Shown here piece by piece: positions 1-64,000 of a stretch of 64,000 bases of DNA. This DNA is from a virus: positions 3,222 to 67,221 of IMG/VR virus record IMGVR_UViG_3300015265_000205; one strand, written 5' to 3'. Position numbers and translations under genes: made by a program. How positions within the stretch are numbered: the first letter of the stretch is position 1; every line of letters starts with the position of its first letter. The notes under the pieces were generated by a model. The model saw only the letters and a list, made by a program, of their open reading frames with translations. It had not been told where the DNA came from and did not search any database.

Positions 1-120
1 CACGAAGCGGCGGACTCATCCTATATGGTCAGGCGCTATGGCAAGGATCGCATGCCGCTGGATGCGGACTATGTCCCCATGACCGTTGCCGAGCTTGAGG
101 GCGAATTGCAGCGCGCATAA
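1..120 (+). CDS. 3' end of a flanking (probably host) gene, partial
   Basis: Frame 1 is open from base 1 (HEAADSSYMVRRYGKDRMPLDADYVPMTVAELEGELQRA) to TAA at 118-120; a hairpin follows at ~203-233. Confidence 0.5.
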   Translation, partial: HEAADSSYMVRRYGKDRMPLDADYVPMTVAELEGELQRA

Positions 121-202
121 ATCCACGTCGCCGGTCGCGGCCGCAGCCGAGCCTGGCGACCGGCCCGGCAGTACTGCAGGCCCTGTGTTGTATGGCGCAT
201 CA

Positions 203-233
203 ACGACAAATCCGCTCCGGCGGGTTTGTCTGT
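203..233. terminator. Hairpin, possible terminator of the flanking gene
   Basis: GACAAATCCGC-TCCG-GCGGGTTTGTC inverted repeat. Confidence 0.45.
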
Positions 234-509
234 TCGTCACGCCGGATCCTGTTTGCAGCCTTGCAAAACGCCGTTGTGACACGGCAGGCATGCTGCTGCG
301 GCCTGCGGTGGCATACGGATAAAACAGCATATGATCTGCCTGCCTGTCCTCTCATGCCTGCGGCAACGCCGCTGGAGCAGTGGAAGTTTGCCGAAGTTCA
401 AGACAAAGTTCCTGGATTTCTGTATAACTTGCTTTCAGTCGCCTTAAGCAAGCATCCATGCGGGTTCCAGTCGTTTTACCGTTTGCATGGGCGAAACGTG
501 GGCGAAAAT

Positions 510-1709
510 CTAAGCGACCCCGGCCTTTAATCCATCGGTCATTTTGCAGTATTGATCAGGCAATACGCCGCCTTCCTGTTCCACCCAGCGGCCGTAAGTC
601 CTGGTGATCATAGTCGTATCGGTATGGCCCATTTGTTTCGCCACGTACATCGCGTTGGCGCCCGTCGAGAGCAGCGTCGATGCAAATGTGTGCCTTGTTT
701 GATACGGGTTCCGGTAGCGCACCTGGGCCTTCTTGATCATTGCCGCCCAGAAGAGGCTCAGGCGCTGCGTGTTGTCCCATCCCTGGCCGGTGGCCGGATC
801 AAGGAACACCAGGCCGCCAGCGAGGAAGCTATGTTGTTTCTGCGCAACCAGTGCCTCTACTGCGCCGCGCCGCAAGTCGACCAGGCGCCGGCCGGCACGA
901 GTCTTCAATTCCTCTCGCGACTCGCCCATCACGCGCGAACGTTCCACCTTTGCCTTGAATCCGGCCCAGTCGATCGATTCCCAGCGTAGCGCGATGTATT
1001 CGCTTGGGCGCATGCCCGTGTAGAAGGCAAACTGAAAGACGTTCCTGGCCTGGCCCTGAGCAGCCCCGAGGATGGCCGCAATCTCCTGCGCGGAAAAAGG
1101 ATCCACTTCGTATTCGGCCTTGTACGCATCACGATCTAATGTTTTCTGCAACTTTACTCGGTCAAGCGGATTGCTATCAATCAGGTCGTCGTTTATCGCC
1201 AGCTCCAGCGCGCCCCGCAGTGGGATGAGAACTTGTCGGACCGAGGTGGCTTTCAGCGACAGATCGACAATCCAGGTGCGCAGTGCCGCCGGCGTAAGGT
1301 CGGTAAGCAGGGTGTCGCCCCATTGACCCAGCAGTACTTTGTTGAGCACGCGCTTGTAGCTTTTCAATGTGCTGGGCGCGAGGATGCGCTCGTAGATGTC
1401 GAACTGCTGTTTAAGCAGGTCGCCAACGGTGACATCCTTGCCCCGAGGCTGTAAGCCGAACTTCTTCAACTGCGTCGACTCGGGGAAGTACTTCGCATAG
1501 CTGAAATTGCCCAGCGCAATTGCGTTCAGGATCTCGCCGCGCAGCCGCTCGGCGTATTTGATGTTTGCCTTGCTGTGCGCGAGCTTCAGTGTTTCCCGAC
1601 ACTCGGTGCCCCGGTACATAAATTTTATGCGGATCGATTCGCTTTGGACGCCCGACCGGAGTTCGACGCCTGGCGGGCTGGACTTGTTTGTTCCCATTTT
1701 GCTACCCAT
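510..1709 (-). CDS. int: Tyrosine integrase with N-terminal arm-binding domain
   Basis: TGMRPSE, YQTRHTFAS, MGHTD..MI..TY catalytic motifs; start at 1709 or 1697. Confidence 0.95.
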   Translation of the reverse strand: MGSKMGTNKSSPPGVELRSGVQSESIRIKFMYRGTECRETLKLAHSKANIKYAERLRGEILNAIALGNFSYAKYFPESTQLKKFGLQPRGKDVTVGDLLKQQFDIYERILAPSTLKSYKRVLNKVLLGQWGDTLLTDLTPAALRTWIVDLSLKATSVRQVLIPLRGALELAINDDLIDSNPLDRVKLQKTLDRDAYKAEYEVDPFSAQEIAAILGAAQGQARNVFQFAFYTGMRPSEYIALRWESIDWAGFKAKVERSRVMGESREELKTRAGRRLVDLRRGAVEALVAQKQHSFLAGGLVFLDPATGQGWDNTQRLSLFWAAMIKKAQVRYRNPYQTRHTFASTLLSTGANAMYVAKQMGHTDTTMITRTYGRWVEQEGGVLPDQYCKMTDGLKAGVA

Positions 1710-1960
1710 TCCTCTACTGCCGGCAAATTAATCCACAGCCGGCCATCCACAATTTTGCATTGATTGCCATCGAGCCACTTGCCAGCCTTGCGGCGGGCCT
1801 GCACGGAATCGACGGAATCACCTGATATTTCGACGTAGCGCTCCAGCTTCACCCAAGCCAGAGGCTGACGCTCTGCCTCTGCCTTGGCGGCCGCCGCGCG
1901 CGCATTGCGCTCGATGGTCTCAACCAGCTTGGCTACCATGTCGTGCTCGGCCATGTTCAT
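1625..1960 (-). CDS. xis: Excisionase
   Basis: Directly upstream of int; WVKLERY...GKWLDG..CKIVDGRLWINLPAVEEW winged-helix Xis pattern. Confidence 0.8.
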   Translation of the reverse strand: MNMAEHDMVAKLVETIERNARAAAAKAEAERQPLAWVKLERYVEISGDSVDSVQARRKAGKWLDGNQCKIVDGRLWINLPAVEEWVAKWEQTSPARQASNSGRASKANRSA

Positions 1961-3045
1961 GGCGTGCTCCCGGCTGGCAAGTCGCCGGCATGCCCACTAC
2001 CACCGCAAGCGGGGCAGTCCAGTTCGCCGCTATCCAGCTCGGTGCCGTTATTCAAGAAGACCAGGCCGCCCGGCGTTGCCGCAATGGTCTGGCCGGCGGC
2101 GCGTGCGGCCGCGATGGCCTGCTGTGTTTCGGGCGAGAGTGGGGCGTGCCGGCGAGCCAGCTGCGCCCCAAGCTCCTTCAGCCGGGCTTCGGCTTTCTCG
2201 GCGCGCTGCTGCCATGCATGGACGCAAGTGCATTGGCCACGCCACTCGCCGTCCAGCCCGTGCACGTCTCCAGTTCCGCCGCAGGCGCTGCACAGGGCGC
2301 GCATTTCGGTGCACGTATCCTTGGCGGCAGGCCGCGGAGTAGGGGCGGCAGCGATGCAGGCTTGCTCGCGGCCAGCAGCAACCAGCACGCGGAACACGTC
2401 GCTGTTGCGCAGAAGCGCGCCTGGCTCATTCAAGCCCCACAGGACAGGCAGCGCCGATATTTGATCCATCAGCCGCCCGATGATCGGCTGGGGTGCAGCC
2501 GCCGGCAAAGGTGAGTGCTTCGGCTTCGCCGCCTGCTTGGCGCGGATCACCTCCACCTTCGTCCAGATCCTGGCCAGCTCCGTCTCTCCGGCGGCGTGCA
2601 TGTCCAGGCCCTGGGCCAAGCACAGGGCGGCCAGCGTGACCATGACGCCGCCGACTTCCTGCGTGCGCTCGCCGACCGGGCGGCCGTACACATAGTCGAC
2701 CAGTTGGTGCGCCTCGCTGGCCGTGCAGCCGCACGCCTGCACCAGTTCCAGCGATTCTTCCAAGAAGCGGTGATTGCGCTCAGCGCCGTCGGCCGCGATT
2801 TCAGCGCCGAAACACGCCATCATCCAGGGCTGCACGCGGCTCTGGAAGGAATCGGCGGGCGCTGCGTCGGCAGTCACGCCCAGCAAGGCCAGGCCATCGC
2901 CGGTATAGCCGCGCTCTACGCAAGCCTGGCGCACGCTGGCCAGCAGTGGCGAGCCTTGGCTGCAGGGGGAGGGGTAGTGCTTGTTTTCTGCCGCGCGCGC
3001 CGCAGCGGTGGCAATGCTGCGGACAAGGTCTAAGAGGTCGATCAT
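1957..3045 (-). CDS. Hypothetical protein with MazG-like nucleotide pyrophosphohydrolase domain and CxxC motifs
   Basis: Start MIDLLD overlaps the upstream stop; RFLEESLELVQ...QEVGGVMVTLAAL acidic helices; CSACGGTG and CPACGGSG. Confidence 0.6.
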   Translation of the reverse strand: MIDLLDLVRSIATAAARAAENKHYPSPCSQGSPLLASVRQACVERGYTGDGLALLGVTADAAPADSFQSRVQPWMMACFGAEIAADGAERNHRFLEESLELVQACGCTASEAHQLVDYVYGRPVGERTQEVGGVMVTLAALCLAQGLDMHAAGETELARIWTKVEVIRAKQAAKPKHSPLPAAAPQPIIGRLMDQISALPVLWGLNEPGALLRNSDVFRVLVAAGREQACIAAAPTPRPAAKDTCTEMRALCSACGGTGDVHGLDGEWRGQCTCVHAWQQRAEKAEARLKELGAQLARRHAPLSPETQQAIAAARAAGQTIAATPGGLVFLNNGTELDSGELDCPACGGSGHAGDLPAGSTP

Positions 3046-3275
3046 TGCGGTTGCTCCAGTATGGTTATTTCGGATGGCTCGACAGGCTCGGCCAATCCCT
3101 CGATGTACACGGTCATTTCGGCATCGCCCTTGTGCCAGCAGAATCCGGCGATAAAGCAATTCAGGCCTTGGTAGCTCACTTGCCTGGCCAGCTGCTTCGC
3201 GCGGTGAATGCGCAAGTCGTGCTGGTCGGCCAGCTCGCGCGGCGATTCGGCCGGCGCCGGCTTGCGGGCGCTCAT
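3042..3275 (-). CDS. Hypothetical phage protein
   Basis: ATGA-coupled on both sides (MSARKPAP...). Confidence 0.6.
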   Translation of the reverse strand: MSARKPAPAESPRELADQHDLRIHRAKQLARQVSYQGLNCFIAGFCWHKGDAEMTVYIEGLAEPVEPSEITILEQPQ

Positions 3276-3598
3276 GCTGCCGTCGCCGGGCGGCGGGCCC
3301 ATACCCAGTACGGGCCATCTTCGGAGTCGTGAATAGACAGCGTGAACCAGCCATCACCGGCCGGTTCCTCCGGATGCCAGTCGGAGACGTCCGTTCCAGC
3401 CTGGTCGAAGTAAACAATATGGGCCGGATGCGTATCATGCTCGGCTTCAAGGGTGGCGTAGGCAGTGTCCAGGCCCTGGGCAGTAAGCCATGCGAGATAC
3501 TGCGCCTCATGATCTTCATCGAACTCTGGCATATCTGGATGCCTATACCATCCCTCGGCATCGCGCACGACTGGCGCCCATTCAATAAGCTTGCTCAT
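3272..3598 (-). CDS. Hypothetical phage protein (acidic)
   Basis: RBS, coupled to the next gene; GWFTLSIHDSEDGP motif typical of prophage accessory genes. Confidence 0.75.
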   Translation of the reverse strand: MSKLIEWAPVVRDAEGWYRHPDMPEFDEDHEAQYLAWLTAQGLDTAYATLEAEHDTHPAHIVYFDQAGTDVSDWHPEEPAGDGWFTLSIHDSEDGPYWVWARRPATAA

Positions 3599-3607
3599 AC
3601 TTTCCTT

Positions 3608-3730
3608 TCAGGTTGTCGCGGCCAGGACGCCCGCCAGGGTGGCTGCCACGTAAATCAGGATCAGGGCCGCCGCCACGCGCGCGGCGCCGGGGCTGCGCTC
3701 GCTGTTCGGCACTTCGTCGTTGTCGGTCAT
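3608..3730 (-). CDS. Small membrane protein (40 aa)
   Basis: MTDNDEVPNSERSPGAARVAAALILIYVAATLAGVLAATT; GGAGG RBS and ATGA coupling. Confidence 0.55.
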   Translation of the reverse strand: MTDNDEVPNSERSPGAARVAAALILIYVAATLAGVLAATT

Positions 3731-4365
3731 GCTGCCTCCGTGGTGGGCATCTTGATGCCGCGCCAGGCGTAGAAAGCTGGCCTGTCACCAGGCGAGATGC
3801 GCATGCAATCTTCGCCGAACGTGAAGGTGGCGTCGTGCTGCGCCCCTGGAAACTTGAAGTAGAGGAGCGCCTGGGCATATCCGAGCTTGTCTGGCCCCTG
3901 CAGCGGCGCACGGCTTACCCAGATGCTGCCGATCTTGCAGTCCGGATACCTGACCGCAAAGAATTCGATCAGGGCCGCCTGAGCTGCCTTTTGCGCGCGT
4001 CGTTCGACAAACTCCCCCATTACGCAGCTCTGGCTGCAGTAGACGGCATCGCCATCCGTGACAACTTCCAGATGCTCGTGCTCTTCACCTTCATCCTCGG
4101 CTTCCTGCTGCATGGCTTCGGTGACGCGCCGGCCGCAGTGCCGACACTCGAACCACCAGCCGTGCTCGATCAATACCGCGTGCGGCACCGGACCGGGCGC
4201 ATACTGGTCGAACTGCGGCTTACGGAGGCAGTGCTCGACCTCGTTAAAGCCGCAGTCCAGTTCGTTGGCGCCTTCACGGCGCGCTGCGGCCCCGCTGGTG
4301 GCAAAGCGGATAACGCAGTGGCCTTCACCAGGCTCGCGCACCTCATAGGCAAGCAGCGGCTTCAT
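3727..4365 (-). CDS. Hypothetical Cys-rich phage protein
   Basis: Start MKPLLAY coupled to the upstream stop; GWWFECRHCG and YCSQSC. Confidence 0.7.
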   Translation of the reverse strand: MKPLLAYEVREPGEGHCVIRFATSGAAARREGANELDCGFNEVEHCLRKPQFDQYAPGPVPHAVLIEHGWWFECRHCGRRVTEAMQQEAEDEGEEHEHLEVVTDGDAVYCSQSCVMGEFVERRAQKAAQAALIEFFAVRYPDCKIGSIWVSRAPLQGPDKLGYAQALLYFKFPGAQHDATFTFGEDCMRISPGDRPAFYAWRGIKMPTTEAA

Positions 4366-4994
4366 GGCGTTACTCGCTTGAAGGTGATTGCCCAGCACCA
4401 CGGATTGGCTTCCCAGTCGCCGCCGGTCGATTCCCACAGATCGCGCCAGGTCGTGCGCTCGGTTGCGCGGCCATCTGCGCCAGTGCCTTTGCACACGATG
4501 TCGAAGCGATCCTGCGATTCCGCCAGCGCTGCCATATCGATGCCTTCGGCAACAATGTCGGCATCGCTGATGTCCTGCAGGCGCTCGACGCGCACCGACA
4601 CAATCTCCAGCAGGATGCGGCTGGCCCAGCGCGGCATGTGGATGGAAGGCCGCCACACAGGCTGCTCGGCTTCATATGGGCGCTCATTGTCCGCCCGGTA
4701 GACCAGTAGTTCGTGCGCCTCTGGCACTTCCAGGTATGGGCCTTTCTGCACCTCGAAGTGGTCGCAGTACCACGTCTCGCGCACCCAGATGCTATCGCCG
4801 GGCTTTCCATAGGGGCAGTGAAGCACCGGACCGCCGTACGCCCAGCAGACCGGCATGGGTAGACCATCATTGCCAGTTGTGCAGGCGCCCATGGCAGGGT
4901 CGAGCTGTTTGACGACTCGCCGCGTCTGCGTCTTGCTGCCGTCGAGCAGCGCGCGCACCATCGGGGCGCTGAACAAAATAGGGCGCTCTTTCAT
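4362..4994 (-). CDS. Conserved phage protein (ASCH/PUA-like)
   Basis: MKERPILFSAPMVRALLDGSKTQTRR, WRPSIHMPRWASRI, VRVERLQDIS, WEANPWCW. Confidence 0.8.
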   Translation of the reverse strand: MKERPILFSAPMVRALLDGSKTQTRRVVKQLDPAMGACTTGNDGLPMPVCWAYGGPVLHCPYGKPGDSIWVRETWYCDHFEVQKGPYLEVPEAHELLVYRADNERPYEAEQPVWRPSIHMPRWASRILLEIVSVRVERLQDISDADIVAEGIDMAALAESQDRFDIVCKGTGADGRATERTTWRDLWESTGGDWEANPWCWAITFKRVTP

Positions 4995-6021
4995 ACTGCC
5001 TCCGGAAATTCATCATGAGTACGGCCGTACAATTCGCGGCCGGATGCCTTCTTGCCCACCAGGTACATCGGCTCAGCCTCGAAATGGATATCGTCTGGGC
5101 CGTAGCGTCCGAAATTCCAGGTCGTGCCGGCCCAAAGAGCGCAGAGATACTTGCTCAGGGTCGGGTTTGAATCCTTGATCGCCAGCTCGGTGGTGTAATG
5201 GCCACCTGGCAACCACTCGCCCCATTGCTTGAACAGGAACGGCACATCGGCGGCCGCGCACTGGTCGCGCAGTTCGCGCGCCCAGAATGGGTGCATTGGC
5301 CGTGCGCCGGGGCCGGACTCGCCGCCGACGATCACCCAGTCGATACGGGGCAGGTCAGCCATGGGATTGCCGTCTTCATCTTCGCAGCCGGTTGTGCCCG
5401 GGAGCGGGTAAATTTCGCGGTGGCCATCGATATCGATGCGTGTCAGGTTCACGGGCCCCAGTAACGGTTCGATGCTCAGGAACCGGTGCGCCGCCGGCAC
5501 TGCCAGCAGCTTCGGGATATCACGGTCGGCCTCGGCCTGTTCACGACAGTGGCGCCGAGCCAGACGTTTGGGAAGGCGTTGTCGCGCCAGTTCCAGCGGC
5601 CGTGGTTGATCGCCAGCACGGCCTGATCCAGCATTGCCGCAGCGTTGCCGATTCGTTTCGTCAGCAGCAGCCAATCCAGATTCGGCGTCTGCTCAATGAG
5701 GCGCATCAGGTCGAAGCGCCACTGCGGATCGACAGAGTTGTCGAACACATCGGCCAAACTGGCGCAAAACACGCGCTGACGGCGGCCGTGCGCGGCGAAA
5801 AACTCGGCGTGCGCCTTTTCCCACGCCAACGGCTTGCGCCAGTTCGCCGCACTGGTGCGCCGGCGCGGCGCGCCCGGACCCCAGTTCACGGCGGCGCCGC
5901 CGGCGAAGCGCGCGTTGCGCGTCTCGGCGTAGCAGTGGTCGCAGCCAGGTCCGACTTTCTGGCAGCCTTCCCACGGATTGAAGGTGTGGTCAGCCCACTC
6001 TATCTTTGTATTTTCGCTCAT
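4991..6021 (-). pseudogene. Gp37/Gp68 (DUF5131) family gene, frameshifted near 5540
   Basis: N-part (TKIEWADHTFNPWEGC..CDHCYAE) and C-part (EADRDIPKLL..FLSIEPLLGP..GGESG) are in different frames; one base missing in AAC(C)AG. Confidence 0.8.
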
Positions 6022-6029
6022 GATATTAT
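6021..6029 (+). promoter_or_regulatory. Extended -10 promoter candidate TG-A-TATTAT for the antisense gene at 6056
   Basis: TGnTAnnnT match overlapping the complement of the DUF5131 start codon. Confidence 0.55.
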
Positions 6030-6055
6030 TTCTATAAGGAAACTATGAAGTCACT

Positions 6056-6313
6056 ATGAAAATCGAACCGGATAACATCGCCAAACTTATCGGCGGCATT
6101 TCTTTGTTGGTTGGGCTAGGATTCGCTGTCCCCGCCATCCTGGCCTATTGGACCAAGCACGAAGTCTGTCAGCGAGTGCTTCTAAAATATGCCAACGATG
6201 GCGACTCCTTGTCATGCGAAGCTGCTAAGGCGAGAGAGAGTAAGGAGCAACAGGCTGAGAAGAAGGCGAAGCAGGAAGCACCTGTCGTGAGCCATTCGAA
6301 GCCTGCGCAGTAA
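6056..6313 (+). CDS. Small membrane protein antisense to the leftward operon
   Basis: One TM segment ([22 protein letters not shown]), Cys pair, charged tail; lower GC than neighbours. Confidence 0.7.
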
Positions 6314-6488
6314 CTACACCAGCAATCTCCATCGCCTCCAGCAGCCGCGCTACCCGGTTGTAGCCGATACGCAGATGGCGCTGCACCAGCGATATCGACG
6401 CGCGCTGCTGCGTGCGCACGACCTCGACGGCCTGGTCGTACAGCGGATCGCTCGCGCTGCCATCACCGGGCGGAACGGCGCCGGGCGC
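6225..6488 (-). pseudogene. FtsK-gamma winged-helix domain, in frame with rdgC but behind a TAA
   Basis: [41 protein letters not shown] is the FtsK-gamma signature. Confidence 0.75.
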
Positions 6489-7727
6489 TTAGCCATTCAG
6501 CTGCAGCGCTGGTCGCTGCGGGCGAACAGGGTCATCGCCCACTGCCGGTCGTAGGCTCGGTTCCATGATCTCAACGGCGGCTACCAGCAGCAGGTCGGCG
6601 GATTGCGAGCCGCCGGGAAGCTCCTTGGCCAGCGTCAGCGCCGATTTGATCGCACCATCACTGGTTTGCGCCATGTGTTCGCGCACGCGGGCAACGGCCG
6701 GCTGCACGGTGCTGTCATACAACTCGTTGAGCACATCACGGTAACGGGCGCGAAGCTTGTACAGATCGGCAGTCAAGTTCACCGCGCGCTCTATCTTCTG
6801 CTGGCCGGCAGCAGCCGGGCCCGACGCCAGCGTTTCCACTTCAGCCTCGCCACCCAGCGCCTCGACCAGATCGGCCAGCAGCTTGGCCAGCTCGCCGGCC
6901 ATCAGGGCGAAATCGCTGTCGAAGCGCTCGTCGTCGTTGCGCGTGGCGCTTTCCTTGATAATTTCCAGCGGCTTGACTGACTTGATGGCCAGGCTCTCGT
7001 CCAGCACGAAGCTGATCTTGTCGCTCCAGGTCATGGCCAGGCGGGTGCACTGCTTGCCGGCGGCGATGTGGCGGCGGATATCGTCTGCTTCCAGGGTGTG
7101 GCGCTTGTACGCCACCTGGGCCTTGCTCTCGCCTGTGGCCCGCATGATCGCGTCTTGGTCGACCGTGAAGCCGGCAGGGGATTCGTCTGCTTGCAGCCAA
7201 CCTGTCATCATGGCCACTGGCGATCGCTGCACGCGCAGGCTTTCCAGCGGCAGCTTGTCGACGGATTTGAGCAGCAGCTTGACCACCTCGTCTGCCTTTG
7301 CCGGGGTTGCTGCGTCCACCACCAGCCAGCCATTCACCGGGTCGATCCACACGGCCGTGGTGCTGACCAGCGGGAACGCGCGCGGCAACAGCTCGTCGGT
7401 GACGCGCTCCTTCAGTTCCTTCATGGCCTTCTTGCCGGGCGCGAAGCCCTGGGCTTCTTCCATTTCCAGCGCGCGGGCGGCCGCCACCTGGTTGACCACG
7501 GTCGACGGCAGCAGCTTCTTCTCGGTTTTCAGCAGCAGCAGGAACTGGCCGCCCACGGCATGCACGAGCGGCTGGCCGGCGCCGCGCGGCGCGGCCCAGC
7601 CCTGGCGCACCAGGTCCATGCTGGTGGCGGGCGTGAACTGCTGCTGTGCCAGCGCCTGCTCGAGCACGGCGGCCGACATGGCCCAAGGGGCAGGCAGGCG
7701 GTAAATTTGGAGGTTCTTGAAAAACAT
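6489..7727 (-). CDS. rdgC: Recombination-associated protein RdgC with C-terminal extension
   Basis: [47 protein letters not shown]. Confidence 0.92.
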
Positions 7728-7740
7728 GGCGGCTGCTCGC

Positions 7741-8451
7741 TTAATCGTTGTCGTTGTATGGGAAGGTCGTTTCGAAATCGTCGGCGTCCGCGTCCGCTTC
7801 GATGATCAGGCGGGTCTTGGCCGTGTACATCTGGAACAGGCGCTTTTCGAAATTGAAGAGAGGGCCGACGAAAATCTTGTTTTTGATATCGGCGCCGCTC
7901 AGGCTCAGGCCCCACACTTCGCCGTCGCCACGGATCCGCAAATGGATTGCGCAAGAGGTATGTCGTTCCTGATCAGGGTCTTCATCGATCGAGATATCGA
8001 TGTAGCCGTCGTGCCGGTCGCTACGGTTGATGTTCAGCGTGAATTTTTCGCCGTGCAGTTGGTGTGCGTTCCACGCGTCTTTCTTGCTTTCAATAAATTC
8101 ATCCAGCAGCTCTTGTAGCGTGATCGTGGCCGGCGCTGGCTCAAGCAACTCGGCAATATCCTTGTCCAGTTTCTCGGTGAATTCCGTGGACATGACCGCG
8201 CCAACACGCTTCTTGATGATGTCACCCACCAGTTGGCGGTAAGACGGCAGATCGATCTTGTCGAGGTCGATTTCGATAAGCGTGCCGATCTTTTCCTTGA
8301 GCGCCTTGCCGAAGTCGCTGTAATCACGCAGGTGCTCGCTGATGCCGGCGGTGACGGCCGCGCCGATCTGCTTGTGAATTGCTTCCTCGATGGCGCCGGA
8401 TGCGACTACCTTGTCGAACGCTGCGGCGACTGCTTCTTTCAGTTGGTCCAT
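7741..8451 (-). CDS. Hypothetical phage protein
   Basis: 236-aa ORF with GAGG RBS within the operon. Confidence 0.8.
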
Positions 8452-8478
8452 GATCTTCCTCGTTGCTGCCGCCGGCCT

Positions 8479-8940
8479 TCATGTGAATGCAAGCAGCTGG
8501 TTAATTACGTTGTCCAGGTCCTGCCTGGTGTATTTGGTCAAAATCCGGGACAAGATCACGTCGATGGTTGCGCTGTACAGCGACTCGAACTCGATCTCGT
8601 CCATCTGTGCAAAAGAAACGCTTTTTGCCTCCAGTCGCACCTCGCCCTTGAGGTTCACCGTCGATTCGAAGAATCCGGCCAGGATCGCCACGTCTTTGCG
8701 GAAACGTTCCTTGTTCTTCGCCACCGGCTGGCCCTGGTAGGTCAGGCCGCCGCGCGGCTCCCACTGGTCGAAGGCGAAGGACACCAAGGCGAAGTACTTC
8801 TTGTGGAATTTGTAATTCCGTACCTTCTTGAAGTCTGCGTGCATCAGCGCGCCAACCTTCATCTTCTGGATGAACTCGGCCGCCGCCTCGTCGTGCGGGA
8901 CGAGGACGTTTGCCGTTTTCATGAGCACGATTTCTGTCAA
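8479..8940 (-). CDS. DUF1367 family protein
   Basis: RNYKFHKKYFAL...FRKDVAILAGF...AKSVSFAQMDEIEF. Confidence 0.85.
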   Translation of the reverse strand: MTEIVLMKTANVLVPHDEAAAEFIQKMKVGALMHADFKKVRNYKFHKKYFALVSFAFDQWEPRGGLTYQGQPVAKNKERFRKDVAILAGFFESTVNLKGEVRLEAKSVSFAQMDEIEFESLYSATIDVILSRILTKYTRQDLDNVINQLLAFT

Positions 8941-8968
8941 GGCGGTGCTCCCGCGCGGCGCCAGGCCG

Positions 8969-9679
8969 TCACGCTGCAGGCGCCAGGTCGGCCACGTCGA
9001 TCACGATGCCGCGGCAATACGGCTCTCCGTCCTCCACGATTTCGAACGTGGCGTGTGGCACGTCGGTGCGGTAGGTCCAGCTGTAGCCGTCTTCCTTGCC
9101 CCAAAGAGCATCCACGGCGCGCACCTGTGGCGCCCGGGCGAAATAGTCCTTGAGGGCATCGTCGTCGTGCTGGATATCTTCGCGGAACGGCAGCAAGCCC
9201 TTGGCGTCGAGTAGTGCGATGGTCGGCGCGCCGCGCTCATCGTCCACGAAGCCACGGAACTCAATCAGGTCGTCGCTGGCGCCAAAGATCACGATCAGGC
9301 CGGCCGCCTTGGCCTGCTGCTCTTCTTCCTTGACCATTTCCTTACCGTATTCGCGCCCCGTCAGCAGGCCAGCCAGCAGTTCCTTGCTCAGCTTGACCGG
9401 CGCCAGCTCGACGGCCGGCATGCCCATGTTCGTGTACGGGTGCTTGTCGGCATGCGGCTTGATGTGTGCGTAAAAGTGCTTGCCGACGGATTCGGCGCCG
9501 GCGAAGGCTGCATACTCGGTGGCCGTGACGTTGGCGTAGTGGTACACATCCGCTGGCGCGCCCTTGCGGAAGAACTGCACGGCCAGGGTTTCGGTCGCCG
9601 GGCAGTGGCCGATGGCGGCGATCTGCGAGGATTGGATGGCTTGCAGGGTAATTTGTGGTGCTTCGACTGCTGTGTTCAT
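8969..9679 (-). CDS. KTSC-domain fusion protein
   Basis: SSQIAAIGH..TETLAVQF...YHYANV...AESVGKHF KTSC pattern plus a second domain (FGASDDLIEFRG...PHATFEI..YCRGIV). Confidence 0.75.
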   Translation of the reverse strand: MNTAVEAPQITLQAIQSSQIAAIGHCPATETLAVQFFRKGAPADVYHYANVTATEYAAFAGAESVGKHFYAHIKPHADKHPYTNMGMPAVELAPVKLSKELLAGLLTGREYGKEMVKEEEQQAKAAGLIVIFGASDDLIEFRGFVDDERGAPTIALLDAKGLLPFREDIQHDDDALKDYFARAPQVRAVDALWGKEDGYSWTYRTDVPHATFEIVEDGEPYCRGIVIDVADLAPAA

Positions 9680-9710
9680 TGGTTTCTCCAGGTGGTGGGC
9701 GGGGCGGTGT

Positions 9711-11501
9711 TTATGCGGCTTCGACGACCAGGCCGGCACGCGCGGCGGCAAAGTCGAACTTGGCCAGGCGGTCGATGGCCTCGGCCGGCGTCAGGCCGAA
9801 CTGCTCGAACATCACATCGAGGATGTCGCTGTCGGATGGGTAGAGGTCATCGGCAGCGGCGTCGAGCAGGTCAGGTGCTGGCGCTGGGCGGCTCGGCGCC
9901 GGCAACGGTGCGGCGGCTGCCGGCGCGCGGCGGGTGGCGATAGGGGCGGTAGATTTGGGCGTCGCCACTTGGGCGACCGGCTCGGCGGCGCGCTCGGCAG
10001 CGATCTGCGAGGCTTGCTCCGCCAGTTGGCGCTGTGTGTCCGCTGCCGCTCGCTCGCGCTCAGCCTGCGCTGCCTCAGCTGCCTCCGCTGCCAGGCGGTC
10101 CGATTCCACCTGGGCCAGCCGGATTGTCTCTGCCGCTGCCTTTTCTGCCTTGACGCGCTCCTCTTCCCGGATCCGGGCCCGCTCGGCTTCAGCCTTTGCT
10201 TCCTCGGCGCGCTTGTGATCAGCGATGCGGCTGGTGATGACGAGCTGGAAGTCTTCCATGGGCTTGCCGATGATGTTGGCCATGTCCATGAACAGGAAAC
10301 CGTAGGTCGCGGCGTGCTCGCGGCACCATGCCTGCTTGGCGCGGTAGTCGGCGGCTTGTGTGTTGGCCGCAATCTTGGCGTTGGCCAGGGTTGTGCTGAC
10401 GGCATCGCGCAGGCTGCCCAGGGTGCGCTTGTTCTTCATGGCGCCGGCAAAGTCCGGCTGCTGCAGTTGCAGGCGCAGCGGCGTAATTTCGGTTTCGAGC
10501 GCGGCCACGTGCGCGGTGAAGGCGTGCCGGCCTTCGTTCAGGATGGTTTCCTTGATCTGTTCCTTGCGGGTTTTGACCAGCTTTTCCAGTTCCAGGCGCT
10601 TGGCGCGGAACTGTGCCTTGATGTGGTCGACCGTGCGCATCACTTCGTCAATGGTCGCGGTCTGCGCCAGGGCGGCGGCCTTGGCCAGTTCCAGCTTGTC
10701 TTCCGCCTCGCCGCAATACCTGACGGTGTTTTCGGCATTGGCGAAGTCTTCGTCGGTTTCCAGCTTGGTGTTGATTTTGGCAATGAACTTCTCGGCGGCG
10801 GCCTTGTACGCCACGAGGTTGCTGCTGACGACCTTGCCTTCGGTCTGGACGACCAGGGCGGGCAGGGCGGCGATAGGCTCGGCAGCTGGCTTCTCGATAA
10901 TGTCCACCTGCGTGTAGTTGGCGACGTCGATATCGAACTGCTCCCAGCCAGCCACGATGCGCGAAAACCATGCGGTGTCCGGATATACCCACATCCAGAC
11001 CATGTTGTCCTCGGTGCCGTCGGATGCCATGAACAGCCACTTCTCGGCGCCGGTCACCAGCAGTTGCTGCTGAACCTGCGGCTGGTGCTCTTCTGGCAGC
11101 GCGCCGGTGCCAATCGACGCGGCCAGCTCCGCATTCCATTGCTTGTGCTCGAAGCCGATGGTCTCTGCCATGTTCAGGCCGTCACACGAGGCGCTTTCGC
11201 GGCCCAGCGACAGCGTGGCAGGGTACAGGTCGTCGCCAATGATGCGCTCTGCCAGCGGGCGCGCCAGCGCTTCGACTTCATGGCCGTAGTCCAGGATGTT
11301 TTCCTGCACCCAGTCGCTGAACTCCTTGGCCAGGCCTGTGGCCTTCATGCGCACCAGCTCGCTGCGAGTTACCTTCTTTGACAGGCCCAGCATCGCGGCC
11401 GCCTCGCTGGCGCCATGGTGATCGAAGCGGAAGGCGTGCCAGTCGTCGCTGCCCTGGAGCAGATTGTGGATTTCGCGGGTGAGAGTATTTTCGCGTTGCA
11501 T
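9711..11501 (-). CDS. YqaJ/lambda-type exonuclease with long coiled-coil C-terminus
   Basis: QGSDDWHAFR, ASEAAAMLG, SASCDG, FEHK, QVQQQL motifs; next to recT. Confidence 0.88.
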   Translation of the reverse strand: MQRENTLTREIHNLLQGSDDWHAFRFDHHGASEAAAMLGLSKKVTRSELVRMKATGLAKEFSDWVQENILDYGHEVEALARPLAERIIGDDLYPATLSLGRESASCDGLNMAETIGFEHKQWNAELAASIGTGALPEEHQPQVQQQLLVTGAEKWLFMASDGTEDNMVWMWVYPDTAWFSRIVAGWEQFDIDVANYTQVDIIEKPAAEPIAALPALVVQTEGKVVSSNLVAYKAAAEKFIAKINTKLETDEDFANAENTVRYCGEAEDKLELAKAAALAQTATIDEVMRTVDHIKAQFRAKRLELEKLVKTRKEQIKETILNEGRHAFTAHVAALETEITPLRLQLQQPDFAGAMKNKRTLGSLRDAVSTTLANAKIAANTQAADYRAKQAWCREHAATYGFLFMDMANIIGKPMEDFQLVITSRIADHKRAEEAKAEAERARIREEERVKAEKAAAETIRLAQVESDRLAAEAAEAAQAERERAAADTQRQLAEQASQIAAERAAEPVAQVATPKSTAPIATRRAPAAAAPLPAPSRPAPAPDLLDAAADDLYPSDSDILDVMFEQFGLTPAEAIDRLAKFDFAAARAGLVVEAA

Positions 11502-11536
11502 GATGTGTCCTTGGTGATTTTTTTGTGGTCTAGCGA

Positions 11537-12475
11537 TTAGTCGTTTTCGTGCGCCCAGCTGTCGATCGTCATTTTTTGCGCCTCGGTGAAGGTCGCCCGG
11601 GTGCTGAGCATGGCAATCAGCTGCGCCGGCGTTTTCTTCTTGCTGTGGATGGTCTGGCGCCATTCCGGCGTTTTCTGCTTGAACAGCTCGTCAGTACATT
11701 CCGGCAGCTGGACGATGGTGCGGTCATCTGCAGCCGGCGCGGCCGGCGTGATGTCGCGCATTTCACGGTTCGTTTCCTCAAGCTCGTCTGGCGTGTACAC
11801 GCCCAGGATTACGTCAGGGGCGTACAGGCGGCTCCAGCGCTTCACGGCGAGGTAAGCCAATTGCTGGCGTGGATCGGTCGCCCAGAGCGGCGAGTTGCGC
11901 ACGGAGGCCTGGACAAGCAGCAGTTCGAGATAGCGCGGCTCGTTTTCGCCGCGCAGCGTTGCCCAAATGCGCACGCCGCAGCCTTCTTCGCTCTGCATGG
12001 GGTAATCCGGCACGCGGTATTGATAGGCTTTTTTGTAGTCTCTATCGCCCGGCTTTCCCTTGGCCGGTGCCTCGCAAACGCGTGTTTTTCCGATGATTTT
12101 TTCCCATGGCCCGAACCATTCGTAGTTGAAGCGGTCGAGCGTGACGCCGCTGGACTGGATGGCTGCGTTCACCAGCTGGCCTTCGTAGCCGAGCGTGCCG
12201 TTCACCAGGTGCGTCTTCTGCGCCACCGCAAACGGGTTCATCTTCCACTGCATGGCCTGCATGACGACAGCTGCACAGTCGGCCGAGCTGCCTTTCAGGT
12301 GATCCGGGATGGTTGAGCGGCCCTTGGCCATGATGTCGGCCAAGCGCATGATGCTATCCATGCTCGCAACGTCGAGGATCAGGGAGGCGCTGCTTGTGCT
12401 GGCGACGGACAGATCGCCCTGTCCGTACTGCGCTGTTTGCAGGGCCGTTTGACCCTCTTGGGTTGCTGCGTTCAT
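11537..12475 (-). CDS. recT: RecT-family single-strand annealing protein
   Basis: QAMQWKMNPFAVAQKT..LGYE, PRQQLAYLAVKRWSRLYAPDVILGVYTPDE. Confidence 0.88.
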   Translation of the reverse strand: MNAATQEGQTALQTAQYGQGDLSVASTSSASLILDVASMDSIMRLADIMAKGRSTIPDHLKGSSADCAAVVMQAMQWKMNPFAVAQKTHLVNGTLGYEGQLVNAAIQSSGVTLDRFNYEWFGPWEKIIGKTRVCEAPAKGKPGDRDYKKAYQYRVPDYPMQSEEGCGVRIWATLRGENEPRYLELLLVQASVRNSPLWATDPRQQLAYLAVKRWSRLYAPDVILGVYTPDELEETNREMRDITPAAPAADDRTIVQLPECTDELFKQKTPEWRQTIHSKKKTPAQLIAMLSTRATFTEAQKMTIDSWAHEND

Positions 12476-12587
12476 GACTTTTTCCTTGTGAGTTTTATAA
12501 TTTCTGCCTTCAACAGCGCCAGGCGGACGGCGTAGACGATGGCGTGGCCGGCATGCCAGTTGCGCAGGGCCTGGCTGGCCACGTCCA

Positions 12588-12833
12588 TCACGGCTTGGCT
12601 GACGACGTCCACTGCGCCTCCCGGTGGGCGCGGCCCAGTTGCTTCACACGCGAGGCGGATGCGTCCAGGTCGATCAGCGCTTCGATCTGCGCGGTGATCA
12701 GTTCCTTGCGCATTTCTTCCAGCCCGGCCAACTCGCGGCGCACGCCGGCCAGGCGCAACTTGTTCATGTTGTGCTGGTGCTGCGCCTGGTAGTGACGGTG
12801 GGCTGCCAGGAGGCGGTGGAAGAGGGCGATCAT
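12588..12833 (-). CDS. Hypothetical protein
   Basis: Coupled ORF within the operon. Confidence 0.55.
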   Translation of the reverse strand: MIALFHRLLAAHRHYQAQHQHNMNKLRLAGVRRELAGLEEMRKELITAQIEALIDLDASASRVKQLGRAHREAQWTSSAKP

Positions 12834-12961
12834 TTGCGCACCATCGCCGTCACGCCCAGGGCGCCATCGTCATAGGCCGCGTCCTGCAGTGCACCCAGGT
12901 CGCCAATGGCGGAATAGCTGCGCACGCCGTCGGCGGTGCGAATGGTGATGATGTAGCTCAC
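12830..12961 (-). CDS. Small hypothetical protein (MSYIITIRTADG...)
   Basis: GTG start with GGGAG RBS; stop overlaps the next ATG. Confidence 0.55.
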   Translation of the reverse strand: MSYIITIRTADGVRSYSAIGDLGALQDAAYDDGALGVTAMVRK

Positions 12962-13178
12962 GATGCGCTCCCTTCACGGCCAGCCAGCAGCACGCGGATA
13001 CCGTTACGTGCGGTCGTGGCCTTGGCTCCGTAGCAGGCGCCGGCCGGGATATGGTCGGTCGCGTCCAGGCAGCCGCTGTTCAGCGCCGATTCGACGCCCG
13101 CGTCCTGGTGGGAAAAGGCAAGGGCGGCAGACACGGCCAAGCGGGACTGGCGGCCGGCGGTGACGTTGCGGGCCGCGA

Positions 13179-13490
13179 TCACGCTGCGCTCCCTGCGAAA
13201 GCTGCGGAAATACCGGCGTCTTCGCCGACCACGTAGCGCCCAGTCGTCAGGCCGCAGAACGGGCAGTGGCTGGCGACGCACGGCATTTCCTTGCCCTTGG
13301 CGTTGGTGAATCCCTTGCCGGTGCCACGGATGCGGAACGGGATATTGATCACGCTGCGCATGCTGTTGTCATCCGTCATGGCGAAGCCGGTGGCTTGGCA
13401 CTCGACCTGGATGTCGCTACCGGCCTTGGCCACGATGAACGGGGCGCTGGCCAGCTTGGTTTCGATTGTTTTTACGCAGTCGCAATTCAT
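13179..13490 (-). CDS. Small Cys-rich hypothetical protein
   Basis: MNCDC...HCPFCG; GAGGAG RBS. Confidence 0.75.
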   Translation of the reverse strand: MNCDCVKTIETKLASAPFIVAKAGSDIQVECQATGFAMTDDNSMRSVINIPFRIRGTGKGFTNAKGKEMPCVASHCPFCGLTTGRYVVGEDAGISAAFAGSAA

Positions 13491-13511
13491 GTTTCCGCTC
13501 CTCTGATTAAT

Positions 13512-13582
13512 TGGCGCCCCGGCAGGGAATCGAACCCTGCTGATGCCGGCCGCACTGTCCGGCACCCAGTCCACTACGGGGC
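13512..13582 (-). ncRNA. tRNA-like RNA (non-canonical)
   Basis: Acceptor GCCCCG/CGGGGC, 3' GCCA, T-arm GCAGGG-TTCGATT-CCCTGC, middle stem GTGCCGG/CCGGCAT, no D stem. Confidence 0.55.
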
Positions 13583-13859
13583 TTTCAATCCTGCGTACGC
13601 CAGGAAGCGCGGCCGGTGCGGGTCGTAACTCCGGCGCTTGATACATCGCGTGCCCGCTGACGCAATTCATAGTGCTGGCGGCCCTGTCGATCCGTCGGGC
13701 GTGTGATTCCTGCGGCTGGTGGGCCGCCAACAAGGGAGGCGTTTGGTCAGACGGCGGGATTTGCTTTCGGCTCGGCCCCGCTTGCATAGTGCAAACGCCT
13801 CTCTTGTTGGCCGCCGGTTACGCCGGCGAAACGGGCCAGGGCGACTGGCCGGGGTGAAA

Positions 13860-14039
13860 TTAGGCTGCCGACACCTGCGAAGGGCGGAAGCGCTGGCTTT
13901 GCGTCGAGCCGTCCAGCAGCACTTCCAGGAAGTCGCCACGCACGCCCGGATGCGTCTGCACGAACTTGCCCGGGCGCGCCGCTGGATCGGTTTTCGTGCC
14001 CTTCACATTCACCTTCTGATCTTTTTTGAAATTCGACAT
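13860..14039 (-). CDS. Small basic hypothetical protein
   Basis: MSNFKKDQKVNVKG...; AAGGA RBS. Confidence 0.7.
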   Translation of the reverse strand: MSNFKKDQKVNVKGTKTDPAARPGKFVQTHPGVRGDFLEVLLDGSTQSQRFRPSQVSAA

Positions 14040-14184
14040 GCTGTATTTCCTTAAAGGTTGGTTGTGGCGCCGGGCTTCCCCGGGCGCCTGATCCTCACGA
14101 AGATCAATCGGGGCATGCTGATCCCACAGGGCATTTATCCGGCCCGCCGGCCTGTCCCGCCTTGAACTACGGCGCGGGCGACCG

Positions 14185-14418
14185 CTAAACCTTTGCCAGC
14201 TCTGCAGTCCAGCCCAACTCGCGGCCATAAAACGTGCCGCTGCAAGACGCCATACGCGCATCGACCCGCGCCAGCTCATGCGCTTGATTTGGACTTCCTG
14301 CCCAGGCTGTTGCCTTAAAATTTCCATCCTCAAACTTGATCAACACGTTGTACTTACGCAGTGCTGCGCGCGCCGGTGGGGCGCTGAACAGGCCGGGCAG
14401 CGCGTCGCGGGCACTCAT
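14185..14418 (-). CDS. Hypothetical early protein
   Basis: MSARDALPGL...; downstream of the leftward operator. Confidence 0.55.
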   Translation of the reverse strand: MSARDALPGLFSAPPARAALRKYNVLIKFEDGNFKATAWAGSPNQAHELARVDARMASCSGTFYGRELGWTAELAKV

Positions 14419-14423
14419 GGCGG

Positions 14424-14513
14424 TTAGCCGCGCGCTGGGATTGCGATTGCCGGGATCACTTCGCCGTGGGCGATGAGGACCGCTTCGAGTGCTGCGAGCT
14501 CTGCTGGGGACAT
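14424..14513 (-). CDS. 29-aa first ORF of the leftward transcript
   Basis: MSPAELAALEAVLIAHGEVIPAIAIPARG with AGGAG RBS. Confidence 0.45.
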   Translation of the reverse strand: MSPAELAALEAVLIAHGEVIPAIAIPARG

Positions 14514-14546
14514 GTCGTACTCCTGTGTTTGCTTTCGATAACGCAT

Positions 14547-14586
14547 TAAACACCATGTTTATAAACATAGTCAAACGTTTTGTTTA
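14547..14586. promoter_or_regulatory. Leftward operator (oL-like)
   Basis: TAAACA-CCA-TGTTTA (14547-14561) and CAAACG-TTT-TGTTTA (14572-14586); the same palindrome occurs at oR. Confidence 0.75.
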
Positions 14587-14737
14587 ATTTTGTGGATTTT
14601 TTGTTTAGTGCATCAGGATGGGTGACGCGACGTTGCCTTGCGGGGAGGGAGGGGGCGGCAAGCGATTTTGCGGCGGCCTATCTATCGAGGGAAGGGCAGG
14701 AACGTGAGGATATTGTTCGTTCAAAGATTTTTGGACG

Positions 14738-14762
14738 AAAAAAAGCCCGCGCGCGGCGGGCT
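14738..14762 (-). terminator. Intrinsic terminator after the CI-linked moron
   Basis: AGCCCGC hairpin followed by a U-tract on the minus strand. Confidence 0.7.
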
Positions 14763-14788
14763 ACTTGGCGAGAAAAAATGGGGGGAGG

Positions 14789-15643
14789 CTACAGTGGCTC
14801 TTTCGCAAAAATCTGGCCGGTCTTGGTGCTATAGATCCAGACTTGAGACAAGGTGGTCACGATCGATGGACCCGACATAGCGATTTCTGTTGGGCTGTCC
14901 ATGGTTGCTTTCATGTAGTCGCTGTATCGTGCGGCATATGGTGCGCTCAAGTTCGCAATGTATAGGATGCCAATGTTTTCTTTGCTCTCCCTAGCAATCT
15001 CTGGAGAAACCTTAAAGGAAAAATCTGACGGGATGTTGACCGACCTGGATATAGAGTTTACATTGGCAAAAGTAATTCCGCAAACATCGTAGGTAAAGCT
15101 GGTAATTTCGACTTTTCTGCCATATCCATTCTCACCCACGTAAGTTCTGGAACTTGATAGCTCTTTGTTTATTGGTGCGGAAGTATAAAAATTTCCATTA
15201 ATCCGAACCGATCCACTACCGTGTGAAACTATACGGATTCTCATAGTTTCTGTGTCAGCATCGTATTTCGGCAACATCATAGGTTTCGACGGAGAAAATG
15301 CCAGTACACTCGATCCCGTCAGCTGCCCGTACAAGCGAGCATCTTTCACGAATTCAATACGATCCGCGAATGCCTTCGAACTCTCAAACTCATCTTTCTC
15401 TAGCTTGATCGAACTGAGAAGCCGTGAAATTTCGACGCAGCTGTGGCCTCGATAGTTGGCTGGCAGCGATTCTACGCTTGCATCGAAGGGCGCCACGTCG
15501 TAAGAACTGTAGCTTGGTGCCTTCTTTTCCTGCTGTTTAACCTGCTGCTTTTTAGCGCTAGTTTTTGATTTTGGGGCTTCTTGCGCCTGCAGGTGTGCAT
15601 GGAAGCTACTCAAAAATGCGATTGCAAAAAATGCTTTTTTCAT
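14789..15643 (-). CDS. Secreted/periplasmic moron protein downstream of cI
   Basis: Signal-peptide-like MKKAFFAIAFLSSFHAHLQAQE; AT-rich; own terminator. Confidence 0.8.
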   Translation of the reverse strand: MKKAFFAIAFLSSFHAHLQAQEAPKSKTSAKKQQVKQQEKKAPSYSSYDVAPFDASVESLPANYRGHSCVEISRLLSSIKLEKDEFESSKAFADRIEFVKDARLYGQLTGSSVLAFSPSKPMMLPKYDADTETMRIRIVSHGSGSVRINGNFYTSAPINKELSSSRTYVGENGYGRKVEITSFTYDVCGITFANVNSISRSVNIPSDFSFKVSPEIARESKENIGILYIANLSAPYAARYSDYMKATMDSPTEIAMSGPSIVTTLSQVWIYSTKTGQIFAKEPL

Positions 15644-15715
15644 TATGTGTTTTTTTTGAGCAATAAGATTATTAGTGTTTCTAGTTTGGAATTTTTGCAT
15701 AGAAATTAATCGCCA

Positions 15716-16411
15716 TTAAATTCTATCCCCTTCACGCCTCACGACTCTGCCGATAATAATGCACTCACCGTTTCTGCACATCTTACGGTGGAATTTTCTC
15801 TGGTCAGCATTATCGGAGGTTAGCCACCATTCGCCAATGTCACGCGAGAGACGTTTAACCACAACCTCTCCCTCATAATTCACTGCAAAAACCACACCGT
15901 CAGCTGGTTTGTTGTCATCCGTATTGAGGATGACAACATCATCTTCGTGCAATGCCGGCTCCATACTTTCGCCTTTAACTTTTATGGCGATTAGCTTTTC
16001 TGGGTTGTATCTATGCTTCGCCACCCATTTTGGGTCCAGTGCAATAGTCCCGCCATCTTCAAATTCCGGCTCTGTTTTAAATCCCGTCATTCCAGCGGAC
16101 AGGCGAAGTTTTACTTTTCTAATGAGGATGAACTCGGTGTCATGTAGCGCCTTGACTTCGACCTTGAGTGCGCCAGGAACGCCCGATGCTCCGGGCGACA
16201 GCGCCATCGGCCCCTCCCCAGTCTCAAGCCAAGTTGCCGAGCAACCCAAAATACTTTGAGCGTTGATCAGCCCCGCCTTCGAGATCCCTCGCGCCTCCCA
16301 GTTATTTATCACTTGCGAAGAAACGTTTAAGGCGCGCGCGACCTCGGCCTGGCTTTCAATGCCCTTGAGAGTCTTTGCAGCCTCGTAAAGTCGTGTCATC
16401 TGTATATGCAT
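15716..16411 (-). CDS. cI: CI-like repressor (HTH plus S24 peptidase)
   Basis: SQAEVARALNVSSQVINNWE HTH; LSAG cleavage site, VKGESMEP, VVKRL. Confidence 0.93.
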   Translation of the reverse strand: MHIQMTRLYEAAKTLKGIESQAEVARALNVSSQVINNWEARGISKAGLINAQSILGCSATWLETGEGPMALSPGASGVPGALKVEVKALHDTEFILIRKVKLRLSAGMTGFKTEPEFEDGGTIALDPKWVAKHRYNPEKLIAIKVKGESMEPALHEDDVVILNTDDNKPADGVVFAVNYEGEVVVKRLSRDIGEWWLTSDNADQRKFHRKMCRNGECIIIGRVVRREGDRI

Positions 16412-16430
16412 GCCTAATTTTCTCGTTAAC

Positions 16431-16493
16431 TAAACAAAATGTGTTACACAGAATGTTGATTTTTGTTTGACTTGTTTATAAACATAGTGTTTA
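16431..16493. promoter_or_regulatory. Rightward operator/promoter region (oR-like)
   Basis: TAAACA-TAG-TGTTTA at 16479-16493 plus degenerate copies between divergent cI and cro. Confidence 0.75.
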
Positions 16494-16528
16494 ATGCGGT
16501 GAACATTACCAACCAGGTGGAAACATCC

Positions 16529-16828
16529 ATGATTGACGACGACAAGAAGCAAATCACCACGCTTGGCGGGCCGACGAAGGTTGCCGCCTTGCTCGGCTAT
16601 GACAAGCACGGCGGAGTGCAGCGCGTCCAAAACTGGATGACACGCGGGATTCCCTCGAAAGTGAAGCTTGATCGGCCGGATATTTTTTCCCAGGCATCAC
16701 CGCGCTGCGCCAGCGATTCGGTTCCAGCGCCAGGCCACGCCGGCCGGCAGCCGCCCACTACCAATGCCATCTTCGACACCGTGCCGCTGCGGGCCGCTGT
16801 CGGCATCGACGTGGGCGCGAAGCCATGA
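16529..16828 (+). CDS. cro: Cro-like regulator
   Basis: LGGPTKVAALLG...RVQNWMTRGIP; divergent from cI. Confidence 0.8.
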   Translation: MIDDDKKQITTLGGPTKVAALLGYDKHGGVQRVQNWMTRGIPSKVKLDRPDIFSQASPRCASDSVPAPGHAGRQPPTTNAIFDTVPLRAAVGIDVGAKP

Positions 16829-17033
16829 TCCGCCTGATCCCAATTTCCCCGCCTCGTTCGGCAGACGACTTCGTGTGCATTCCGATTCTCGAGCCGCACC
16901 AGTTGCCTCGCGGCGCGCCGCTCGAGGAGTGCGCATCGCCAGCAAGCGAGCGCCCACCGTAAAACAGCACCAAGTACCACCCTGCATTTTCGCTGTACCC
17001 AAACCCTGTAACACCGACCACCAGGAGAAAACC

Positions 17034-17321
17034 ATGAAACAGAAGCAAAAACGTACCGCGCTCGTCAAGGGCTACATAACTGATGACAACAAGGATGCCT
17101 TGCAAGCCGCATGCACGGCGATGCGCAAGACCGTCAGCGACGTGCTGAACGAATGCACGATCGTGATCATCCGCAATCACCTGGACGCCAGGCCGAAACG
17201 GAATGATACGCCGCCGTTTTCGAACGGGGCTAGACCCAAATCACGGGAAAAGCTGGGCCCACTCCAGGCGCAGCGCCCCAGCTTCGGCCTGGTCCCTCGC
17301 GTCGTGCGGATGCGGGTTTAA
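17034..17321 (+). CDS. Small regulator at the CII position
   Basis: AGGAG RBS; ribbon-helix-helix-like N-terminus. Confidence 0.55.
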   Translation: MKQKQKRTALVKGYITDDNKDALQAACTAMRKTVSDVLNECTIVIIRNHLDARPKRNDTPPFSNGARPKSREKLGPLQAQRPSFGLVPRVVRMRV

Positions 17322-17338
17322 CGGCATGGAGGCAGCTA

Positions 17339-17554
17339 TTGAATAAACCAGCCGAGGTGACAGCCGAGGAAAAGGAGCTGGTATTCCAGCGTTCGATGAT
17401 TTACCGCCAGGCCGAGAAAGACCTGCAGGGCGCCAAGGACGGGGAGGGCGAGAGCGCGGCGAAGGCCGCGCACAAGGAAGCGCGCCAGAAATGGCGCGAT
17501 GCCACCGACAGGGTGGCGAAGAAATACGAGGTGCCGCGGCGCGAGCCTCCATAA
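17339..17554 (+). CDS. Hypothetical helical protein
   Basis: GGAGG RBS before TTG start. Confidence 0.6.
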   Translation: MNKPAEVTAEEKELVFQRSMIYRQAEKDLQGAKDGEGESAAKAAHKEARQKWRDATDRVAKKYEVPRREPP

Positions 17555-17630
17555 CGGACCCGCACCCGACAGCTACAGCATTACACGGCCGGAATCGGCA
17601 ACTTTAATCACCATCAATTAGGAATATGAC

Positions 17631-17894
17631 ATGACGCAAACAACTGCAATTAAGCCATACCGCTCGCTGGACGACGCCCACGGCAATAACGAATTGCTTG
17701 ACATGCTGCTGGCCAAAGGCCCGAAGAACGATGCAGCGCTTGCCCGCGCGCTGGAAGTGGCGCCGCCAGTGATTTCCAAGATTCGCCACGGCCGCCTGCC
17801 AATCGGCGCCTCGCTGCTGATTCGCATGCACGAGGTGTTCGACGTGTCGATCCGCGAGCTCAAGCGCATCGCGCGCGCTGAGGTGGCGGCTTGA
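17631..17894 (+). CDS. HTH DNA-binding protein
   Basis: KNDAALARALEVAPPVISKIRHGRLPIG. Confidence 0.8.
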   Translation: MTQTTAIKPYRSLDDAHGNNELLDMLLAKGPKNDAALARALEVAPPVISKIRHGRLPIGASLLIRMHEVFDVSIRELKRIARAEVAA

Positions 17895-18117
17895 CCTGGG
17901 CGACATTGCGGGCGGCGCCCGGCGCAAGCACGGCGCAGGGCGAGCAGGGCGGCGACGCCCGGCAAGATCCGCACGATGGCGCGTTGCCTGTCGATCCTGG
18001 CCATGTGCGGACGCGTCAGCACTACGAAGCAATGCTCGAAGAGCAGCGCGCCAGCCAATAAAAAAGCCCGCTTGCAGGCGGGCTTCCTTGAAACGCTATA
18101 AATCTTTGAGAGAATTT

Positions 18118-18876
18118 ATGAGCCAAATTGTACAACACAAAGGCATCACGATAGCGAATACGCTGATCGCGGTCGATAAAGAAGGCCGCTTTTGCCTCAA
18201 CGACCTGCACAAGGCCGCGGGCGCGGAAAGCCGCCACCAGCCTGCATTCTTCTTCCGCCGCCCGGAAATCCAGGAACTGGAAGCGGAATTAAACTCTGCG
18301 CCGGCGCAGAGTTTGCAGACCATCACCACCCAAGGCCGTAACGGTGGCACCTACGTCTGCAAGGAACTGGTCTACGCCTACGCTATGTGGATCAGTCCCA
18401 AGTTCCACCTGGAAGTCATCCGCACCTTTGATGCCGTGGCCACCGGCCAGACGCCGGCCGCCGCGCCCGCGCGCAGCGCAGTCTCGCCCGCCAAGGAATT
18501 CCGCGCCATCTTCGGCATTGCACGCCTGATCGGCCTCGACAAGAATGCTGCGGCGATCAGCGCAAACCAGGGTACGGCCGCGCTGACCGGCGTGAACATG
18601 CTGCAGCTGATGGAGCGTACGCACCTGGCCACGCCCAGCCAGGAGATTTACTACACGCCGACGGAGCTGGGCAGCCGCTTCGTCAAGAGCGCCAAGGCGT
18701 TCAACCAGTTGCTGGTGCAGGCCGGTCTGCAAGAGAGTATTGCAGGCCATTGGGTACCGACGGAAAAGGGGCGCGCGCACGCTTTCGTGGCGGACACCGG
18801 CAAGGCGCACTCCAGCGGCACGCCTATCCAGCAAGTGAAATGGCGCGACTCGGTCCTGGCGGAGGTGGCATTGTGA
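18118..18876 (+). CDS. KilA-N domain (antirepressor-like) protein
   Basis: GRFCLNDLHKAAG, GGTYVCKELVYAYAMWISPKF. Confidence 0.88.
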   Translation: MSQIVQHKGITIANTLIAVDKEGRFCLNDLHKAAGAESRHQPAFFFRRPEIQELEAELNSAPAQSLQTITTQGRNGGTYVCKELVYAYAMWISPKFHLEVIRTFDAVATGQTPAAAPARSAVSPAKEFRAIFGIARLIGLDKNAAAISANQGTAALTGVNMLQLMERTHLATPSQEIYYTPTELGSRFVKSAKAFNQLLVQAGLQESIAGHWVPTEKGRAHAFVADTGKAHSSGTPIQQVKWRDSVLAEVAL

Positions 18877-18950
18877 ATAGCCTGTCGAGCAATCCGTCGA
18901 GCCCAAGCAAAGGTGCGCATCCATACGCCCATGCAAAAACGATAAGCGGT

Positions 18951-19199
18951 TTAGTTGATCAAATCGAGCACAGCACCGGAATTGATCAGTTCAAGGCTAT
19001 AGGCATCAGCCTCGATGAGCGCTGCACTCAATTTTTTAAACGCCGCTTGAGTGGAAACGATAACCGGAGGGGTAATTCGCTCTCCCGTATCTTCGCGACC
19101 CACAAAAAATATTTGCCCCCTGAAACGATTATCCGCTTCTTGAATCGCATCGACATGGTAGATGAAGCCACCGACGCAATGCATTTCTTTGGTTTTCAT
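18951..19199 (-). CDS. Antisense small protein A
   Basis: AAGGGA RBS, lower GC, extended -10 TG-A-TAGGGT at 19225-19233. Confidence 0.7.
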   Translation of the reverse strand: MKTKEMHCVGGFIYHVDAIQEADNRFRGQIFFVGREDTGERITPPVIVSTQAAFKKLSAALIEADAYSLELINSGAVLDLIN

Positions 19200-19309
19200 G
19201 TCATCCCTTCTTGCTCAAGAGTTAACCCTATCATTGCTATCAGTCTTCTAGGCGCTCGATACACTTTGATTGATGCGCCGCATGCGTTTGCGGTATCGGG
19301 AGGTCAGGG

Positions 19310-19654
19310 ATGAATTCCGCACGTCATTCCGCCAACGCCGACCGCGCCGCCGAAATTCTGGCCACAGTCAAGCGCTGTGGCGCCGCGACCATCGGCGATA
19401 TCGCCCTTGACCTGACGCTTCACCGCGAGACCGTGCGCAAACGCCTGGCCAAGCTGGTCACGGCCGGCCAACTCGTGTTGATCGAGCCGGCAGCTGCGCA
19501 CGTTCGCGCCCTGTACGGCATGCCCGATCTGGATGATCAGGCTGAATTCGACCTCTACCGTAATCGCAGCAGCAACTGGCCGCGCGGCGAGCACGGCCGT
19601 GATCCACTCGTCGCCGCCATGTTCGGCGCACCAGCTGCAGAGGTGCGCCCATGA
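19310..19654 (+). CDS. Winged-helix HTH protein
   Basis: ATIGDIALDLTLHRETVRKRLAKL. Confidence 0.75.
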   Translation: MNSARHSANADRAAEILATVKRCGAATIGDIALDLTLHRETVRKRLAKLVTAGQLVLIEPAAAHVRALYGMPDLDDQAEFDLYRNRSSNWPRGEHGRDPLVAAMFGAPAAEVRP

Positions 19655-21549
19655 AGCGCGACCTCATTACCATCGCCAAAGAATTCCGCCACTTTCATTT
19701 TTGCTGCGGCCTTGGCGGCGGGAAGCAAGGCTTTAATGCAGCGCAGCCACAGGTCGGCAATATGGCCGCGACGCTGCGCTGCATCGGCGGCATCGACAAT
19801 GATCCTGCGGCGATCCGCGACTTCGACCGTGCCGGCCCCGGCCGCCCTGGTACCGTCATGGACCTGTTCACGCGAGCCCAATATACGGCCTTTCACGGGA
19901 AAGAGCCGCCCCCACGCTGGCGCGAGGCTACTGCCGTCGATATCCGTCGTGCGGCCGGCAATGAATCGCCGAACATCGTATTCATCAGCTCCCCATGCAA
20001 GGGGGCCAGCGGCCTGCTGAGCGAAACGTTAAGCAAGACGGCAAAGTACCAGGCGTTGAACGAGTTGACGCTGCGCTGCATTTGGCTGATGTGCGAGGCC
20101 TGGGCCGACGACCCCGTCGACTTGATCGTGTTCGAGAACGTGCCTCGGCTCGCCACGCGCGGTCGGCACCTGCTCGACCAGATCAATCAGCTACTGCAGC
20201 AGTTCGGTTACGCCGTGGCCGAAACCACGCATGATTGCGGCGAGCTGGGCGGCCTGGCGCAAAGCCGCAAGCGGTTTTTGCTCGTGGCGCGCAACATGGA
20301 AAAAGTGCCACCATTCCTCTATGAGCCAGAGCGGAAGCGCCTGCGCGCCGTCGGCGACGTGCTGGGCCGCATGCCGTTCCCTGGCGATGCCGCTGGCGGC
20401 CCGATGCATCGTATTCCGCGCCTGCAGTGGAAAACGTGGGTGCGCCTGGCGTTTGTGGAGGCCGGCAGCGACTGGCGCTCCCTGAATAAGCTCACCGTCG
20501 AGAATGGCCACTTGGCTGATTACCTGATCATGCCTGAGCGCTTCGGCGACTACCTGGGTGTGAATGGCTGGGACGAGCATGCCGGCGCCGTGTCCGGACG
20601 CGGTACTCCGACGACGGGCGCGTATTCGGTCGCCGATCCGCGCATGGATACGGTTGCTGAATACAGCCAGTACGGTGTCATGCCTTGGGACGCAACCAGT
20701 GGCGTGGTCAGCGCGCAGTCAGCGCCTGGTGGCGGCCGTTATTCCGTAGCCGATCCACGCCCACCGGCCGGCCCGATATTCAGCAAGTACGCGGTCACCC
20801 GCTGGGATAAACGCACGGGCACCGTCATTGGCGGTGACGACCAGGGCGCCTACGCCGTGGCCGATCCACGATCGAGCACGGGCTTCGAAGGCGCAGGCAA
20901 GTACCTGGTCACGCCGTTCGATGAGGCGGCCGGCACGGTGATCGCTGGCAGCACGACCGGCCAGGGCGCATTCTGCGTCGCCGATCCCCGCGCGATCAAT
21001 CGCCAGAAAGGTGATGCATTCCTGACCGGCGGCCATTACGGCGTGCTGCCGTGGAATGGCCAGAGCGGCGCTGTCAGCGCATCGGCCGGCTACGACAATG
21101 GCCGCTGGAGCATCGCAGACCCGCGCATCGACGAAGCGCCGCAGCTGCCGGCCCTGAACCAGAAGACGGTCGCGCTTATTCGCGCGCTCGACAGCACCTG
21201 GCACCGGCCATTCACCACGCTGGAACTTGGGGCGCTGCAATCGCTGATCGATCCGGACGAGCACTGGTCGACCGATCCGCAAATCCAGCGTGAAATTGAC
21301 GAGCACAAGCGCCGGACCGGCGCCAGCGCCTTCCCGCTGCTCGATGGCACGAACGATAGCGCGCATCGCGAACGCATCGGCAATGCCGTCCCGAAGCTGG
21401 CCGCGCAGGCCATCGGCGAGGTGATGGGCACCACGTTGTTGCTGGCAGCTGCTGGCGAGACGTTCATGCTCAGCGCCATGCCGATATGGGTGCAGCCCGT
21501 GGCGATCGCGATTGCGGCGTCGCAGGCTGGCGCGGGAGGTGAGTTGTGA
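19651..21549 (+). CDS. DNA (cytosine-5) methyltransferase with repeat-expanded variable region
   Basis: FCCGLGG (I), SSPC (IV), ENV (VI), QSRKR (VIII), IGNAVP (X). Confidence 0.9.
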   Translation: MKRDLITIAKEFRHFHFCCGLGGGKQGFNAAQPQVGNMAATLRCIGGIDNDPAAIRDFDRAGPGRPGTVMDLFTRAQYTAFHGKEPPPRWREATAVDIRRAAGNESPNIVFISSPCKGASGLLSETLSKTAKYQALNELTLRCIWLMCEAWADDPVDLIVFENVPRLATRGRHLLDQINQLLQQFGYAVAETTHDCGELGGLAQSRKRFLLVARNMEKVPPFLYEPERKRLRAVGDVLGRMPFPGDAAGGPMHRIPRLQWKTWVRLAFVEAGSDWRSLNKLTVENGHLADYLIMPERFGDYLGVNGWDEHAGAVSGRGTPTTGAYSVADPRMDTVAEYSQYGVMPWDATSGVVSAQSAPGGGRYSVADPRPPAGPIFSKYAVTRWDKRTGTVIGGDDQGAYAVADPRSSTGFEGAGKYLVTPFDEAAGTVIAGSTTGQGAFCVADPRAINRQKGDAFLTGGHYGVLPWNGQSGAVSASAGYDNGRWSIADPRIDEAPQLPALNQKTVALIRALDSTWHRPFTTLELGALQSLIDPDEHWSTDPQIQREIDEHKRRTGASAFPLLDGTNDSAHRERIGNAVPKLAAQAIGEVMGTTLLLAAAGETFMLSAMPIWVQPVAIAIAASQAGAGGEL

Positions 21550-22025
21550 TGGCGAACACTCGAACCGAAGCCGGCCGCTTCATGGCTGGCAAAAGCTATT
21601 CGCCGGCCACGCAGTTCAAGCCTGGCCAACATCCGGCGCCGGCGACAGAAATTCAGCCTGGCCAGCGGCTCTCGCCGGCCACGGAATTCAAGCCCGGCAT
21701 GGACGCGCACAACCGGCTACCTGTCGGCGCCGTGCGCGTGCGCCGCGAAACGCATACCGGACTCGATCGCGCCTGGGTAAAAACGGCCGAGCCGAACGTA
21801 TGGCGCAAGCGGGCGGTGCTGGTATGGGAGGCGGAGCACGGACCGGTGGCGCGCGGCCTGGTCATTCACCACCGCGACCGTGACAGCTTGAACGACGCGC
21901 CGGCCAATCTCCAGGCGCTGACGCGCAAGGAGCATGCGGACGAGCACCGTTGCGAACTAGAGTCAGCCCGCGCGCGTAACGGTGCCAACTTCGCGCATGA
22001 GCGCGAGATTGCGAGGGTGGCGTGA
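21546..22025 (+). CDS. HNH endonuclease with N-terminal (S/A)PATxF/IxPG repeats
   Basis: VIHHRDRDSLNDAPANLQAL..H. Confidence 0.8.
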   Translation: MMANTRTEAGRFMAGKSYSPATQFKPGQHPAPATEIQPGQRLSPATEFKPGMDAHNRLPVGAVRVRRETHTGLDRAWVKTAEPNVWRKRAVLVWEAEHGPVARGLVIHHRDRDSLNDAPANLQALTRKEHADEHRCELESARARNGANFAHEREIARVA

Positions 22026-22027
22026 AC

Positions 22028-22261
22028 TTATCCGGCCTCCGTCGCAAGCCTTTGATTTACCCAGCGCTTCCCATATTCGCGTCCGCTGTTCAGGGCTTCA
22101 TCGAGCGTATTGCAAGCAGGGATGTCTGCAAGGCGGTGGCACTCACCCCCAAAGTTCGGGCAAATGTCCACTACGTTAATAAACATTGGCCTCCCTTCTA
22201 TTTCCCGTTCCTGAACGTCAGAAAGAATCACAAAAGTTTTGTACGGGACGCTATCGCTCAT
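22028..22261 (-). CDS. Antisense small protein B
   Basis: GAGG RBS, lower GC, extended -10 TG-T-TACGAT at 22287-22295. Confidence 0.72.
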   Translation of the reverse strand: MSDSVPYKTFVILSDVQEREIEGRPMFINVVDICPNFGGECHRLADIPACNTLDEALNSGREYGKRWVNQRLATEAG

Positions 22262-22294
22262 TTCAGCCTCGACTTAATAAAAGGATATCGTAAC

Positions 22295-22726
22295 ATGATC
22301 GCCAACCCCGCTCAAATCACCCGCCACCACATGGCGAACCAGGCCGCGCCCGCCTATTCGCTTATCCGCAAGGTCTGCGCCTGCGGCAAGGCCAGCACCG
22401 CTAAACAACTGTCCCAGCACGGCAAATGCGCCGCCTGCGCGCTGGCCGCCGTCCGCGCCGCAATCATGCCCGGCGACTTCGCCAAGCTGCAGCACATGCT
22501 GGGCGCCGTGCAGCAATATCCGAAGTCAAAGTGGGGCTGGCGCAATTATTTTGCCGCCGGCAGCGGCCAGCAGCACGAGGCCATGCAGCGCCTGGTGTCC
22601 GCCGGCCTGGCCACAGCCAGCCGGGCCGCCAACGAAATGACCTACTTCCATGCTACTCGCTTGGGCTGCAAGGCTGCTGGCCTCGATGCCGCTGGCATCA
22701 AGCGCGCGATGGAGGATGCATCGTGA
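22295..22726 (+). CDS. Hypothetical protein
   Basis: AAAGGA RBS; CACG..CAAC; WGWRNYF. Confidence 0.7.
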   Translation: MIANPAQITRHHMANQAAPAYSLIRKVCACGKASTAKQLSQHGKCAACALAAVRAAIMPGDFAKLQHMLGAVQQYPKSKWGWRNYFAAGSGQQHEAMQRLVSAGLATASRAANEMTYFHATRLGCKAAGLDAAGIKRAMEDAS

Positions 22727-23337
22727 CCATCAAAATTTCGACCGCAACCGTATTCCACGGCGGCCGGCGCCGCTGGTTATCGCTGGCTGCCGCGTGCAAT
22801 GCCGAGGCTGCCGCCATCTTGAGCAGGTTTTGCGACTGCTCGCCCGGCAACGGGCATGACGTCGCGCCGGAAACTTGCACCATGCATCAGGATGCCGATC
22901 GCTATCACCAGGTTCGCGCCAAACTGGTGGCCCGGGCGCGCCGGTGCGCTGTGGCGTCGCCTGCCGACCTGCCTGCACCCGAGCAGCGCGCGCTGGCCGC
23001 CTGTCGGGAGTTGGTAGCCGCAGCCGGCGAGGTCAAGCGCATCAGCAAGGTCATCGGCGACAGCCTGAGCGCATGCCCGATGATGAAAGACCCTGTCGAA
23101 TTCAACGACAGAGGCCCGGCTACACATCTTTCGCAGGCCTACGCCTCCGAAAACGTCGAGAACGACAGCGGCCACGGCATGCACAAGGAATGGATGGAGC
23201 CGAGCGACGCGCTGAAAATTATTAGCGCATGCCCGCATTGCCTCGCCGCCCACAAAGCAATTCAAGAGCGCAAGGTCGCGCGCCGCCGGCTGGGCGCGGC
23301 ACGCCGTGCTGTGACGATGATCGGGCGCGCGCCATGA
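22723..23337 (+). CDS. Hypothetical protein
   Basis: GTGA-coupled; CPHC motif. Confidence 0.65.
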   Translation: MTIKISTATVFHGGRRRWLSLAAACNAEAAAILSRFCDCSPGNGHDVAPETCTMHQDADRYHQVRAKLVARARRCAVASPADLPAPEQRALAACRELVAAAGEVKRISKVIGDSLSACPMMKDPVEFNDRGPATHLSQAYASENVENDSGHGMHKEWMEPSDALKIISACPHCLAAHKAIQERKVARRRLGAARRAVTMIGRAP

Positions 23338-23339
23338 AA

Positions 23340-23564
23340 TTACCCGGCTGCAAGCCTATTTACATACTCTTTTGCTTTTTCCATCGCGTTCGATTCTGCC
23401 AAGGTCGGAGTATCGAGCGCGCTTACGATATCTGCGCCATGAATTTTGGCGCCATCTTTGTGGACTCGAAAGATGCCAAACCACTGGCCCGGGGTTTTGC
23501 TTTCGTAGGCGCCAAATTCAATGACGTGGCCCTTGTAGTCGCGCTGGGTTGTCGTAATCGGCAT
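23340..23564 (-). CDS. Antisense small protein C
   Basis: AAGGA RBS, lower GC, extended -10 TG-C-TAAAAT at 23589-23597. Confidence 0.75.
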   Translation of the reverse strand: MPITTTQRDYKGHVIEFGAYESKTPGQWFGIFRVHKDGAKIHGADIVSALDTPTLAESNAMEKAKEYVNRLAAG

Positions 23565-23596
23565 ATCAGAATCCTTAATAAAAAGGAAATTTTAGC

Positions 23597-24136
23597 ATGA
23601 TGCGCCGATCACCACTAAAGCCCGGAGCTGGCTTTAAAAGCCGAGCCTTCGCGCGCGGCGAGCGCATCGAGGCGCGCGAAGTGTCAAAGCTCAAGCGCGC
23701 CTCGCCAATGGCCAGCACCGGCATGCTCTCCGTGCAGTCGCACCAGCGCACGGCGAAGACGCGCAAGGCCGGATTGAAATCAAAAGAGCGCGCCGTCACG
23801 GCCGCCGAGAAATTGCTGTGGTCCCGCTTGGCCGCGCTGGGCTGCGTCGCCTGCGCGAAGGACGGCAATTTCAATCCTCACGTCAGCATTCATCACGTCG
23901 ACGGCCGGACGAAGCCTGGCTGCCACCAGCTCGTGCTGCCACTTTGCGCCGGTCACCACCAGGACGGTACCGGCCAAGACAAGACGATGGTCGCGGTTCA
24001 TCCATGGAAGGCGCGTTTCGAAGCGCGCTACGGCACGCAGGCCGAACTGATGGATGAGTGCGCGCAACTCTTATTTGAAAAGCAGGGCGCTGCGGCGTCG
24101 CCTGCCACCATTCAACCTACATTGGAACACCCATGA
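23597..24136 (+). CDS. Ref-like (recombination enhancement) HNH nuclease
   Basis: LGCVAC..SIHHVDGR..VLPLCAGHHQ..FEARYGTQ. Confidence 0.75.
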   Translation: MMRRSPLKPGAGFKSRAFARGERIEAREVSKLKRASPMASTGMLSVQSHQRTAKTRKAGLKSKERAVTAAEKLLWSRLAALGCVACAKDGNFNPHVSIHHVDGRTKPGCHQLVLPLCAGHHQDGTGQDKTMVAVHPWKARFEARYGTQAELMDECAQLLFEKQGAAASPATIQPTLEHP

Positions 24137-26760
24137 GCGCATTTAGCCCGCAAGAGCAAAAACACCTGAAAGAAGCCGCGTACAGTGAATTCCTGCGCGC
24201 CAAGATCAAGCTGGCCCAGCGCAAGGGCTTCGACGTGCCGCTGGCCGATATCCACCCTGGCCTCAAGCCACACACCCGCGACATCGTGCGCTGGGCCTTG
24301 GCCGGCGGCCAGCGCGCCATCTTCGCCTCGTTCGGCCTGCACAAGACCAGCACCAACCTAGAGGTGATGCGCCAGATCGGCATCCACCGGCCAGGCCTGC
24401 GCCTGATCGTGCTGCCACTGGGCGTGCGCCAGGAGTTCATCCGCGAGGCCGCGAAGCGCTTCACCGGCGAGTACGAAGTGCAGGTGCGCTTCATCCGTAC
24501 GGACGCCGAGATCGACGGCCAGGACGTCGTCTACCTGACGAATTACGAATCGGTGCGCGAGGGCAAGATTGATGTGCGCAAGTTCCGCGCCGTCGGCCTG
24601 GACGAGGCCAGCGTGCTGCGCAGCTACGGCAGCAAGACCTATCAAGAGTTCCTGCCACTGTTCGAGCAGGTCGAGTTCAAGTTCGTCTACACGGCCACGC
24701 CGTCACCTAACCGTTTCAAGGAATTGATCCACTATGCGGGCTTCCTGGGCGTGATGGACACCGGCCAGGCCCTGACGCGCTTTTTCCAGCGCGACAGCGA
24801 GAAGGCCGGCAACCTGACGCTGTACCCGCACAAGGAACAGGAATTCTGGCTGTGGGTGGCCAGCTGGGCGGTTTTCATCCAGCGCCCGAGCGACCTTGGC
24901 CATTCGGACGAAGGCTACGATCTGCCGGCGCTGGATGTGCGCTTTCACGAGGTGCCGAGCAACTACAGCACGGCCGGCGCCGAAAAGAACGGCCAGGGCC
25001 TGCTGATCCCGAACGTGGCCATGGGCCTGTCGGCCGCTGCCGGCGAGAAGCGCGACAGCATGGCCGCGCGCGTCGCCAAGGTGGCCGAGATCATGGCTGA
25101 GGATCCTGATGATCATTTCCTGATCTGGCACGACTTGGAGGACGAGCGGCACGCCATCCAGGCGGCCGTGCCCGGCGTGGTCAGCGTGTGGGGCACGCAG
25201 GACCTGGACCAGCGTGAGCAGCGGATCGCCGATTTCAGCGATGGCAAGATCAAGGATCTGTCGACCAAGCCAATCATCGCCGGCAGCGGCTGCAACTTCC
25301 AGGTGCACTGCCACCGCGAGATTTTCGCGGGTATCGGCTTCAAGTTCAACGATTTCATCCAGGCCGTCCACCGCGTCCAGCGCTTCCAGCAGCAGCACGC
25401 CGTCCGTATCGACATCATCCACACGGAAGTCGAGCGCAAGGTACTGGCCGACCTGATGGAAAAATGGCGCCGCCACGACGAAATGCAGGCCAAGATGGGC
25501 CAGATCATCCGCGCCTATGGCCTCGACCAGCTGTCCATGCAGGACTCGCTCGCGCGCACCATTGGTGTCGAGCGCGCCGTCGTAGCCGGCGAGCGGTTCT
25601 CGGTGGCTAACAACGACTGCATGCTCGAAGCCATGCAGCAGCCGGACAACTCGGTGGGCATGATCATCACCAGCGTCCCGTTCGCCAACCATTACGAATA
25701 CACGCCCAGTTACAACGACTTCGGCCACACCCAGGACAACGACCATTTTTGGGCGCAGATGGACTTCCTGACGCCGGAACTGCTGCGTATCCTGCAGCCT
25801 GGCCGCATTTACGCTTGCCACGTGAAGGACCGGATCAATTTCGGCAACGTTACCGGCGCCGGCGTGCCGACTGTCAGCCCGTTCCATGCCGAGGCGCTGT
25901 TTCACGGTATTAAGCACGGCTTCGACTACATGGGCATGATCACCGTCGTGACAGATGTGGTGCGCGAAAACAACCAGACCTACCGCCTGGGCTATTCCGA
26001 AGTGTGCAAGGACGGCACGAAGATGGGCGTCGGCTCGCCGGAATACATCCTGCTGTTCCACAAGCCGCAGACGGACCGCTCGCGCGGCTACGCCGATGTA
26101 CCGGTTACGAAGGCAAAGCCGCTGTGCCTGGATGATGCCGGCGACCGGATCCCGTTTGATCGCAAGGCCGCGCCCATTCCCGGTACCGGCTACAGCGTGG
26201 CACGCTGGCAGGTCGACGCGCATGCGTTCTGGCGCTCCAGTGGCGATCGCCTGCTGGGCGCGGCCGAGCTGGCCAGCTTCGGGCCGGGCAAGCTGGCGAA
26301 GCTTTTCACCAGCATGTCGCTGGACAACGTCTACAACTACGAATACCACGTCGAGGTGGGCGAGGCGCTGCTGTCCGGCAAGGCGCTGCCTGCGGATTAC
26401 CTCAGCCTGGCGCCGGGCAGCGCTGACCCGGCCGTGTGGCACGACATCGTGCGCATGCGCACTTTGAATGGTGAGCAGTCGGCGCGCGCGGTCGAAAAGC
26501 ACGTTTGCCCGTTCCAGATCGATATCGTGGACCGTCTGATCGGCCGTTACAGCAATCCGGGCGAGGTGATCTATGACCCATTCTGCGGCCTGGGCACCGT
26601 GCCCGTGCGCGCCATGAAGCTGGGCCGTCAGGGACGCGGCAGCGAGCTGAACCCGGCATATTTCGCTGACCAGGTGCACTACTGCCAAGCGATGGAGCGC
26701 GAAGTCAGCATGCCTACGCTATTCGATATGGAACTGATGGACGAGGAGAATGCGAAGTGA
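24133..26760 (+). CDS. SNF2-like helicase fused to an amino (N4-C/N6-A) DNA methyltransferase
   Basis: GLHKT, LDEAS, TATP in the N-half; ITSVPF and YDPFCGLGT in the C-half. Confidence 0.85.
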   Translation: MSAFSPQEQKHLKEAAYSEFLRAKIKLAQRKGFDVPLADIHPGLKPHTRDIVRWALAGGQRAIFASFGLHKTSTNLEVMRQIGIHRPGLRLIVLPLGVRQEFIREAAKRFTGEYEVQVRFIRTDAEIDGQDVVYLTNYESVREGKIDVRKFRAVGLDEASVLRSYGSKTYQEFLPLFEQVEFKFVYTATPSPNRFKELIHYAGFLGVMDTGQALTRFFQRDSEKAGNLTLYPHKEQEFWLWVASWAVFIQRPSDLGHSDEGYDLPALDVRFHEVPSNYSTAGAEKNGQGLLIPNVAMGLSAAAGEKRDSMAARVAKVAEIMAEDPDDHFLIWHDLEDERHAIQAAVPGVVSVWGTQDLDQREQRIADFSDGKIKDLSTKPIIAGSGCNFQVHCHREIFAGIGFKFNDFIQAVHRVQRFQQQHAVRIDIIHTEVERKVLADLMEKWRRHDEMQAKMGQIIRAYGLDQLSMQDSLARTIGVERAVVAGERFSVANNDCMLEAMQQPDNSVGMIITSVPFANHYEYTPSYNDFGHTQDNDHFWAQMDFLTPELLRILQPGRIYACHVKDRINFGNVTGAGVPTVSPFHAEALFHGIKHGFDYMGMITVVTDVVRENNQTYRLGYSEVCKDGTKMGVGSPEYILLFHKPQTDRSRGYADVPVTKAKPLCLDDAGDRIPFDRKAAPIPGTGYSVARWQVDAHAFWRSSGDRLLGAAELASFGPGKLAKLFTSMSLDNVYNYEYHVEVGEALLSGKALPADYLSLAPGSADPAVWHDIVRMRTLNGEQSARAVEKHVCPFQIDIVDRLIGRYSNPGEVIYDPFCGLGTVPVRAMKLGRQGRGSELNPAYFADQVHYCQAMEREVSMPTLFDMELMDEENAK

Positions 26761-26995
26761 CGCGCGCAAATTTCCGGGAAGCCGTGCTGGGCTCGATGCC
26801 TGACCCGAAATCTCGCTCAATTTCTTCTGGGATGTCAACGTCGCGTAACAAGCTTGTTTTGACCGCACCTCCCATTGCTGTGGCTGCTCGCGACATTGTG
26901 AGGTCAACGACAGGCGTCCGTGACGCCCCTCATTTTCTGGCATCTTTGACTTGCCTGCGCGCCGTTGGCGCCGCTAAAACAATAGGAGAAAGGCC

Positions 26996-27187
26996 ATGAT
27001 GCCGACACCCCCCGTGAACATGCGCCGCATTGCGGCCTGCACCACCACTCATGTTCTGCGCCTCAGGGACGACACCGAACTGTGTGACCGTCACAAGGCC
27101 CGTAGCCAGGCGCGAAAGCTCAAACCCGAGGGTGAGCCGCTAGTCGCTGCCTTGTTCGGCGCGGCGCATGCGCAGGAGGCTCGCTGA
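26996..27187 (+). CDS. Small hypothetical protein
   Basis: AGGAG RBS; stop overlaps the next ATG. Confidence 0.5.
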   Translation: MMPTPPVNMRRIAACTTTHVLRLRDDTELCDRHKARSQARKLKPEGEPLVAALFGAAHAQEAR

Positions 27188-28059
27188 TGGGCCGCATTCG
27201 CACTGTAAAACCGGAGCTGTTTAAGCATGAAGACCTGTTTGACCTTGAGCAGCAGTCCGGGCTTCCAATCCGCACCGCATTCATGGGCCTTTTCACCTGC
27301 TGCGACAAGGAAGGGCGCTTTAAATGGCGCCCGCGCGCGCTCAAGCTCGATATTCTTCCATACGACGAAATTGATTTTTCACGCGTGCTTGACGCGTTGA
27401 TGACGCGTGGATTTGTAGTGAAATATGAGGTCGAAGGCGAGTTTTTCGGCTTCATTCCGACGTTTTCCAAGCACCAAGTCATAAATAATCGTGAATCTGA
27501 CTCGGAATTGCCAGCGCCGGACGAATGCTTATGTATATCAATGACTTCGACGCGTGCGGCACGCGTGGATGACGCGACAGTCACGCCCCTTAAGCATGCT
27601 CAAGTGGAAGGGAAGGGAAAGGAAGGGAAAGGAAGGGAAGGGGAACAGGAAGGGAAGGAGACTCTTGTCGAGCAAACCCAGCTCGACCCCGTGACGACGA
27701 TCTTCGCGTTCTGGCAAAAAGTCATGGACTCGCCCAAGTCAGTTCTGGACGACAAGCGCAAGCGGCTGATCGTCAAGGCGCTGAGGGGTTACTCGCCGGC
27801 CGACATCTGCAAAGCCATCCGTGGCTGCTCGAAGACGCCTCACAACATGGGCCAGAACGATGCGAGAACGAAGTACAACGGCCTGGGCCTGATCCTGCGC
27901 GATGCCGACCACATCGACCGCTTCATCCGCAACGATGCTGGCCAGGCCCGCGCCAACGCAGGCAACGAGACTATCGAGCAGACGAATGAGCGGGTCATGC
28001 GCGAGTTGATGGGCGCCTCCGCGCCAGCTGGCGACATCATCGACATGGTGCCGGCATGA
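27187..28059 (+). CDS. Replication initiator (O-like)
   Basis: MGRIRTVKPELF...CDKEGRF N-terminus; internal DNA repeats. Confidence 0.8.
   Translation: MGRIRTVKPELFKHEDLFDLEQQSGLPIRTAFMGLFTCCDKEGRFKWRPRALKLDILPYDEIDFSRVLDALMTRGFVVKYEVEGEFFGFIPTFSKHQVINNRESDSELPAPDECLCISMTSTRAARVDDATVTPLKHAQVEGKGKEGKGREGEQEGKETLVEQTQLDPVTTIFAFWQKVMDSPKSVLDDKRKRLIVKALRGYSPADICKAIRGCSKTPHNMGQNDARTKYNGLGLILRDADHIDRFIRNDAGQARANAGNETIEQTNERVMRELMGASAPAGDIIDMVPA
27381..27660. repeat. Candidate replication origin: ACGCGT repeats and GGAA(A)G purine tract
   Basis: Five ACGCGT plus one ACGCGA in two clusters, then a GGAAGGGAAAGG repeat at ~27606-27660 inside the initiator gene. Confidence 0.55.
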
Positions 28060-28871
28060 ACGCCGTCGACACACCGCGCTTCATGCAGCTGCTGGCCGAG
28101 ACCTTGGCTGCCTACGGCAAGCCGTTGCCCGAGGCCGCGATGGCGCGCGCCTGGCTGGCCAATCTTGAACCGTACCCGCTGCCCACGGTGGCAGCCGCCT
28201 TGCAGGCCTATCGCGACGAGAACGGCGAATTTGCGCCGGTGCCGGCCGGCATCGCCAAGCGTTGCAAGCTCATGGACGGCCGCCCGGGCGCGGAGGAGGC
28301 ATGGGCTATCGCGCTGACCAGCCAGGACGAAATGGCCAGCGTGGTTTGGACGACCGAGATTGCTGAGGCCTTCCGCATCTGCCGGTCAGTGCTCGACTCC
28401 AGCGGCGCCATCAGCGCCCGCAAGCCGTTCCTGGAGGCCTACGAGCGCATCGTTGCCGCAGCGCGCGCTGCGCGGCACCCGGCCGAGTGGGTGGCGTCCG
28501 TGGGCTGGGACAAGACCCGCCACGTCGAGGTGCTGGGTAATGCGGTGAGGGCAGGGCTCCTTCCGGCGCCGGCCGTGGCAGGCCTGCTGCAGGGCAAGCA
28601 GGACCAGACGCCGGACGACGCCGCGCGCGCCCAGCTTGCCGCCATCAAAAAAATGATTTCCGACGGCGCTGCCGCGAAGGAAGCGGCGCGCTTGGAGCGC
28701 GTCGAGCAGCAGCGCCTGGCGGACGAAGAATTCAAACGGTCGACCGCTAAGCGCGTGCAGCTTTACCTAGCTGACGGCAGAAATGCACCTGGCCCGGCAA
28801 GCGCGAATGCTGCTCAGGATTTGCCAGAGGCACCGCCGCACTGCGCAAGGGCCATGACCGCTACGAAGTGA
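28056..28871 (+). CDS. Replication partner protein (P / helicase-loader-inhibitor-like)
   Basis: Follows the initiator; FAPVPAGI, DGRPGAEEAW. Confidence 0.7.
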   Translation: MNAVDTPRFMQLLAETLAAYGKPLPEAAMARAWLANLEPYPLPTVAAALQAYRDENGEFAPVPAGIAKRCKLMDGRPGAEEAWAIALTSQDEMASVVWTTEIAEAFRICRSVLDSSGAISARKPFLEAYERIVAAARAARHPAEWVASVGWDKTRHVEVLGNAVRAGLLPAPAVAGLLQGKQDQTPDDAARAQLAAIKKMISDGAAAKEAARLERVEQQRLADEEFKRSTAKRVQLYLADGRNAPGPASANAAQDLPEAPPHCARAMTATK

Positions 28872-28907
28872 CGTACCCATCAGAAAAAACGGCTTAAAAG
28901 GCTTTAA

Positions 28908-29243
28908 ATGAAAAATCAAGAAAACAAAATCGCAGCAAACAAACGCCTGGCCGAGCTGCTGGGCTGGACCAGCATTGTCGAGGTGGGTGGCGCCCTGGTC
29001 GGCACGCCGTCGGCGGGCGCCGCCGCAAGTCGCGGCCAGGCGCTGGTACCGGACTGGCTGGGCGACTGGGCGGCGGCCGGGCCGCTGCTTGCGCGGTTCG
29101 AAATTTACCCGATGTTCATGTCGACCTATGTCGGCGCAGGCGGCGCCGTCGAGCTTTATTCGGTCCATGGCGGCGACCGTGACGCGGCCGTACGGTTTGC
29201 CATCGTCAAGGCGGCAATGCTTCACCTGGAGCATGCGCAATGA
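28908..29243 (+). CDS. NinX-like hypothetical protein
   Basis: PDWLGDWAAAGPLL..AIVKAA pattern. Confidence 0.55.
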   Translation: MKNQENKIAANKRLAELLGWTSIVEVGGALVGTPSAGAAASRGQALVPDWLGDWAAAGPLLARFEIYPMFMSTYVGAGGAVELYSVHGGDRDAAVRFAIVKAAMLHLEHAQ

Positions 29244-29587
29244 TGGCCCGTGGCTTGCAAGCGCTGGGCCGCCTCAAGGTCGGCGCCATGAACCAGACGG
29301 AGGCGGCCTACGCCAGGACGCTGGAGCTGCGCAAGGCCGCCGGCGAGGTGGCCTGGTACAAGTTCGAAGGCCTGAAATTCCGCCTGGCCGACAACACTTT
29401 TTACACGCCGGATTTTGCCGTGCAGCTGGCCGACGGCGCGCTGGAGGCGCACGAAGTGAAGGGGTACTGGCAAGAGGATGCGCGCGCGAAGATCAAGATC
29501 GCGGCCGACATGTACCCGCTGCGCTTCATTGCCGTGCAGGCGCTGCCGAAGAAGGCGGGCGGGGGCTGGAAAGTGGAGGAATTCTGA
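29240..29587 (+). CDS. DUF1064-like PD-(D/E)XK nuclease
   Basis: MNQTEAAY..YTPDF..HEVKG. Confidence 0.8.
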   Translation: MMARGLQALGRLKVGAMNQTEAAYARTLELRKAAGEVAWYKFEGLKFRLADNTFYTPDFAVQLADGALEAHEVKGYWQEDARAKIKIAADMYPLRFIAVQALPKKAGGGWKVEEF

Positions 29588-30012
29588 TGGCTGCGAACAA
29601 GAAGCCGCGCAAGCGGTACATCCCGAAGCCAGCCGTGCTGCCGGCCGGGCTGCGCGCAGACCTCGCATTCGAAATGCCTGGCTTCCAGGCCAGTGAGGCG
29701 ATGGGGAAGGGGCACTTCCAGGAGCAGCACGTCTACGACCTGCTGAGCAACGCCGATATGGCGCGCCGCATTGCGCCAGCTGGCCATGCCATCCTCCCGG
29801 TGGCCCAGGCCATGGTCGAGGCGATTGCCGAAATCCAGGCGCGCGCCCAGCGCACGGGCACCTTCGGCGTCAACGGCGACGAAATGCGCGTGCTGCGCGA
29901 TGGCGTCGGCAAGACGATGGTCTTCCTGCGCGGCGTACCGAACGTCGCAATTGCGCGCGCTGGCCTTGCAGCCGTGCGCGAATTCAACCGGACCGGCGTG
30001 CTGCGTGTGTGA
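29587..30012 (+). CDS. Hypothetical protein
   Basis: MAANKKPRKRYIPK; TGATG coupling. Confidence 0.7.
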   Translation: MAANKKPRKRYIPKPAVLPAGLRADLAFEMPGFQASEAMGKGHFQEQHVYDLLSNADMARRIAPAGHAILPVAQAMVEAIAEIQARAQRTGTFGVNGDEMRVLRDGVGKTMVFLRGVPNVAIARAGLAAVREFNRTGVLRV

Positions 30013-30089
30013 GCGGCCCCGAGGAGTGGCAGGGCTGGCACAGGGCTAAAAAGGGTGTTAACGTTGGCATACAAAATGAAAGGCAAGAC

Positions 30090-30632
30090 ATGGGCTTTAC
30101 AGACCGCTACATCGCATCGATAGGTTCGAGCAACCTGATGGACGACGCGCAGCACCATCAGACGGACCCGCTGGCAGCCGCGGCGCTGGCCGGTGACATC
30201 GGTGCGCTGCTGTGCCGCGTGAAGTACGCAGACGGCACGCTCAACCGGATGTTCGAGGGCAACCAGCAGAACCTGGCGCAGCTGCTGCGTATCTGGACTG
30301 CAGAAGTCATCCGGCGCGGCCGGGCGCGCCGCTGGCTGCCGGAAAACACGGCCTGGGACGCGCAGTCGGCGCAGGCGCTGTATCACCGTGTGGCCGAGAA
30401 GTCGCTGGCGCACTGGCTCGATGGCAAGTGCAAGGGCTGCAGCGGCACCGGCGTCAAGGTGCTGCTGGGGAATGGACAGTGCACGTCGTGCAAGGGAACC
30501 GGCGTGGCGCCAGTGTACGGCGTGGCTGGCTTGGAGCTGGAGCGGGTCAAGGACATGGTGAGCGAGCTGAGCGCCATTTACGACAGCCATTCTGGCCGGG
30601 CAGGCGGTCTGTTACGCGGCGGAGATATGTAG
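30090..30632 (+). CDS. Q-like late antiterminator
   Basis: CKGCSGTG...CTSCKGTG zinc finger; last early gene before the late promoter. Confidence 0.7.
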   Translation: MGFTDRYIASIGSSNLMDDAQHHQTDPLAAAALAGDIGALLCRVKYADGTLNRMFEGNQQNLAQLLRIWTAEVIRRGRARRWLPENTAWDAQSAQALYHRVAEKSLAHWLDGKCKGCSGTGVKVLLGNGQCTSCKGTGVAPVYGVAGLELERVKDMVSELSAIYDSHSGRAGGLLRGGDM

Positions 30633-30655
30633 TGCAGGTTTTCTTTAAGCCTGTG

Positions 30656-30695
30656 TTTACAAACAGTATTTCTGCGGTATACTTCAGACCATAAT
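30656..30695 (+). promoter_or_regulatory. pR'-like late promoter with sigma-dependent pause element
   Basis: TTTACA-N16-TATACT, then a -10-like CATAAT at about +1..+6. Confidence 0.7.
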
Positions 30696-30836
30696 TCAAG
30701 AAAATTCTTCCGGAAATCGTAATGTGCGCATCGCGCCACCGATAGCTGGAACTCGCGACAGTACCCGGACCCAGCGCCGTACCTGCACGCCTTGAATTTG
30801 CCGCTCACCACGCACTATGGCCGTGGGAGCAAGCCA

Positions 30837-30868
30837 AGCCCGACGCGCAAGCGACTCGGGCTTTTTTC
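30837..30868 (+). terminator. tR'-like intrinsic terminator
   Basis: AGCCCGA...TCGGGCT hairpin plus T-tract. Confidence 0.75.
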
Positions 30869-30873
30869 ATTGA

Positions 30874-31107
30874 TTATGTTTTGTGTATTGCAAAAACTGC
30901 TAAACGCCACTGGATTGGTTGATTTGCAGGGTGCTGCGCATGAATTTGCGGTGGCAGGATGTGCCCTTTAGCAATTCCGATTTCATGACCACATCCATCG
31001 CAACGATAGATGCCCGCGTCCGGAGCTGCAATGCCTGGGTTGTGCAGTAGGTCAAACGCCCTATGGTCAATCTTCGAAACAAACTGATCATATTTAAAGC
31101 TAGCCAT
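30874..31107 (-). CDS. Small zinc-ribbon moron (YjzC / 'protein L'-like)
   Basis: APDAGIYRCDGCGHE..LPPQ.H; GGAGGG RBS; AT-rich. Confidence 0.75.
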   Translation of the reverse strand: MASFKYDQFVSKIDHRAFDLLHNPGIAAPDAGIYRCDGCGHEIGIAKGHILPPQIHAQHPANQPIQWRLAVFAIHKT

Positions 31108-31435
31108 TGATTCCCTCCGTTTGAGTTGATGAAAAGTGTATTGGTTTATGCCAACTTCTTATTATTGCACATTGTCGCTTTGAAATTTTTAAATGATAAC
31201 AATTGCATTTTCTTGCCTCACTGGCGCAACCTGTATCCATACAGCAACAGCGACATCGTGCGCGATGAAGCAAAATTCGCAGGCATTTAGACCGCGAACA
31301 CGCTGAGCCGCAGCGCTTGTCGGCTGATGACTCGAAGGTAGTCATGTAAGCCGACCGGCCAGCAGGTTTGCTGCTGTGTGGCTGACGCGCGGACCTGACG
31401 GCTTGAAAGCTGCATAAGGTCACCGGTTCGATTTC

Positions 31436-31509
31436 GCGGGTGTAGCTCAATGGCAGAGCGGAAGCCTTCCAAGCTTTCCACGCGGGTTCGATTCCCGCCG
31501 CCCGCTCCA
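31436..31509 (+). tRNA. tRNA-Gly(TCC)
   Basis: Full cloverleaf GCGGGTG..GCTC/GAGC..GAAGC-CTTCCAA-GCTTT..GCGGG-TTCGATT-CCCGC..TCCA. Confidence 0.93.
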
Positions 31510-31587
31510 AATTCTCCTTGCCCGGTACGCTGGGTTTCGCCGCTGGCCGCATCACTGCGCTGGCGGTTTTTCTATTTGAGGTGCTGC

Positions 31588-31734
31588 ATGTTCGATATCG
31601 ACTTCCGCCGGATGATTATCACCATCGCGTTGGCGGGCGCCGTGATCGGTGGTACCGTCGTCGCGCTCATGCTGCTGGCTTGGCCCTGGCTGTGGGCCAT
31701 CGCCAAGCCAGCGCTGCACGCCTGGACGACCTAA
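31588..31734 (+). CDS. Small membrane protein
   Basis: GAGG RBS; hydrophobic MIITIALAGAVIGGTVVALMLLAWPWLW. Confidence 0.55.
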   Translation: MFDIDFRRMIITIALAGAVIGGTVVALMLLAWPWLWAIAKPALHAWTT

Positions 31735-31875
31735 CACTTGCGACTGCCAGCGCGCTCCAGTGGCAGGGCTTACAAAACGGGCGCAGCTCACCGACGTAGC
31801 AAAGATCCAGAGGACTCCAGCCGCGATGCACCGCGGCGCCTGCTGGGGGCGGGCGGTGGCACAACGAAAGCAGTC

Positions 31876-32121
31876 ATGCAGAAAATTCAACACCCATCGA
31901 ATAACGGCGTGCTCGGTGCGCCTGCCGGCTGGGACCAGGCCGAGTTGCCGTGTGGCGCTCTGCCGATCACGCGCACGCACGTTGGCGATCTGCCTGCAGT
32001 GGTGTCGTATTGGCGCCCAAGCGCCGAGGAGCTGGCCGTGCTGAATGCCGGCGGCTCTATCGCGCTTTGGGTGCTGGGCGCGACCATGCCGCCGGTCAAT
32101 TTAAGCATCGAAGGCGCGTGA
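31876..32121 (+). CDS. Conserved small phage protein
   Basis: LGAPAGWD..CGALP..SYWRPSAEELAVLNAGG..PPV. Confidence 0.75.
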   Translation: MQKIQHPSNNGVLGAPAGWDQAELPCGALPITRTHVGDLPAVVSYWRPSAEELAVLNAGGSIALWVLGATMPPVNLSIEGA

Positions 32122-32122
32122 G

Positions 32123-32212
32123 ACACTACATTTAGTAGGTGACGAGCGAAAGTGTCAAAAATCACCGGGATGAGACCGCCAGAATTACCGTCAAACACTA
32201 CATCTAGTAGGT
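32123..32212. promoter_or_regulatory. Two NrdR-box-like 18-bp direct repeats
   Basis: ACACTACATTTAGTAGGT (32123-32140) and ACACTACATCTAGTAGGT (32195-32212). Confidence 0.6.
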
Positions 32213-32216
32213 CGGA

Positions 32217-32858
32217 ATGAAGAAAAACCGAAATTCCGCTGCGCCCACCTCAGCGCGCCCGATGCCACCGCCCGAGTTCGCCGACCCGCTGAACAACCGT
32301 TACATCCCCGCGCCCGAGGTGCTCAAGTGGGCGCGCGCAACCATCCTCCCCGAAGGCGGCGAGCTCTACAACGAAGACCACGCCCACCTGGAATATGTCG
32401 ACGTACAGTTCCTGTGGGCGCCTGGCAGCTTCCAGAAGCAAGGGCGCACCGTGCTGGGCCAGTGCGAGGAAATGACGTTCCGCTGTGGGCCGTGGCAGAA
32501 AGGCCGCCAGCAACAGCAGATGGCCGACTGGTTCGGCGCGGTGCCGGACTTCCTCATTACCCTGGACGCATCATATTGCCTGACCTGCAGCGACGCCGAA
32601 TTCTGCGCGCTGCTCGAGCACGAGCTTTATCACATCAGCCAGGAGCAGGATGAATTCGGCGCGCCGGCCTTCAACAAGTACGGTCTGCCGAAGCTGTGCA
32701 TGCGCGGCCATGACGTCGAAGAGTTTGTCGGCGTGGTCCGGCGCTACGGCGCAAGCGAGGACGTGCAGCGCATCATCGACGCGGCAAAGACGGCGCCAGA
32801 AGTGGCGAAAATCAACATAGCGAGGGCGTGCGGAACGTGTCTGCTGAAGGCCGCGTAG
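32217..32858 (+). CDS. Putative phage metallopeptidase
   Basis: HELYH and GHDVEEF motifs. Confidence 0.85.
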   Translation: MKKNRNSAAPTSARPMPPPEFADPLNNRYIPAPEVLKWARATILPEGGELYNEDHAHLEYVDVQFLWAPGSFQKQGRTVLGQCEEMTFRCGPWQKGRQQQQMADWFGAVPDFLITLDASYCLTCSDAEFCALLEHELYHISQEQDEFGAPAFNKYGLPKLCMRGHDVEEFVGVVRRYGASEDVQRIIDAAKTAPEVAKINIARACGTCLLKAA

Positions 32859-32888
32859 GCTTTACGTTGCTTTACAGGAAACTAAAAC

Positions 32889-33350
32889 ATGGCCGCACTC
32901 AAGGACGAGGTGAAGCTGTACATCGTCAACGCGCTGGCCTGTTTCGACTCGCCCACGCAGGTGTCGATAGCGGTAAAAGAGGAATTCGAGCTCGATGTGA
33001 GTCGCCAGCAGGTGTCCTGCTACGACCCGAATACCTACGTCGGTAGGAACCTGAGCCAGAAATGGCGGACGATTTTTGAAGAGACGCGCGCCAAGTTCCG
33101 CGCCACTGCCGAGGAAATCCCAATCGCCAGTAAGGCATTCCGCCTGCGTGGCCTGGGCCGCCTGGCGCAGAAGGCCGAGAACATGCGGAACTTGCCGCTG
33201 GTGGCCAGCCTCTATGAGCAGGCCGCCAAGGAAGTGGGCGACATCTACGTGAACAAGGGCAAGGCCGAGCCGGCCGACCAGGCGCCCACACCTGTCGCCA
33301 TCACCTTCGGCGTGAAAGACGCCAAGCGCCATGACGACAATCCAGTTTGA
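32889..33350 (+). CDS. terS: Terminase small subunit (DUF2280)
   Basis: IVNALACFDSPTQV..YDP..IPIASKAFRLR..EQAAKEVG. Confidence 0.85.
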   Translation: MAALKDEVKLYIVNALACFDSPTQVSIAVKEEFELDVSRQQVSCYDPNTYVGRNLSQKWRTIFEETRAKFRATAEEIPIASKAFRLRGLGRLAQKAENMRNLPLVASLYEQAAKEVGDIYVNKGKAEPADQAPTPVAITFGVKDAKRHDDNPV

Positions 33351-34617
33351 CCTGAACGTCCCGCAAGCGAGCTTCCTGCAGCTGCCGCACAAGTTCAAGG
33401 CCTACGTGGCCGGGTTCGGCTCGGGCAAGACGTTTGTGGGCTGCGCCGGCATCTGCGCCCACTTTTGGCAATGGCCAGGCATCAACCAGGGCTACTTCGC
33501 GCCGACCTATCCGCAGATTCGCGACATCTTCTATCCCACGATGGAGGAGGTGGCCTACGCGATGGGCCTGCGCATCAAGGTGAAGCAGGGCGACCACGAA
33601 GTCGAGGTGTACGAGGGCCGCCGGTACCGTGGCACGGTCATCTGCCGCTCGATGGAGAAGCCGGAAACCATCGTTGGCTTCAAGATCGGCCACGCGCTGA
33701 TCGATGAACTGGACGTGATGCCGCTGAAGAAGGCGCAGACGGCCTGGCGCAAGATCATCGCCCGTATGCGCTACAAGGTGCCGGGCTTGATGAACGGCAT
33801 CGACGTGACGACGACGCCCGAGGGCTTCAAGTTCGTCTACCAGCAGTTCGTGAAGGCCATCCGGGATAAGCCGGAGCTGGCCAGCCTGTACGGCCTGATC
33901 CAGGCCAGCACGTTCGACAACGAGCTGAACCTGCCAGACGACTATATCCCGTCGCTGATGGCCAGCTACCCGCCGGCGCTGATCGACGCTTACCTGCGTG
34001 GCAAGTTCACCAACCTGACCAGCGGCAGCGTGTACGCTGATTTCGACCGCGCGCTGAACCACACGAACGAGATCATCCTGCCCGGCGAGCCGCTGATGGT
34101 GGGGCTGGACTTCAACGTCCAGAACATGACCGCCTGCGTCAACGTGGTGCGCGATGGCCTGCCACGCACGCTGGCCGAGCGCGTGCAGGTGCGCGACACG
34201 CCAGCCATGGCCAGGATCCTGAAGGAAGACTTCAAGGACAAGGGCCACCAGGTGAAGATTTTCCCGGATGCGTCCGGGCAGAACACCAGCAGCAAGAACG
34301 CCAGCGAGTCCGACCTGTCCATTTTGCGCCAGGCGGGATTCCTGCTCGAAGTGAACCACTCAAACCCTGCGGTCAAGGACCGGGTCAACGCCTACAACGG
34401 TATGATCCTGAACGCCCAGGGCGAGCGCCGCTGGAAGATCAACACCGACCAATGCCCGACGACGACCGAGGCGCTGGAGCAGCAGGTGTGGGGCGCCGAC
34501 GGCCAGCCAGACAAGAAATCTGGCCATGACCACCCGAATGACGCGAACGGCTACTTCCTCGTGAAGCGCTACCCGATCGTGAAGAGCACGACGACCACCG
34601 CGCCGCTGCGCATGTAA
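33331..34617 (+). CDS. terL: Terminase large subunit
   Basis: AGFGSGKT, IDELD, GLDFN, DHPNDA. Confidence 0.93.
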   Translation: MTTIQFDLNVPQASFLQLPHKFKAYVAGFGSGKTFVGCAGICAHFWQWPGINQGYFAPTYPQIRDIFYPTMEEVAYAMGLRIKVKQGDHEVEVYEGRRYRGTVICRSMEKPETIVGFKIGHALIDELDVMPLKKAQTAWRKIIARMRYKVPGLMNGIDVTTTPEGFKFVYQQFVKAIRDKPELASLYGLIQASTFDNELNLPDDYIPSLMASYPPALIDAYLRGKFTNLTSGSVYADFDRALNHTNEIILPGEPLMVGLDFNVQNMTACVNVVRDGLPRTLAERVQVRDTPAMARILKEDFKDKGHQVKIFPDASGQNTSSKNASESDLSILRQAGFLLEVNHSNPAVKDRVNAYNGMILNAQGERRWKINTDQCPTTTEALEQQVWGADGQPDKKSGHDHPNDANGYFLVKRYPIVKSTTTTAPLRM

Positions 34618-34631
34618 CAACAAGGATTTCC

Positions 34632-35996
34632 ATGACCGATGTACGCACACAATCAGCCGAAGCGGCCAAGCTGAACGAGGATTGCGCGCTGATCGCCGCG
34701 CTGCTGGGCGGCACAAAGACCATGCGGGCGGCCGGCAGGAAGTATCTGCCGCAGTGGCCGGGTGAGGACAGCGAAAGCTACGATCTGCGCCTGGCCGTCG
34801 CCACACTGTTTCCAGCCTACGCCCGCACCATCGACGTGCTGTCGGCCAAGCCATTCAGCAAGCCGGTGACGCTGGGCGAGGATGTGCCGGAACGGATCAA
34901 GCCATGGCTGCAAGATGTCGACCTGTCTGGCCGTGACCTGCATAGCTTCCTGTCGGAAATTACCCAGGAGGCGATGGGCTATGGCTTCGCTGGCATCCTG
35001 GTCGACTTCCCCAAGGCAGGAAATCTGGTCACGAAGGCGGACGAGCAGGCCGCTGGCGTGCGCCCGTACTTCGTCCAGGTGCACGTGCAGAACGTCCTGG
35101 GCTGGCTGCCGAAGAATGCGACCAGTCTTGACGGGCTGACCCAGCTGCGGTTGCTGGAAAGCGTGTCCGAGCCGAATGGCGACTTCGACACCAAGGAAAT
35201 CGAGCAAGTGCGCGTCCTGGGGCGCGGCACCTGGCAGACTTGGCGCCAGCGCGATACGGCTGGCAAAAAGGACTGGGTGCTGCACGAGGAGGGGGCCACC
35301 TCGCTGAAACGCATCGCATTCGTGCCCGTCTACGGCAAGCGACTGGGCTACATGCAGGCCACGCCGCCGCTGCTCGAGCTGGCGCATAGCAACGTCGAGC
35401 ACTGGCAGAGCAAGAGCGACCAGCAGAATATCCTGCACGTCGCGCGCGTACCGATCCTGTTTGCCAAGATGCTGGGCGAGGGCGGTATCACGGTCGGCGC
35501 CGGCAGCGCGGTCAAGTCCGAATCGCCAGAAGGCGACCTGAAATTCGTGGAACACGGCGGCAAGGCTATCGAGGCCGGCCGTCTGTCCATCCTCGATCTG
35601 GAAGACCGCATGCGCCAGGCCGGCGCCGAACTGCTGGTGATCAAGCCGGGCAACGTGACCGAATCGCAGACCCTGGCCGACAACGAGCAGGGCGCATGCG
35701 CGCTGCAGAAGATCGCGGGCAACGTCGAGGATGCAGGCGACCAAGCGCTGCAGTTCATGGCTGAATGGGTGGGCGAGGCCGAAGGTGGCCATATCACCAT
35801 TTTCAAGGACTTCGGCGCCGCTTCGCTGGCCGAGGCCAGTGCCGAGCTGCTGCTCAAGAGTGCCGCCAGCGGGAAAATCTCGGGCGAGACGTACTTCAAC
35901 GAGCTGCAGCGCCGCGGCATCCTGTCGCCGGACCTGGACTGGGAGACGGAGCAGGAGCGCATCCAGTCGGCTCCGCCCGACTTGGTGGGGGCATAA
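34632..35996 (+). CDS. Portal protein (DUF4055)
   Basis: Position after terL; GRKYLPQWP.E..SYDLRL, PPLLELA. Confidence 0.88.
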   Translation: MTDVRTQSAEAAKLNEDCALIAALLGGTKTMRAAGRKYLPQWPGEDSESYDLRLAVATLFPAYARTIDVLSAKPFSKPVTLGEDVPERIKPWLQDVDLSGRDLHSFLSEITQEAMGYGFAGILVDFPKAGNLVTKADEQAAGVRPYFVQVHVQNVLGWLPKNATSLDGLTQLRLLESVSEPNGDFDTKEIEQVRVLGRGTWQTWRQRDTAGKKDWVLHEEGATSLKRIAFVPVYGKRLGYMQATPPLLELAHSNVEHWQSKSDQQNILHVARVPILFAKMLGEGGITVGAGSAVKSESPEGDLKFVEHGGKAIEAGRLSILDLEDRMRQAGAELLVIKPGNVTESQTLADNEQGACALQKIAGNVEDAGDQALQFMAEWVGEAEGGHITIFKDFGAASLAEASAELLLKSAASGKISGETYFNELQRRGILSPDLDWETEQERIQSAPPDLVGA

Positions 35997-37082
35997 ATGG
36001 GGGCGCTCGAAGAGTGGATTGCCGAGCTGTTCCTCGTGCATTCCCTGAATCTGCAGCGTTTTTCTGCGGACGTACAAGGCAAGATCGTTGCGCTGATGGG
36101 CGCCTTGTCGAAGGAGCTCGCGGGCAAGTTGGGCGAGGGCGAGGTGTCGAGCTATGGCAAACAGCGGCTGGCTGCGCTGCTGCGCGAATCGAATGCGGTG
36201 ATTTCCTCGCATTACAGTGGCATGGAAGCGGAAGCCATGCGCAACCTGCTGGGCATGACGCGCATCGAGGCGGACTACACTGCCAAGGTGTTGGCGCAGG
36301 GTCTCAAGATTGAGTTGGGCGCCAAGCTTCCGCCGGCCACTTACCTCGAAAAGCTGGTCGGCGACACCTTGATCAAGGGGGCCTCGTCAGCCAGCTGGTG
36401 GAAGCGCCAGGAGCTGGCCACGCAGTTCAAGTTTGCTGACCAGGTGCGGCTCGGTGCTGCACAGGGCGAAACGACGTCACAGATTGTGGCGCGAGTTATC
36501 GGCACCAGTGCCAAGGCCGCCGGCGGCGATGCGGAGGTCATGCCCGGCATCTTAAAGACGTCCGAGGCGAACGCCCGCGCGCTGGTGCACAGTTCGGTGC
36601 AGGCCGTGGCCAACGCCGCGCGGCTTGCCAGCTTCCAGGCGAATGCCGACCTGATCGAGTGCCTGGTGTGGCTGGCCACCTTGGATTCGCACACATGCTT
36701 GCTGTGCGCTGTTCGTGATCAAATGGAATATACGCTGGACGATCAGGAGCCGATTGGGCATACGCATGAATGGGCGGGCGGCCCGGGAGCCATCCATTTC
36801 AGTGACCGCTGCGTGCTCAGCACGCGCACCAAGTCTTTCAAGGACTTGGGTATCGAACTGGACGAGCCGGGCGAGAGCACGCGACCCAGCGACGGCGGTG
36901 CGGTCAGCAGCAAGATGAACTTCGCCAGCTTCCTGGCCAGCAAGGACAAGGCCTGGCGGGCCGAGTACTTGGGCCCGGGCCGTGCCGAGATGTACGAGGC
37001 GGGCAAAATCACGCTGAATGACTTGATGAACCTCAAGGGCAGGAAGCTGACGCTGGAGCAGCTGCAGGCGAAGTACAAATAG
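35997..37082 (+). CDS. Minor head / head morphogenesis protein (SPP1 gp7-like)
   Basis: WLATLDSHTC..C..HFSDRC motif. Confidence 0.82.
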   Translation: MGALEEWIAELFLVHSLNLQRFSADVQGKIVALMGALSKELAGKLGEGEVSSYGKQRLAALLRESNAVISSHYSGMEAEAMRNLLGMTRIEADYTAKVLAQGLKIELGAKLPPATYLEKLVGDTLIKGASSASWWKRQELATQFKFADQVRLGAAQGETTSQIVARVIGTSAKAAGGDAEVMPGILKTSEANARALVHSSVQAVANAARLASFQANADLIECLVWLATLDSHTCLLCAVRDQMEYTLDDQEPIGHTHEWAGGPGAIHFSDRCVLSTRTKSFKDLGIELDEPGESTRPSDGGAVSSKMNFASFLASKDKAWRAEYLGPGRAEMYEAGKITLNDLMNLKGRKLTLEQLQAKYK

Positions 37083-37099
37083 AATTTTTCATACCAACG

Positions 37100-37132
37100 A
37101 AGGCCGCACGGGCAACCAGGCGGCCTTTTTTA
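37100..37132 (+). terminator. Intrinsic terminator
   Basis: AAGGCCGC...GCGGCCTTTTTT. Confidence 0.7.
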
Positions 37133-37205
37133 TTGCCGCAAGCGGACGCGACGCGGCGCACGGCCGGAAGGCCATTGATAGGGCGGATGCCCGGAAAGAA
37201 CGACC

Positions 37206-38003
37206 ATGCCATTCAAATATGACGCAAACGGCAATATCGCCATGGATGCCGATAAGAAGCCGATCTTCATCAATACTGATGGTGCCGAAGCGCCGTTCGA
37301 TGCTGATGCTACGGTCGCCACCATTGGCCGCCTGAATGGCGAGGCCAAGGCGCACCGCATCGCCAAGGAAACCGCCGAAGCAGCATTAAAGCCATTTAAG
37401 GATGCCGGTATCGAAGACGCGGCAGCCGCAGCCCAAGCGATCACGTTGGCTAAAAACATCAAGGACGGCGACCTGGTCACCGCAGGCAAGGTTCAGGAAA
37501 TCAAGGACGCCGCCACGCGCACCGCGCAAGAGCAGGTCGCAAACGCTACGCGGGCCGCCGAAGAAAAGCAGCGCGCACTGACCGAGCAGAACGAAAAGCT
37601 CACGCAGAACCTGAACAACCACATCATCGGCGGCAGTTTCGCCAGTTCCAAGTTTATTTCCGAAAAGCTGGCCATTCCTGCAGATATCGCGCAGAAGGTC
37701 TTCGGCGACCGCTTCAAGGTCGACAACGGCAAGCTGGTCCCGATGGGGCCGGATGGCAACCCGATTTTTTCCGCCACCCGCCACGGCGAGCATGCCGATT
37801 TCGAAGAAGCTCTTCAGGTCATGGTTGGTCAGTACGCCAACAAGGACATGATCCTGAAAGGTAGCGGCGCCTCCGGTGGTGGCGCGTCTGGTGGCGGTGC
37901 TGGCGCCGGTGGCGGCAAGACCATCACGCGCGCGCAGTTCGATTCGATGGATCAAGCGCAGCGCGCCGCCGCTTTCAAAGACGGTGCGAAGATGGTTGAT
38001 TAA
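37206..38003 (+). CDS. Scaffolding protein (DUF6651-like)
   Basis: Coiled coil, Gly-rich linker, KTITRAQF tail; before the capsid gene. Confidence 0.82.
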   Translation: MPFKYDANGNIAMDADKKPIFINTDGAEAPFDADATVATIGRLNGEAKAHRIAKETAEAALKPFKDAGIEDAAAAAQAITLAKNIKDGDLVTAGKVQEIKDAATRTAQEQVANATRAAEEKQRALTEQNEKLTQNLNNHIIGGSFASSKFISEKLAIPADIAQKVFGDRFKVDNGKLVPMGPDGNPIFSATRHGEHADFEEALQVMVGQYANKDMILKGSGASGGGASGGGAGAGGGKTITRAQFDSMDQAQRAAAFKDGAKMVD

Positions 38004-38136
38004 TTGATATTTACGTAAGACCGGCCCGCCTTTGCGGGCTTTTTATTGCCCTGGCGGTGGATGCCAAAGGGGTGCTTTGGGCTGGATGGCCTGTTTGCAA
38101 CAACTCCCAAATCACTCTCTTTGAAGGCCACACACA

Positions 38137-39282
38137 ATGCCAAACGTATTGAACAACCTCGCCGCCGATATGTACCGCGCGGCGGATATCGTCGGTCGCG
38201 AAATGATCGGCATCATTCCATCGGTCACCCTGAACACCGCTTCGGTGGCTGTCGCGATGGGCGATACCGTGCGCTCGCACTTCACCCGCGCCGCAGTGGT
38301 GCAGGGCATGACGCCATCCATGACTATTCCGGAGGGTACCGACCAAACGGTCGATAACAAAACGCTGACCATCGACACACCGGCCAGCGTCCAGATTCCA
38401 TGGACCGGCGAGGATATGCGGCACGTCAACAACGGAGCCGGTTTCGAAACGATCTACGGTGACCAGATTGCCCAGGCTTTCCGCGCCATCACCAACCAGA
38501 TGGAAGCGTCGGCCTGGCAACTGGCCTACAAAGCCGGCTCGCGTGCCTTCGGCATCGCTGGCACCACGCCATTCGGCTCGAACTTCAACGAAGTGGCCGA
38601 AGTGCGCCAGATCCTGGTCGACAACGGCTGCCCGGATGATGGCCAGCTGTCGATGATTTTCAACACCGCCGCCGGCACCAAGCTGCGTAACTTGTCCAGC
38701 CTGCAGAAGGTGAACGAGTCCGGCACTGACCAGCTGCTGCGCCAAGGCGTGTTGCTGAATCTGCAAAACATCATGCTGAAGGAATCGGCTGGCATCGGCA
38801 TCGCGACTAAAGGTACCGGAACGGGTTACACCACCAATGCCGCTGGCTATGCAGTTGGTGCCACCTCGATCACTCTGATTTCCGGCGCCGGTACCTCCGT
38901 TGCAGGCGACACCGTGACGTTCGCCGGTGACGGCAATCAGTACGTGGTCGCCGCTGGCCTGGGCGCGCCTGGCGTTCTGACCATCGCCGAGCCCGGCCTG
39001 CGCCAAGCAATCCCAGCGGCCGCGACGGCAGTCACTATCGGCAATAGCTACACCGCAAACATTTGCCTGCACAAAGCAGCGTTCGAAGTGGCGATGCGTC
39101 CGATGTCTGACCCGGCCGGCGGCGATGCTGCCGTCGACAAAATGCTGATTCAAGACCCGCGCAGCGGCTTGATCTTCGAAGTCGCTGCCTACAAAGGCTT
39201 CAAGAAGGCAATGTTTAACGTTTCTTGTGTCTATGGCATGAAAGCGTGGAAGTCGCCGAACATCGCAGTTCTCAAGGGTTAA
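38137..39282 (+). CDS. Major capsid protein (P22 coat-like)
   Basis: 381 aa after scaffold; DIVGREMIGIIP, YGMKAWK. Confidence 0.88.
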   Translation: MPNVLNNLAADMYRAADIVGREMIGIIPSVTLNTASVAVAMGDTVRSHFTRAAVVQGMTPSMTIPEGTDQTVDNKTLTIDTPASVQIPWTGEDMRHVNNGAGFETIYGDQIAQAFRAITNQMEASAWQLAYKAGSRAFGIAGTTPFGSNFNEVAEVRQILVDNGCPDDGQLSMIFNTAAGTKLRNLSSLQKVNESGTDQLLRQGVLLNLQNIMLKESAGIGIATKGTGTGYTTNAAGYAVGATSITLISGAGTSVAGDTVTFAGDGNQYVVAAGLGAPGVLTIAEPGLRQAIPAAATAVTIGNSYTANICLHKAAFEVAMRPMSDPAGGDAAVDKMLIQDPRSGLIFEVAAYKGFKKAMFNVSCVYGMKAWKSPNIAVLKG

Positions 39283-39325
39283 TCTCCCACCATCAACCAA
39301 GGGGCCTCGGCCCCTGTTTTTAGAG

Positions 39326-39742
39326 GTGACCATGTCCACCGTCCCGACCGTAAAGATCGTATCCCTCCAATCGCACGAGAATCCTGATGGCTTCATCGTG
39401 ATCAACAAAGCCGACTTCGACCCCGACGCGCACGAGCTGTACGGCGACGACAACGACCTGGGCGCGCCCACCGAGCGTGCACCAACCATGGCCGAACTGT
39501 TGGCCGCGCGCGACCAGCTGCTGGCGCGCGAGCGCGAACTGGAGGCCGAAAAGGAGCGCATTACCGCGAAGGAGCAGCTCCTGGCCGAGCAGGCGCAGGC
39601 CAACGAGGCCGAAGCGCAGCGCCTGCGCGATGAGGCGGCAAGCCTCCAGACTGCCAAGGATGCAACTGCTGCCGCTGCACAGGTGCAAGTTGCAGCGGCC
39701 ACGGCCACGGCCGAAAAGCCAGCCAAAGCTGCCAAGGCGTAA
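39326..39742 (+). CDS. Head-associated coiled-coil protein
   Basis: INKADFDP..HEL motif; GAGG RBS. Confidence 0.7.
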   Translation: MTMSTVPTVKIVSLQSHENPDGFIVINKADFDPDAHELYGDDNDLGAPTERAPTMAELLAARDQLLARERELEAEKERITAKEQLLAEQAQANEAEAQRLRDEAASLQTAKDATAAAAQVQVAAATATAEKPAKAAKA

Positions 39743-39804
39743 TCCTCGGCCAGCGCCGCCCCGTACGCCGGGGCATTCCATAAACCGCATTCCCGAAAGC
39801 CACT

Positions 39805-41253
39805 ATGCCAACCATCACCGCCGGCGGCACGCCGCAAACTATCATCTTGCCCGTGGGCCAAGTCTTGAACGTCAGCGGCGGCGCCGGAACGGCTGGCGTG
39901 GCCTATCTCCTCGATCCAATGCTGGGTGGCACAAACTCGGTGCAATCGTGGATGATTGGCGTTGGTGCGCTATTGCCAATCGGGCCGTATGCAGACCAGC
40001 AGCGCTTCCTGGTGACGTGTTCATCAGGGAGTGTTGATGTGAGCTTAGGTAATGCGGTGCTGGGTGCGCCGCGCGTTGTAAAAAATGTGGCTGGACTTGC
40101 TGACAGCGCTGGCACGCTGCTGCCAGCAACGGGCCCAGCCGGAGTATTGAATTTCAATCCCGCTCGAATGCGAAAATGGTGCGCTGCTAAAGCGCGCGTG
40201 CTGTCGAAGGCTGGCCGTGGCATCGTCGCCCTGATGGGGGATTCTCGTACTACAGGATTCGGCGCGGCAGGTACCGCCAATTTTGTCGGCGCCCGGGCAA
40301 AGAACAGGGCTGCGCAACTTGCCGCATTTTTGAATGCGCAGGGCCTGCCCGCTCATACAGACAGTTTCTTCTGCGATGGCAATATCAATTCGGTAGGCGC
40401 CACCGCGCCCCAATACGATCCACGCATCACCATGGGGGCGGGCTGGACCAACAGCGGCGCTTTCAACGTAGTGCAGTGGACGGGTTTTGGCATCGCGTTC
40501 TCGAACCTGACCACGCTGAATGCAATGTCGTTCACTCCGGACAACCCGACCGATACGGCGGACGTCTATTACTTGACGCGCCCAGGTTTCGGCTCATTCA
40601 CTATCAGCGTGGGTGGTAATGTTATTAAAACCATAGATGCCAACGTGGCGCAGAGCATCAAGAAGGAGACCGTGACGTTCCCGCGCGGTGCGAACACTGT
40701 CACGTTCACGCCTGCGGCACTGGGTTCAGGCGTGTTCGTTTATGGCTGCGATTGCTATGACTCGACGATGCCAAAGATTTCCGTATGGACTCTCGGAAAT
40801 TCCGGCGGCGGAGTGGCCAACCTGACCTACAACACCTATCCCTGGGAGGGCACGCAGCCCTTCAAGCTTGGAGTCATGACGCCCGACATCGTGATTCTTG
40901 ATATCGGCGTCAACGATGCGAACAGTGCGATGGCCCTGGCCACGTACTCGCAGCGCCTTACTACCATTGTGGACAACGTGCAGACAGGCGGGAGCAATTG
41001 CATTCTCAGCACATTTTTGCCCGCCAGTCTGGCTTCCTGGCCAAGAGCGGCGCCGCCGTTGGTGCAGCCGTACTGGGATGCAATCACCGGCGCTGCAATA
41101 GCGAAGGGATTGCCGCTTATCGACCATGCTTCACGATTCGGATCGTATGAGCTTTCAAACCCGCTTGGTTTGTATGCGGACACCCTGCATCAGAATGGTG
41201 TGGCGATGGCGGATCAGGCCCAGATCGATGGTGCTGTATTGCTAGCGGCATAA
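39805..41253 (+). CDS. SGNH/GDSL hydrolase
   Basis: MGDS, GNSG, GVND, DTLH blocks all intact. Confidence 0.85.
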   Translation: MPTITAGGTPQTIILPVGQVLNVSGGAGTAGVAYLLDPMLGGTNSVQSWMIGVGALLPIGPYADQQRFLVTCSSGSVDVSLGNAVLGAPRVVKNVAGLADSAGTLLPATGPAGVLNFNPARMRKWCAAKARVLSKAGRGIVALMGDSRTTGFGAAGTANFVGARAKNRAAQLAAFLNAQGLPAHTDSFFCDGNINSVGATAPQYDPRITMGAGWTNSGAFNVVQWTGFGIAFSNLTTLNAMSFTPDNPTDTADVYYLTRPGFGSFTISVGGNVIKTIDANVAQSIKKETVTFPRGANTVTFTPAALGSGVFVYGCDCYDSTMPKISVWTLGNSGGGVANLTYNTYPWEGTQPFKLGVMTPDIVILDIGVNDANSAMALATYSQRLTTIVDNVQTGGSNCILSTFLPASLASWPRAAPPLVQPYWDAITGAAIAKGLPLIDHASRFGSYELSNPLGLYADTLHQNGVAMADQAQIDGAVLLAA

Positions 41254-41315
41254 GTAAAAAATGGGTTCGGAGGCGTTTGCGGCGCGCCAAATGGCTGTTA
41301 TTAAAAAGGATATCC

Positions 41316-41828
41316 ATGATCATCACTGAAACCGGCGCCGGCTTGCCCGACGCCGAGTCCTACGCCAGCGTCGCTGCGGCGGACGCGCGCTGTGCCAGCC
41401 TGGGCTCGACCGCCTGGGCTGGGCTGGCCGATGCCGACAAGGAAATCGCACTGCGTAAGGCTATGATCTTCATGGGCACCTACCGCACGCGCTGGGCTGG
41501 CCGCCGCGTGCATCAGCGCCAAGCGCTGGATTGGCCGCGCTACAACGTGGCCGTCGACGGCTTCATCGTGCCCAGCACCACCGTGCCGGTCGACGTGGTC
41601 AATGCCTGCATCGATCTGGCGGTACGCGCCGGCAGCGGCGAGGACTTGCTGCCAGACCTCGACACCGGTTCGAACGCGATCAAAAAAGACAAGACCGGCC
41701 CGCTGGAGACGGAGTACTTCCAGAACACCACGGACGCGCGCGAGCGCTTCGTCGCTGTGGACGCGCTCCTGGCGCCTTACTTCGGCTCAGCCGGCGGCGG
41801 CAATTCGATGAAGGTGGTGCGAGCATGA
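41316..41828 (+). CDS. Head-tail adaptor (DnaT-like ssDNA-binding family)
   Basis: ETGAGLPDAESYASVA..QALDWPR..GPLETEY. Confidence 0.8.
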   Translation: MIITETGAGLPDAESYASVAAADARCASLGSTAWAGLADADKEIALRKAMIFMGTYRTRWAGRRVHQRQALDWPRYNVAVDGFIVPSTTVPVDVVNACIDLAVRAGSGEDLLPDLDTGSNAIKKDKTGPLETEYFQNTTDARERFVAVDALLAPYFGSAGGGNSMKVVRA

Positions 41829-42256
41829 CAATCATCGCCTGGGACGGCCAGACCCTCGCCGCAGACAAGCAGGGCACCAATTACGGCTGTGCTTACGCTG
41901 TCACGAAAATCCATCGGGTACCAGGAGGCCTGGTGGCGTTCAGCGGCTCCGGCTCGCATGCCGCCGCGCTCTTGAAATGGTTCGAGGCCGGCCGGCCTGC
42001 CGATGCTTATCCAGTTGGCACCGAAGAAAACGGAGCGGGCAGCATGTTCATCGCCTCGGATCGGAAAATATTCATATATGCCCATAACGGACCGCACCCT
42101 GAATTAATCGAGGAGAGGTTCTTCGCGCGTGGTGCCGGCCGCGACTACGCCTTGGCTGCAATGCATTTAGGGAAAAGTGCACGCGAGGCGGTGGAGGTGG
42201 CATGCTTTTTTGATACGTCATGCGGCAAAGGCATCGACGTGCTGGAGATCGAATGA
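41825..42256 (+). CDS. Ntn-hydrolase (proteasome beta / HslV-like) protein
   Basis: M-T-IIAW..LAADKQ..KI..FSG..ARGAGRDYALAAM..AREAVEVA..D..CG. Confidence 0.75.
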   Translation: MTIIAWDGQTLAADKQGTNYGCAYAVTKIHRVPGGLVAFSGSGSHAAALLKWFEAGRPADAYPVGTEENGAGSMFIASDRKIFIYAHNGPHPELIEERFFARGAGRDYALAAMHLGKSAREAVEVACFFDTSCGKGIDVLEIE

Positions 42257-42627
42257 CCGACTACACCAAAACCGCCGCGCGCGCCGACCAGTCCCTGCGC
42301 CGCAAAGGCGGCATCGTGGTGCTGCGCCAGGTCGTGACCGGCGAATACGACCCGGACCTGGGCGCGGCGCCCACCGTCACCACGGACTATGAAGGTACGG
42401 GCGTGAAGATCGCCTACGAGGCCGAGAACATCGATGGCACATTGATCCAGGCAGGCGACCAGAAGCTACTGCTTTCGCCGCTGCAGCGCAATGGCCAAGC
42501 CATGCCGGTTCCGACGGCGGCCGACCTGGTGCTGTTCGGCGGCGCCAGCTACACGGTGAAGAGCGTCGAAACCACAGCGCCGGTCGACGTGGCCGTGCTG
42601 CACACGCTGCAACTCAGGGGGCTTTGA
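42253..42627 (+). CDS. Head closure protein
   Basis: YDP..G..IDGTLIQAGD; position. Confidence 0.75.
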   Translation: MTDYTKTAARADQSLRRKGGIVVLRQVVTGEYDPDLGAAPTVTTDYEGTGVKIAYEAENIDGTLIQAGDQKLLLSPLQRNGQAMPVPTAADLVLFGGASYTVKSVETTAPVDVAVLHTLQLRGL

Positions 42628-43124
42628 TGGCAAGCATGTCCTTTTCGATGCAAATCGCTGATTTCATCGCCAAGACGAAGGCCAGCCAAGATCTGGTGGT
42701 GCGCGCTATCACCATGAAGATTGCTGAAGAAATCGACAGCAGGTCGCCTGTTGGTGACGCCACATATTGGAAGAGCAAGCCACCACCGGGTTACGCTGGC
42801 GGCAGATTTAGGGGTAATTGGCAATTATCTATAGGCTCGCCGACTGCCGCCACCCTTGATCGTATCGATAAAGATGGCTCAGCCACGATGGCGGCGAATG
42901 GGGCTACCATAAAGACCGCTAAATCAGGCGATGTTATCTATCTGGTGAACAATCTTCCCTATGCAAGAAGAATCGAAGAGGGATGGTCCGGTAAGGCTCC
43001 GATTGGCGTGGTTGCCATCACGGTAGTGAAATTTAGCGTCATCGTTGACAATGCAGTGAACGGCGTGCGCAGCGGCACCACCGCCAGCGAATTCGCCCAA
43101 GGCTATTCGACCTACAAATTATGA
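42627..43124 (+). CDS. Neck protein (HK97 gp10-like)
   Basis: SPVG..GRFRGNW..NNLPYARRIEEGWS.KAP. Confidence 0.78.
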   Translation: MASMSFSMQIADFIAKTKASQDLVVRAITMKIAEEIDSRSPVGDATYWKSKPPPGYAGGRFRGNWQLSIGSPTAATLDRIDKDGSATMAANGATIKTAKSGDVIYLVNNLPYARRIEEGWSGKAPIGVVAITVVKFSVIVDNAVNGVRSGTTASEFAQGYSTYKL

Positions 43125-43522
43125 GCCAACCAACAATACGCGCCGTGCTGGAATCGGTCCTGGCCAGCCTTGCACCGGCCATCGACACCGCATGGCAGAA
43201 CGTGCCATACACCCCCGTCACCGGCCGGCCGTATCAAGCTGCCTACCTGCTGCCAGCGGAGCCGAACAACTATTCTATGGGCGACGGCGCACGCCAGGAG
43301 CGCGGCATCTTCCAGGTCAGCTTGCTGTATCCGCCAGGGCAGGGCACCGCGGCGGCCGGTGCGCGCGCTGAAATGATCGCGGCGTTATTCAAGCGCGGCG
43401 CAAACTTCACGAAGGGCGATGTGACCGTGCAGATCGAGCGCACGCCCGAAATCGCGGACGGCCGCGAGGACGGGGACCGTTGGATGGTCCCTGTCAAGAT
43501 CAGGTATTTCTGCAACCTGTAA
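43121..43522 (+). CDS. Tail terminator protein
   Basis: GIFQVSLLYP; position before tail tube. Confidence 0.75.
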   Translation: MSQPTIRAVLESVLASLAPAIDTAWQNVPYTPVTGRPYQAAYLLPAEPNNYSMGDGARQERGIFQVSLLYPPGQGTAAAGARAEMIAALFKRGANFTKGDVTVQIERTPEIADGREDGDRWMVPVKIRYFCNL

Positions 43523-43589
43523 CCCGCATCACCCCACACAGATCGCCTCGGCGGTCTTTTTTTTCGACCAAAGAAAGGCAATCCACATC

Positions 43590-44792
43590 ATGACCACTGC
43601 AAACGGCATCGACAGCCTGCTCGTTATCGGCAAGCAACCAGCGGAAGGCACGAAGGCCTTGGCCGCCGCCGGCCGCCTCTATCCGCGCGTCACCGCGACG
43701 TTCGACACGGACGCCGACAAGTACTCGAGCAACGAAATTGACCCGAGCCAGCAGCAGGGCGATACCCGCCTGGGCAACTTCCGCACCTCCGGCGCCATCA
43801 AGGGCGAGGCGAGCTGCGGCACCTACGCCGTGCTGCTGGCCGCGCTGCTGCGCCGCGACTTCACGGCCGGCGGCGTTACCGCAGCGCAAAACACCATCGC
43901 ATCGGGTGCTACGGGCCTGACGCGCAGCGTCGGCTCGTTCCTGGCAGATGGCCACCGCGCCGGCACCGTCGTGCGCATCGGCGGCTTCCTGACCACCGGC
44001 GCTGCCAACAATGCCAAGAACTTCTTCGTCACCTCGGCTACCGCGTTGAAGCTGACGGGCCAGTTCATGGACGGCAGCGCCATGACGGTGAAGGTGGAGG
44101 GCGATCCCGTGACCGTGACCGCAACCGGCAAGCGCAGCTTCACGCCGCTGACCGGCCACACCACGGACTGGTTCACCGCAGAAGTGCAGGATCCGGGCAT
44201 TGCCGTGAATCGTTGCTTCATCGACCAGCTGGTGAGCAAAGTCGACATCGCCGTGCAACCGAACGGCATCACAAGCATGGATTTCACCTTGATGGGCAAG
44301 CTGGAAGGCCCAACCACGCCGGCGGCGTATTTCGCGGCGCCAGCATCCACGCCTGGTACCGGCAAGTTCTCGGGCGCCACCGCGATGCTGTCGGTGGCCG
44401 GCATCCCTTCGCAAATCTGCACGGGCATGTCGCTGTCGCTGGATGGCCAGGTCAAGATCGATCCCGTGATCGGCTCCAAGTTCGCCACGGCCGCATCGCG
44501 CGGCAAGGTGCTGGGCAGCGGCCAGTTCACGGTGCTGATGCAGGACTCGGCATACATCGACTACTTCAAGCAAGAAGTCGAGATGCCTTTGGCCTACGCC
44601 ATGGCGGCAAGCACGGCGCCGCTGGCCGACGTCATGACTATCGCCATGGGCCGCATCAAGATCACCTCGGCGAAAGTCGATGATGGCGAGAAAAACAAGA
44701 TCGTCACGTGCGCTTTCGACATCCTGCGCTACCAAGGCGCCGACGCGCAGCACGAGGCCACGACCGTGGCCTTCCAAGACACTAGTTTGTAA
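43590..44792 (+). CDS. Major tail tube protein
   Basis: 400 aa, SNEI motif; position. Confidence 0.82.
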   Translation: MTTANGIDSLLVIGKQPAEGTKALAAAGRLYPRVTATFDTDADKYSSNEIDPSQQQGDTRLGNFRTSGAIKGEASCGTYAVLLAALLRRDFTAGGVTAAQNTIASGATGLTRSVGSFLADGHRAGTVVRIGGFLTTGAANNAKNFFVTSATALKLTGQFMDGSAMTVKVEGDPVTVTATGKRSFTPLTGHTTDWFTAEVQDPGIAVNRCFIDQLVSKVDIAVQPNGITSMDFTLMGKLEGPTTPAAYFAAPASTPGTGKFSGATAMLSVAGIPSQICTGMSLSLDGQVKIDPVIGSKFATAASRGKVLGSGQFTVLMQDSAYIDYFKQEVEMPLAYAMAASTAPLADVMTIAMGRIKITSAKVDDGEKNKIVTCAFDILRYQGADAQHEATTVAFQDTSL

Positions 44793-44838
44793 CCAATCCG
44801 CCCGGCCACACGCCGGGCTTTCCATGAAGGGCTCTGCC

Positions 44839-45345
44839 ATGCAAGAACTGAAATTCAACGAACACAATTTTGCTCTGGTCGAGCTCGATGGCCGCACTTG
44901 GCTGACCGCCGCCGATATCGCAGTCGCACTGGGCTACAAGCGGAGCGACCAGGTGTCGCGAATTTTCGAGCGCCATAAGCGCGAATTTTCGACATCGATG
45001 ACCTCGATTGTCGAGACCGTCAGTTTGGGAAACGCGAATCTGGTCAATGAAGTTCGCCTGTTCAGCCTTCGCGGCGCGCACTTGATCGGCATGTTCTCCC
45101 GGACTGCAAGTGGCCAGGCTTTCCGCGCCTGGGTACTCGACCAGTTGGATGAGGTGGACCGCCAAGCCGCGCCCACCCGCTCGCTGATGGCGGCGTGGTT
45201 CAAGGCTAGGGCGGCCGTCGACGCGCAAGACAAGTTTGCCAGCATGTGCGGCAAGGGCCTGAGCGAGCATAAGCAGGTCAAGCCTCCGTTGAAAAAGGCA
45301 CTCGACCAGATCGCAACACAGATTCAACCATCACTTCTTTCTTGA
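44839..45345 (+). CDS. BRO-N domain protein (moron in tail operon)
   Basis: WLTAADIAVALGY..VRLFSLRGAHLIGMFSRT..FRAWVLD. Confidence 0.85.
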   Translation: MQELKFNEHNFALVELDGRTWLTAADIAVALGYKRSDQVSRIFERHKREFSTSMTSIVETVSLGNANLVNEVRLFSLRGAHLIGMFSRTASGQAFRAWVLDQLDEVDRQAAPTRSLMAAWFKARAAVDAQDKFASMCGKGLSEHKQVKPPLKKALDQIATQIQPSLLS

Positions 45346-45469
45346 CCCGGCCAAGCGCCGGGTTTTCTTTTTGGCGCAAGCGCCACCCCAGCACCGACCG
45401 GTCGCTGTCGCCTTCGTGGGCGCGGCGGCCGGCACGGGCATTGTTTATTACCCACGAAAGGCATTACCC

Positions 45470-45937
45470 ATGAATACGACCCAAGCAACCCTGAATACCG
45501 CACAAACCCTGGCCGTCGCCGGCTTCGATATCGCCAACCTGTCCGCGCCTGCCGCGCGCGTGACCTTCGACGTACCCGTGATCTTCGACGCCGACGGCGA
45601 GCCCGTGGCCGGCATCAAGATCGTCGGCAAGAATTCCGACGAGTACCGCAAGGAAAGCCACGCCGTGCGCGCTGAAGGCTATAAGAAGTCGGCAAAGCGC
45701 AAGACCGCCATCGACGCCTCCACCGACGAAGGCGCGGATCAGCTGGTGCACGTCATCGATGACAACCAGAAGCGCCTGGCGCTGGCCGTGGCAGTCGACT
45801 GGTACGGCTTCACCAGCAACGGCGCCGTCGTGCCGTTCGACAAGGGCCTGATTGCCACGGCGTTCGACAAATACCCGACCTGGCAAGAGCGCGTCACGGC
45901 CGCCCTGGAAAATGACGCCAATTTTTTGAAGGTCTAA
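45470..45937 (+). CDS. Tail assembly chaperone (G-like)
   Basis: Between tube and tape measure; ends ..DANFLKV. Confidence 0.8.
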   Translation: MNTTQATLNTAQTLAVAGFDIANLSAPAARVTFDVPVIFDADGEPVAGIKIVGKNSDEYRKESHAVRAEGYKKSAKRKTAIDASTDEGADQLVHVIDDNQKRLALAVAVDWYGFTSNGAVVPFDKGLIATAFDKYPTWQERVTAALENDANFLKV

Positions 45938-46284
45938 CCCAGGCCCTGCTGCTGTACGCCGATCACCTGTTTGATCGTGCGGCAGCGGCAGGCGATGGCA
46001 ATGCCAAGGGCGACCACTTGGACACCGCCCGGCAAAACCCGCTTTACCGGGCGCCCGAGGCGCCAGCGGTGCCGCAGCTGCCGCCCGAGCTGGCCTACAT
46101 CTGGACCTGGTTCACCCAGATAAACCAGAAGCGCCAGTGCGGTATGGCCGTGAACGCGCTCACCAGCGCTGAAATACTCGCCTGGCAGGCGCGTCACGGT
46201 GTCCGCTTCGATCCGTTCGAAGAGGGCGTGATCGATCGCCTCGATGCGCTGTTTATTTATCACCAAAACAAGAAGGAAAAATAA
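45922..46284 (+). CDS. Tail assembly chaperone T part, reached by a -1 frameshift
   Basis: Slippery T TTT TTG at 45922-45928; the -1 frame is open to 46284. Confidence 0.75.
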   Translation, partial: FFEGLTQALLLYADHLFDRAAAAGDGNAKGDHLDTARQNPLYRAPEAPAVPQLPPELAYIWTWFTQINQKRQCGMAVNALTSAEILAWQARHGVRFDPFEEGVIDRLDALFIYHQNKKEK

Positions 46285-49200
46285 TGCCTGATATCGCCGA
46301 GCTTGGCCTTTCGATTGACACGCGCCAACTGGAGCAGGGCGCCCAGGCCATGGATCGCCTCGGCGCCGCCAGTGAGAGTGTCGAGAAGAAGGTCGACAGC
46401 GCGACGACGGCCATAGACAAACTTGGCAAGGCGAGCGCGGACGCCAAGGGCAAAACTACGGAAGGCGCAGCCGCTGTCGATGCTGTGGGCGAGGCAGGCG
46501 CGCGCGTGGTCCAAAAGGTGGATGCTGCGACCGCTTCTATCGACGCGATGGGCGCCACCGCCACCCGCATTCGCACTGTTTTCCTCGGCGGTAGCAACAC
46601 GCTCGACGGCTTCATGGGTTCGTCGATGGGCGTCTGGCGTAGCAGTGAGGCTGCCGCTGCAGGGATTGATAGTCTTGGCAATGCCGCGGAACGCACCTGG
46701 AAGAAGCAAGCTGACTACAACGGGGCCATGAACGATACTGCGCGCATTATGCGGCAGGCCGCCGACGCTGCGCGCACCCTGGAAGAGTCCAACCACCGAA
46801 TGTTGCTTGAGCTGCAGCGCGAGATCGACACTTTCGGCATGGCACGCGGCGAACTGGAGCGCTATCGCGCCGCCGAGTTGGGCCTGGGTAGCGCGGCCCA
46901 GACCAAGGCAGCGGCATTAGGCAATAGCATAGATGCCATGCACCGCGAAGAGCGGGCCGCCCGCGATGCAGCGGGAGCGCAGGATCGGGCAGCAGCCGCT
47001 GGTGATCGTTTTATCAAGAACCTGCAGGACCAAGTGGCCACGTTGGGAATGACGACCCAGCAGCTACAAACCTACCGCGCCGCCCAGTTGGGCGTATCCG
47101 ATGCCGCAGCTCCGTTAATCAACAAGCTGGCGGAGACAGGAGAAGGCGCCAAGAAGGCTGGTGGCCATATGGAAGGCTTCAGCTTCCAGTCGGCCAGCGC
47201 GAAACGTGAACTGCTCGTGCTCGCTCATGAATTGAGCCAAGGGCAGTTCCAGCGCTTCGGTGGTTCGATGATGGTTCTTGGCGAACAAACTGGCGCGGCC
47301 GGCCTGCTCTTCAGTAGCACCGGCCTGGCCGTGCTGGGCCTGGCGGCGGCCATTGCAACGGTCGGGTACGCCCTGATCAAAGGCGCAGGCGAGCAGCGTG
47401 AAATGAATAATGCCCTGATCTCGACCAACAACTATGCCGGCGTGACCAGCGACAGGTTGAATGATATGGCACATGCGGCAACCGAGGCTGGCGGAAGTAT
47501 TCGTGAGGCAAAGAAGGTCGTTACGGAACTGGCTGGCACGGGCAAATTTACGGGCGACCAGATTGCCTACATCTCCGATGCGATCATCGCGCTTGAGCAT
47601 GCAGGCAGCAGCACCATTAAGAAAACCATCGCTGAATTCGAATCACTGGCCGTACAAATGACGGGCAATGGTGCGCGCTCGACGGAAGCAATTACCCGTG
47701 CCGCGCTGAAGCTTGATGATACCTACCACTTTTTGACAATTGAAGTATTTGCGCATATTCGCGCCTTGGAAAAAGAAGGGGAGCAAAAGGCGGCATCCGC
47801 TTTGGCAACAGAAGAATTTGCAAAGGCAACAAAAGACGGTGCTGAGAAGATGGTAAAAAATCTCGGATCGGTGGCAACCGCTTGGCATGGTGTCACCGAG
47901 GCTATTGGCGAGGCTATGTCCGCAATCGGTGACTTCGCCAAGAAAGGTTCATTAGCTAAGGATGTGGACGCTCACAGTTTCCGCCTAAATGAATTTGACC
48001 GCGAGCTAAGGGAAAGTAATGTTCGCCTGGGCCGAAATCCAGATGCTATCTCACCTACATTGGACGCGGCTCGCACTAAAATTGTCCTGGGATTAACGGC
48101 CGCTGTTGAAAAACTGAATATCGCCGAGGCCGAAGCTATTGCACAGGGAGATGCGCAGCAAAAAAAATCAGCCTTGATGCATGATATGCAACGTATGCAG
48201 GCGGCCGATGATAAGCGCAAGGAAGAATCTCTTGGCCGACTGAATGTCGAATTGGAGAAGAATAGGAGGACGCAGCAAGCGCTCATCGACCTGAAATCGA
48301 GTGATCCCCTTATCCTGGCTATGATCACGCCGGAGGCCATTGAGGCGCGCCGTCTCGCGACCATCAAGGAATTTTCCAAAAAGCCCACGGGCGTAAAGAC
48401 TGACCAGGTAGAAAACACGCAGCTTGCGGACCAAATCAAGCAGTATGAGAAAGAGGCTGCAGTCGCCAAGGCGCACTATGATGCCCTGGGCAAGCTTGAT
48501 GACATGTATCTGAGGGGCGGTGAGTTATCAGTTCAGCAGGCATACGAGAACAAGCGCTCGTATGCAACCAAAACATATGAAGCCCAGATTGATGCATATG
48601 ACCTGGAGCTCGATGCTTTGACCAGCCACAACAGCCGGACCAAGGGCGAGGCTGCGAAACACGAAAAGCAGATCAACGAGATCCTCGGGAAACGTGACGC
48701 GGCCGAGAAAGCCTTCTTTGACGAGAGTTTCCGTCGGGACGAAGAGGAACGCCTGCGCCAGGCGGCCATCGCCACTGCCGCATCCGATGCTGCAAACAAG
48801 GAAATCGCCGCCATTAACGCCCAGGTTGCCGCTGTTGAGGAGCAAATCCGCACCTACGGCTTGTTGCCGGCGCAAAAGACCGCTTTGGCTGTCGCAGACC
48901 TTGAAGAGCAAAAGGCTGCCCTTGCTAGTTTCGAGGGCAACGAGAAGGTCATTGATGGTATCAATCGCAAGATTGAAGCGTTGAACCGTCTTGGCATTGT
49001 GCAAGGGAAGGCTTCGACGCAAGAGCAGGGCGGCGACGTGGCCAAGGCCAAGGAGCTGCTGGACATTCTGACGGCTGTCGATACCGCAACGAAGTCGGCA
49101 GCGCAAGGTATGACGGCGTCCTTCGGCGCGGTCGGCGCTGCCATCGGCGGGCTGACGACAGCATTATCTGGCTATGCCGTACAACAGCAGGCTATTGCTG

Positions 49201-52022
49201 CGCAGTTGGCAGTTTCCACTAAAGATGCGCATGGCGATCCTACCAAGGTCGCCAAGGCTCAAGCCGCGGCAGCCCAGCAGGGCGCGCAGGCGCAGATCAA
49301 GTCGTATGGAGACATGGCCAGCGCCGCCAAGGGCTTCTTCAAGGAAAACAGCACCGGCTACAAGGTGATGGAAACTGCAGAAAAAGCATTTCGCGCATAT
49401 GAAATGGCGATGGCCGTCGAGTCGATGATCAAGAAGATTTTCTTCAAAGAAACGGAGGTGGCAGCCAATCTGACTTTGAACGCCACCAAGCTGACAGGCG
49501 AGGCGACGACCACGGCCGCGTCCACCGGCCTGGCCGCGACCGAGGCCAGCGCTTGGGGCATTACGGCCGTGGTGAAAGCCTTGGCCTCGCTGCCGTTCCC
49601 TATGAACCTGGCGGCAGGCGCCGCGACGCTGGCGGCCGTGGTGGCAATCGGGGCAAAAATGTTCGGTGGTATGGGCGGTGGCAGTGTCAGTCTGTCCGAA
49701 CAACGCCAGGCGGCCAACGGCACCGGCACGGTGTTGGGTGATTCGTCGGCGAAATCGGAATCGATCGCGCACTCGTTGGCCATCATGGAAAAGAATTCCG
49801 GGCTGGGCCTGGCGCACACCATTTCCATGGATTCATCTCTGCGACAGATGGTGGATGGCATCGGGAACCTGGCCGGACTTCTGGCCCGGTCGGGCGTGGC
49901 CGCCGCCGGCGGTGGCGCAGCGGCTGGAGTGCAGACTGGATCAGTGTCGACGTTGGGCAAGGGCGGGCAACTCGCGCTTTCTGGCGCTGCCACATACGGC
50001 GGCGCGATGTTGGGCGGTGCAGTCGGTAGTGTGCTCACGATGGGCACCATCGGCGGCACACTGACCACGATGGGGGCTGTCGCCGGCCCAATCGGCATGG
50101 CGATCGGTGCGGCAATTGGTTTTGCGGTGTCGAAATTATTTAAGACGTCGACGTCGGTGAAAGACCAGGGCATCACCGGCAATGCCATGTCGCTCGGTGA
50201 CGTGGACGCCTTGGGCTTCACTGCCCAAGCGTATGCCGATATTAACGTCAAGAAGAAGGCGCTCGGCATCAGTTATAGCAGCAAAGACAGCACGCAGAAA
50301 GCAGCGCTTTCGGATGAAATGAACAATCAGTTCACTATGATCATCAGCGGTATGGGGCAGACCATCCGCAATGCGGCAAATGTGCTGGGCTTGGGTGGCG
50401 ATACGTTCAATGCCCGGCTCAACTCTTTTGTGGTCGACCTGGGCAAGATCAGCCTCAAGGATTTGACAGGCGAGGAGCAGCAGAAAGCGCTGGAAACCGC
50501 ATTTTCCAAGATGGGTGATGACATGGCCCGCTGGGGAGTGGCCGGCCTGCAGCAATTTCAGGTCGTAGGGGAGGGCTACCTGGAAACCCTGGCGCGCGTC
50601 GCCAACAACTATGTGCAGGTGACGGACGTGCTGGCGGTGCTGGGCAAGTCGTTCAGCACGACCGGCCTGGGTGCAGTAGCGCTGAGCGAGCACCTGATCG
50701 AGGTGTCTGGCGGTATCGAAAAGTTGACCAGCGGCACCGGCTACTTTGTGCAAAATTTCCTGTCGGAAGCCGAGCGCATGGCGCCAATCACTAAATCGGT
50801 GAATGAAGCCATGGGAAAGCTGGGCCTGTCTGGCGTGAAAACGACGGATGCCTTCAAGGCCGCCGTGCTGTCAGCCGCCGACGGCGTGGCGACCGGTCGT
50901 GCTGGGGCGGCCGAGTTGTACGCGTCCTTGCTGGCATTGGCTGAGCCGTTCAAGGCTGCGGCAGATTACGCGGCTGAGCTGGCAGCGGCCACTGGTGAGT
51001 ATGCCGCAGTGGCCAAGACGGCGAGTGAGATCGCCACTGAGCACCGCGACCTGCAGCAACAATTGAACGAATTGACGAAAAGCGAGACGGAGTTGCTGGC
51101 CATCCAGCGCGCCGGCATTGCCGATGTCAACAAGGCATTGTTCGACCAGGTGCAGGCCGCCAAAGCGGTGGTGTCGGCCAAGGACGCACTGGGAAAGGCC
51201 TACGACAGAGAGGCAGCAGCGGCCCAGACGGCGCTGGATAAATCGAAGTCGTGGGTGTCCACGCTTAACGGCCTGAACGCCAGTATGGCCCTGGGCGGCC
51301 AGTCGACGCTGACGCCGGAGCAGAAGTACGCCGAGGCGCGCGCCCAGTTCGAGAAGACACTGGCGGCAGCGAATGCCGGTGACACGACGGCGCAGTCCGG
51401 CCTGTCGGCTGCCGAGCAGGCCTTCCTGACAGCTTCTCAGGTGGTCAATGCCTCGGATGCCAAGTACGCAGCAGATTACGCCCGCGTGGTGGCGGCCAAC
51501 AACGAGGCGCTGAAATGGGCTTCGGCCCAGGTCGACGTGCAGCAGGCCAGCCTGGATGCCCTCAAGGCCCAGGTGTCGGGCCTGATCACCATCAACGACA
51601 GCGTGCTGACGGTGGCGCAAGCCATCGCCAACCTGCAAGCGGTGATGGGCACGGCGACCGGCCTGGGCGTGCGGTTCGACGGCTCCCATGCCGGCGGCCT
51701 GGCCAATGTGCCGTTTGATGGCTACGCGGCCGAACTGCATCGCGGTGAAGTGGTGGTCGACGCGCAGGCGGCAGCGGCCATGCGCCGTTACTTCGGTGGC
51801 GCACCAAGCCAGGGCGGTGGCAATACCGATGCCCTGGTGGCCGAGATCAAGGGCCTGCGGGAAGAGGTCAAGGGGCTGCGCGCCGATCAGGACAAGCAGA
51901 CCGGCGCCACCATCCAGGCCACCGTCGTATCGAATGACAAGGCCGCTAAAACGGTCGTGGCCGGCGTCGACAAATCCGCCAAGGCATCCGCCTGGGCGAA
52001 ACAAGTGGAGTACTCCCAATGA
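46284..52022 (+). CDS. Tape measure protein
   Basis: 1912 aa, Ala-rich helical; SHAGGL..VPFDGY.AELHRGE C-terminus. Confidence 0.93.
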   Translation: MPDIAELGLSIDTRQLEQGAQAMDRLGAASESVEKKVDSATTAIDKLGKASADAKGKTTEGAAAVDAVGEAGARVVQKVDAATASIDAMGATATRIRTVFLGGSNTLDGFMGSSMGVWRSSEAAAAGIDSLGNAAERTWKKQADYNGAMNDTARIMRQAADAARTLEESNHRMLLELQREIDTFGMARGELERYRAAELGLGSAAQTKAAALGNSIDAMHREERAARDAAGAQDRAAAAGDRFIKNLQDQVATLGMTTQQLQTYRAAQLGVSDAAAPLINKLAETGEGAKKAGGHMEGFSFQSASAKRELLVLAHELSQGQFQRFGGSMMVLGEQTGAAGLLFSSTGLAVLGLAAAIATVGYALIKGAGEQREMNNALISTNNYAGVTSDRLNDMAHAATEAGGSIREAKKVVTELAGTGKFTGDQIAYISDAIIALEHAGSSTIKKTIAEFESLAVQMTGNGARSTEAITRAALKLDDTYHFLTIEVFAHIRALEKEGEQKAASALATEEFAKATKDGAEKMVKNLGSVATAWHGVTEAIGEAMSAIGDFAKKGSLAKDVDAHSFRLNEFDRELRESNVRLGRNPDAISPTLDAARTKIVLGLTAAVEKLNIAEAEAIAQGDAQQKKSALMHDMQRMQAADDKRKEESLGRLNVELEKNRRTQQALIDLKSSDPLILAMITPEAIEARRLATIKEFSKKPTGVKTDQVENTQLADQIKQYEKEAAVAKAHYDALGKLDDMYLRGGELSVQQAYENKRSYATKTYEAQIDAYDLELDALTSHNSRTKGEAAKHEKQINEILGKRDAAEKAFFDESFRRDEEERLRQAAIATAASDAANKEIAAINAQVAAVEEQIRTYGLLPAQKTALAVADLEEQKAALASFEGNEKVIDGINRKIEALNRLGIVQGKASTQEQGGDVAKAKELLDILTAVDTATKSAAQGMTASFGAVGAAIGGLTTALSGYAVQQQAIAAQLAVSTKDAHGDPTKVAKAQAAAAQQGAQAQIKSYGDMASAAKGFFKENSTGYKVMETAEKAFRAYEMAMAVESMIKKIFFKETEVAANLTLNATKLTGEATTTAASTGLAATEASAWGITAVVKALASLPFPMNLAAGAATLAAVVAIGAKMFGGMGGGSVSLSEQRQAANGTGTVLGDSSAKSESIAHSLAIMEKNSGLGLAHTISMDSSLRQMVDGIGNLAGLLARSGVAAAGGGAAAGVQTGSVSTLGKGGQLALSGAATYGGAMLGGAVGSVLTMGTIGGTLTTMGAVAGPIGMAIGAAIGFAVSKLFKTSTSVKDQGITGNAMSLGDVDALGFTAQAYADINVKKKALGISYSSKDSTQKAALSDEMNNQFTMIISGMGQTIRNAANVLGLGGDTFNARLNSFVVDLGKISLKDLTGEEQQKALETAFSKMGDDMARWGVAGLQQFQVVGEGYLETLARVANNYVQVTDVLAVLGKSFSTTGLGAVALSEHLIEVSGGIEKLTSGTGYFVQNFLSEAERMAPITKSVNEAMGKLGLSGVKTTDAFKAAVLSAADGVATGRAGAAELYASLLALAEPFKAAADYAAELAAATGEYAAVAKTASEIATEHRDLQQQLNELTKSETELLAIQRAGIADVNKALFDQVQAAKAVVSAKDALGKAYDREAAAAQTALDKSKSWVSTLNGLNASMALGGQSTLTPEQKYAEARAQFEKTLAAANAGDTTAQSGLSAAEQAFLTASQVVNASDAKYAADYARVVAANNEALKWASAQVDVQQASLDALKAQVSGLITINDSVLTVAQAIANLQAVMGTATGLGVRFDGSHAGGLANVPFDGYAAELHRGEVVVDAQAAAAMRRYFGGAPSQGGGNTDALVAEIKGLREEVKGLRADQDKQTGATIQATVVSNDKAAKTVVAGVDKSAKASAWAKQVEYSQ

Positions 52023-53488
52023 ACGATGCGCAATTTTTGGCATGGCTGCAAAACCCGTCAGCCACACGCATGGTGCTGATCGAGGCGCAGGTGAATGTGG
52101 CCGGAGTGGAAGTGACGCGGTTTATTTCCTCCTGGCCGTATGTCACCGGCCCGGCTGACACCCCGCCGGGCACCGAATACTTGCCGCTGGCCACCGGCGG
52201 GCTGGCCTTCACCGAGCAGGTCAGCCTGTCCGGCGAGGCGGGCTTGTCAGGCGGCGATATCGAGCTCGATAACGCCGATGGCGCCCTCGATGGCTGGCTT
52301 ACCGACGTCTGGCGCAATCGGCCCATCAAGGCATGGTCCGGAGATCCGGCCTGGCCGCGCAGCGACTTCCGGCTGGTTTTTGACGGCATCGTCGCCGATA
52401 TCGGCAGTTCGGCACGCGAATCGATCAACCTGTCGCTGCGCGACAAGCTGCAGCGCCTGGACACGCCGATTGCCGAGACGAAGCTGGGCGGCACCTCGCC
52501 AAACAAGGATGCCACCCTGCCGATCCCGTTTGGCGAGTGCCACAACGTGACACCATTGCTGACCAATCCGGTCACGCTGGAATATGGTTTCCTGGGCGCG
52601 GTGGAGTCGAGTTTCGAGGTACGCACCAACGGCAAGCCGATTGCCGTGGCCCTGAATGACCAGGCCGGGCGCTTCAACCTGACCACCGACCCATTTTCCA
52701 CCACGATCACGGCCAGCGTGCAGGGTGACAAAGGCGGCGGCTACGCACCGCGCATCGCCCCGCTGGTGCAGCGCATTGCCACCGCATACGGCAAGGCCTC
52801 GGACCGGTTCACCCTGGCCGACCTCGACCTGGTCAACCTAGCCGCTTTCGACGCCGCCCACCAGCAACTGGTGGGCCTGTACGTTGCGGACCGGACGAAC
52901 CAGGCGCAGGCCATCCAGCAGCTAGCGGCCAGTGTGGGCGCCCAGGCGGTCATGTCGCGCACCGGCCAGTTGCGCCTGGTGCAGATCGCGCTGCCGGCAG
53001 CCGGCGTGCCGGTGGAGATCGGCCCGGAGCACATGCGACTCGATTCCCTGCGCCCGGTGCAGCGCCTGCCCGTGGTGGCGGCCGTCAAGATCGGTTTCGA
53101 CAGGAATTGGACGGTGCAAACGAACCTGACCACCAGCATCCCGCCGGCGCATGCGGACCTGTACGCCACGGAATGGCTGACCGAAACGGCGGTCGATGAG
53201 GCGGTGCGCACGCGCTACCGCCTGACGGACGACCCGCCGCAGATCGACACCTGCCTCAAGACCAACGCTGACGCCCAGGCGGAAGCGGCACGGCGCCTGG
53301 CCCTGAACAAGGTGCAGCGCACGATTTATGAATTTGACGGAGAACCCGAGATGATGATGCTGGAACTGGGACAACCCGTGGTGCTGCGCGATGATCGCTT
53401 CGGCCTGCAGGATGGCATGCCTGGCGTGGTGGTGCTGCTGTCGCACCAATGGCTGGCCGGGCGAGTGACGGTGGGAGTGCTGGTATGA
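52019..53488 (+). CDS. Tail tip / hub protein
   Basis: PIPFGECHNVTP; follows tape measure. Confidence 0.75.
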   Translation: MNDAQFLAWLQNPSATRMVLIEAQVNVAGVEVTRFISSWPYVTGPADTPPGTEYLPLATGGLAFTEQVSLSGEAGLSGGDIELDNADGALDGWLTDVWRNRPIKAWSGDPAWPRSDFRLVFDGIVADIGSSARESINLSLRDKLQRLDTPIAETKLGGTSPNKDATLPIPFGECHNVTPLLTNPVTLEYGFLGAVESSFEVRTNGKPIAVALNDQAGRFNLTTDPFSTTITASVQGDKGGGYAPRIAPLVQRIATAYGKASDRFTLADLDLVNLAAFDAAHQQLVGLYVADRTNQAQAIQQLAASVGAQAVMSRTGQLRLVQIALPAAGVPVEIGPEHMRLDSLRPVQRLPVVAAVKIGFDRNWTVQTNLTTSIPPAHADLYATEWLTETAVDEAVRTRYRLTDDPPQIDTCLKTNADAQAEAARRLALNKVQRTIYEFDGEPEMMMLELGQPVVLRDDRFGLQDGMPGVVVLLSHQWLAGRVTVGVLV

Positions 53489-55068
53489 CCGCCATCGGCG
53501 GCGCGCGCGATACGCTGCTGCAGGCCACGGCGGAGCGCTTCAGCACCACGGCCGATGGCAAGGCGATCCTGCTGGCGGGCAGCACGCCGGTGTTTCGCGT
53601 GAACAGCGCCGGCGCCGGCGCGCCCGGCTCGATTGCCATCATCGCCAAGCCGGTGAACGTGGTGGGCGATATCGTGTTTTCGGTGTCTGCAGGCACGCAG
53701 CTGACCGTCAACGGCAACGTGGCCACGGTCGATTTTGCCACCATGACCACGGATACGGCCCTGGTACAGGCGCGTATCCGTGAATTCGGCGTCGACTACA
53801 TTGGCAACTACATGATCAGCAAGGTCTTCGATGGCGCCGCCGGCGACACAGGCCTGGCCGGCATGAACACGGGCCAGGCCTTCGCCTACAAGCGCGCGGC
53901 TGCGGTACCTGTTGATTCGCCGGGTGACGTGATCTTTACCTTTGCTACGGCCGCCATCACGACGCCGGCCGGCAACGACCTGGCCAATGGCTGGTCGAAG
54001 AATATCCCGGCTGGCACGGCGCCACTATATGTGCGGGTGGCATCGGCCAGCTCGCGCAGTGCCACGGACAATATCGCCGCCAACGAGTGGGCCGGGGCCG
54101 TGCTGCTGGCGAAGGATGGCGCCGATGGTGCGAACGGCAATAATGGCGTGGATGGCCTGAATGTGGCGCCGGTGCGCATCTACCAGCGCGGCGCCACCAA
54201 CATCGCGCCAGCGCTGCCCACGGCCGCCTGCACCTTCACGTTTGCCACGGGCGCGCTGACGGGCCTGAACAACGGCTGGTCGACGCAGGTGCCGACGGCG
54301 GGCGGCGCCTACCTGTTCACCTCGGGTGCCACGGCCGCGTCGCGCACGGCGACCGATGATATCGCTCCCGGCGAGTGGGCCGCCGCCGCACGCCTGGCCG
54401 CCGACGGCGCCACGGGCCAGCGCGGCACCGTCACCGTGACGGCGCCGGGTTATTCCACCTGGTCGGATGCATCGGCCGTCTATGAACTGGGGCACGCCGG
54501 CTACGGCGCGCCGATCAACCGCGACGTGGTCACGCTGTATGACGCGACGCATGCGGTGACGAAGTATTTTGATAACGGCGCCTGGCTGGTGCTTGGCACG
54601 GTGCTGAATGGGAATTTGCTGGTCGATGGCAGTGTGGCGGCGAAGGCGGTGTCGGTGGACAAGCTATCGGCCTTCGTTTCCAATCTGGGCGAGGTGACTG
54701 CTGGCGACCTGTACGGCACTACGCTGCATGGCGGCTCAGGCTACCCCACAAACGTGGCTGACTGGCCGACAAATGGCGGCACTGGCTTCCACCTGAGTGC
54801 CGCTGGACTGCTTCTGGGCAACGCAAGGACGGCAGGGGGATACGCTGCTATCTTTGCCGACGGCACGGTAGCCATGCCAGGATTTAAAGTCAACGGCCAG
54901 GTTGCTACTTTTTCTGGCGTGCTGTCTGCCGCTACCGGCTCCTTCCAGCTTATCCGCAGTCCAAATCGTATTGCCTCAGGCACTGGTGCAGGGTATGACC
55001 TGACAGATAAAGGATTTTCTTTTTTCAATTCCGCCAATACATTAAAGATGAAAGTAGGTGAGACATAA
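53485..55068 (+). CDS. Tail fibre / tip protein with duplicated domain
   Basis: Two copies of Y.R...FTFAT..NGWS..P...SR.ATD.IA..EWA. Confidence 0.7.
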   Translation: MTAIGGARDTLLQATAERFSTTADGKAILLAGSTPVFRVNSAGAGAPGSIAIIAKPVNVVGDIVFSVSAGTQLTVNGNVATVDFATMTTDTALVQARIREFGVDYIGNYMISKVFDGAAGDTGLAGMNTGQAFAYKRAAAVPVDSPGDVIFTFATAAITTPAGNDLANGWSKNIPAGTAPLYVRVASASSRSATDNIAANEWAGAVLLAKDGADGANGNNGVDGLNVAPVRIYQRGATNIAPALPTAACTFTFATGALTGLNNGWSTQVPTAGGAYLFTSGATAASRTATDDIAPGEWAAAARLAADGATGQRGTVTVTAPGYSTWSDASAVYELGHAGYGAPINRDVVTLYDATHAVTKYFDNGAWLVLGTVLNGNLLVDGSVAAKAVSVDKLSAFVSNLGEVTAGDLYGTTLHGGSGYPTNVADWPTNGGTGFHLSAAGLLLGNARTAGGYAAIFADGTVAMPGFKVNGQVATFSGVLSAATGSFQLIRSPNRIASGTGAGYDLTDKGFSFFNSANTLKMKVGET

Positions 55069-55346
55069 TGACGGCGATGCAGCTTTTCAACGATGACGGC
55101 ACCAAGAACTGGGATTCCCGGACCGTCGCCGGCGGCATCATTGCCGACGTGCGCCAATATGCCAGCACCGAAACTGCTGAGTTGACCTATCCCATTTTTG
55201 CCTTCCGCTCGGTCGAGATCGTGCCTTTATTGCTGTGGGTTGAAGCGGGCACGATGGGCGTCGTGGCCGATACCGCACTGGGTTATCCACGCGTCACCGT
55301 AACCGTTGCCAGCACGACCAGGCGGTTTGCCGTGGAGGTGTATTAA
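55068..55346 (+). CDS. Small tail tip protein
   Basis: TAATG coupling; MQLFNDDG. Confidence 0.65.
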   Translation: MTAMQLFNDDGTKNWDSRTVAGGIIADVRQYASTETAELTYPIFAFRSVEIVPLLLWVEAGTMGVVADTALGYPRVTVTVASTTRRFAVEVY

Positions 55347-56053
55347 TGTCTACATTTGTTCAAATCGTCAATGACACCGATGAGCTGGTGATCTCTGACC
55401 GCGGCATCACCTACGGCTACATCGGGCGCGCGCAACTGTCCGGGGTGGCGCAGGCAGGGGGCGGCACCATCACGAAAACGCCAGGGCAGAGCGTCTATAC
55501 CATCGATTGGGCTGGCGACATTGTCGTTGCCCTGCCGGTCAAGGCGAACGGCACCACGGCGCTGCGCAATATCAGCAAATCCGGCAACACCTGGACCATC
55601 AACGTGCATAAGGGAAACGGCGCTTTCGATGCCAATGGCTTCGATATCCAGGAGGCGACCGAGGTCTATGTGTTCGGCGCGCCGGTGCTGGTGCCCGGTT
55701 TTACCGCAGCCTTGTATGGCGACGACACCAGTGTTTGCGCCGATCTCACCCGGCAGCCGCTGACATACCGTGCACGCATTAATATCGCGGCGGGGGCGCT
55801 GTCCTGGGGTATGCCTGCTGGCGTAGCGATCCCTGCCATTGTGGGCACGCCGATGGACTACAACGTGACCTCTGTTCGGGACGGCGCCTTTTACATCATC
55901 AGGAACCAAGCACGCGGCTGGCAGCTGGTGGCCGGCACTATTCAACGCAATATTTTCCAGAACCGCTGGCGGCGTGAAGACGGCGGCGCGAGCGCGGTCG
56001 ACACCATCCGACAAATCTCCGCCATTCTCATCGATGCAAGTGGCCTTGCCTGA
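55346..56053 (+). CDS. Tail tip protein
   Basis: Coupled, beta-rich. Confidence 0.65.
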   Translation: MSTFVQIVNDTDELVISDRGITYGYIGRAQLSGVAQAGGGTITKTPGQSVYTIDWAGDIVVALPVKANGTTALRNISKSGNTWTINVHKGNGAFDANGFDIQEATEVYVFGAPVLVPGFTAALYGDDTSVCADLTRQPLTYRARINIAAGALSWGMPAGVAIPAIVGTPMDYNVTSVRDGAFYIIRNQARGWQLVAGTIQRNIFQNRWRREDGGASAVDTIRQISAILIDASGLA

Positions 56054-56061
56054 AAGTTACC

Positions 56062-56724
56062 ATGCCCATTCTCAAATCCATTACCTTGCCCAACCATGCT
56101 GTTGGTGAATTCCACGTGGTCCGGCGCTTGGAGGTCGATTTTGTCAAATCGATTGCCATGCTATCGGTCCTGAGCTATCCGAACGAGGCGGCATATCTTG
56201 CCGGCGCCGGGCCGATTTATACCACCCCTGTCCTGGTGCCGGCGACGGCATGTGCCGCGCCGTTGTTGGCCTCGGCGGAGGTGTGGCTTACGGGTGCTGC
56301 GGAAAGCATCTTTGCGGGCGGCGTGATCACGACGGACCAGGCTCAAGGCCTGGATGCGATGAAATTGCGCCAGTGGGACCAGATCAAGGTGGCGCGCGAT
56401 GCGGCGCTCGCTGGCGGTATTGCGTTCGACGGCAGTATGTTCGACAGCGACCCGGTGTCGATCTCGCGCATCACCGGCGCAGCCATGCTGGCCATGATGG
56501 CGCTCTCTGCCGCCACGCCGTACAAGGTGACATGGGTGCTTGCTGATAATGCGACACGCGAGCTGGATGCAGCCGAAACCATGGCCCTGGGCGCGGCGGC
56601 CGGCGCGCACGTGCAAGCCGTCATCGATCAGGGGCAGGCGTTGCGCGTCGAGCTGGAAGCTGCCACCACAATAGGGCAAGTTGTAGCTGTAACATGGCCG
56701 GTACCCGTCTTGCAGGGGTTTTGA
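56062..56724 (+). CDS. DUF4376-like tail fibre assembly protein
   Basis: IKVARD..FDSD..S..RI..WVLADN. Confidence 0.75.
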   Translation: MPILKSITLPNHAVGEFHVVRRLEVDFVKSIAMLSVLSYPNEAAYLAGAGPIYTTPVLVPATACAAPLLASAEVWLTGAAESIFAGGVITTDQAQGLDAMKLRQWDQIKVARDAALAGGIAFDGSMFDSDPVSISRITGAAMLAMMALSAATPYKVTWVLADNATRELDAAETMALGAAAGAHVQAVIDQGQALRVELEAATTIGQVVAVTWPVPVLQGF

Positions 56725-57578
56725 TGACCAATCTTCGCATCGTCTACGACAACGCCGCCGACCGCGCCGACTTGAGCGCATCGAGCCAGGTCGGCACGCT
56801 GGGGCCGGCCAATCTGCAGACCGACCGCAAGTCGGCCGTGCTGCGTGCCACCGTGCCGGCGCAAACGATCACAGCGATATGGCCAACACAGGAGCCCATT
56901 GCCTGCGTGGCGCTGATCTTCACCAACATGACCAGCAGCGCGCGCATGCGCGTGCGCGGTTACGCCCAGCCGGGCGACGCCGTGCCGGTACTCGACACGG
57001 GCAGCGTCTTCCCTTGCCCGGCTGCCGTGCATGGCGCCTATCCCTGGGGCGCGCTTTCGCTGGGATGGAACGCCTACAAATGGGGTGGAGCGAACACGTG
57101 GGCGCGCGGTGGTGGCGCCGACGGCGTAGCCTGGTTCGCGCCCGTGCGCGTGCGCCAGCTGGTGATCGAGGTTTCCTCGCCACAAAGCCCGGAAGGTTAC
57201 CTCGAGATATCGCGCCTGGTGGCGGGCAATTACTGGTCGCCGGAACACAACGCTGAGTATGGTGCCCAGCTTCAGGTGCAGGACAGCAGCGAGGATTACC
57301 GCACCGCTGCCGGCGACCTCAAGACCCAGATTCGCCCGACCAGCGATAGGCTGAACATCAATCTGGCGCACCTCACGCCCAGCGACCGCGCGCGCTTCAT
57401 GCGCATCTTGCGTGAGAACGGTAAGAGCAACGCCATGTTGTTCAGCTTGTTCCCGGAAAACCCCGATCCGCTGCTGGAGCAGGACCACATGCTGTATGGC
57501 AAGGCCAGCAATATCGACGCGGTGGCCACGCCGTATTTTGAAACCTATTCCGCACCACTGCAAATCGAAGGAATTTAA
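56724..57578 (+). CDS. Tail protein
   Basis: MTNLRIVYDNAAD..GYLEISRL..YWSP..N..YG. Confidence 0.7.
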   Translation: MTNLRIVYDNAADRADLSASSQVGTLGPANLQTDRKSAVLRATVPAQTITAIWPTQEPIACVALIFTNMTSSARMRVRGYAQPGDAVPVLDTGSVFPCPAAVHGAYPWGALSLGWNAYKWGGANTWARGGGADGVAWFAPVRVRQLVIEVSSPQSPEGYLEISRLVAGNYWSPEHNAEYGAQLQVQDSSEDYRTAAGDLKTQIRPTSDRLNINLAHLTPSDRARFMRILRENGKSNAMLFSLFPENPDPLLEQDHMLYGKASNIDAVATPYFETYSAPLQIEGI

Positions 57579-58817
57579 ATGGCTGATTTTTTTTACGACG
57601 GTATGCCGAATGTCAACGAGCGGCTGAACCAGCTGTATAGCGCATTTTCGGCCGGTCCATACAATGCGCTGCCGCTGTCTGGTGGAGTTTTGACCGGTGA
57701 CGTGTCGTCGCGGGGCGCTCTCAGCGTCGACAAGCAGGTGACCGCCGCCGCGCGCGCGCCAAGGTTTATGGCCGCAGCAGGAGCAAGTTTTGGATGGTGG
57801 CGGGTGGCGAAATTCAATCTTCAGCCTGGTAGTGAGGCGGTGGTGCGCATTTCGGGAACCACAGGTTATTCCGCTGTCGATGGTAGCTCGAATGGCGTGT
57901 TGACGACGATCCTGCTGCGAGCAGACAACGATAGTAAAATCCGCGGCTCATTCTATGGCGTCGGTGCATCGTCTAACGACACGATCCGGGATGTGAAAAT
58001 CGGGCTGGATGGCGTGGTATATGTCAGTGCGGCAGCATTTTTCCAGTTTTCCGTCTACATCGATAGCAATATGTGGCTTTCGCAGCCGGTTGAATTTCTC
58101 GGCGCCGGCATCCTGCCACCGGATACCGCCATTGCCGCAGTCAGAATTTGGGGCCTGAAGTTGGGCGCAGGGAACACATTCACGGTGACTCCGACAACGC
58201 TGGAAACCGTCTGTAATTATGTCGGGCGCCATGTGTACCCTGCTGTGGATAATGCCTATGACATGGGCCAGGCGGCTGTGGCCTACCGGACAATCTATGC
58301 ACGTACGGGCACCATCAACACCTCCGACGCACGGCTAAAGCGGGATTTCCGCGACCTGACTGTGGCCGAGATTGCCGCCGCAAAGGATCTCGCCCGCGCC
58401 ATCGGTATTTACCGCTGGCGTGATGCGGTCGACTGCAAAGGCACAGACGCGCGCGAGCACGTCGGCCCGACCGTACAGCGCGCCATCGAAATCATGCAAG
58501 TGCACGGCCTGGAGCCGTTCAACTATGGTTTTATCTGCCATGACACCTGGGAGCAGCAAACCATCGAGCATCCGGCCATTGCGGCTCGGCCAGCTATCCC
58601 GCCTACCGAGGCGGCGCCAGCAGTACTGAATTCGTTCGGAGCTGTCATCACGCCGGTTGTGATGGCCAGCGCGGGTTTTCCTTCCATTGAGGCACGCCCA
58701 GCCTACACGGAGGTCACGCACGAGGCCGGAGACCGCTACGCCTTTCGCTATGACGAACTGGCCATGTTTATCGCCGCCGGCCAGGAGGCGCGGCTGGCGG
58801 CGCTTGAAGCGGCATAA
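57579..58817 (+). CDS. Tail fibre/spike with C-terminal intramolecular chaperone (peptidase S74)
   Basis: INTSDARLK..RYAFRYDEL. Confidence 0.85.
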   Translation: MADFFYDGMPNVNERLNQLYSAFSAGPYNALPLSGGVLTGDVSSRGALSVDKQVTAAARAPRFMAAAGASFGWWRVAKFNLQPGSEAVVRISGTTGYSAVDGSSNGVLTTILLRADNDSKIRGSFYGVGASSNDTIRDVKIGLDGVVYVSAAAFFQFSVYIDSNMWLSQPVEFLGAGILPPDTAIAAVRIWGLKLGAGNTFTVTPTTLETVCNYVGRHVYPAVDNAYDMGQAAVAYRTIYARTGTINTSDARLKRDFRDLTVAEIAAAKDLARAIGIYRWRDAVDCKGTDAREHVGPTVQRAIEIMQVHGLEPFNYGFICHDTWEQQTIEHPAIAARPAIPPTEAAPAVLNSFGAVITPVVMASAGFPSIEARPAYTEVTHEAGDRYAFRYDELAMFIAAGQEARLAALEAA

Positions 58818-58837
58818 AGAATCACCGCACCACCACA

Positions 58838-58863
58838 AACCCGCTTCGGCGGGTTTTTTTATT
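58838..58863 (+). terminator. Intrinsic terminator
   Basis: AACCCGC-TTCG-GCGGGTTTTTTT. Confidence 0.8.
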
Positions 58864-58885
58864 TCCACCACCTGAAAGGCAATAC

Positions 58886-59314
58886 ATGGCCCTCGAAACG
58901 ACCGCCGCTGGCGGCGCACTGATTAAAATTTTTGGCATCCCGGTCCTGGCCGGCGCTGCCGCAACCTCACTGGGATTCATGTTTATGTGGCCAAAGACAA
59001 AAAAAGAGGCGTTCGCGCGCTTCTTCGTGACGATCATTTCTTCCTTCCTGCTGGGGCCTGCGCTGGTGGTAGCTGTGCGTTCCTGGTGGCCCGGGCTGTT
59101 CGAGAACGCGAAAGAGGTGGCCGTGCTGTATGACAGCGAGCCTGCCCTGGGCTTCCTGTTCATCGCTGCGCCGCTGATGGTGGCTGCCGGCTTGCCCGCC
59201 TGGTGGGTGCTGGGCGCTACGGTGCGCTGGCTCGACAAGCGTAAGGACAAGGACATTGGCGAGATAGCGCGCGACGCGGCCGCCGTCGTCCGTGACGTGC
59301 GGGGTGGCCTGTGA
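58886..59314 (+). CDS. Holin-like membrane protein
   Basis: Three hydrophobic segments, upstream of the endolysin. Confidence 0.7.
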   Translation: MALETTAAGGALIKIFGIPVLAGAAATSLGFMFMWPKTKKEAFARFFVTIISSFLLGPALVVAVRSWWPGLFENAKEVAVLYDSEPALGFLFIAAPLMVAAGLPAWWVLGATVRWLDKRKDKDIGEIARDAAAVVRDVRGGL

Positions 59315-59835
59315 GCGCCGTCATGCTGGTCCAGCTGCTAGCCATCATGCCGCTGGCCCGTTCGCGTGCGGCCGCCTTTCTGGCGCCGTTGAATGCAGCC
59401 ATGGTCGAATTCGGGATTACGACGCCGGCGCGCCAGGCTTCATTCCTTTCCCAGGTGGGTCACGAGTCAGGCCAGCTGTTGTATGTGCGCGAGCTGGCCA
59501 GCGGCCAGGCATACGAGGGCCGTGCCGACTTGGGCAACACGCAGCGCGGCGACGGCGTGCGCTTCCGGGGGCGTGGCCTGCTGCAGGTGACTGGCCGCAC
59601 CAACTATGCCGCCTGTGGCAAGGCGCTTGGCCTGGATCTGCTGGCCCAGCCCGATCTGATCGAGCAGACCGTCAACGCCTGCCGCTCGGCTGGCTGGTTC
59701 TGGCAGACGCGCGGCCTGAACGCGCTGGCCGATGCTGGCGACCAGGAGCGGGTGACGCGCCGTATCAACGGTGGCGTGAACGGCCTGGCCGAGCGCCTGG
59801 CCTTGTACCAGGCAGCGCGCAAGGTGTTGGTGTGA
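59311..59835 (+). CDS. Glycoside hydrolase family 19 endolysin
   Basis: FLSQVGHES, FRGRGLLQVTGRTNY, TRRINGG.NGL. Confidence 0.92.
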   Translation: MSAVMLVQLLAIMPLARSRAAAFLAPLNAAMVEFGITTPARQASFLSQVGHESGQLLYVRELASGQAYEGRADLGNTQRGDGVRFRGRGLLQVTGRTNYAACGKALGLDLLAQPDLIEQTVNACRSAGWFWQTRGLNALADAGDQERVTRRINGGVNGLAERLALYQAARKVLV

Positions 59836-60356
59836 GCGCGCTGGTTAAGCTGGCGGGCAGGTTGCCTGGCTGCCTGTACGGCGCCGTGCTGGTATGCGTG
59901 CTTGCCGGCGCCGGCATGCTGTACCAGCGAGCGCAGGGCGTCGCCCAAGGCCGCGCAGCCGTGCAGGCGCTGTGGAATATCGACAAGAAGACCCGCGCGG
60001 TAACGGAAACGAAGGCGGAGGCGCAGCGCGCCGCCGAGAACCTGGCGCAAGCCAGGCAACAGGCTGTCAAATCGGCGGCCATCAAGAAAGTCTACGATGA
60101 CGAAATCAACGATGTGCGCGCTCGGTTTGCTGTTGCTGAGCGCATGCGTAAGCCCGCCTTCTGTGCAAGTGCTGGACCTGCCGCCCCGGCCGGTGCCGGT
60201 GGCGCCGAAGGAGGCGTTGCAGCCGATCCCGCCGGCGGGTTACTTCCTGACGCGGTGGCGCGACATATTCAAGCCTTGATCCTGCAGACGGAGGAGGTTG
60301 CCGCGACGGGCCGCGCATGCCAGGCATTCGTGCGTGAAAATGGCATGGCGCCATAA
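59832..60356 (+). CDS. Rz-like inner-membrane spanin
   Basis: N-terminal TM, coiled coil, RACQAF. Confidence 0.75.
   Translation: MSALVKLAGRLPGCLYGAVLVCVLAGAGMLYQRAQGVAQGRAAVQALWNIDKKTRAVTETKAEAQRAAENLAQARQQAVKSAAIKKVYDDEINDVRARFAVAERMRKPAFCASAGPAAPAGAGGAEGGVAADPAGGLLPDAVARHIQALILQTEEVAATGRACQAFVRENGMAP
60097..60279 (+). CDS. Rz1-like outer-membrane spanin, embedded in Rz
   Basis: Lipobox LLLLSA-C, Pro-rich, alternate frame. Confidence 0.75.
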   Translation: MTKSTMCALGLLLLSACVSPPSVQVLDLPPRPVPVAPKEALQPIPPAGYFLTRWRDIFKP

Positions 60357-60470
60357 AGAGATGGCTGATTGTCGCTGCGCTAACAGCAGCAATCAGCCGG
60401 TGGCACCTGGTGAGTGGGCTTGGATTACCTCATAGGAGGAATTCGACTCTATCATTAGGAGGTACACATT

Positions 60471-61259
60471 TTGGCATTACCCATCATCCCCTGGATCGGC
60501 GGCAAGCGACGCCTGGCCGACCGCATCATCCCGCAATTTCCCCCGCACACTTGCTACGTCGAGGTTTTTGCCGGCGGCGCCGCGTTGTACTTCATGCGGC
60601 CGCCGGCCGAGGTCGAGGTGCTGAACGACGTCAACGGCGAGTTGATCAACCTGTACCGCGTTGTCAAAAATCACCTAGAGGAATTCGTGCGCCAGTTCAA
60701 ATGGGCGCTATCAAGCCGTGAGGTGTTCAAGTGGCTGCAAGAGACGCCACCACATACCTTGACGGACCTGCAGCGCGCGGCGCGCTTCTTCTATCTGCAG
60801 CAGCATGCCTTCGGCGGTAAGGTCGACGGCCAGACGTGGGGCACGGCCACGACCGTGCCGCCGCTTAACCTGCTGCGCATCGAGGAGAACTTGTCGGCCG
60901 CGCACCTTCGCCTGTCTGGCGCCTATATCGAGAACCTGGATTGGTACAAATGCATGGAACGCTACGACCGGCCTCACACGTTGTTTTACCTGGACCCGCC
61001 GTACTGGGAGACGGCAGGGTATGGCGTGGAGTTTGAATTCGCTCAGTACGGGAAGATGGCTGAGCTGATGGCCAGGCTCAAGGGTAAGGCAATTTTGAGC
61101 CTGAATGACCACCCGGACATCAGGCGTGTGTTCGCGCGCTTCCAGATGGACACGACCGGTATTCAGTACAACGTGGGTGGCGGCGGAAAGGAGGTAGAAC
61201 GCAAGGAATTGATTATTTATAGTTGGGATAGGGCGGCTGATCCAGCCGGGCTATTCTAA
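60471..61259 (+). CDS. Dam-like (D12 class) DNA adenine methyltransferase
   Basis: PWIGGK, YVEVFAGG, YLDPPY. Confidence 0.92.
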   Translation: MALPIIPWIGGKRRLADRIIPQFPPHTCYVEVFAGGAALYFMRPPAEVEVLNDVNGELINLYRVVKNHLEEFVRQFKWALSSREVFKWLQETPPHTLTDLQRAARFFYLQQHAFGGKVDGQTWGTATTVPPLNLLRIEENLSAAHLRLSGAYIENLDWYKCMERYDRPHTLFYLDPPYWETAGYGVEFEFAQYGKMAELMARLKGKAILSLNDHPDIRRVFARFQMDTTGIQYNVGGGGKEVERKELIIYSWDRAADPAGLF

Positions 61260-61447
61260 GGAGTTCAGCAGGCGGGGGCCAGCCCTCATGGCCGGCGAGA
61301 TCGTCCTGACGCTAGCGCGAGACTGGCCTTGTGGAAGGAAGTATAAGTGAAACTGGAGGCGATTATTATGGGATGTAAAGAATAATTTCCGCTGAATCAT
61401 GTTGATCTGCTATTGTTGTAGTAAATTTTATTTCTGACGGATATTTC

Positions 61448-61744
61448 ATGGATGAAGAACATTGTGTAGATAGCATGTACCGAACTGTTGTAAGTGGGAA
61501 TAAATTTATTGGACCCGATGCCACACTTACTATTTCTAATGGAAGGAGTATTGATATTTTGTATAATGATTTTTTTTGCAATGGTACTCCTGTAAAGGTT
61601 AGGAATGTTAATGGGTTAAATGCAATTGGAAATCGTCATTTCCAAAATGTAAAATACTCCGGCCGTAGGCCTGGCTATTTTTTGAGCGAGGAGGCAATTG
61701 AGTTTTGTCGTTATAAACTTAAATATTTTGGTAGTGGGGTTTAA
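61448..61744 (+). CDS. Hypothetical protein (AT-rich, possibly a fragment)
   Basis: 98-aa ORF in the low-GC island. Confidence 0.45.
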   Translation: MDEEHCVDSMYRTVVSGNKFIGPDATLTISNGRSIDILYNDFFCNGTPVKVRNVNGLNAIGNRHFQNVKYSGRRPGYFLSEEAIEFCRYKLKYFGSGV

Positions 61745-61813
61745 TGATTTTGAATTATTTTCATGATGTTTTTTTTGATAATTTATTCTGAAATTTTATT
61801 GATTTTTCGATAG

Positions 61814-62065
61814 GTGATAATAATGTTCGATCTTGAGGATGTGGATAATGCAAAACTTACGTCAAATAAGACAACAGGTAAGAATTTTTTACGCGGGAAG
61901 CGTATAAGTAATTTGATTGCTGACGGCAATGAGGCTGGCATCGGGAATGATATTAATAATGGATTTTCTGGTGTTGTTAAAAAAATTGTTATTGGTGTTG
62001 TTATAGTGGTGGTTGGTTCATTTGCGATTTTTGTAATAAATAAATGGTTTCCTGGATTTAAATAG
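61814..62065 (+). CDS. Small protein with C-terminal TM helix
   Basis: KKIVIGVVIVVVGSFAIFVINKW. Confidence 0.55.
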   Translation: MIIMFDLEDVDNAKLTSNKTTGKNFLRGKRISNLIADGNEAGIGNDINNGFSGVVKKIVIGVVIVVVGSFAIFVINKWFPGFK

Positions 62066-62147
62066 TTGCGATTTGAATAGGAATGTTGATTTTCCTGGAG
62101 TGGTTGGCTAATTTAAAATCGTGTGAGATGAATGATTTTTCATATAA

Positions 62148-62465
62148 TATTTTCCACATACGAAACTTTTTCGTGGGTATGTTCAGCGTCGTTTAGGAAA
62201 GATTGGTGGTATCGAAATTGTTGATGTCGAACGTCTGAAGGCGCACATAGACGAGCAAATTGGGGTTAAAGGTATTGCGAAAGAGTGTTCTTACATAAAT
62301 TCACATAACCGAAATAATTTTTTAAAAAATATAAAAGATCAATGGCAAAATGAATTTCGATTATTCTGGGCACATCCTAATGAAGTTGAAATTGATTTGC
62401 CGGCAGGTCTCGTACGACCGTTGCCAAAAATTTTGAAGTTGATTCAAAATTATGGTTTTCGCTGA
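62148..62465 (+). pseudogene. Start-less C-terminal gene fragment
   Basis: Open frame ..GIEIVDVERLKAHIDEQIG..FLKNIKDQWQNEFRLFW.. preceded by an in-frame TAA. Confidence 0.5.
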
Positions 62466-62688
62466 GTTATATATTTCATAATAATAATTCCAGTCTGTTT
62501 GACGTATTATGAAGTAATTTCTGTATTTTTTTCGTGAGATGGTATTTTTTTATCTTATGGTTTTAATTGTTGCATTTAATATGGTAAATAGACGTGCGCT
62601 TATTGCACTCCTAGTAGTAAAGTGCATATCAAGGACCGTTCCGATGTTTATTCTCATCACCTCGACTTGCCGCCCGAGGCTTTGCTAT

Positions 62689-63251
62689 ATGGAGGCGATT
62701 TTGCGTGGATCGCACGACGCTTGCAGGGGGGAGCTTGCGCCCGCCATGTTCGGCGGGGGGCACAAGTCGGTCCGCTAGACCTACGATACCCGCACTGAAA
62801 GGTAGCTAATAAGCCATCCTTCCGTAGCGCTTGAAAGCGTAATCAGTTGTGCATCATTCTGGTCGCCAACATCTTCGAACCCAACTATGAAACCGGTAAG
62901 CCGGTGCGTTGGCGCATCGAGCGCGCAGACGGCGGCCCAGTCGCCATTGCAGGCATATGGGAATACCGCCCGGCGGATCTGCTGCTGTCGTTCTCGATGC
63001 TGACGATCAACGCCGATGGGCACCCTCTGATGCAGCGTTTCCACAAACCTGACGACGAAAAGCGCATGGTGATGATCCTTGACCCTGACCAGTATCAGGG
63101 CTGGCTGGACGGCTCGCTGGTGTCGGAAGAGGACGTTTATCGGCAATATCCAGCCGAGCAGCGTGTCGCGCAGCCCGACCCTTTGCAACCGCGATCACGT
63201 TCGAAAGCACCTGCGCCGGCCGCGCAAGCGGAGCAGGGCGGGCTCTTCTAG
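62689..63251 (+). pseudogene. SOS response-associated peptidase (SRAP) pseudogene
   Basis: C-half intact (FEPNY, IAGIW, SFSMLTINA..HPLM..FH..KRM); N-half has stops and frameshifts (VR*TYD.RTE, KPSFRSA*KR). Confidence 0.8.
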
Positions 63252-63292
63252 TTACAAATTTCGCCTTCTGGTTTTCTAAGCTTGGCAATATA

Positions 63293-63308
63293 CTGTGTTT
63301 TTATACAG
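63293..63308. promoter_or_regulatory. LexA (SOS) box
   Basis: taCTGT-GTTTTTAT-ACAGta, 14 bp upstream of the ORF start. Confidence 0.8.
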
Positions 63309-63322
63309 TATATTTGGGATGA

Positions 63323-64000
63323 ATGATGAAGGTTTGGGCATCAAGGCGTCGAGAGGAAGGGGCAGTGCTGGCAGCCCCTGCACCGGTAGTAGAGGGCGCC
63401 ATGCTGCTCGAACTGTTTGTGGTCGACGTAACGCTGGAGGGGAACCGACGCCCTTCAAAAGTGGCACGCCTGCAGACGATAGGCGCGCCGCGCATCCTGG
63501 CGCAGATGGCCAAGCCCAAACTGGTACGGGTTCAAGGATGGAATATCGTGTTGAGTGGCATTGAGGCAACGAGGGATGAGTCCGGCCACACCCGTGAGGT
63601 CGCCCAGACCTGGGTATGCAAACTTTTCGTACCAGAAAACGCTATCGGATTCCGCGCCAGGGAACTGTATCGATCCGGAGTGGCGCTACCGAAAAAACTT
63701 GCACGTGAGAGCGGTGGCTCGCGCGGGTTGCTGGCGGTGGCTGATGATTACTCAAATGTGCTTCAGCGCCAGACCACGTGCGCTGAGCTGCGCAGCCATC
63801 AGATTTCCACATTTCCGGAGGGCCGCATGATCGACTGTTATATTGAGTGGATGTCGGAAGAGTCGTTCGAACTGGGCGGCCTGCAGTTGCGCTCGAGTTT
63901 TGAGAGCCGTCCGGAGCAGCTGGAGCGCGGCGGGTGGCTGGTTAGCATTGACATGAAAGAACGCGAGCTGACGAAGCGCGAGGCGCGCATGGTTCGATAG
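63323..64000 (+). CDS. LexA-regulated hypothetical protein
   Basis: 225-aa ORF after the SOS box; two similar halves. Confidence 0.75.
   Translation: MMKVWASRRREEGAVLAAPAPVVEGAMLLELFVVDVTLEGNRRPSKVARLQTIGAPRILAQMAKPKLVRVQGWNIVLSGIEATRDESGHTREVAQTWVCKLFVPENAIGFRARELYRSGVALPKKLARESGGSRGLLAVADDYSNVLQRQTTCAELRSHQISTFPEGRMIDCYIEWMSEESFELGGLQLRSSFESRPEQLERGGWLVSIDMKERELTKREARMVR

Follow-up and report, generated by a model that had tools for sequence, protein, structure and literature searches.

The locus analyzed here raises the question of how a temperate phage can carry genes antisense within an essential lytic operon without cutting that operon. The window, a stretch of 64,000 nucleotides, is a Janthinobacterium prophage, and three AT-rich minus-strand genes (cargo A, B, and C) lie within its plus-strand early operon. 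With names taken from Pfam and PHROG, the plus-strand order is KilA-N, bridge A, HTH gene, C5-methyltransferase, HNH, bridge B with g22295, g22723, bridge C, Ref-like HNH, helicase/N6-methyltransferase, two small ORFs, replication initiator, and g28056, the bridges being plus-strand ORFs that span the cargo genes. The stops and starts overlap at every junction, as in a translationally coupled operon, and the chain with its bridges runs unbroken to the helicase and replication-initiator genes.

18088-28871, plus strand: coupled early-right chain; 13 of 13 successive junctions overlap by 4 nt (NTGA) or 1 nt
19310-19654, plus strand: HTH-like gene, 5′ end severed by insert A
21546-22025, plus strand: HNH endonuclease gene, the 3′ end of which holds a conserved Shine-Dalgarno sequence and start, GAGGGTGGC-NTGA, used by bridge B
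22295-22726, plus strand: g22295, the conserved gene that anchors a variable cargo slot
22723-23337, plus strand: g22723, adjoining bridge C upstream
23597-24136, plus strand: Ref-like HNH gene, adjoining bridge C downstream
24133-26760, plus strand: helicase/N6-methyltransferase gene, downstream of bridges A, B, and C
27187-28059, plus strand: replication initiation protein gene (PHROG 16167, E 2.8e-73), downstream of bridges A, B, and C

The first-pass annotation had described a stop-free plus-strand ORF in exact codon register with each of the three cargo genes. Re-derivation of the coordinates returned the same frames.

18873-19313, plus strand: bridge A, 146 codons; GTGA on the KilA stop, ATGA on the 19310 gene
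22022-22294, plus strand: bridge B, 91 codons; GTGA on the HNH stop, running in frame into g22295 (22295-22726)
23334-23600, plus strand: bridge C, 88 codons; ATGA overlap at each end

On re-checking, all the overlaps proved to be as described, including those at 22022 (GTGA) and at 23334 and 23597 (both ATGA), and the antisense stop indeed occupies codon 3 of bridges B and C. Judged from the sequence, the bridges begin at a start that is ancestral and functional: the GTG of bridge A is the start of the 19310 gene in the five relatives that lack insert A at its junction, and GAGGGTGGC-NTGA is kept at the g22295 slot. In 22 of the 29 loci with that slot, the in-register frame has its first start on the upstream stop (NTGA in 21, TAATG in 1), and the frames of loci L013, L014, and L029 likewise begin 4 nt before the upstream stop. 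Bridges range from 88 to 473 codons in length, with extremes in L015 (393 codons at a GC content of 0.45) and L029 (473 codons). At the g22295 slot, roughly one bridge in three continues in frame into g22295 itself. Such a fusion would give g22295 a junk N-terminal extension, an apparent cost that counts against the reading preferred below.

The first-pass annotation had also claimed that the relatively AT-rich cargo genes avoid the codons TTA, CTA, and TCA, and this avoidance is strong. Cargo A, B, and C contain none of the three. Among 55 cargo genes, they make up 48 of 8238 codons (0.58%), about six-fold below the 453 of 13591 (3.33%) in 61 control genes, which are AT-rich genes of the same prophages and the same GC content (Fisher P = 2e-47). 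A set of 28 cargo genes (3029 codons) holds 10 TTA, CTA, and TCA codons in total against 93.7 expected from the other A-ending codons, which are themselves common in these genes (ATA 38, GTA 35, CGA 43). The suggested comparison with homologues elsewhere points the same way: for DUF6680, such homologues carry 11, 12, and 14 of these codons, compared with 0 and 0 in bridged copies, and for a membrane protein, 12 of 13 carry 1-14.

Interruption of the bridges in related prophages, which would have spoken against the idea, was not seen: all 29 inserts before g22295 are spanned by an open frame, as are 37 of 37 long in-register genes of the chain. The 29 inserts at the g22295 slot are distinct, with 25 spanned in register and 4 out-of-register. 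Over all 55 cargo genes, there are 47 in-register spans, 6 out-of-register spans, and 2 unspanned genes, and 24 of the 26 cargo families are spanned. Counted strictly, 39 of 55 antisense genes have an open frame where 3.6 are expected (P about 1e-57); the count rises from 39 to 47 once 8 minus ORFs that extend too far are trimmed to the ATG of the next plus gene. Because all the relatives are Janthinobacterium prophages and swap modules with one another, their loci are not fully independent; a count of one gene per family, a partial remedy, gives 17 of 26 against 1.9 expected (P about 2e-17). For the window alone, the probability that the coding parts are open, computed from the Leu and Ser codon use of the 61 controls, is 0.087 × 0.114 × 0.238 = 0.0024, and the non-coding flanks add further factors (0.38 × 0.24 for A, 0.47 for B, and 0.37 for C). 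These counts replace an earlier gap-based one (25 of 34 bridged), which overlooked bridges out of register, minus ORFs extended too far, and ORFs that ran past the edge of the region examined. The bridging is real and far beyond chance.

Chance openness nevertheless needs to be weighed, since the codon-aligned antisense frame is the one that opens most easily, aided by the codon bias of a GC-rich host, and the bridges might be ordinary shadow ORFs. The GC-rich genes of the window do have long shadows in this register, such as the 661-codon frame at 24703-26688 on the minus strand, opposite the helicase gene, and a preprint, in its available text, describes many antisense ORFs without protein-level selection (10.1101/724807). 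The first-pass annotation had raised this ease of opening as a caveat, and the controls dispose of it: at the same GC content, 59 of 61 have at least one TTA, CTA, or TCA codon and are closed in the codon-aligned frame, and six cargo genes are bridged out-of-register. In addition, the non-coding flanks are open too, the frames end on the stop and start of their neighbors, and antisense genes just beyond the chain are unbridged. Openness thus exceeds what codon usage predicts and depends on genomic context, and the shadow explanation, which was rejected, is exceedingly improbable. Selection keeps the bridge frames open.

The dependence on position is best seen among long genes. Within the chain, all 40 minus ORFs that reach 150 aa are spanned (37 in register, 2 that shadow a genuine plus gene, and 1 ambiguous), compared with 0 of 5 long antisense genes beyond it. 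The 139 minus ORFs listed include, among those shorter than 150 aa, shadows of real plus genes that make the set noisy, and only ORFs of 150 aa or more were used. The initial statement that each antisense gene is bridged stands for A, B, and C but not for two further genes of the window. One, at 30874-31107 on the minus strand, lies between operons and has two TTA/CTA/TCA codons; the other, at 6056-6313 on the plus strand, is antisense to the minus-strand left arm and was counted against the preferred reading. Both are outside the coupled chain, which fits the logic of that statement if not its wording. Also counted against the preferred reading were the two unspanned cargo genes among the 55 and a long unbridged gene of unassigned context in another prophage (L046, 12665-13462).

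With both strands open, and with plus ORFs that have operon-style starts and Shine-Dalgarno sequences, it could be argued that the plus ORFs encode functional proteins, either in dual coding or as the real genes with the minus ORFs as artefacts. The pattern of substitutions contradicts this. Most differences fall at minus codon position 3 in 12 pairs at the g22295 slot and in 15 of 15 long-cargo pairs, with differences at positions 1, 2, and 3 of [4,2,22] for L016/L017 (omega 0.04) and [40,35,107] for L039/L045. Between homologous cassettes, amino-acid identity is 0.12-0.60 in the plus frame and 0.26-0.94 in the minus frame. Omega, which is only indicative in overlapping frames, is 0.04-0.49 on the minus strand where computable and 0.6-2.7 on the plus strand, and purifying selection was found on the minus-frame product only. 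The plus translations, including that of bridge A, are rich in Cys, Phe, and Arg and have no Pfam or PHROG match; the minus products include a Pfam family, have confidently predicted folds, and carry their own ribosome-binding sites. The coding strand was called from the substitution patterns rather than from an amino-acid-composition classifier, which is weak and favors the minus strand in 28 of 29 cases by small margins. The minus strand is the coding strand; the plus "protein" is unconserved, and its openness alone is conserved. A functional plus product is therefore very improbable.

18951-19199, minus strand: cargo A (P0001), 82 aa
22028-22261, minus strand: cargo B (P0002), 77 aa
23340-23564, minus strand: cargo C (P0003), 74 aa
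22287-22315, minus strand: candidate cargo B promoter, extended -10 TGnTACGAT and -35 TTGAGC, 17 nt apart

Cargo A, B, and C are accessory, moron-like genes set antisense in the early-right operon of a temperate phage. Their GC content is 0.47-0.52, compared with 0.61-0.67 in the flanking genes, and their presence varies among relatives: beyond the absence of insert A noted above, the g22295 slot holds 18 families over 29 loci and is empty in 3. Cargo A has database homologues at 88% and 82% identity and a 37-38% homologue in L037 that is bridged too. Homologues of cargo B occupy the same slot in L018 and L025 at 49-53% identity, with differences of [23,20,40] and [22,23,42] at minus codon positions 1, 2, and 3 (omega 0.23-0.24). 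Cargo C has database homologues at 92% and 83% and a 32% homologue, bridged as well, at the g22295 slot of L036; its exact sequence is absent among the proteins returned by the database search. A search for homologues on viral contigs found none for cargo A or C and weak partial matches for cargo B.

None of the three cargo products has a Pfam, PHROG, or PADLOC match, and DUF6566, a weak lead (Atlas scores < 0.9), was unsupported by HMMER and set aside. The AlphaFold2 model of cargo A (pLDDT 92.3) is a β-sheet plus a C-terminal helix, and that of cargo C (pLDDT 84.3) has the same topology. A Foldseek search of the cargo models against the PDB gave no match at E ≤ 0.001; by TM-score (0.65 and 0.68), the nearest structure is 2kon, an uncharacterized Chromobacterium protein. 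A Pfam family, DUF6680, is the cargo of L039, L021, and L045 (E 4e-44; 150.7 bits against a cut-off of 23.2), with a match that spans profile positions 4-167 of 170 and passes the gathering threshold.

The cargo genes are probably expressed in the lysogen from their own promoters; moron-type loci are often highly expressed in lysogens, as reported in the available text of PMC7067206. The TG of the extended -10 element of the candidate cargo B promoter is the complement of the g22295 ATG, and by eye most of the 29 loci show TGnTAnnAT directly after the complemented g22295 start codon, although a consensus scan lists no promoter there. The terminator-like hairpins in the consensus scan are weak (e.g. 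18928-18915, minus strand).

A further possibility is that openness is a filter on acquisition, with cassettes being swapped via conserved junctions and only stop-free ones settling. Conserved junction sequences do flank the slot, and the same cargo families occur at different slots. Members of a family, however, differ at most synonymous sites (pS 0.57-0.86) and are all still open, and divergence of this kind with openness kept indicates continued removal of new stops. A filter acting at entry is accordingly quite improbable as the explanation. It is, moreover, still selection for openness, and differs only in timing from the preferred reading.

That preferred reading, which is considered likely, is that the early mRNA is kept translatable across the antisense cargo, most likely against Rho-dependent polarity. 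It follows the first-pass annotation, and each part of that initial interpretation open to a computational check held up. In the proposed mechanism, each insertion would have spared a Shine-Dalgarno sequence and an NTG start overlapping the stop of the upstream operon gene, and ribosomes on the lytic plus-strand mRNA would start at this NTG and enter the insert. Selection would have purged, and would still purge, plus-strand stops in the bridge frame, such that the cargo would never use TTA, CTA, or TCA; this codon avoidance probably lets ribosomes translate straight over the antisense genes. The bridge ORF would either end precisely where the next operon gene starts or be fused to that gene. 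Its peptide would be functionless, and what would matter is gap-free ribosome cover of the transcript. Rho and NusG terminate untranslated and antisense transcripts, according to the available texts of PMC5909445 and PMC11551753, and the most likely benefit would be that an otherwise untranslated antisense stretch is shielded from Rho/NusG termination, preventing polarity on the downstream helicase and replication-initiator genes. Preserved termination-reinitiation coupling would be a secondary benefit.

Within this reading, the role of Rho in bridging is hypothetical. The plus strand of the inserts is mildly C-rich, with (C-G)/(C+G) mostly 0.0-0.17 and some values negative; such mild C-richness gives no strong sign of Rho-binding (rut) sites and counts against the reading. 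Pfam and PHROG scans of part of the window's proteins named no antiterminator, and the last early gene, 30009-30632, has no match in either.

Translation across the insert could instead be needed for a reason other than Rho. The candidates are termination-reinitiation coupling, protection of the mRNA from RNases, blocking of a duplex with the cargo transcript, and a trailing ribosome that helps RNA polymerase through head-on encounters arising from the cargo promoter. The junctions are indeed of the NTGA coupling type, and a candidate constitutive antisense promoter at each slot would produce antisense RNA as well as transcription from the opposite direction. The next gene's Shine-Dalgarno sequence is paired within a hairpin at junction C (z = -2.46, matched by 4 of 200 shuffles). 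No such hairpin is seen at A or B, where folding is no better than that of shuffles, and an RBS-hiding hairpin as a general coupling device was rejected. Furthermore, the gene downstream of each bridge has a good Shine-Dalgarno sequence of its own; coupling is thus not strictly required, which counts against the preferred reading as well. A purely non-Rho requirement is rather unlikely, and these alternatives and Rho shielding are not mutually exclusive.

The broader proposal is that a frame can be held open purely as a track for ribosomes, and that a backward insert in a coupled phage operon must forgo TTA, CTA, and TCA or the matching cross-codon trinucleotides; the chances that this holds are about evenly balanced. 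If general, it would establish translated, product-less "spacer ORFs" as a new class, account for some of the so far unexplained prokaryotic antisense ORFs that avoid stop codons, and provide a sequence-only signature of operons that escape Rho by translation rather than by antitermination factors. The need to translate the opposite strand without a useful product would impose a strong, measurable constraint on synonymous codons, which dN/dS-based screens for overlapping genes would misread. The arrangement would also show how a temperate phage carries lysogeny-expressed antisense cargo in an essential lytic operon and leaves the operon intact. For annotation, it is a warning that in these prophages a gene can be called on either strand, and for engineering, it points to a rule by which antisense payloads could be placed in engineered phage operons.

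In the main texts of the literature searched, no description of bridged antisense cargo was found. The cargo genes resemble morons such as lambda bor in being AT-rich relative to the backbone, present or absent among relatives, located between operon genes, and likely equipped with their own promoter. Lambda bor has 3 TTA/CTA/TCA codons in 97, is closed in all three frames, and is unbridged; the lambda late transcript that holds this antisense moron is Q-antiterminated. Unlike bor, the cargo described here is fitted between neighboring stops and starts with hardly any spacer, and the opposite strand restricts its choice of synonymous codons. In leader peptides and upstream ORFs, it is ribosome occupancy, and not the peptide, that blocks Rho. 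The proposed principle, that ribosome occupancy sustains transcription, is the same. Those elements, however, are short switches in 5′ leaders, whereas the bridges are 88-473 codons long, intra-operon, and constitutive, and lie over a functional gene on the opposite strand.

Lambda N and Q are phage antitermination factors. Like the bridges as interpreted here, N and Q and the P4 protein Psu, as far as the available text of PMC11718236 describes it, carry phage transcripts past termination, but they do so through a protein or RNA factor acting on RNA polymerase or Rho, whereas here the solution would lie in codon choice. Antisense overlapping genes such as EHEC asa likewise have long open frames on both strands of a locus (PMC6294744, available text); in contrast to them, only one strand is under protein-level constraint here. 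A further likeness is to the antisense ORFs of 10.1101/724807, which share the register and the same formula (Leu TTA/CTA, Ser TCA); the available text reports 2,898 antisense ORFs that avoid stops without protein-level selection on the product, and the words "phage" and "Rho" occur in it 0 times. Relative to the ORFs presented in that text, the bridges differ in that their ends are set by the neighboring genes, that they depend on position in the operon, and that they recur over 26 unrelated cargo families.

The virus record is 67.2 kb long, 64 kb of which make up the window, and the nearest relatives of the window are Janthinobacterium prophages. Three minus-strand genes, cargo A, B and C, lie inside the plus-strand early operon, each spanned by an open plus frame, here termed a bridge:

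up to ~17 kb, minus strand: left arm, with a CI-like repressor gene (15716-16411) at its end
17631-17894, plus strand: Cro-like HTH gene, start of the early operon
next early gene, plus strand: KilA-N
18951-19199, minus strand: cargo A, 82 codons, under bridge A (18873-19313, plus)
next early genes in order, plus strand: small HTH, C5-cytosine methyltransferase, HNH endonuclease
22028-22261, minus strand: cargo B, 77 codons, under bridge B (22022-22294, plus)
after bridge B in order, plus strand: g22295, g22723
23340-23564, minus strand: cargo C, 74 codons, under bridge C (23334-23600, plus)
later early genes in order, plus strand: Ref-like HNH, helicase/N6-methyltransferase, replication initiator
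31436-31509: tRNA-Gly gene, in the stretch between the early operon and the late genes

The genes g22295 and g22723, named by their starts, are of unknown function, and the late genes past the tRNA-Gly stretch include those for a metallopeptidase and a terminase. The inter-operon stretch (30656-31567) contains a promoter-like site, TTTACA-16-TATACT, and a terminator-like hairpin (31554-31567). A GC-rich hairpin with a T-run on the minus strand (18062-18085) separates the Cro-like gene region from KilA and resembles a terminator that would stop minus-strand transcripts emerging from cargo A and KilA antisense; plus-strand coding also shows a gap of 193 nt here. In addition, a tRNA-His gene is found at 13516-13605(-), and 1.8 kb at GC 0.40 near the right end of the record (61111-62920), with small ORFs only, probably represents more cargo or else an attachment-site region.

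All coordinates in the first-pass annotation hold on recheck, as does its claim that each of A, B and C lies under a plus ORF free of stops and in exact codon register. The cargo segments have a GC content of 0.47-0.52 vs 0.61-0.67 for the backbone. In each bridge the start codon, GTG or ATG, shares bases with the upstream gene's stop (GTGA, GTGA and ATGA for A, B and C). Bridges A and C end in a TGA overlapping the ATG of the next gene, and bridge B continues in frame into the next gene. The three bridges are thereby links in an unbroken chain of 13 consecutive plus junctions, from 18088 to 28871, that overlap by 4 nt or 1 nt. Another link in this chain, 26757-26999(+), is an 80-codon ORF with low GC3 (0.52), GTGA and ATGA overlaps and no family match; minus ORFs of 60 and 74 codons (26714-26896 and 26719-26943) lie under it out of register, and it may be a fourth bridge.

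The slot upstream of g22295 was compared across 46 sources, comprising the window and 45 loci gathered via this conserved gene; nine duplicate another locus, leaving 37 distinct sources. An AT-rich insert with a minus-strand gene lies immediately upstream of g22295 in 29 of these. In three (L024, L026 and L038) a GC-rich plus gene abuts g22295 without an insert, two (L019 and L034) have a contig end too near for assignment, and three (L052, L053 and L056) are distant, partial homologues. The 29 inserts fall into 18 sequence families of 61-216 codons, and every one is spanned by a single open plus frame, 25 in register and four (L013, L014, L015 and L029) out of register. The first start of the in-register frame overlaps the upstream stop in 22/29 (NTGA in 21, TAATG in one) and is preceded by a conserved GAGGG motif. 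The frames end at the ATGA of g22295, at TAATG or, in about one-third of loci, in frame with g22295.

Other slots, both downstream and upstream, carry larger antisense genes of 170-260 codons, many of which belong to one superfamily with an N-terminal membrane helix. These genes are bridged in the same manner, by plus ORFs of 393 codons (GC ~0.45) in L015 and of 213 and 391 codons in L012. In L029, a 473-codon ORF covers a truncated g22295 together with two antisense genes, and a 349-codon ORF follows across a third antisense gene. Among the 55 cargo genes collected at the g22295 slot and the further slots, 39 are open in register as first called and six out of register. Another eight are open in register once an over-extended 5' end is trimmed at the ATG of the next plus gene, every offending codon lying at or past that ATG. 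Two, L025 14484-14678 and L031 10329-10868, are not spanned.

An in-register bridge excludes TTA, CTA and TCA, which read as stops on the opposite strand. At the g22295 slot, 28 cargo genes with 3029 codons in total (L021 dropped as near-identical to L039) use TTA twice, CTA twice and TCA six times; 93.7 are expected for the three together, judging from how often codons of the Val/Thr/Ala/Pro/Gly and Lys/Glu/Gln families end in A. Other A-ending codons are frequent in the same genes (ATA 38, GTA 35, GGA 49 and CGA 43). As controls served all distinct minus ORFs of at least 120 aa and GC <0.56 in the lysogeny arm of these prophages; the resulting 61 genes contain 453 such codons in 13,591 (3.33%), with at least one in 59/61. 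The two free of them, L037 918-1292(-) and L042 434-808(-), are homologous 124-aa genes. The 55 cargo genes have 48 in 8238 (0.58%; Fisher odds ratio 0.17, P = 2e-47). Under control usage, 3.6 of the 55 are expected to be open in register vs the 39 observed (P about 1e-57), and with one gene per family 17/26 are open vs 1.9 expected (P about 2e-17). For the window's three cargo genes alone, the chance product is 0.0024, with the flanks left out of the calculation. In GC-rich genes, unlike the AT-rich controls, this register is readily open, as demonstrated by 24703-26688(-), a 661-codon shadow ORF in exact register against the GC-rich helicase/methyltransferase gene (GC3 0.85).

The comparison with homologues elsewhere proposed in the first-pass annotation gives the same picture, as most of them do use these codons. 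Three full-length homologues of the DUF6680 cargo family have 11/215 (GC3 0.57), 12/191 and 14/180, and the bridged copies have 0/191 and 0/190. In the membrane-protein superfamily, 12 of 13 homologues from other Burkholderiales genomes have 1-14, including 8, 2, 5, 5 and 4 in five of comparable GC3 (0.44-0.63). The thirteenth, L075, has none, and a 263-codon ORF on the opposite strand (1357-2148(-) over 1426-2034(+)) spans the whole gene; the bridge pattern may extend past these Janthinobacterium prophages.

The coding strand of the cargo is the minus strand. When homologous cargo genes of different prophages were aligned codon by codon, differences collected at third positions of the minus frame: 4, 2 and 22 by codon position for L016/L017 (omega 0.04), 40, 35 and 107 for L039/L045, and 23, 20 and 40 for cargo B vs L018. 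The excess is observed in 12 pairs at one slot and in 15/15 pairs drawn from cargo genes with 150 aa or more. Plus-frame translations show much lower similarity between homologues, with an apparent omega of 0.6-2.7 that is indicative only, the frames being overlapping. Pfam DUF6680 matches one cargo family (E 4e-44), AlphaFold2 models are confident for cargo A (pLDDT 92.3) and C (pLDDT 84.3), and the minus ORFs have ATG starts with AGGA/GAGG-type motifs upstream. The plus translations gave no family match and look like antisense junk.

Bridging depends on position. In a survey of minus ORFs of at least 150 aa and GC <0.56, scored as spanned at 90% or more of their length, 40/40 in the interval from the Cro-like gene to the g28056/g28975 homologue are spanned; 37 are in register, two are shadows of the real replication-initiator gene, and one (L031 10329) is ambiguous. 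Past that homologue, 0/5 are spanned, with 81/1299 TTA/CTA/TCA codons, and in our gene models the overlapping chain of the window also breaks there, at a 103-nt gap (28871-28975). Three L046 ORFs, unplaced relative to this boundary, comprise two bridged and one not. Very AT-rich antisense genes (GC 0.34-0.47, the largest 339 aa) occupy a second cargo slot, located within or behind the g28975 homologue, and none of them is bridged (L012 12672-13691(-), L015 15470, L028 15586, L031 15461 and L041 14255); this slot may coincide with a boundary between transcription units, or its genes may have been acquired recently. The initial claim that each antisense gene is bridged stands for A, B and C and fails for two others: 30874-31107(-), in the inter-operon stretch, is unbridged with two TTA/CTA/TCA codons, and 6056-6313(+), antisense in the minus-strand left arm, has three and is crossed by no minus frame, with at least four stops in each across 6019-6313. 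The latter gene encodes an 85-aa membrane-like protein and is flanked by the RdgC and DUF5131 genes.

The start of bridge A predates the insert. Five relatives lack insert A, and their HTH gene begins at the same GTG overlapping the KilA stop; their homology to the window continues for ~20 more codons, up to insert A. In the window, the HTH gene has acquired a new start, an ATG that comes with a separate GGGAGG. The bridge start is thus the ancestral, working start of the displaced gene, which makes initiation there likely. Conservation across unrelated cargo is seen at both junctions of the g22295 slot. The minus strand there has an extended -10 motif, TGnTAnnAT, whose TG comes from the complement of the g22295 start codon, and a TTGAGC/TTGGGC hexamer 17 nt upstream, within g22295 codons 6-8. 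Read by eye, these elements could form a resident promoter for any cargo occupying the slot; a consensus promoter scan listed no site at this TGnTAnnAT. A mirror-image arrangement is seen ahead of 6056-6313, where TGaTATTAT overlaps the complement of the DUF5131 start codon.

Over antisense cargo, a plus frame is kept open despite saturating synonymous change, and only within the coupled chain, with frame ends fixed on neighbouring genes. We infer that ribosomes translate the bridges. Rho with NusG terminates untranslated and antisense transcripts (PMC5909445, PMC11551753). A plus transcript across a minus gene is by definition an RNA of this class, and termination inside the inserts would silence the downstream helicase and replication-initiator genes. 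Shielding from Rho is the most likely reason for the open frames. The C-over-G skew of the inserts is mild, which counts against Rho specifically, and other translation-dependent benefits, namely RNA stability, avoidance of a sense-antisense duplex or aid to RNA polymerase in head-on transcription, may be involved. The downstream genes carry Shine-Dalgarno sequences of their own, which makes coupling as such dispensable.

Cargo A, B and C have no fitting family in PADLOC, Pfam or PHROG, and an Atlas search gave weak leads only. Cargo A and C share no detectable sequence similarity, yet both are predicted to fold into a four-stranded antiparallel sheet with a helix at the C-terminal end. Neither model had a Foldseek match at E <= 0.001; the closest fold to both is PDB 2kon, a Chromobacterium protein of 82 residues and uncharacterised function (TM 0.68 and 0.65, with E-values short of significance). 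Many larger cargo proteins begin with a membrane helix.

Among known systems, lambda bor, an antisense moron in the late transcript, has all three frames closed; that transcript is made termination-resistant by the Q protein. Full-text literature searches returned no account of phage operons in which open frames bridge antisense cargo. The closest item, a preprint (10.1101/724807), contains the same Leu/Ser formula and describes 2,898 antisense ORFs with stop-codon avoidance without protein-level selection; its text mentions neither phages nor Rho. The present finding combines the known themes of translational shielding from Rho, coupled operons and morons, and the evolutionary signature of the bridges is unusually clean.

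What the first reader, a model, noticed from the sequence alone, without database searches (positions are those of the whole stretch)
18951..23564. Three hidden antisense genes encode divergent members of one small-protein family
Seen: reverse-strand ORFs of 82, 77 and 74 aa (18951-19199, 22028-22261, 23340-23564), each with an RBS and lower GC. They begin with similar strands (VGGFIY / YKTFVI / YKGHVI). They end in an ungapped 20-residue helix: FKKLSAALIEADAYSLELIN / CNTLDEALNSGREYGKRWVN / LDTPTLAESNAMEKAKEYVN, with invariant A7 and N20, small residues at 11 and 15, and hydrophobic 18-19. Inference: a diversified beta-beta-beta-alpha family repeatedly inserted into the lytic operon and expressed from the lysogen, perhaps inhibitors of host or rival-phage proteins. 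This is the best candidate for an undescribed system in this window.
Basis: partly seen in the sequence, partly recalled or inferred. Interest (0 to 1): 0.85.

Follow-up and report, generated by a model that had tools for sequence, protein, structure and literature searches.

The report
Backward small genes in phage operon
Three small genes that run backwards inside a prophage's early operon are real, most likely belong to one little-known protein family of unknown function, and sit in swap-in slots where the forward strand is kept readable right across them.

Summary
The three minus-strand ORFs (82, 77 and 74 aa) exist as described, each with an RBS and GC 0.47-0.52 against 0.61-0.67 in neighbours.

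Its register and its "A7" are nevertheless right.

- **ORF3** is a divergent member of Pfam DUF6566, a family of unknown function with one NMR structure, 2KON (local HMM E 4e-6; hhalign 97.5%).
- **ORF2** probably belongs too (hhalign 92%, full length).
- **ORF1** links only through a sister branch (78%, then 93%).

So the family is real but not undescribed.

The host is Janthinobacterium. In related prophages the same positions hold many unrelated reverse-oriented, low-GC genes, so these are exchangeable cargo slots.

Unexpectedly, every cargo lies inside a forward "bridge" ORF. The bridge starts on the upstream gene's stop (NTGA) and ends on, or fuses to, the next gene's ATG (23 of 24 slots in register with the cargo). 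Cargo genes almost lack TTA/CTA/TCA codons: 2 seen against 22-61 expected.

A promoter-like extended -10 overlaps the next forward gene's ATG in 17 of 24 slots.

Expression in the lysogen and any inhibitor function remain untested.

The parts
18951..19199 (-). ORF1, 82 aa. A reverse cargo gene, tentatively in the 'B-type' branch of the DUF6566-like superfamily.
   Evidence: ORF and RBS. GC 0.47. Four variants at 82-98% identity. An 80-aa relative in L052. hhalign to B-type: 78%, P 1.8e-5. ORF1 family merged with B-type against the DUF6566-like set: 95.4%. ORF1 family alone: only 21-42%.
22028..22261 (-). ORF2, 77 aa. A reverse cargo gene and a probable DUF6566-like protein.
   Evidence: ORF and RBS. 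GC 0.51. Only one distant relative among 1.84 billion representatives: P0022, 50% identity, E 7e-15. A relative sits in the same slot of L021. hhalign: 92.3%, P 5.5e-7, 68 columns. The Atlas holds its own model of it, pLDDT 0.84, with structural neighbours at TM 0.81-0.84.
23340..23564 (-). ORF3, 74 aa. A reverse cargo gene and a divergent DUF6566 / 2KON-fold protein.
   Evidence: ORF and RBS. An HMM built from 6 Pfam-passing DUF6566 proteins hits it at E 4e-6 among 8113 ORFs. jackhmmer seeded with it recovers the Pfam members. hhalign: 97.5%, P 6e-12. AF2 pLDDT 80. Among its top two Foldseek hits is 2kon, with the highest TM, 0.65/0.60.
18873..19313 (+). Forward bridge ORF 1, 146 codons. It runs antisense across ORF1.
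   Evidence: Its GTG overlaps the KilA-N gene's stop (GTGA, 18873-18876). Its TGA overlaps the g114 ATG (ATGA, 19310-19313). No internal stop.
22022..22294 (+). Forward bridge 2. It runs antisense across ORF2 and is fused in frame to g143 (22295-22726).
   Evidence: Its GTG overlaps the HNH gene's stop (GTGA, 22022-22025). The frame is open through to the g143 stop at 22726.
23334..23600 (+). Forward bridge ORF 3, 88 codons. It runs antisense across ORF3.
   Evidence: Its ATG overlaps the g204 stop (ATGA, 23334-23337). Its TGA overlaps the Ref-like gene's ATG (ATGA, 23597-23600).
22287..22315 (-). Promoter-like element facing ORF2: TTGAGC, 17 nt, TACGAT, with TG at the extended -10 position. 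It overlaps the g143 start codon. Its function is inferred only.
   Evidence: Read from the sequence. The TGnTAnnAT motif lies at the same offset in 17 of 24 slots. The consensus scan did not list it (8 of 12 matches; the scan needs 9).
23589..23597 (-). Extended -10-like element, TGcTAAAAT, facing ORF3. It overlaps the Ref-like gene's start codon. Its function is inferred only.
   Evidence: No good -35 hexamer.
18088..26760 (+). The forward early operon that carries the slots: KilA-N (18088-18876), g114 (19310-19654), C5 methylase (19651-21549), HNH (21546-22025), g143 (22295-22726), g204 (22723-23337), Ref-like nuclease (23597-24136), helicase/methylase (24133-26760).
   Evidence: Pfam and PHROG matches. 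With the bridges included, all nine junctions are 4-nt NTGA overlaps.

Best explanation
The window is the early region of a Janthinobacterium prophage. ORF1-3 are real accessory ('moron'-type) genes. They sit in reverse orientation in three exchangeable cargo slots between forward early genes.

**Shown**
- ORF3 is a divergent member of the DUF6566 family (four strands then a helix, the 2KON fold). ORF2 probably is too.
- ORF1 matches a sister branch that lies next to DUF6566 genes in chromosomes.
- The slots hold unrelated cargo, or none, in relatives.
- Each cargo lies wholly inside a forward ORF that is joined by start/stop overlaps to the genes on both sides.
- Cargo genes avoid the three codons that would read as stops on the other strand.

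**Inferred**
- In the lysogen the early operon is repressed. The cargo is then transcribed from an outward-facing promoter that overlaps the start codon of the next forward gene.
- During lytic growth, ribosomes pass across the reversed cargo on the bridge ORF. Translational coupling, and protection of the long transcript from polarity, are thereby kept.
- The proteins are small and soluble with no catalytic motif. They most likely act by binding another protein or a nucleic acid. My guess is that they bind a target from the host or from an incoming phage, to the benefit of the lysogen.
For: **Context.**
- S24 cI-type repressor, HTH, KilA-N, C5 methylase, HNH, Ref-like nuclease, helicase/methylase.
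- The record is a provirus.
- 15 of the 17 genome loci found with the Ref-like protein are titled Janthinobacterium.

**Family.**
- A local HMM built from 6 Pfam-passing DUF6566 proteins hits ORF3 at E 4e-6 among 8113 ORFs.
- jackhmmer from ORF3 converges on 53 hits that include those members.
- hhalign against the DUF6566-like set with ORF3 left out: ORF3 97.5%, ORF2 92.3%, ORF1 42%. 0 of 100 column shuffles reach any of the three scores. The 16 control proteins reach at most 31.7%.
- ORF1 against B-type: 78%, with controls at most 0.8%. B-type against the DUF6566-like set: 93%. ORF1 merged with B-type: 95%.
- The 27-sequence profile hits PDB 2kon_A at E 5.9e-4.
- 23 of those 27 sequences match PF20204.
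- 2kon has the highest TM score among the Foldseek hits of the ORF3 model.

**Slots.**
- Close relative L012 has slot 1 empty, and slots 2 and 3 filled by other reverse ORFs of 85 and 205 aa.
- 21 distinct slot-2 loci carry at least a dozen cargo kinds.
- Metagenome contigs join 22025 to 22294 and 18876 to 19326, skipping the cassettes.

**Bridge.**
- In 23 of 24 slots the forward frame in register with the cargo is open. It ends on the next gene's start (16 slots), is fused to it (6), or ends 1 nt before it (1). The 24th slot has an open bridge in another register.
- 23 of 23 bridges have a start codon overlapping the upstream gene's stop.
- TTA/CTA/TCA codons: 2 of 3075 in cargo against 89 of 10055 in other window genes (Fisher P 1e-8). 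Given Leu and Ser content, 22-61 would be expected.

**Promoter-like motif.** Present at a fixed offset in 17 of 24 slots.
Against: **Family membership.**
- None of ORF1-3 matches the Pfam DUF6566 model itself, even at E 10.
- ORF2 and ORF1 are not found by plain HMM or jackhmmer searches (ORF2 E 3.4).
- ORF1 alone scores no better than one of the 16 controls (22.9 against 20.1). After the B-type row is removed from the target it scores 20.2.
- Direct profile comparisons between the three families give 0.1-9.4%.

**Structure.**
- Foldseek finds no match at E <= 0.001 in PDB or BFVD.
- The ORF1 model is of low confidence.

**Expression signals.**
- The consensus scan finds no sigma-70 promoter, and only one weak terminator-like site near ORF1.
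- No expression data of any kind were found.

**Function.**
- No defence-system model matches: PADLOC gave 0 of 10 proteins.
- Chromosomal DUF6566 genes have no conserved neighbourhood that hints at a function.

**Independence.** Many slot loci share homologous flanks, so they are not fully independent samples.
Confidence: 0.6

Rival explanations
1. The three genes are real morons but are not one family. ORF3 is DUF6566-like. ORF1, and perhaps ORF2, are unrelated small proteins of a common strands-then-helix shape, and the resemblance is convergent or due to chance.
For: - BLASTP finds nothing for ORF1 against the other two.
- Family-to-family hhalign gives 0.1-9.4%.
- ORF1 alone against the DUF6566-like set gives 21-42%, matched by one control at 31.7%.
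- The Pfam model hits none of the three.
- The slots also hold many unrelated cargo kinds.
Against: - ORF2 against the DUF6566-like set: 92%, P 5.5e-7, over its full length. 0 of 100 shuffles and 0 of 16 controls come near.
- Independent Atlas leads point to DUF6566 for both ORF2 and ORF3.
- ORF1 against B-type: 78%, P 1.8e-5, 70 columns, with controls at most 0.8%. B-type against the DUF6566-like set: 93%.
- All three C-terminal helices fall in one register on the family's invariant Ala.
Confidence: 0.25
2. The forward bridge ORFs are the real genes, and the minus-strand ORFs are shadow frames.
For: - The in-register forward frame is open in all three window cases.
- It is coupled to both neighbours.
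- Bridge 2 would simply make g143 a 234-aa protein starting at the GTGA overlap.
Against: - The minus frames encode members of a family that also exists as ordinary chromosomal genes and has a solved structure.
- Lengths and family motifs are kept at 31-50% identity.
- Each minus ORF has its own RBS.
- Bridge peptides differ completely between phages that share flanks, because the cargo differs.
- The PHROG match of g143 begins after residue 56 of the short, 143-aa form.
Confidence: 0.03
3. Both strands code for functional proteins. The bridge peptides have their own role, as was proposed for the antisense pair olg1 / gene 10 of Pseudomonas phage Fc02.
For: - The bridges are open, have starts and stops placed for translation, and are under selection to stay open.
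- The abstract of PMC9936078 (abstract only read) reports a lysogen-expressed 7.9-kDa exclusion gene that overlaps, in antisense, a lytic-operon gene which also shows exclusion.
Against: - Bridge sequences are as varied as the cargo, and look like antisense translations rich in Cys, His and Arg.
- Selection for an open frame is enough to explain the data, without any function for the peptide.
Confidence: 0.1
4. The proteins are small regulators or nucleic-acid binders acting on the phage's own neighbouring genes, or antitoxin-like partners, rather than inhibitors of foreign proteins.
For: - ORF2 and ORF3 start only 33 and 32 nt from the start of the divergent forward gene.
- A DUF6566-like gene lies directly upstream of the Ref-like nuclease gene in the window and in L019, L037 and L058. 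These are distant phages, with Ref identity 38-49% by tblastn.
- Non-significant Foldseek neighbours include dsRBD and RNase H parts and PUR repeats for the ORF1 model.
- One Atlas neighbour cluster carries the name 'HlyU' in 16% of its members.
Against: - None of those fold matches is significant (E >= 0.13).
- ORF3-type cargo also occurs upstream of g143 (L062) and elsewhere, so the pairing with Ref is not fixed.
- No toxin-like partner gene was seen next to them.
Confidence: 0.2
5. ORF1 (B-like) and ORF3 (A-like) act together as a heterodimer. This would copy the overlapping A-B gene pairs of DUF6566-like genes seen in Oxalobacteraceae chromosomes.
For: - A-type and B-type genes overlap by 4-8 nt in three chromosomal loci (L071, L073, L074).
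- ORF3 resembles A and ORF1 resembles B.
- Complex prediction for ORF3 + ORF1 gave weak support: score 0.32, best of 3 controls 0.02.
  - That mark was reached by 58 of 80 solved complexes and 2 of 110 mismatched pairs.
  - At 0.60 or under it was reached by only 7 of those 80, and by both mismatches that passed.
  - The runs agree in at least 0% of contacts, and the partner's pLDDT is at least 75.
Against: - The three runs scored 0.00, 0.54 and 0.32. The tool states that such a pass is more often wrong than right unless it was likely beforehand.
- The two genes lie 4 kb apart.
- They occur without each other in relatives: L052 has only the ORF1 type, and L062, L019 and L037 have only the ORF3 type.
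Confidence: 0.12

Closest known systems
Pfam DUF6566 (PF20204) and PDB 2KON (CV_2116 of Chromobacterium violaceum, NMR, 'uncharacterized protein')
   Same: - Size about 75-85 aa.
- Strands followed by one C-terminal helix.
- The Y-[KR]-G-aromatic-x-I strand, a Trp or Phe in the next strand, an invariant Ala in the helix, and a final [IV]-[DN].
- ORF3 is recovered by HMMs built from family members, and its model resembles 2KON.
   Different: - ORF1-3 do not reach the Pfam model's cut-off.
- They are phage-borne, low in GC, and reverse-oriented inside an operon. The Pfam-passing members found here are scattered chromosomal genes.
- No function is known for the family, and no paper was found.
Phage 'morons' and accessory-gene hotspots of temperate phages
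   Same: - Extra genes between conserved genes.
- Deviant GC.
- Present or absent, or replaced, among close relatives.
- Thought to be expressed from the prophage.
   Different: - As I recall the definition, classical morons have their own promoter and terminator and lie between operon genes. Here the cargo is reversed and has no predicted terminator.
- The promoter-like element is built into the start of the next conserved gene.
- The whole cassette is spanned by a coupled forward ORF.
Pseudomonas phage Fc02 olg1 / gene 10 antisense overlap (PMC9936078, abstract only read)
   Same: A small lysogen-expressed gene overlaps, on the opposite strand, an ORF of the lytic operon in the early regulatory region of a temperate phage.
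   Different: - In Fc02 both overlapping genes are reported to give superinfection exclusion. Here the forward partner looks like a mere ribosome bridge, and nothing has been tested.
- No sequence comparison with Fc02 was made here.
T7 gp1.2 (inhibitor of E. coli dGTPase, PDB 7U66 chain G)
   Same: A small phage protein of similar size. It is the top Foldseek hit of the ORF3 model by E-value (E 0.13, TM 0.55/0.49). It is an example of a small protein that acts as a binding inhibitor.
   Different: The match is not significant, with 7% identity. gp1.2 is a lytic-phage early protein in forward orientation. Membership is not claimed.

Membership tests
Pfam DUF6566 (PF20204) | Score over the Pfam gathering cut-off (26.7 bits) | tested here: not met
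   No PF20204 hit for ORF1-3 or their 16 relatives, even at E 10. No hit on the whole provirus record at E 10.
Pfam DUF6566 (PF20204) | Significant match to a profile built from sequences that do pass the Pfam cut-off | tested here: inconclusive
   Met for ORF3: E 4e-6, 26 bits, among 8113 ORFs. Not met for ORF2 (E 3.4) or for ORF1 (not listed at E <= 10).
Pfam DUF6566 (PF20204) | Profile-profile similarity over the full domain, above controls | tested here: met
   - ORF3: 97.5%, 69 columns.
- ORF2: 92.3%, 68 columns.
- ORF1 is met only through the B-type branch: 78%, then 93%; merged, 95.4%.
- ORF1 alone: 21-42%, not above the best control.
Pfam DUF6566 (PF20204) | Fold like the solved member 2KON | tested here: inconclusive
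   - ORF3 model against 2kon: TM 0.65/0.60, probability 1.00, but E 0.14.
- ORF2: only the Atlas's own model, whose neighbours (TM 0.81-0.84) in part carry DUF6566 'under the bar'.
- ORF1: the model has pLDDT 59.6 and 2kon is not among its listed hits.
Pfam DUF6566 (PF20204) | Signature residues of the alignment made here: YxG-aromatic-x-I, Trp in the following strand, invariant Ala in the helix | tested here: inconclusive
   - ORF3 has all of them: YKGHVI, W28, A56.
- ORF2 has YKTFVI (no Gly), Phe in place of Trp, and the Ala.
- ORF1 has GGFIYHV, Phe in place of Trp, and the Ala.
Phage moron (as recalled: an independently transcribed extra gene) | Present or absent, or replaced, among close relatives, with deviant base composition | tested here: met
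Phage moron (as recalled: an independently transcribed extra gene) | Own promoter and terminator | tested here: inconclusive
   The consensus scan finds none. A conserved extended -10-like motif faces the cargo in 17 of 24 slots. There is no terminator apart from one weak site after ORF1. Transcription was not measured.
Known anti-phage defence systems (PADLOC-DB 2.0) | Match to any defence protein model | tested here: not met
   0 of 10 proteins matched at E <= 0.01. The ten were ORF1-3 and seven other slot cargo proteins.
HicB-type antitoxin N-terminal domain (a resemblance recalled from memory only) | Pfam HicB-family match and an adjacent HicA-like toxin gene | tested here: not met
   The Pfam scans at E 10 listed no HicB family. 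No adjacent small toxin-like ORF was seen. No direct profile comparison with HicB was made.

The most novel reading that the evidence does not exclude
Temperate phages of this group have built-in 'cargo sockets'.
- The first codons of a conserved forward gene carry an outward promoter.
- Any gene placed there in reverse is expressed in the lysogen.
- Such a gene is tolerated in the lytic operon only if it contains no TTA, CTA or TCA codon, so that a forward bridge ORF, coupled by NTGA overlaps at both ends, carries ribosomes across it.

This would be a general and so far undescribed constraint: antisense stop-codon avoidance for the sake of translational relay or anti-polarity.

DUF6566-like proteins would then be a favoured cargo, a new family of small prophage-encoded binding proteins.
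Probability: 0.45. Interest if true: 0.8.

Novelty: new variant of a known kind. Interest (0 to 1): 0.66.

Why it matters
**For the family.** DUF6566 has a solved structure but no known function. Finding it as recurrent, reverse-oriented prophage cargo gives a concrete setting in which to test it: lysogen fitness, superinfection, and binding partners.

**For phage genome architecture.** The bridge ORFs and the near-absence of antisense-stop codons show that a gene can be inserted backwards into a tightly coupled operon without breaking it, and that selection on one strand shapes codon choice on the other. If this is general, it has three consequences:
- It explains how lysogen-expressed genes colonise lytic operons.
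- It gives a simple sequence signature for finding such cargo, which could include new defence or counter-defence genes.
- It warns annotators that in these regions both strands have long open frames.

Tried and rejected
**Searches that found nothing useful**
- Pfam and PHROG scans of ORF1-3: nothing below E 0.03.
- Word-index homologue searches: only close relatives.
- Viral-contig scans: none for ORF1 and ORF3. The 11 ORF2 hits were rejected: of the 3 loci inspected (L001, L008, L011), two matches lie in an alternate frame of a 185-aa ORF I take to be a terminase small subunit, and one lies in a 46-aa ORF; the other 8 share L001's match span and identity. The same loci later contaminated the ORF2 jackhmmer.
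- Genome-contig scan with ORF3: none.
- The deep HMMER hit P0023 is a low-complexity repeat protein and was rejected.
- tblastn of ORF1-3 against 50,697 phage records: no match.
- PADLOC: none.
- Literature: no paper with DUF6566 or PF20204. Searches on antisense stop-codon depletion and on morons with translational coupling gave nothing on point. One search gave the Fc02 paper.

**Structure comparison**
- Foldseek of the ORF3 model against PDB and BFVD, and of the ORF1 model against PDB: no match at E <= 0.001.
- The PUR-repeat hits of the low-confidence ORF1 model are not used.

**Not run or incomplete**
- The metagenome-contig scan did not complete because the machine was busy, and I did not repeat it.

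**Expression and sequencing runs**
- No RNA holder was listed.
- The four runs laid are contigs and cannot show transcripts. The part without cover at 22080-22243 is not used as evidence on its own.
- A codon-position analysis of substitutions in ORF3 was not possible, because the laid differences for that stretch were not listed.

**Context**
- The chromosomal neighbours of DUF6566 genes showed no common theme.

**Idea dropped**
- That the motif CTTAATAAAAGGA shared by slots 2 and 3 is a repeat of its own. It is the forward gene's RBS region, and equally the 5' leader of the cargo.

Full report
**1. What is there**

The window is part of a 67-kb provirus record.

Around the finding lies a typical temperate-phage early region:
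- an S24 cI-type repressor on the minus strand (15716-16411)
- a forward operon: HTH protein, KilA-N protein (18088-18876), g114 (19310-19654), C5 DNA methylase (19651-21549), HNH endonuclease (21546-22025), g143 (22295-22726), g204 (22723-23337), Ref-like RecA-dependent nuclease (23597-24136) and a helicase/methylase (24133-26760)

Of the 17 bacterial genome loci found with the Ref-like protein, 15 are titled Janthinobacterium. The other two are a Burkholderiaceae MAG and a Herbaspirillum.

The three reported minus-strand ORFs are exactly as described.
- They fill the three gaps in the forward operon.
- Each has a Shine-Dalgarno-like run 4-7 nt before its ATG.
- Their GC is 0.47-0.52, against 0.61-0.67 for the neighbours.

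**2. Are they genes?**

Yes, on the minus strand.
- ORF3 has 14 variants at 78-92% identity, 13 of them 74 aa and one 73 aa.
- ORF1 has four variants at 82-98% identity, and an 80-aa relative in locus L052 (37% identity by tblastn).
- ORF2 has only one distant relative among 1.84 billion representative proteins: P0022, 76 aa, 50% identity, E 7e-15. It also has a relative in the same genomic position in locus L021.

The forward frame in register with each ORF is also open. I therefore considered the reverse reading, that the forward frames are the genes. I reject it. The minus frames belong to a protein family that also exists as ordinary chromosomal genes (section 3). The forward peptides change completely wherever the cargo changes (section 5).

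**3. Are they one family?**

- 163 of 2000 shuffles reach the score of the quoted 20-residue triple alignment.
- BLASTP links only ORF2 and ORF3, at E 0.01.
- Direct profile comparisons of the three small families give probabilities of 0.1-9.4%.
- Pfam and PHROGs give nothing.

Outside relatives change the picture.
- The ESM Atlas pointed, as a lead only, to Pfam DUF6566 (PF20204) for both ORF2 and ORF3.
- I collected DUF6566 and DUF6566-like genes from 301 Burkholderiales and 201 Oxalobacteraceae genomes. 2 of 301 and 4 of 201 had a match over the cut-off. 45 of 201 had a match at E <= 0.05.

Results for ORF3:
- An HMM built from six sequences that pass the Pfam cut-off hits it at E 4e-6 among 8113 ORFs.
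- jackhmmer seeded with ORF3 converges on 53 hits that include those six.

hhalign against the resulting 44-row set, with ORF3 and its L062 relative left out:

| Query | Probability | P | Columns aligned |
|---|---|---|---|
| ORF3 family | 97.5% | 6e-12 | 69 |
| ORF2 family | 92.3% | 5.5e-7 | 68 |
| ORF1 family | 42% | 2.6e-4 | 52 |

- None of 100 column shuffles reaches any of these three scores.
- Sixteen real control proteins reach at most 31.7% (score 20.1), which is close to ORF1's score of 22.9.

ORF1 is better explained through a sister branch.
- In three Oxalobacteraceae chromosomal loci (L071, L073, L074), the DUF6566 gene ('A') overlaps by 4-8 nt a second small gene ('B').
- The ORF1 family matches B at 78% (P 1.8e-5, 70 columns), with controls at most 0.8%.
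- B matches the DUF6566-like set at 93%.
- ORF1 merged with B matches that set at 95.4%.

A 27-sequence profile gives two further links.
- It hits the NMR structure 2KON (an uncharacterized 82-aa protein of Chromobacterium violaceum) at E 5.9e-4.
- 23 of its 27 members match PF20204.

Structure predictions:
- ORF3 (AF2, pLDDT 80): four strands then a helix. 2KON is among its top two PDB matches and has the highest TM score, 0.65/0.60, although no Foldseek match reaches E 0.001.
- ORF1 (AF2): the same order of elements, at low confidence, pLDDT 59.6.

It is Lys in 3 of 5 sequences of ORF1's own alignment.

My estimates that each ORF belongs to the family: ORF3 about 0.95, ORF2 about 0.8, ORF1 about 0.6.

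The family is therefore real but not undescribed. Its function is unknown, and the paper library holds nothing under its names.

**4. Cargo slots**

Close relative L012 (g204 95% identical) differs from the window at all three positions:
- It has only 62 nt where ORF1 lies.
- It has an 85-aa reverse ORF with a C-terminal hydrophobic stretch where ORF2 lies.
- It has a 205-aa reverse ORF with N-terminal hydrophobic stretches where ORF3 lies.

Slot 2, just upstream of g143, was examined in 21 distinct loci.
- It nearly always holds a low-GC (0.46-0.54) reverse ORF.
- These are of at least a dozen unrelated kinds, from 61 to 217 aa.
- One is DUF6680.
- An ORF2-type gene sits there in L021, and an ORF3-type gene sits there in L062.

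DUF6566-like reverse genes also occur elsewhere:
- directly upstream of the Ref-like gene in the distant phages L019, L037 and L058
- at other positions in L024, L033, L058 and L029

Other evidence for cassette exchange:
- Metagenome contigs join 22025 to 22294 and 18876 to 19326, skipping the ORF2 and ORF1 cassettes.
- Relatives with slot 1 empty show that the ORF1 cassette was inserted into the 5' end of an ancestral, longer g114. That g114 began at a GTGA overlap with the KilA-N gene.

**5. Forward bridge ORFs (not in the finding)**

From 18088 to 26760, every junction of the forward operon is a 4-nt NTGA start/stop overlap, provided three extra forward ORFs are counted:
- 18873-19313
- 22022-22294, fused in frame to g143
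- 23334-23600

Each of these runs antisense across one cargo gene.

The same holds in relatives.
- In 23 of 24 slots the forward frame in register with the cargo is open across it. It ends on the start codon of the next gene in 16 slots (ATGA, TAATG or TGATG). It is fused to that gene in 6 slots. It ends 1 nt before it in 1 slot.
- The remaining slot (L012, slot 2) has an open bridge in another register.
- In 23 of 23 slots, the bridge has an in-frame start codon overlapping the stop of the long upstream forward gene.

Codon counts agree. TTA, CTA and TCA read as stops on the other strand.

| Gene set | TTA/CTA/TCA codons | Total codons | Share |
|---|---|---|---|
| 12 DUF6566-like or ORF1-3-type cargo genes | 0 | 1183 | 0% |
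| 16 other cargo genes | 2 | 1892 | 0.11% |
| 23 other window genes | 89 | 10055 | 0.89% |
| 2 low-GC genes beside the operon (14789-15700 and cI) | 12 | 534 | 1.7-2.6% each |
| 20 chromosomal DUF6566-like genes | 12 | 1590 | 0.75% |

- Cargo against the other window genes gives Fisher P 1e-8.
- Given the cargo's Leu and Ser content, 22-61 such codons would be expected against 2 seen. 27 of 28 cargo genes have none.

What is shown is selection for an open, coupled forward frame. What I infer is its purpose: ribosomes are relayed across the reversed insert, which keeps translational coupling and protects the transcript from polarity.

The loci share homologous flanks, so they are not fully independent. 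The cargo and its length differ, however, so register and openness had to be met anew for each cargo kind.

**6. Promoter-like element**

- In 17 of 24 slots, the minus strand reads TGnTAnnAT (an extended -10) at a fixed offset, with its TG inside the complement of the next forward gene's ATG. Two more slots have it shifted by 2-3 nt.
- For ORF2, a TTGAGC hexamer lies 17 nt upstream, inside codons 5-7 of g143.
- Slots with longer spacers carry other candidates, for example TTGACA-17-TAAAGT in L058 and L020 (read from the sequences printed).
- The standard scan did not list these sites, and nothing was measured. This is a hypothesis.

**7. Function**

There is no catalytic motif, no defence-model match and no informative chromosomal context.

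The most likely mode of action is binding of a protein or a nucleic acid. I hold this loosely.

The alternatives are a regulatory role on neighbouring genes, functional bridge peptides as proposed for Fc02 (abstract of PMC9936078), and an ORF1-ORF3 heterodimer. For the heterodimer, complex prediction gave weak support:
- Score 0.32, best of 3 controls 0.02.
- That mark was reached by 58 of 80 solved complexes and 2 of 110 mismatched pairs. At 0.60 or under it was reached by only 7 of those 80, and by both mismatches that passed.
- The runs agree in at least 0% of contacts, and the partner's pLDDT is at least 75.

**8. Verdict**

The family and the repeated insertion hold. The claim that it is undescribed does not. 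Expression and inhibitor function are untested.
- The proteins are divergent members of a known domain of unknown function.
- The socket architecture (outward promoter-like motif, reverse cargo, coupled bridge ORF, antisense-stop avoidance) is the more novel part. I found no description of it in the searches I ran.

Supplementary files of papers were not consulted.

Noticed in passing
window 18873-19313, 22022-22294, 23334-23600 (+); the same in loci L012-L062: Forward 'bridge' ORFs span each reversed cargo gene and are joined by NTGA overlaps to both neighbours. Cargo genes almost lack TTA, CTA and TCA codons: 2 of 3075, against 0.9% elsewhere in the window.
   Followed up: yes
window 22287-22315 (-) and 23589-23597 (-); 17 of 24 slots in related loci: An extended -10-like motif, TGnTAnnAT, lies on the minus strand and overlaps the start codon of the next forward gene (g143 or the Ref-like gene). 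It faces the cargo. On the forward strand, the same stretch is that gene's RBS region (CTTAATAAAAGGA).
   Followed up: partly
window 21985-22027 vs L012 5241-5283: The last 43 nt of the upstream gene are 97.7% identical, although the genes differ: HNH endonuclease in the window, a 765-aa methylase in L012. Both end in ...ANFAHEREIARVA. This conserved left border may serve cassette exchange by recombination.
   Followed up: partly
L071 1492-2005, L073 1230-1722, L074 1238-1725; also L064-L067: Oxalobacteraceae chromosomes carry tandem pairs of two DUF6566-like small genes (A-type and B-type), overlapping by 4-8 nt in L071, L073 and L074. They sit between unrelated housekeeping genes.
   Followed up: partly
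L070 925-1881 (+): A DUF6566 domain (30 bits) forms the C-terminal part of a 318-aa ORF. An Atlas neighbour cluster with the same arrangement is named a putative transposase with DUF4096.
   Followed up: no
L058 6445-6969 (-) and 4685-5188 (-): Two longer reverse cargo proteins (174 and 167 aa) contain a DUF6566-like domain joined to extra sequence. One of them lies directly upstream of the Ref-like gene.
   Followed up: no
L034 5258-5833 (-), L027 5111-5719 (-), L024 3659-4303 (-), L023 3619-4272 (-), L012 6678-7295 (-): Other slot cargo are 191-217-aa proteins with N-terminal hydrophobic stretches. One is DUF6680 (E 4e-44). None matches PADLOC. They are candidates for exclusion or abortive-infection functions.
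   Followed up: partly
window 25600-26235 (query positions 8607-9235): Part of the helicase/methylase gene is 80-85% identical at the DNA level to Arthrobacter and Mycobacterium phage genes. That is a striking similarity across phyla for a Janthinobacterium prophage.
   Followed up: no
window 30633-31648: Another lower-GC gap (0.52) in the forward gene run. It holds a 77-aa minus ORF with a CxxC pair (30874-31107), which has 2 antisense-stop codons. Next to it is a stretch whose translation looks to me like a tRNA gene read as protein. I did not run a tRNA search.
   Followed up: no
window 61260-62846: A 1.6-kb stretch of GC 0.38 near the right end of the window, far below the rest. It may be the prophage border or foreign DNA.
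   Followed up: no
window 14789-15700 (-): A 303-aa low-GC (0.45) gene lies next to the cI repressor and outside the forward operon. It has 8 TTA/CTA/TCA codons (2.6%). I used it only as a control, and its function was not examined.
   Followed up: no
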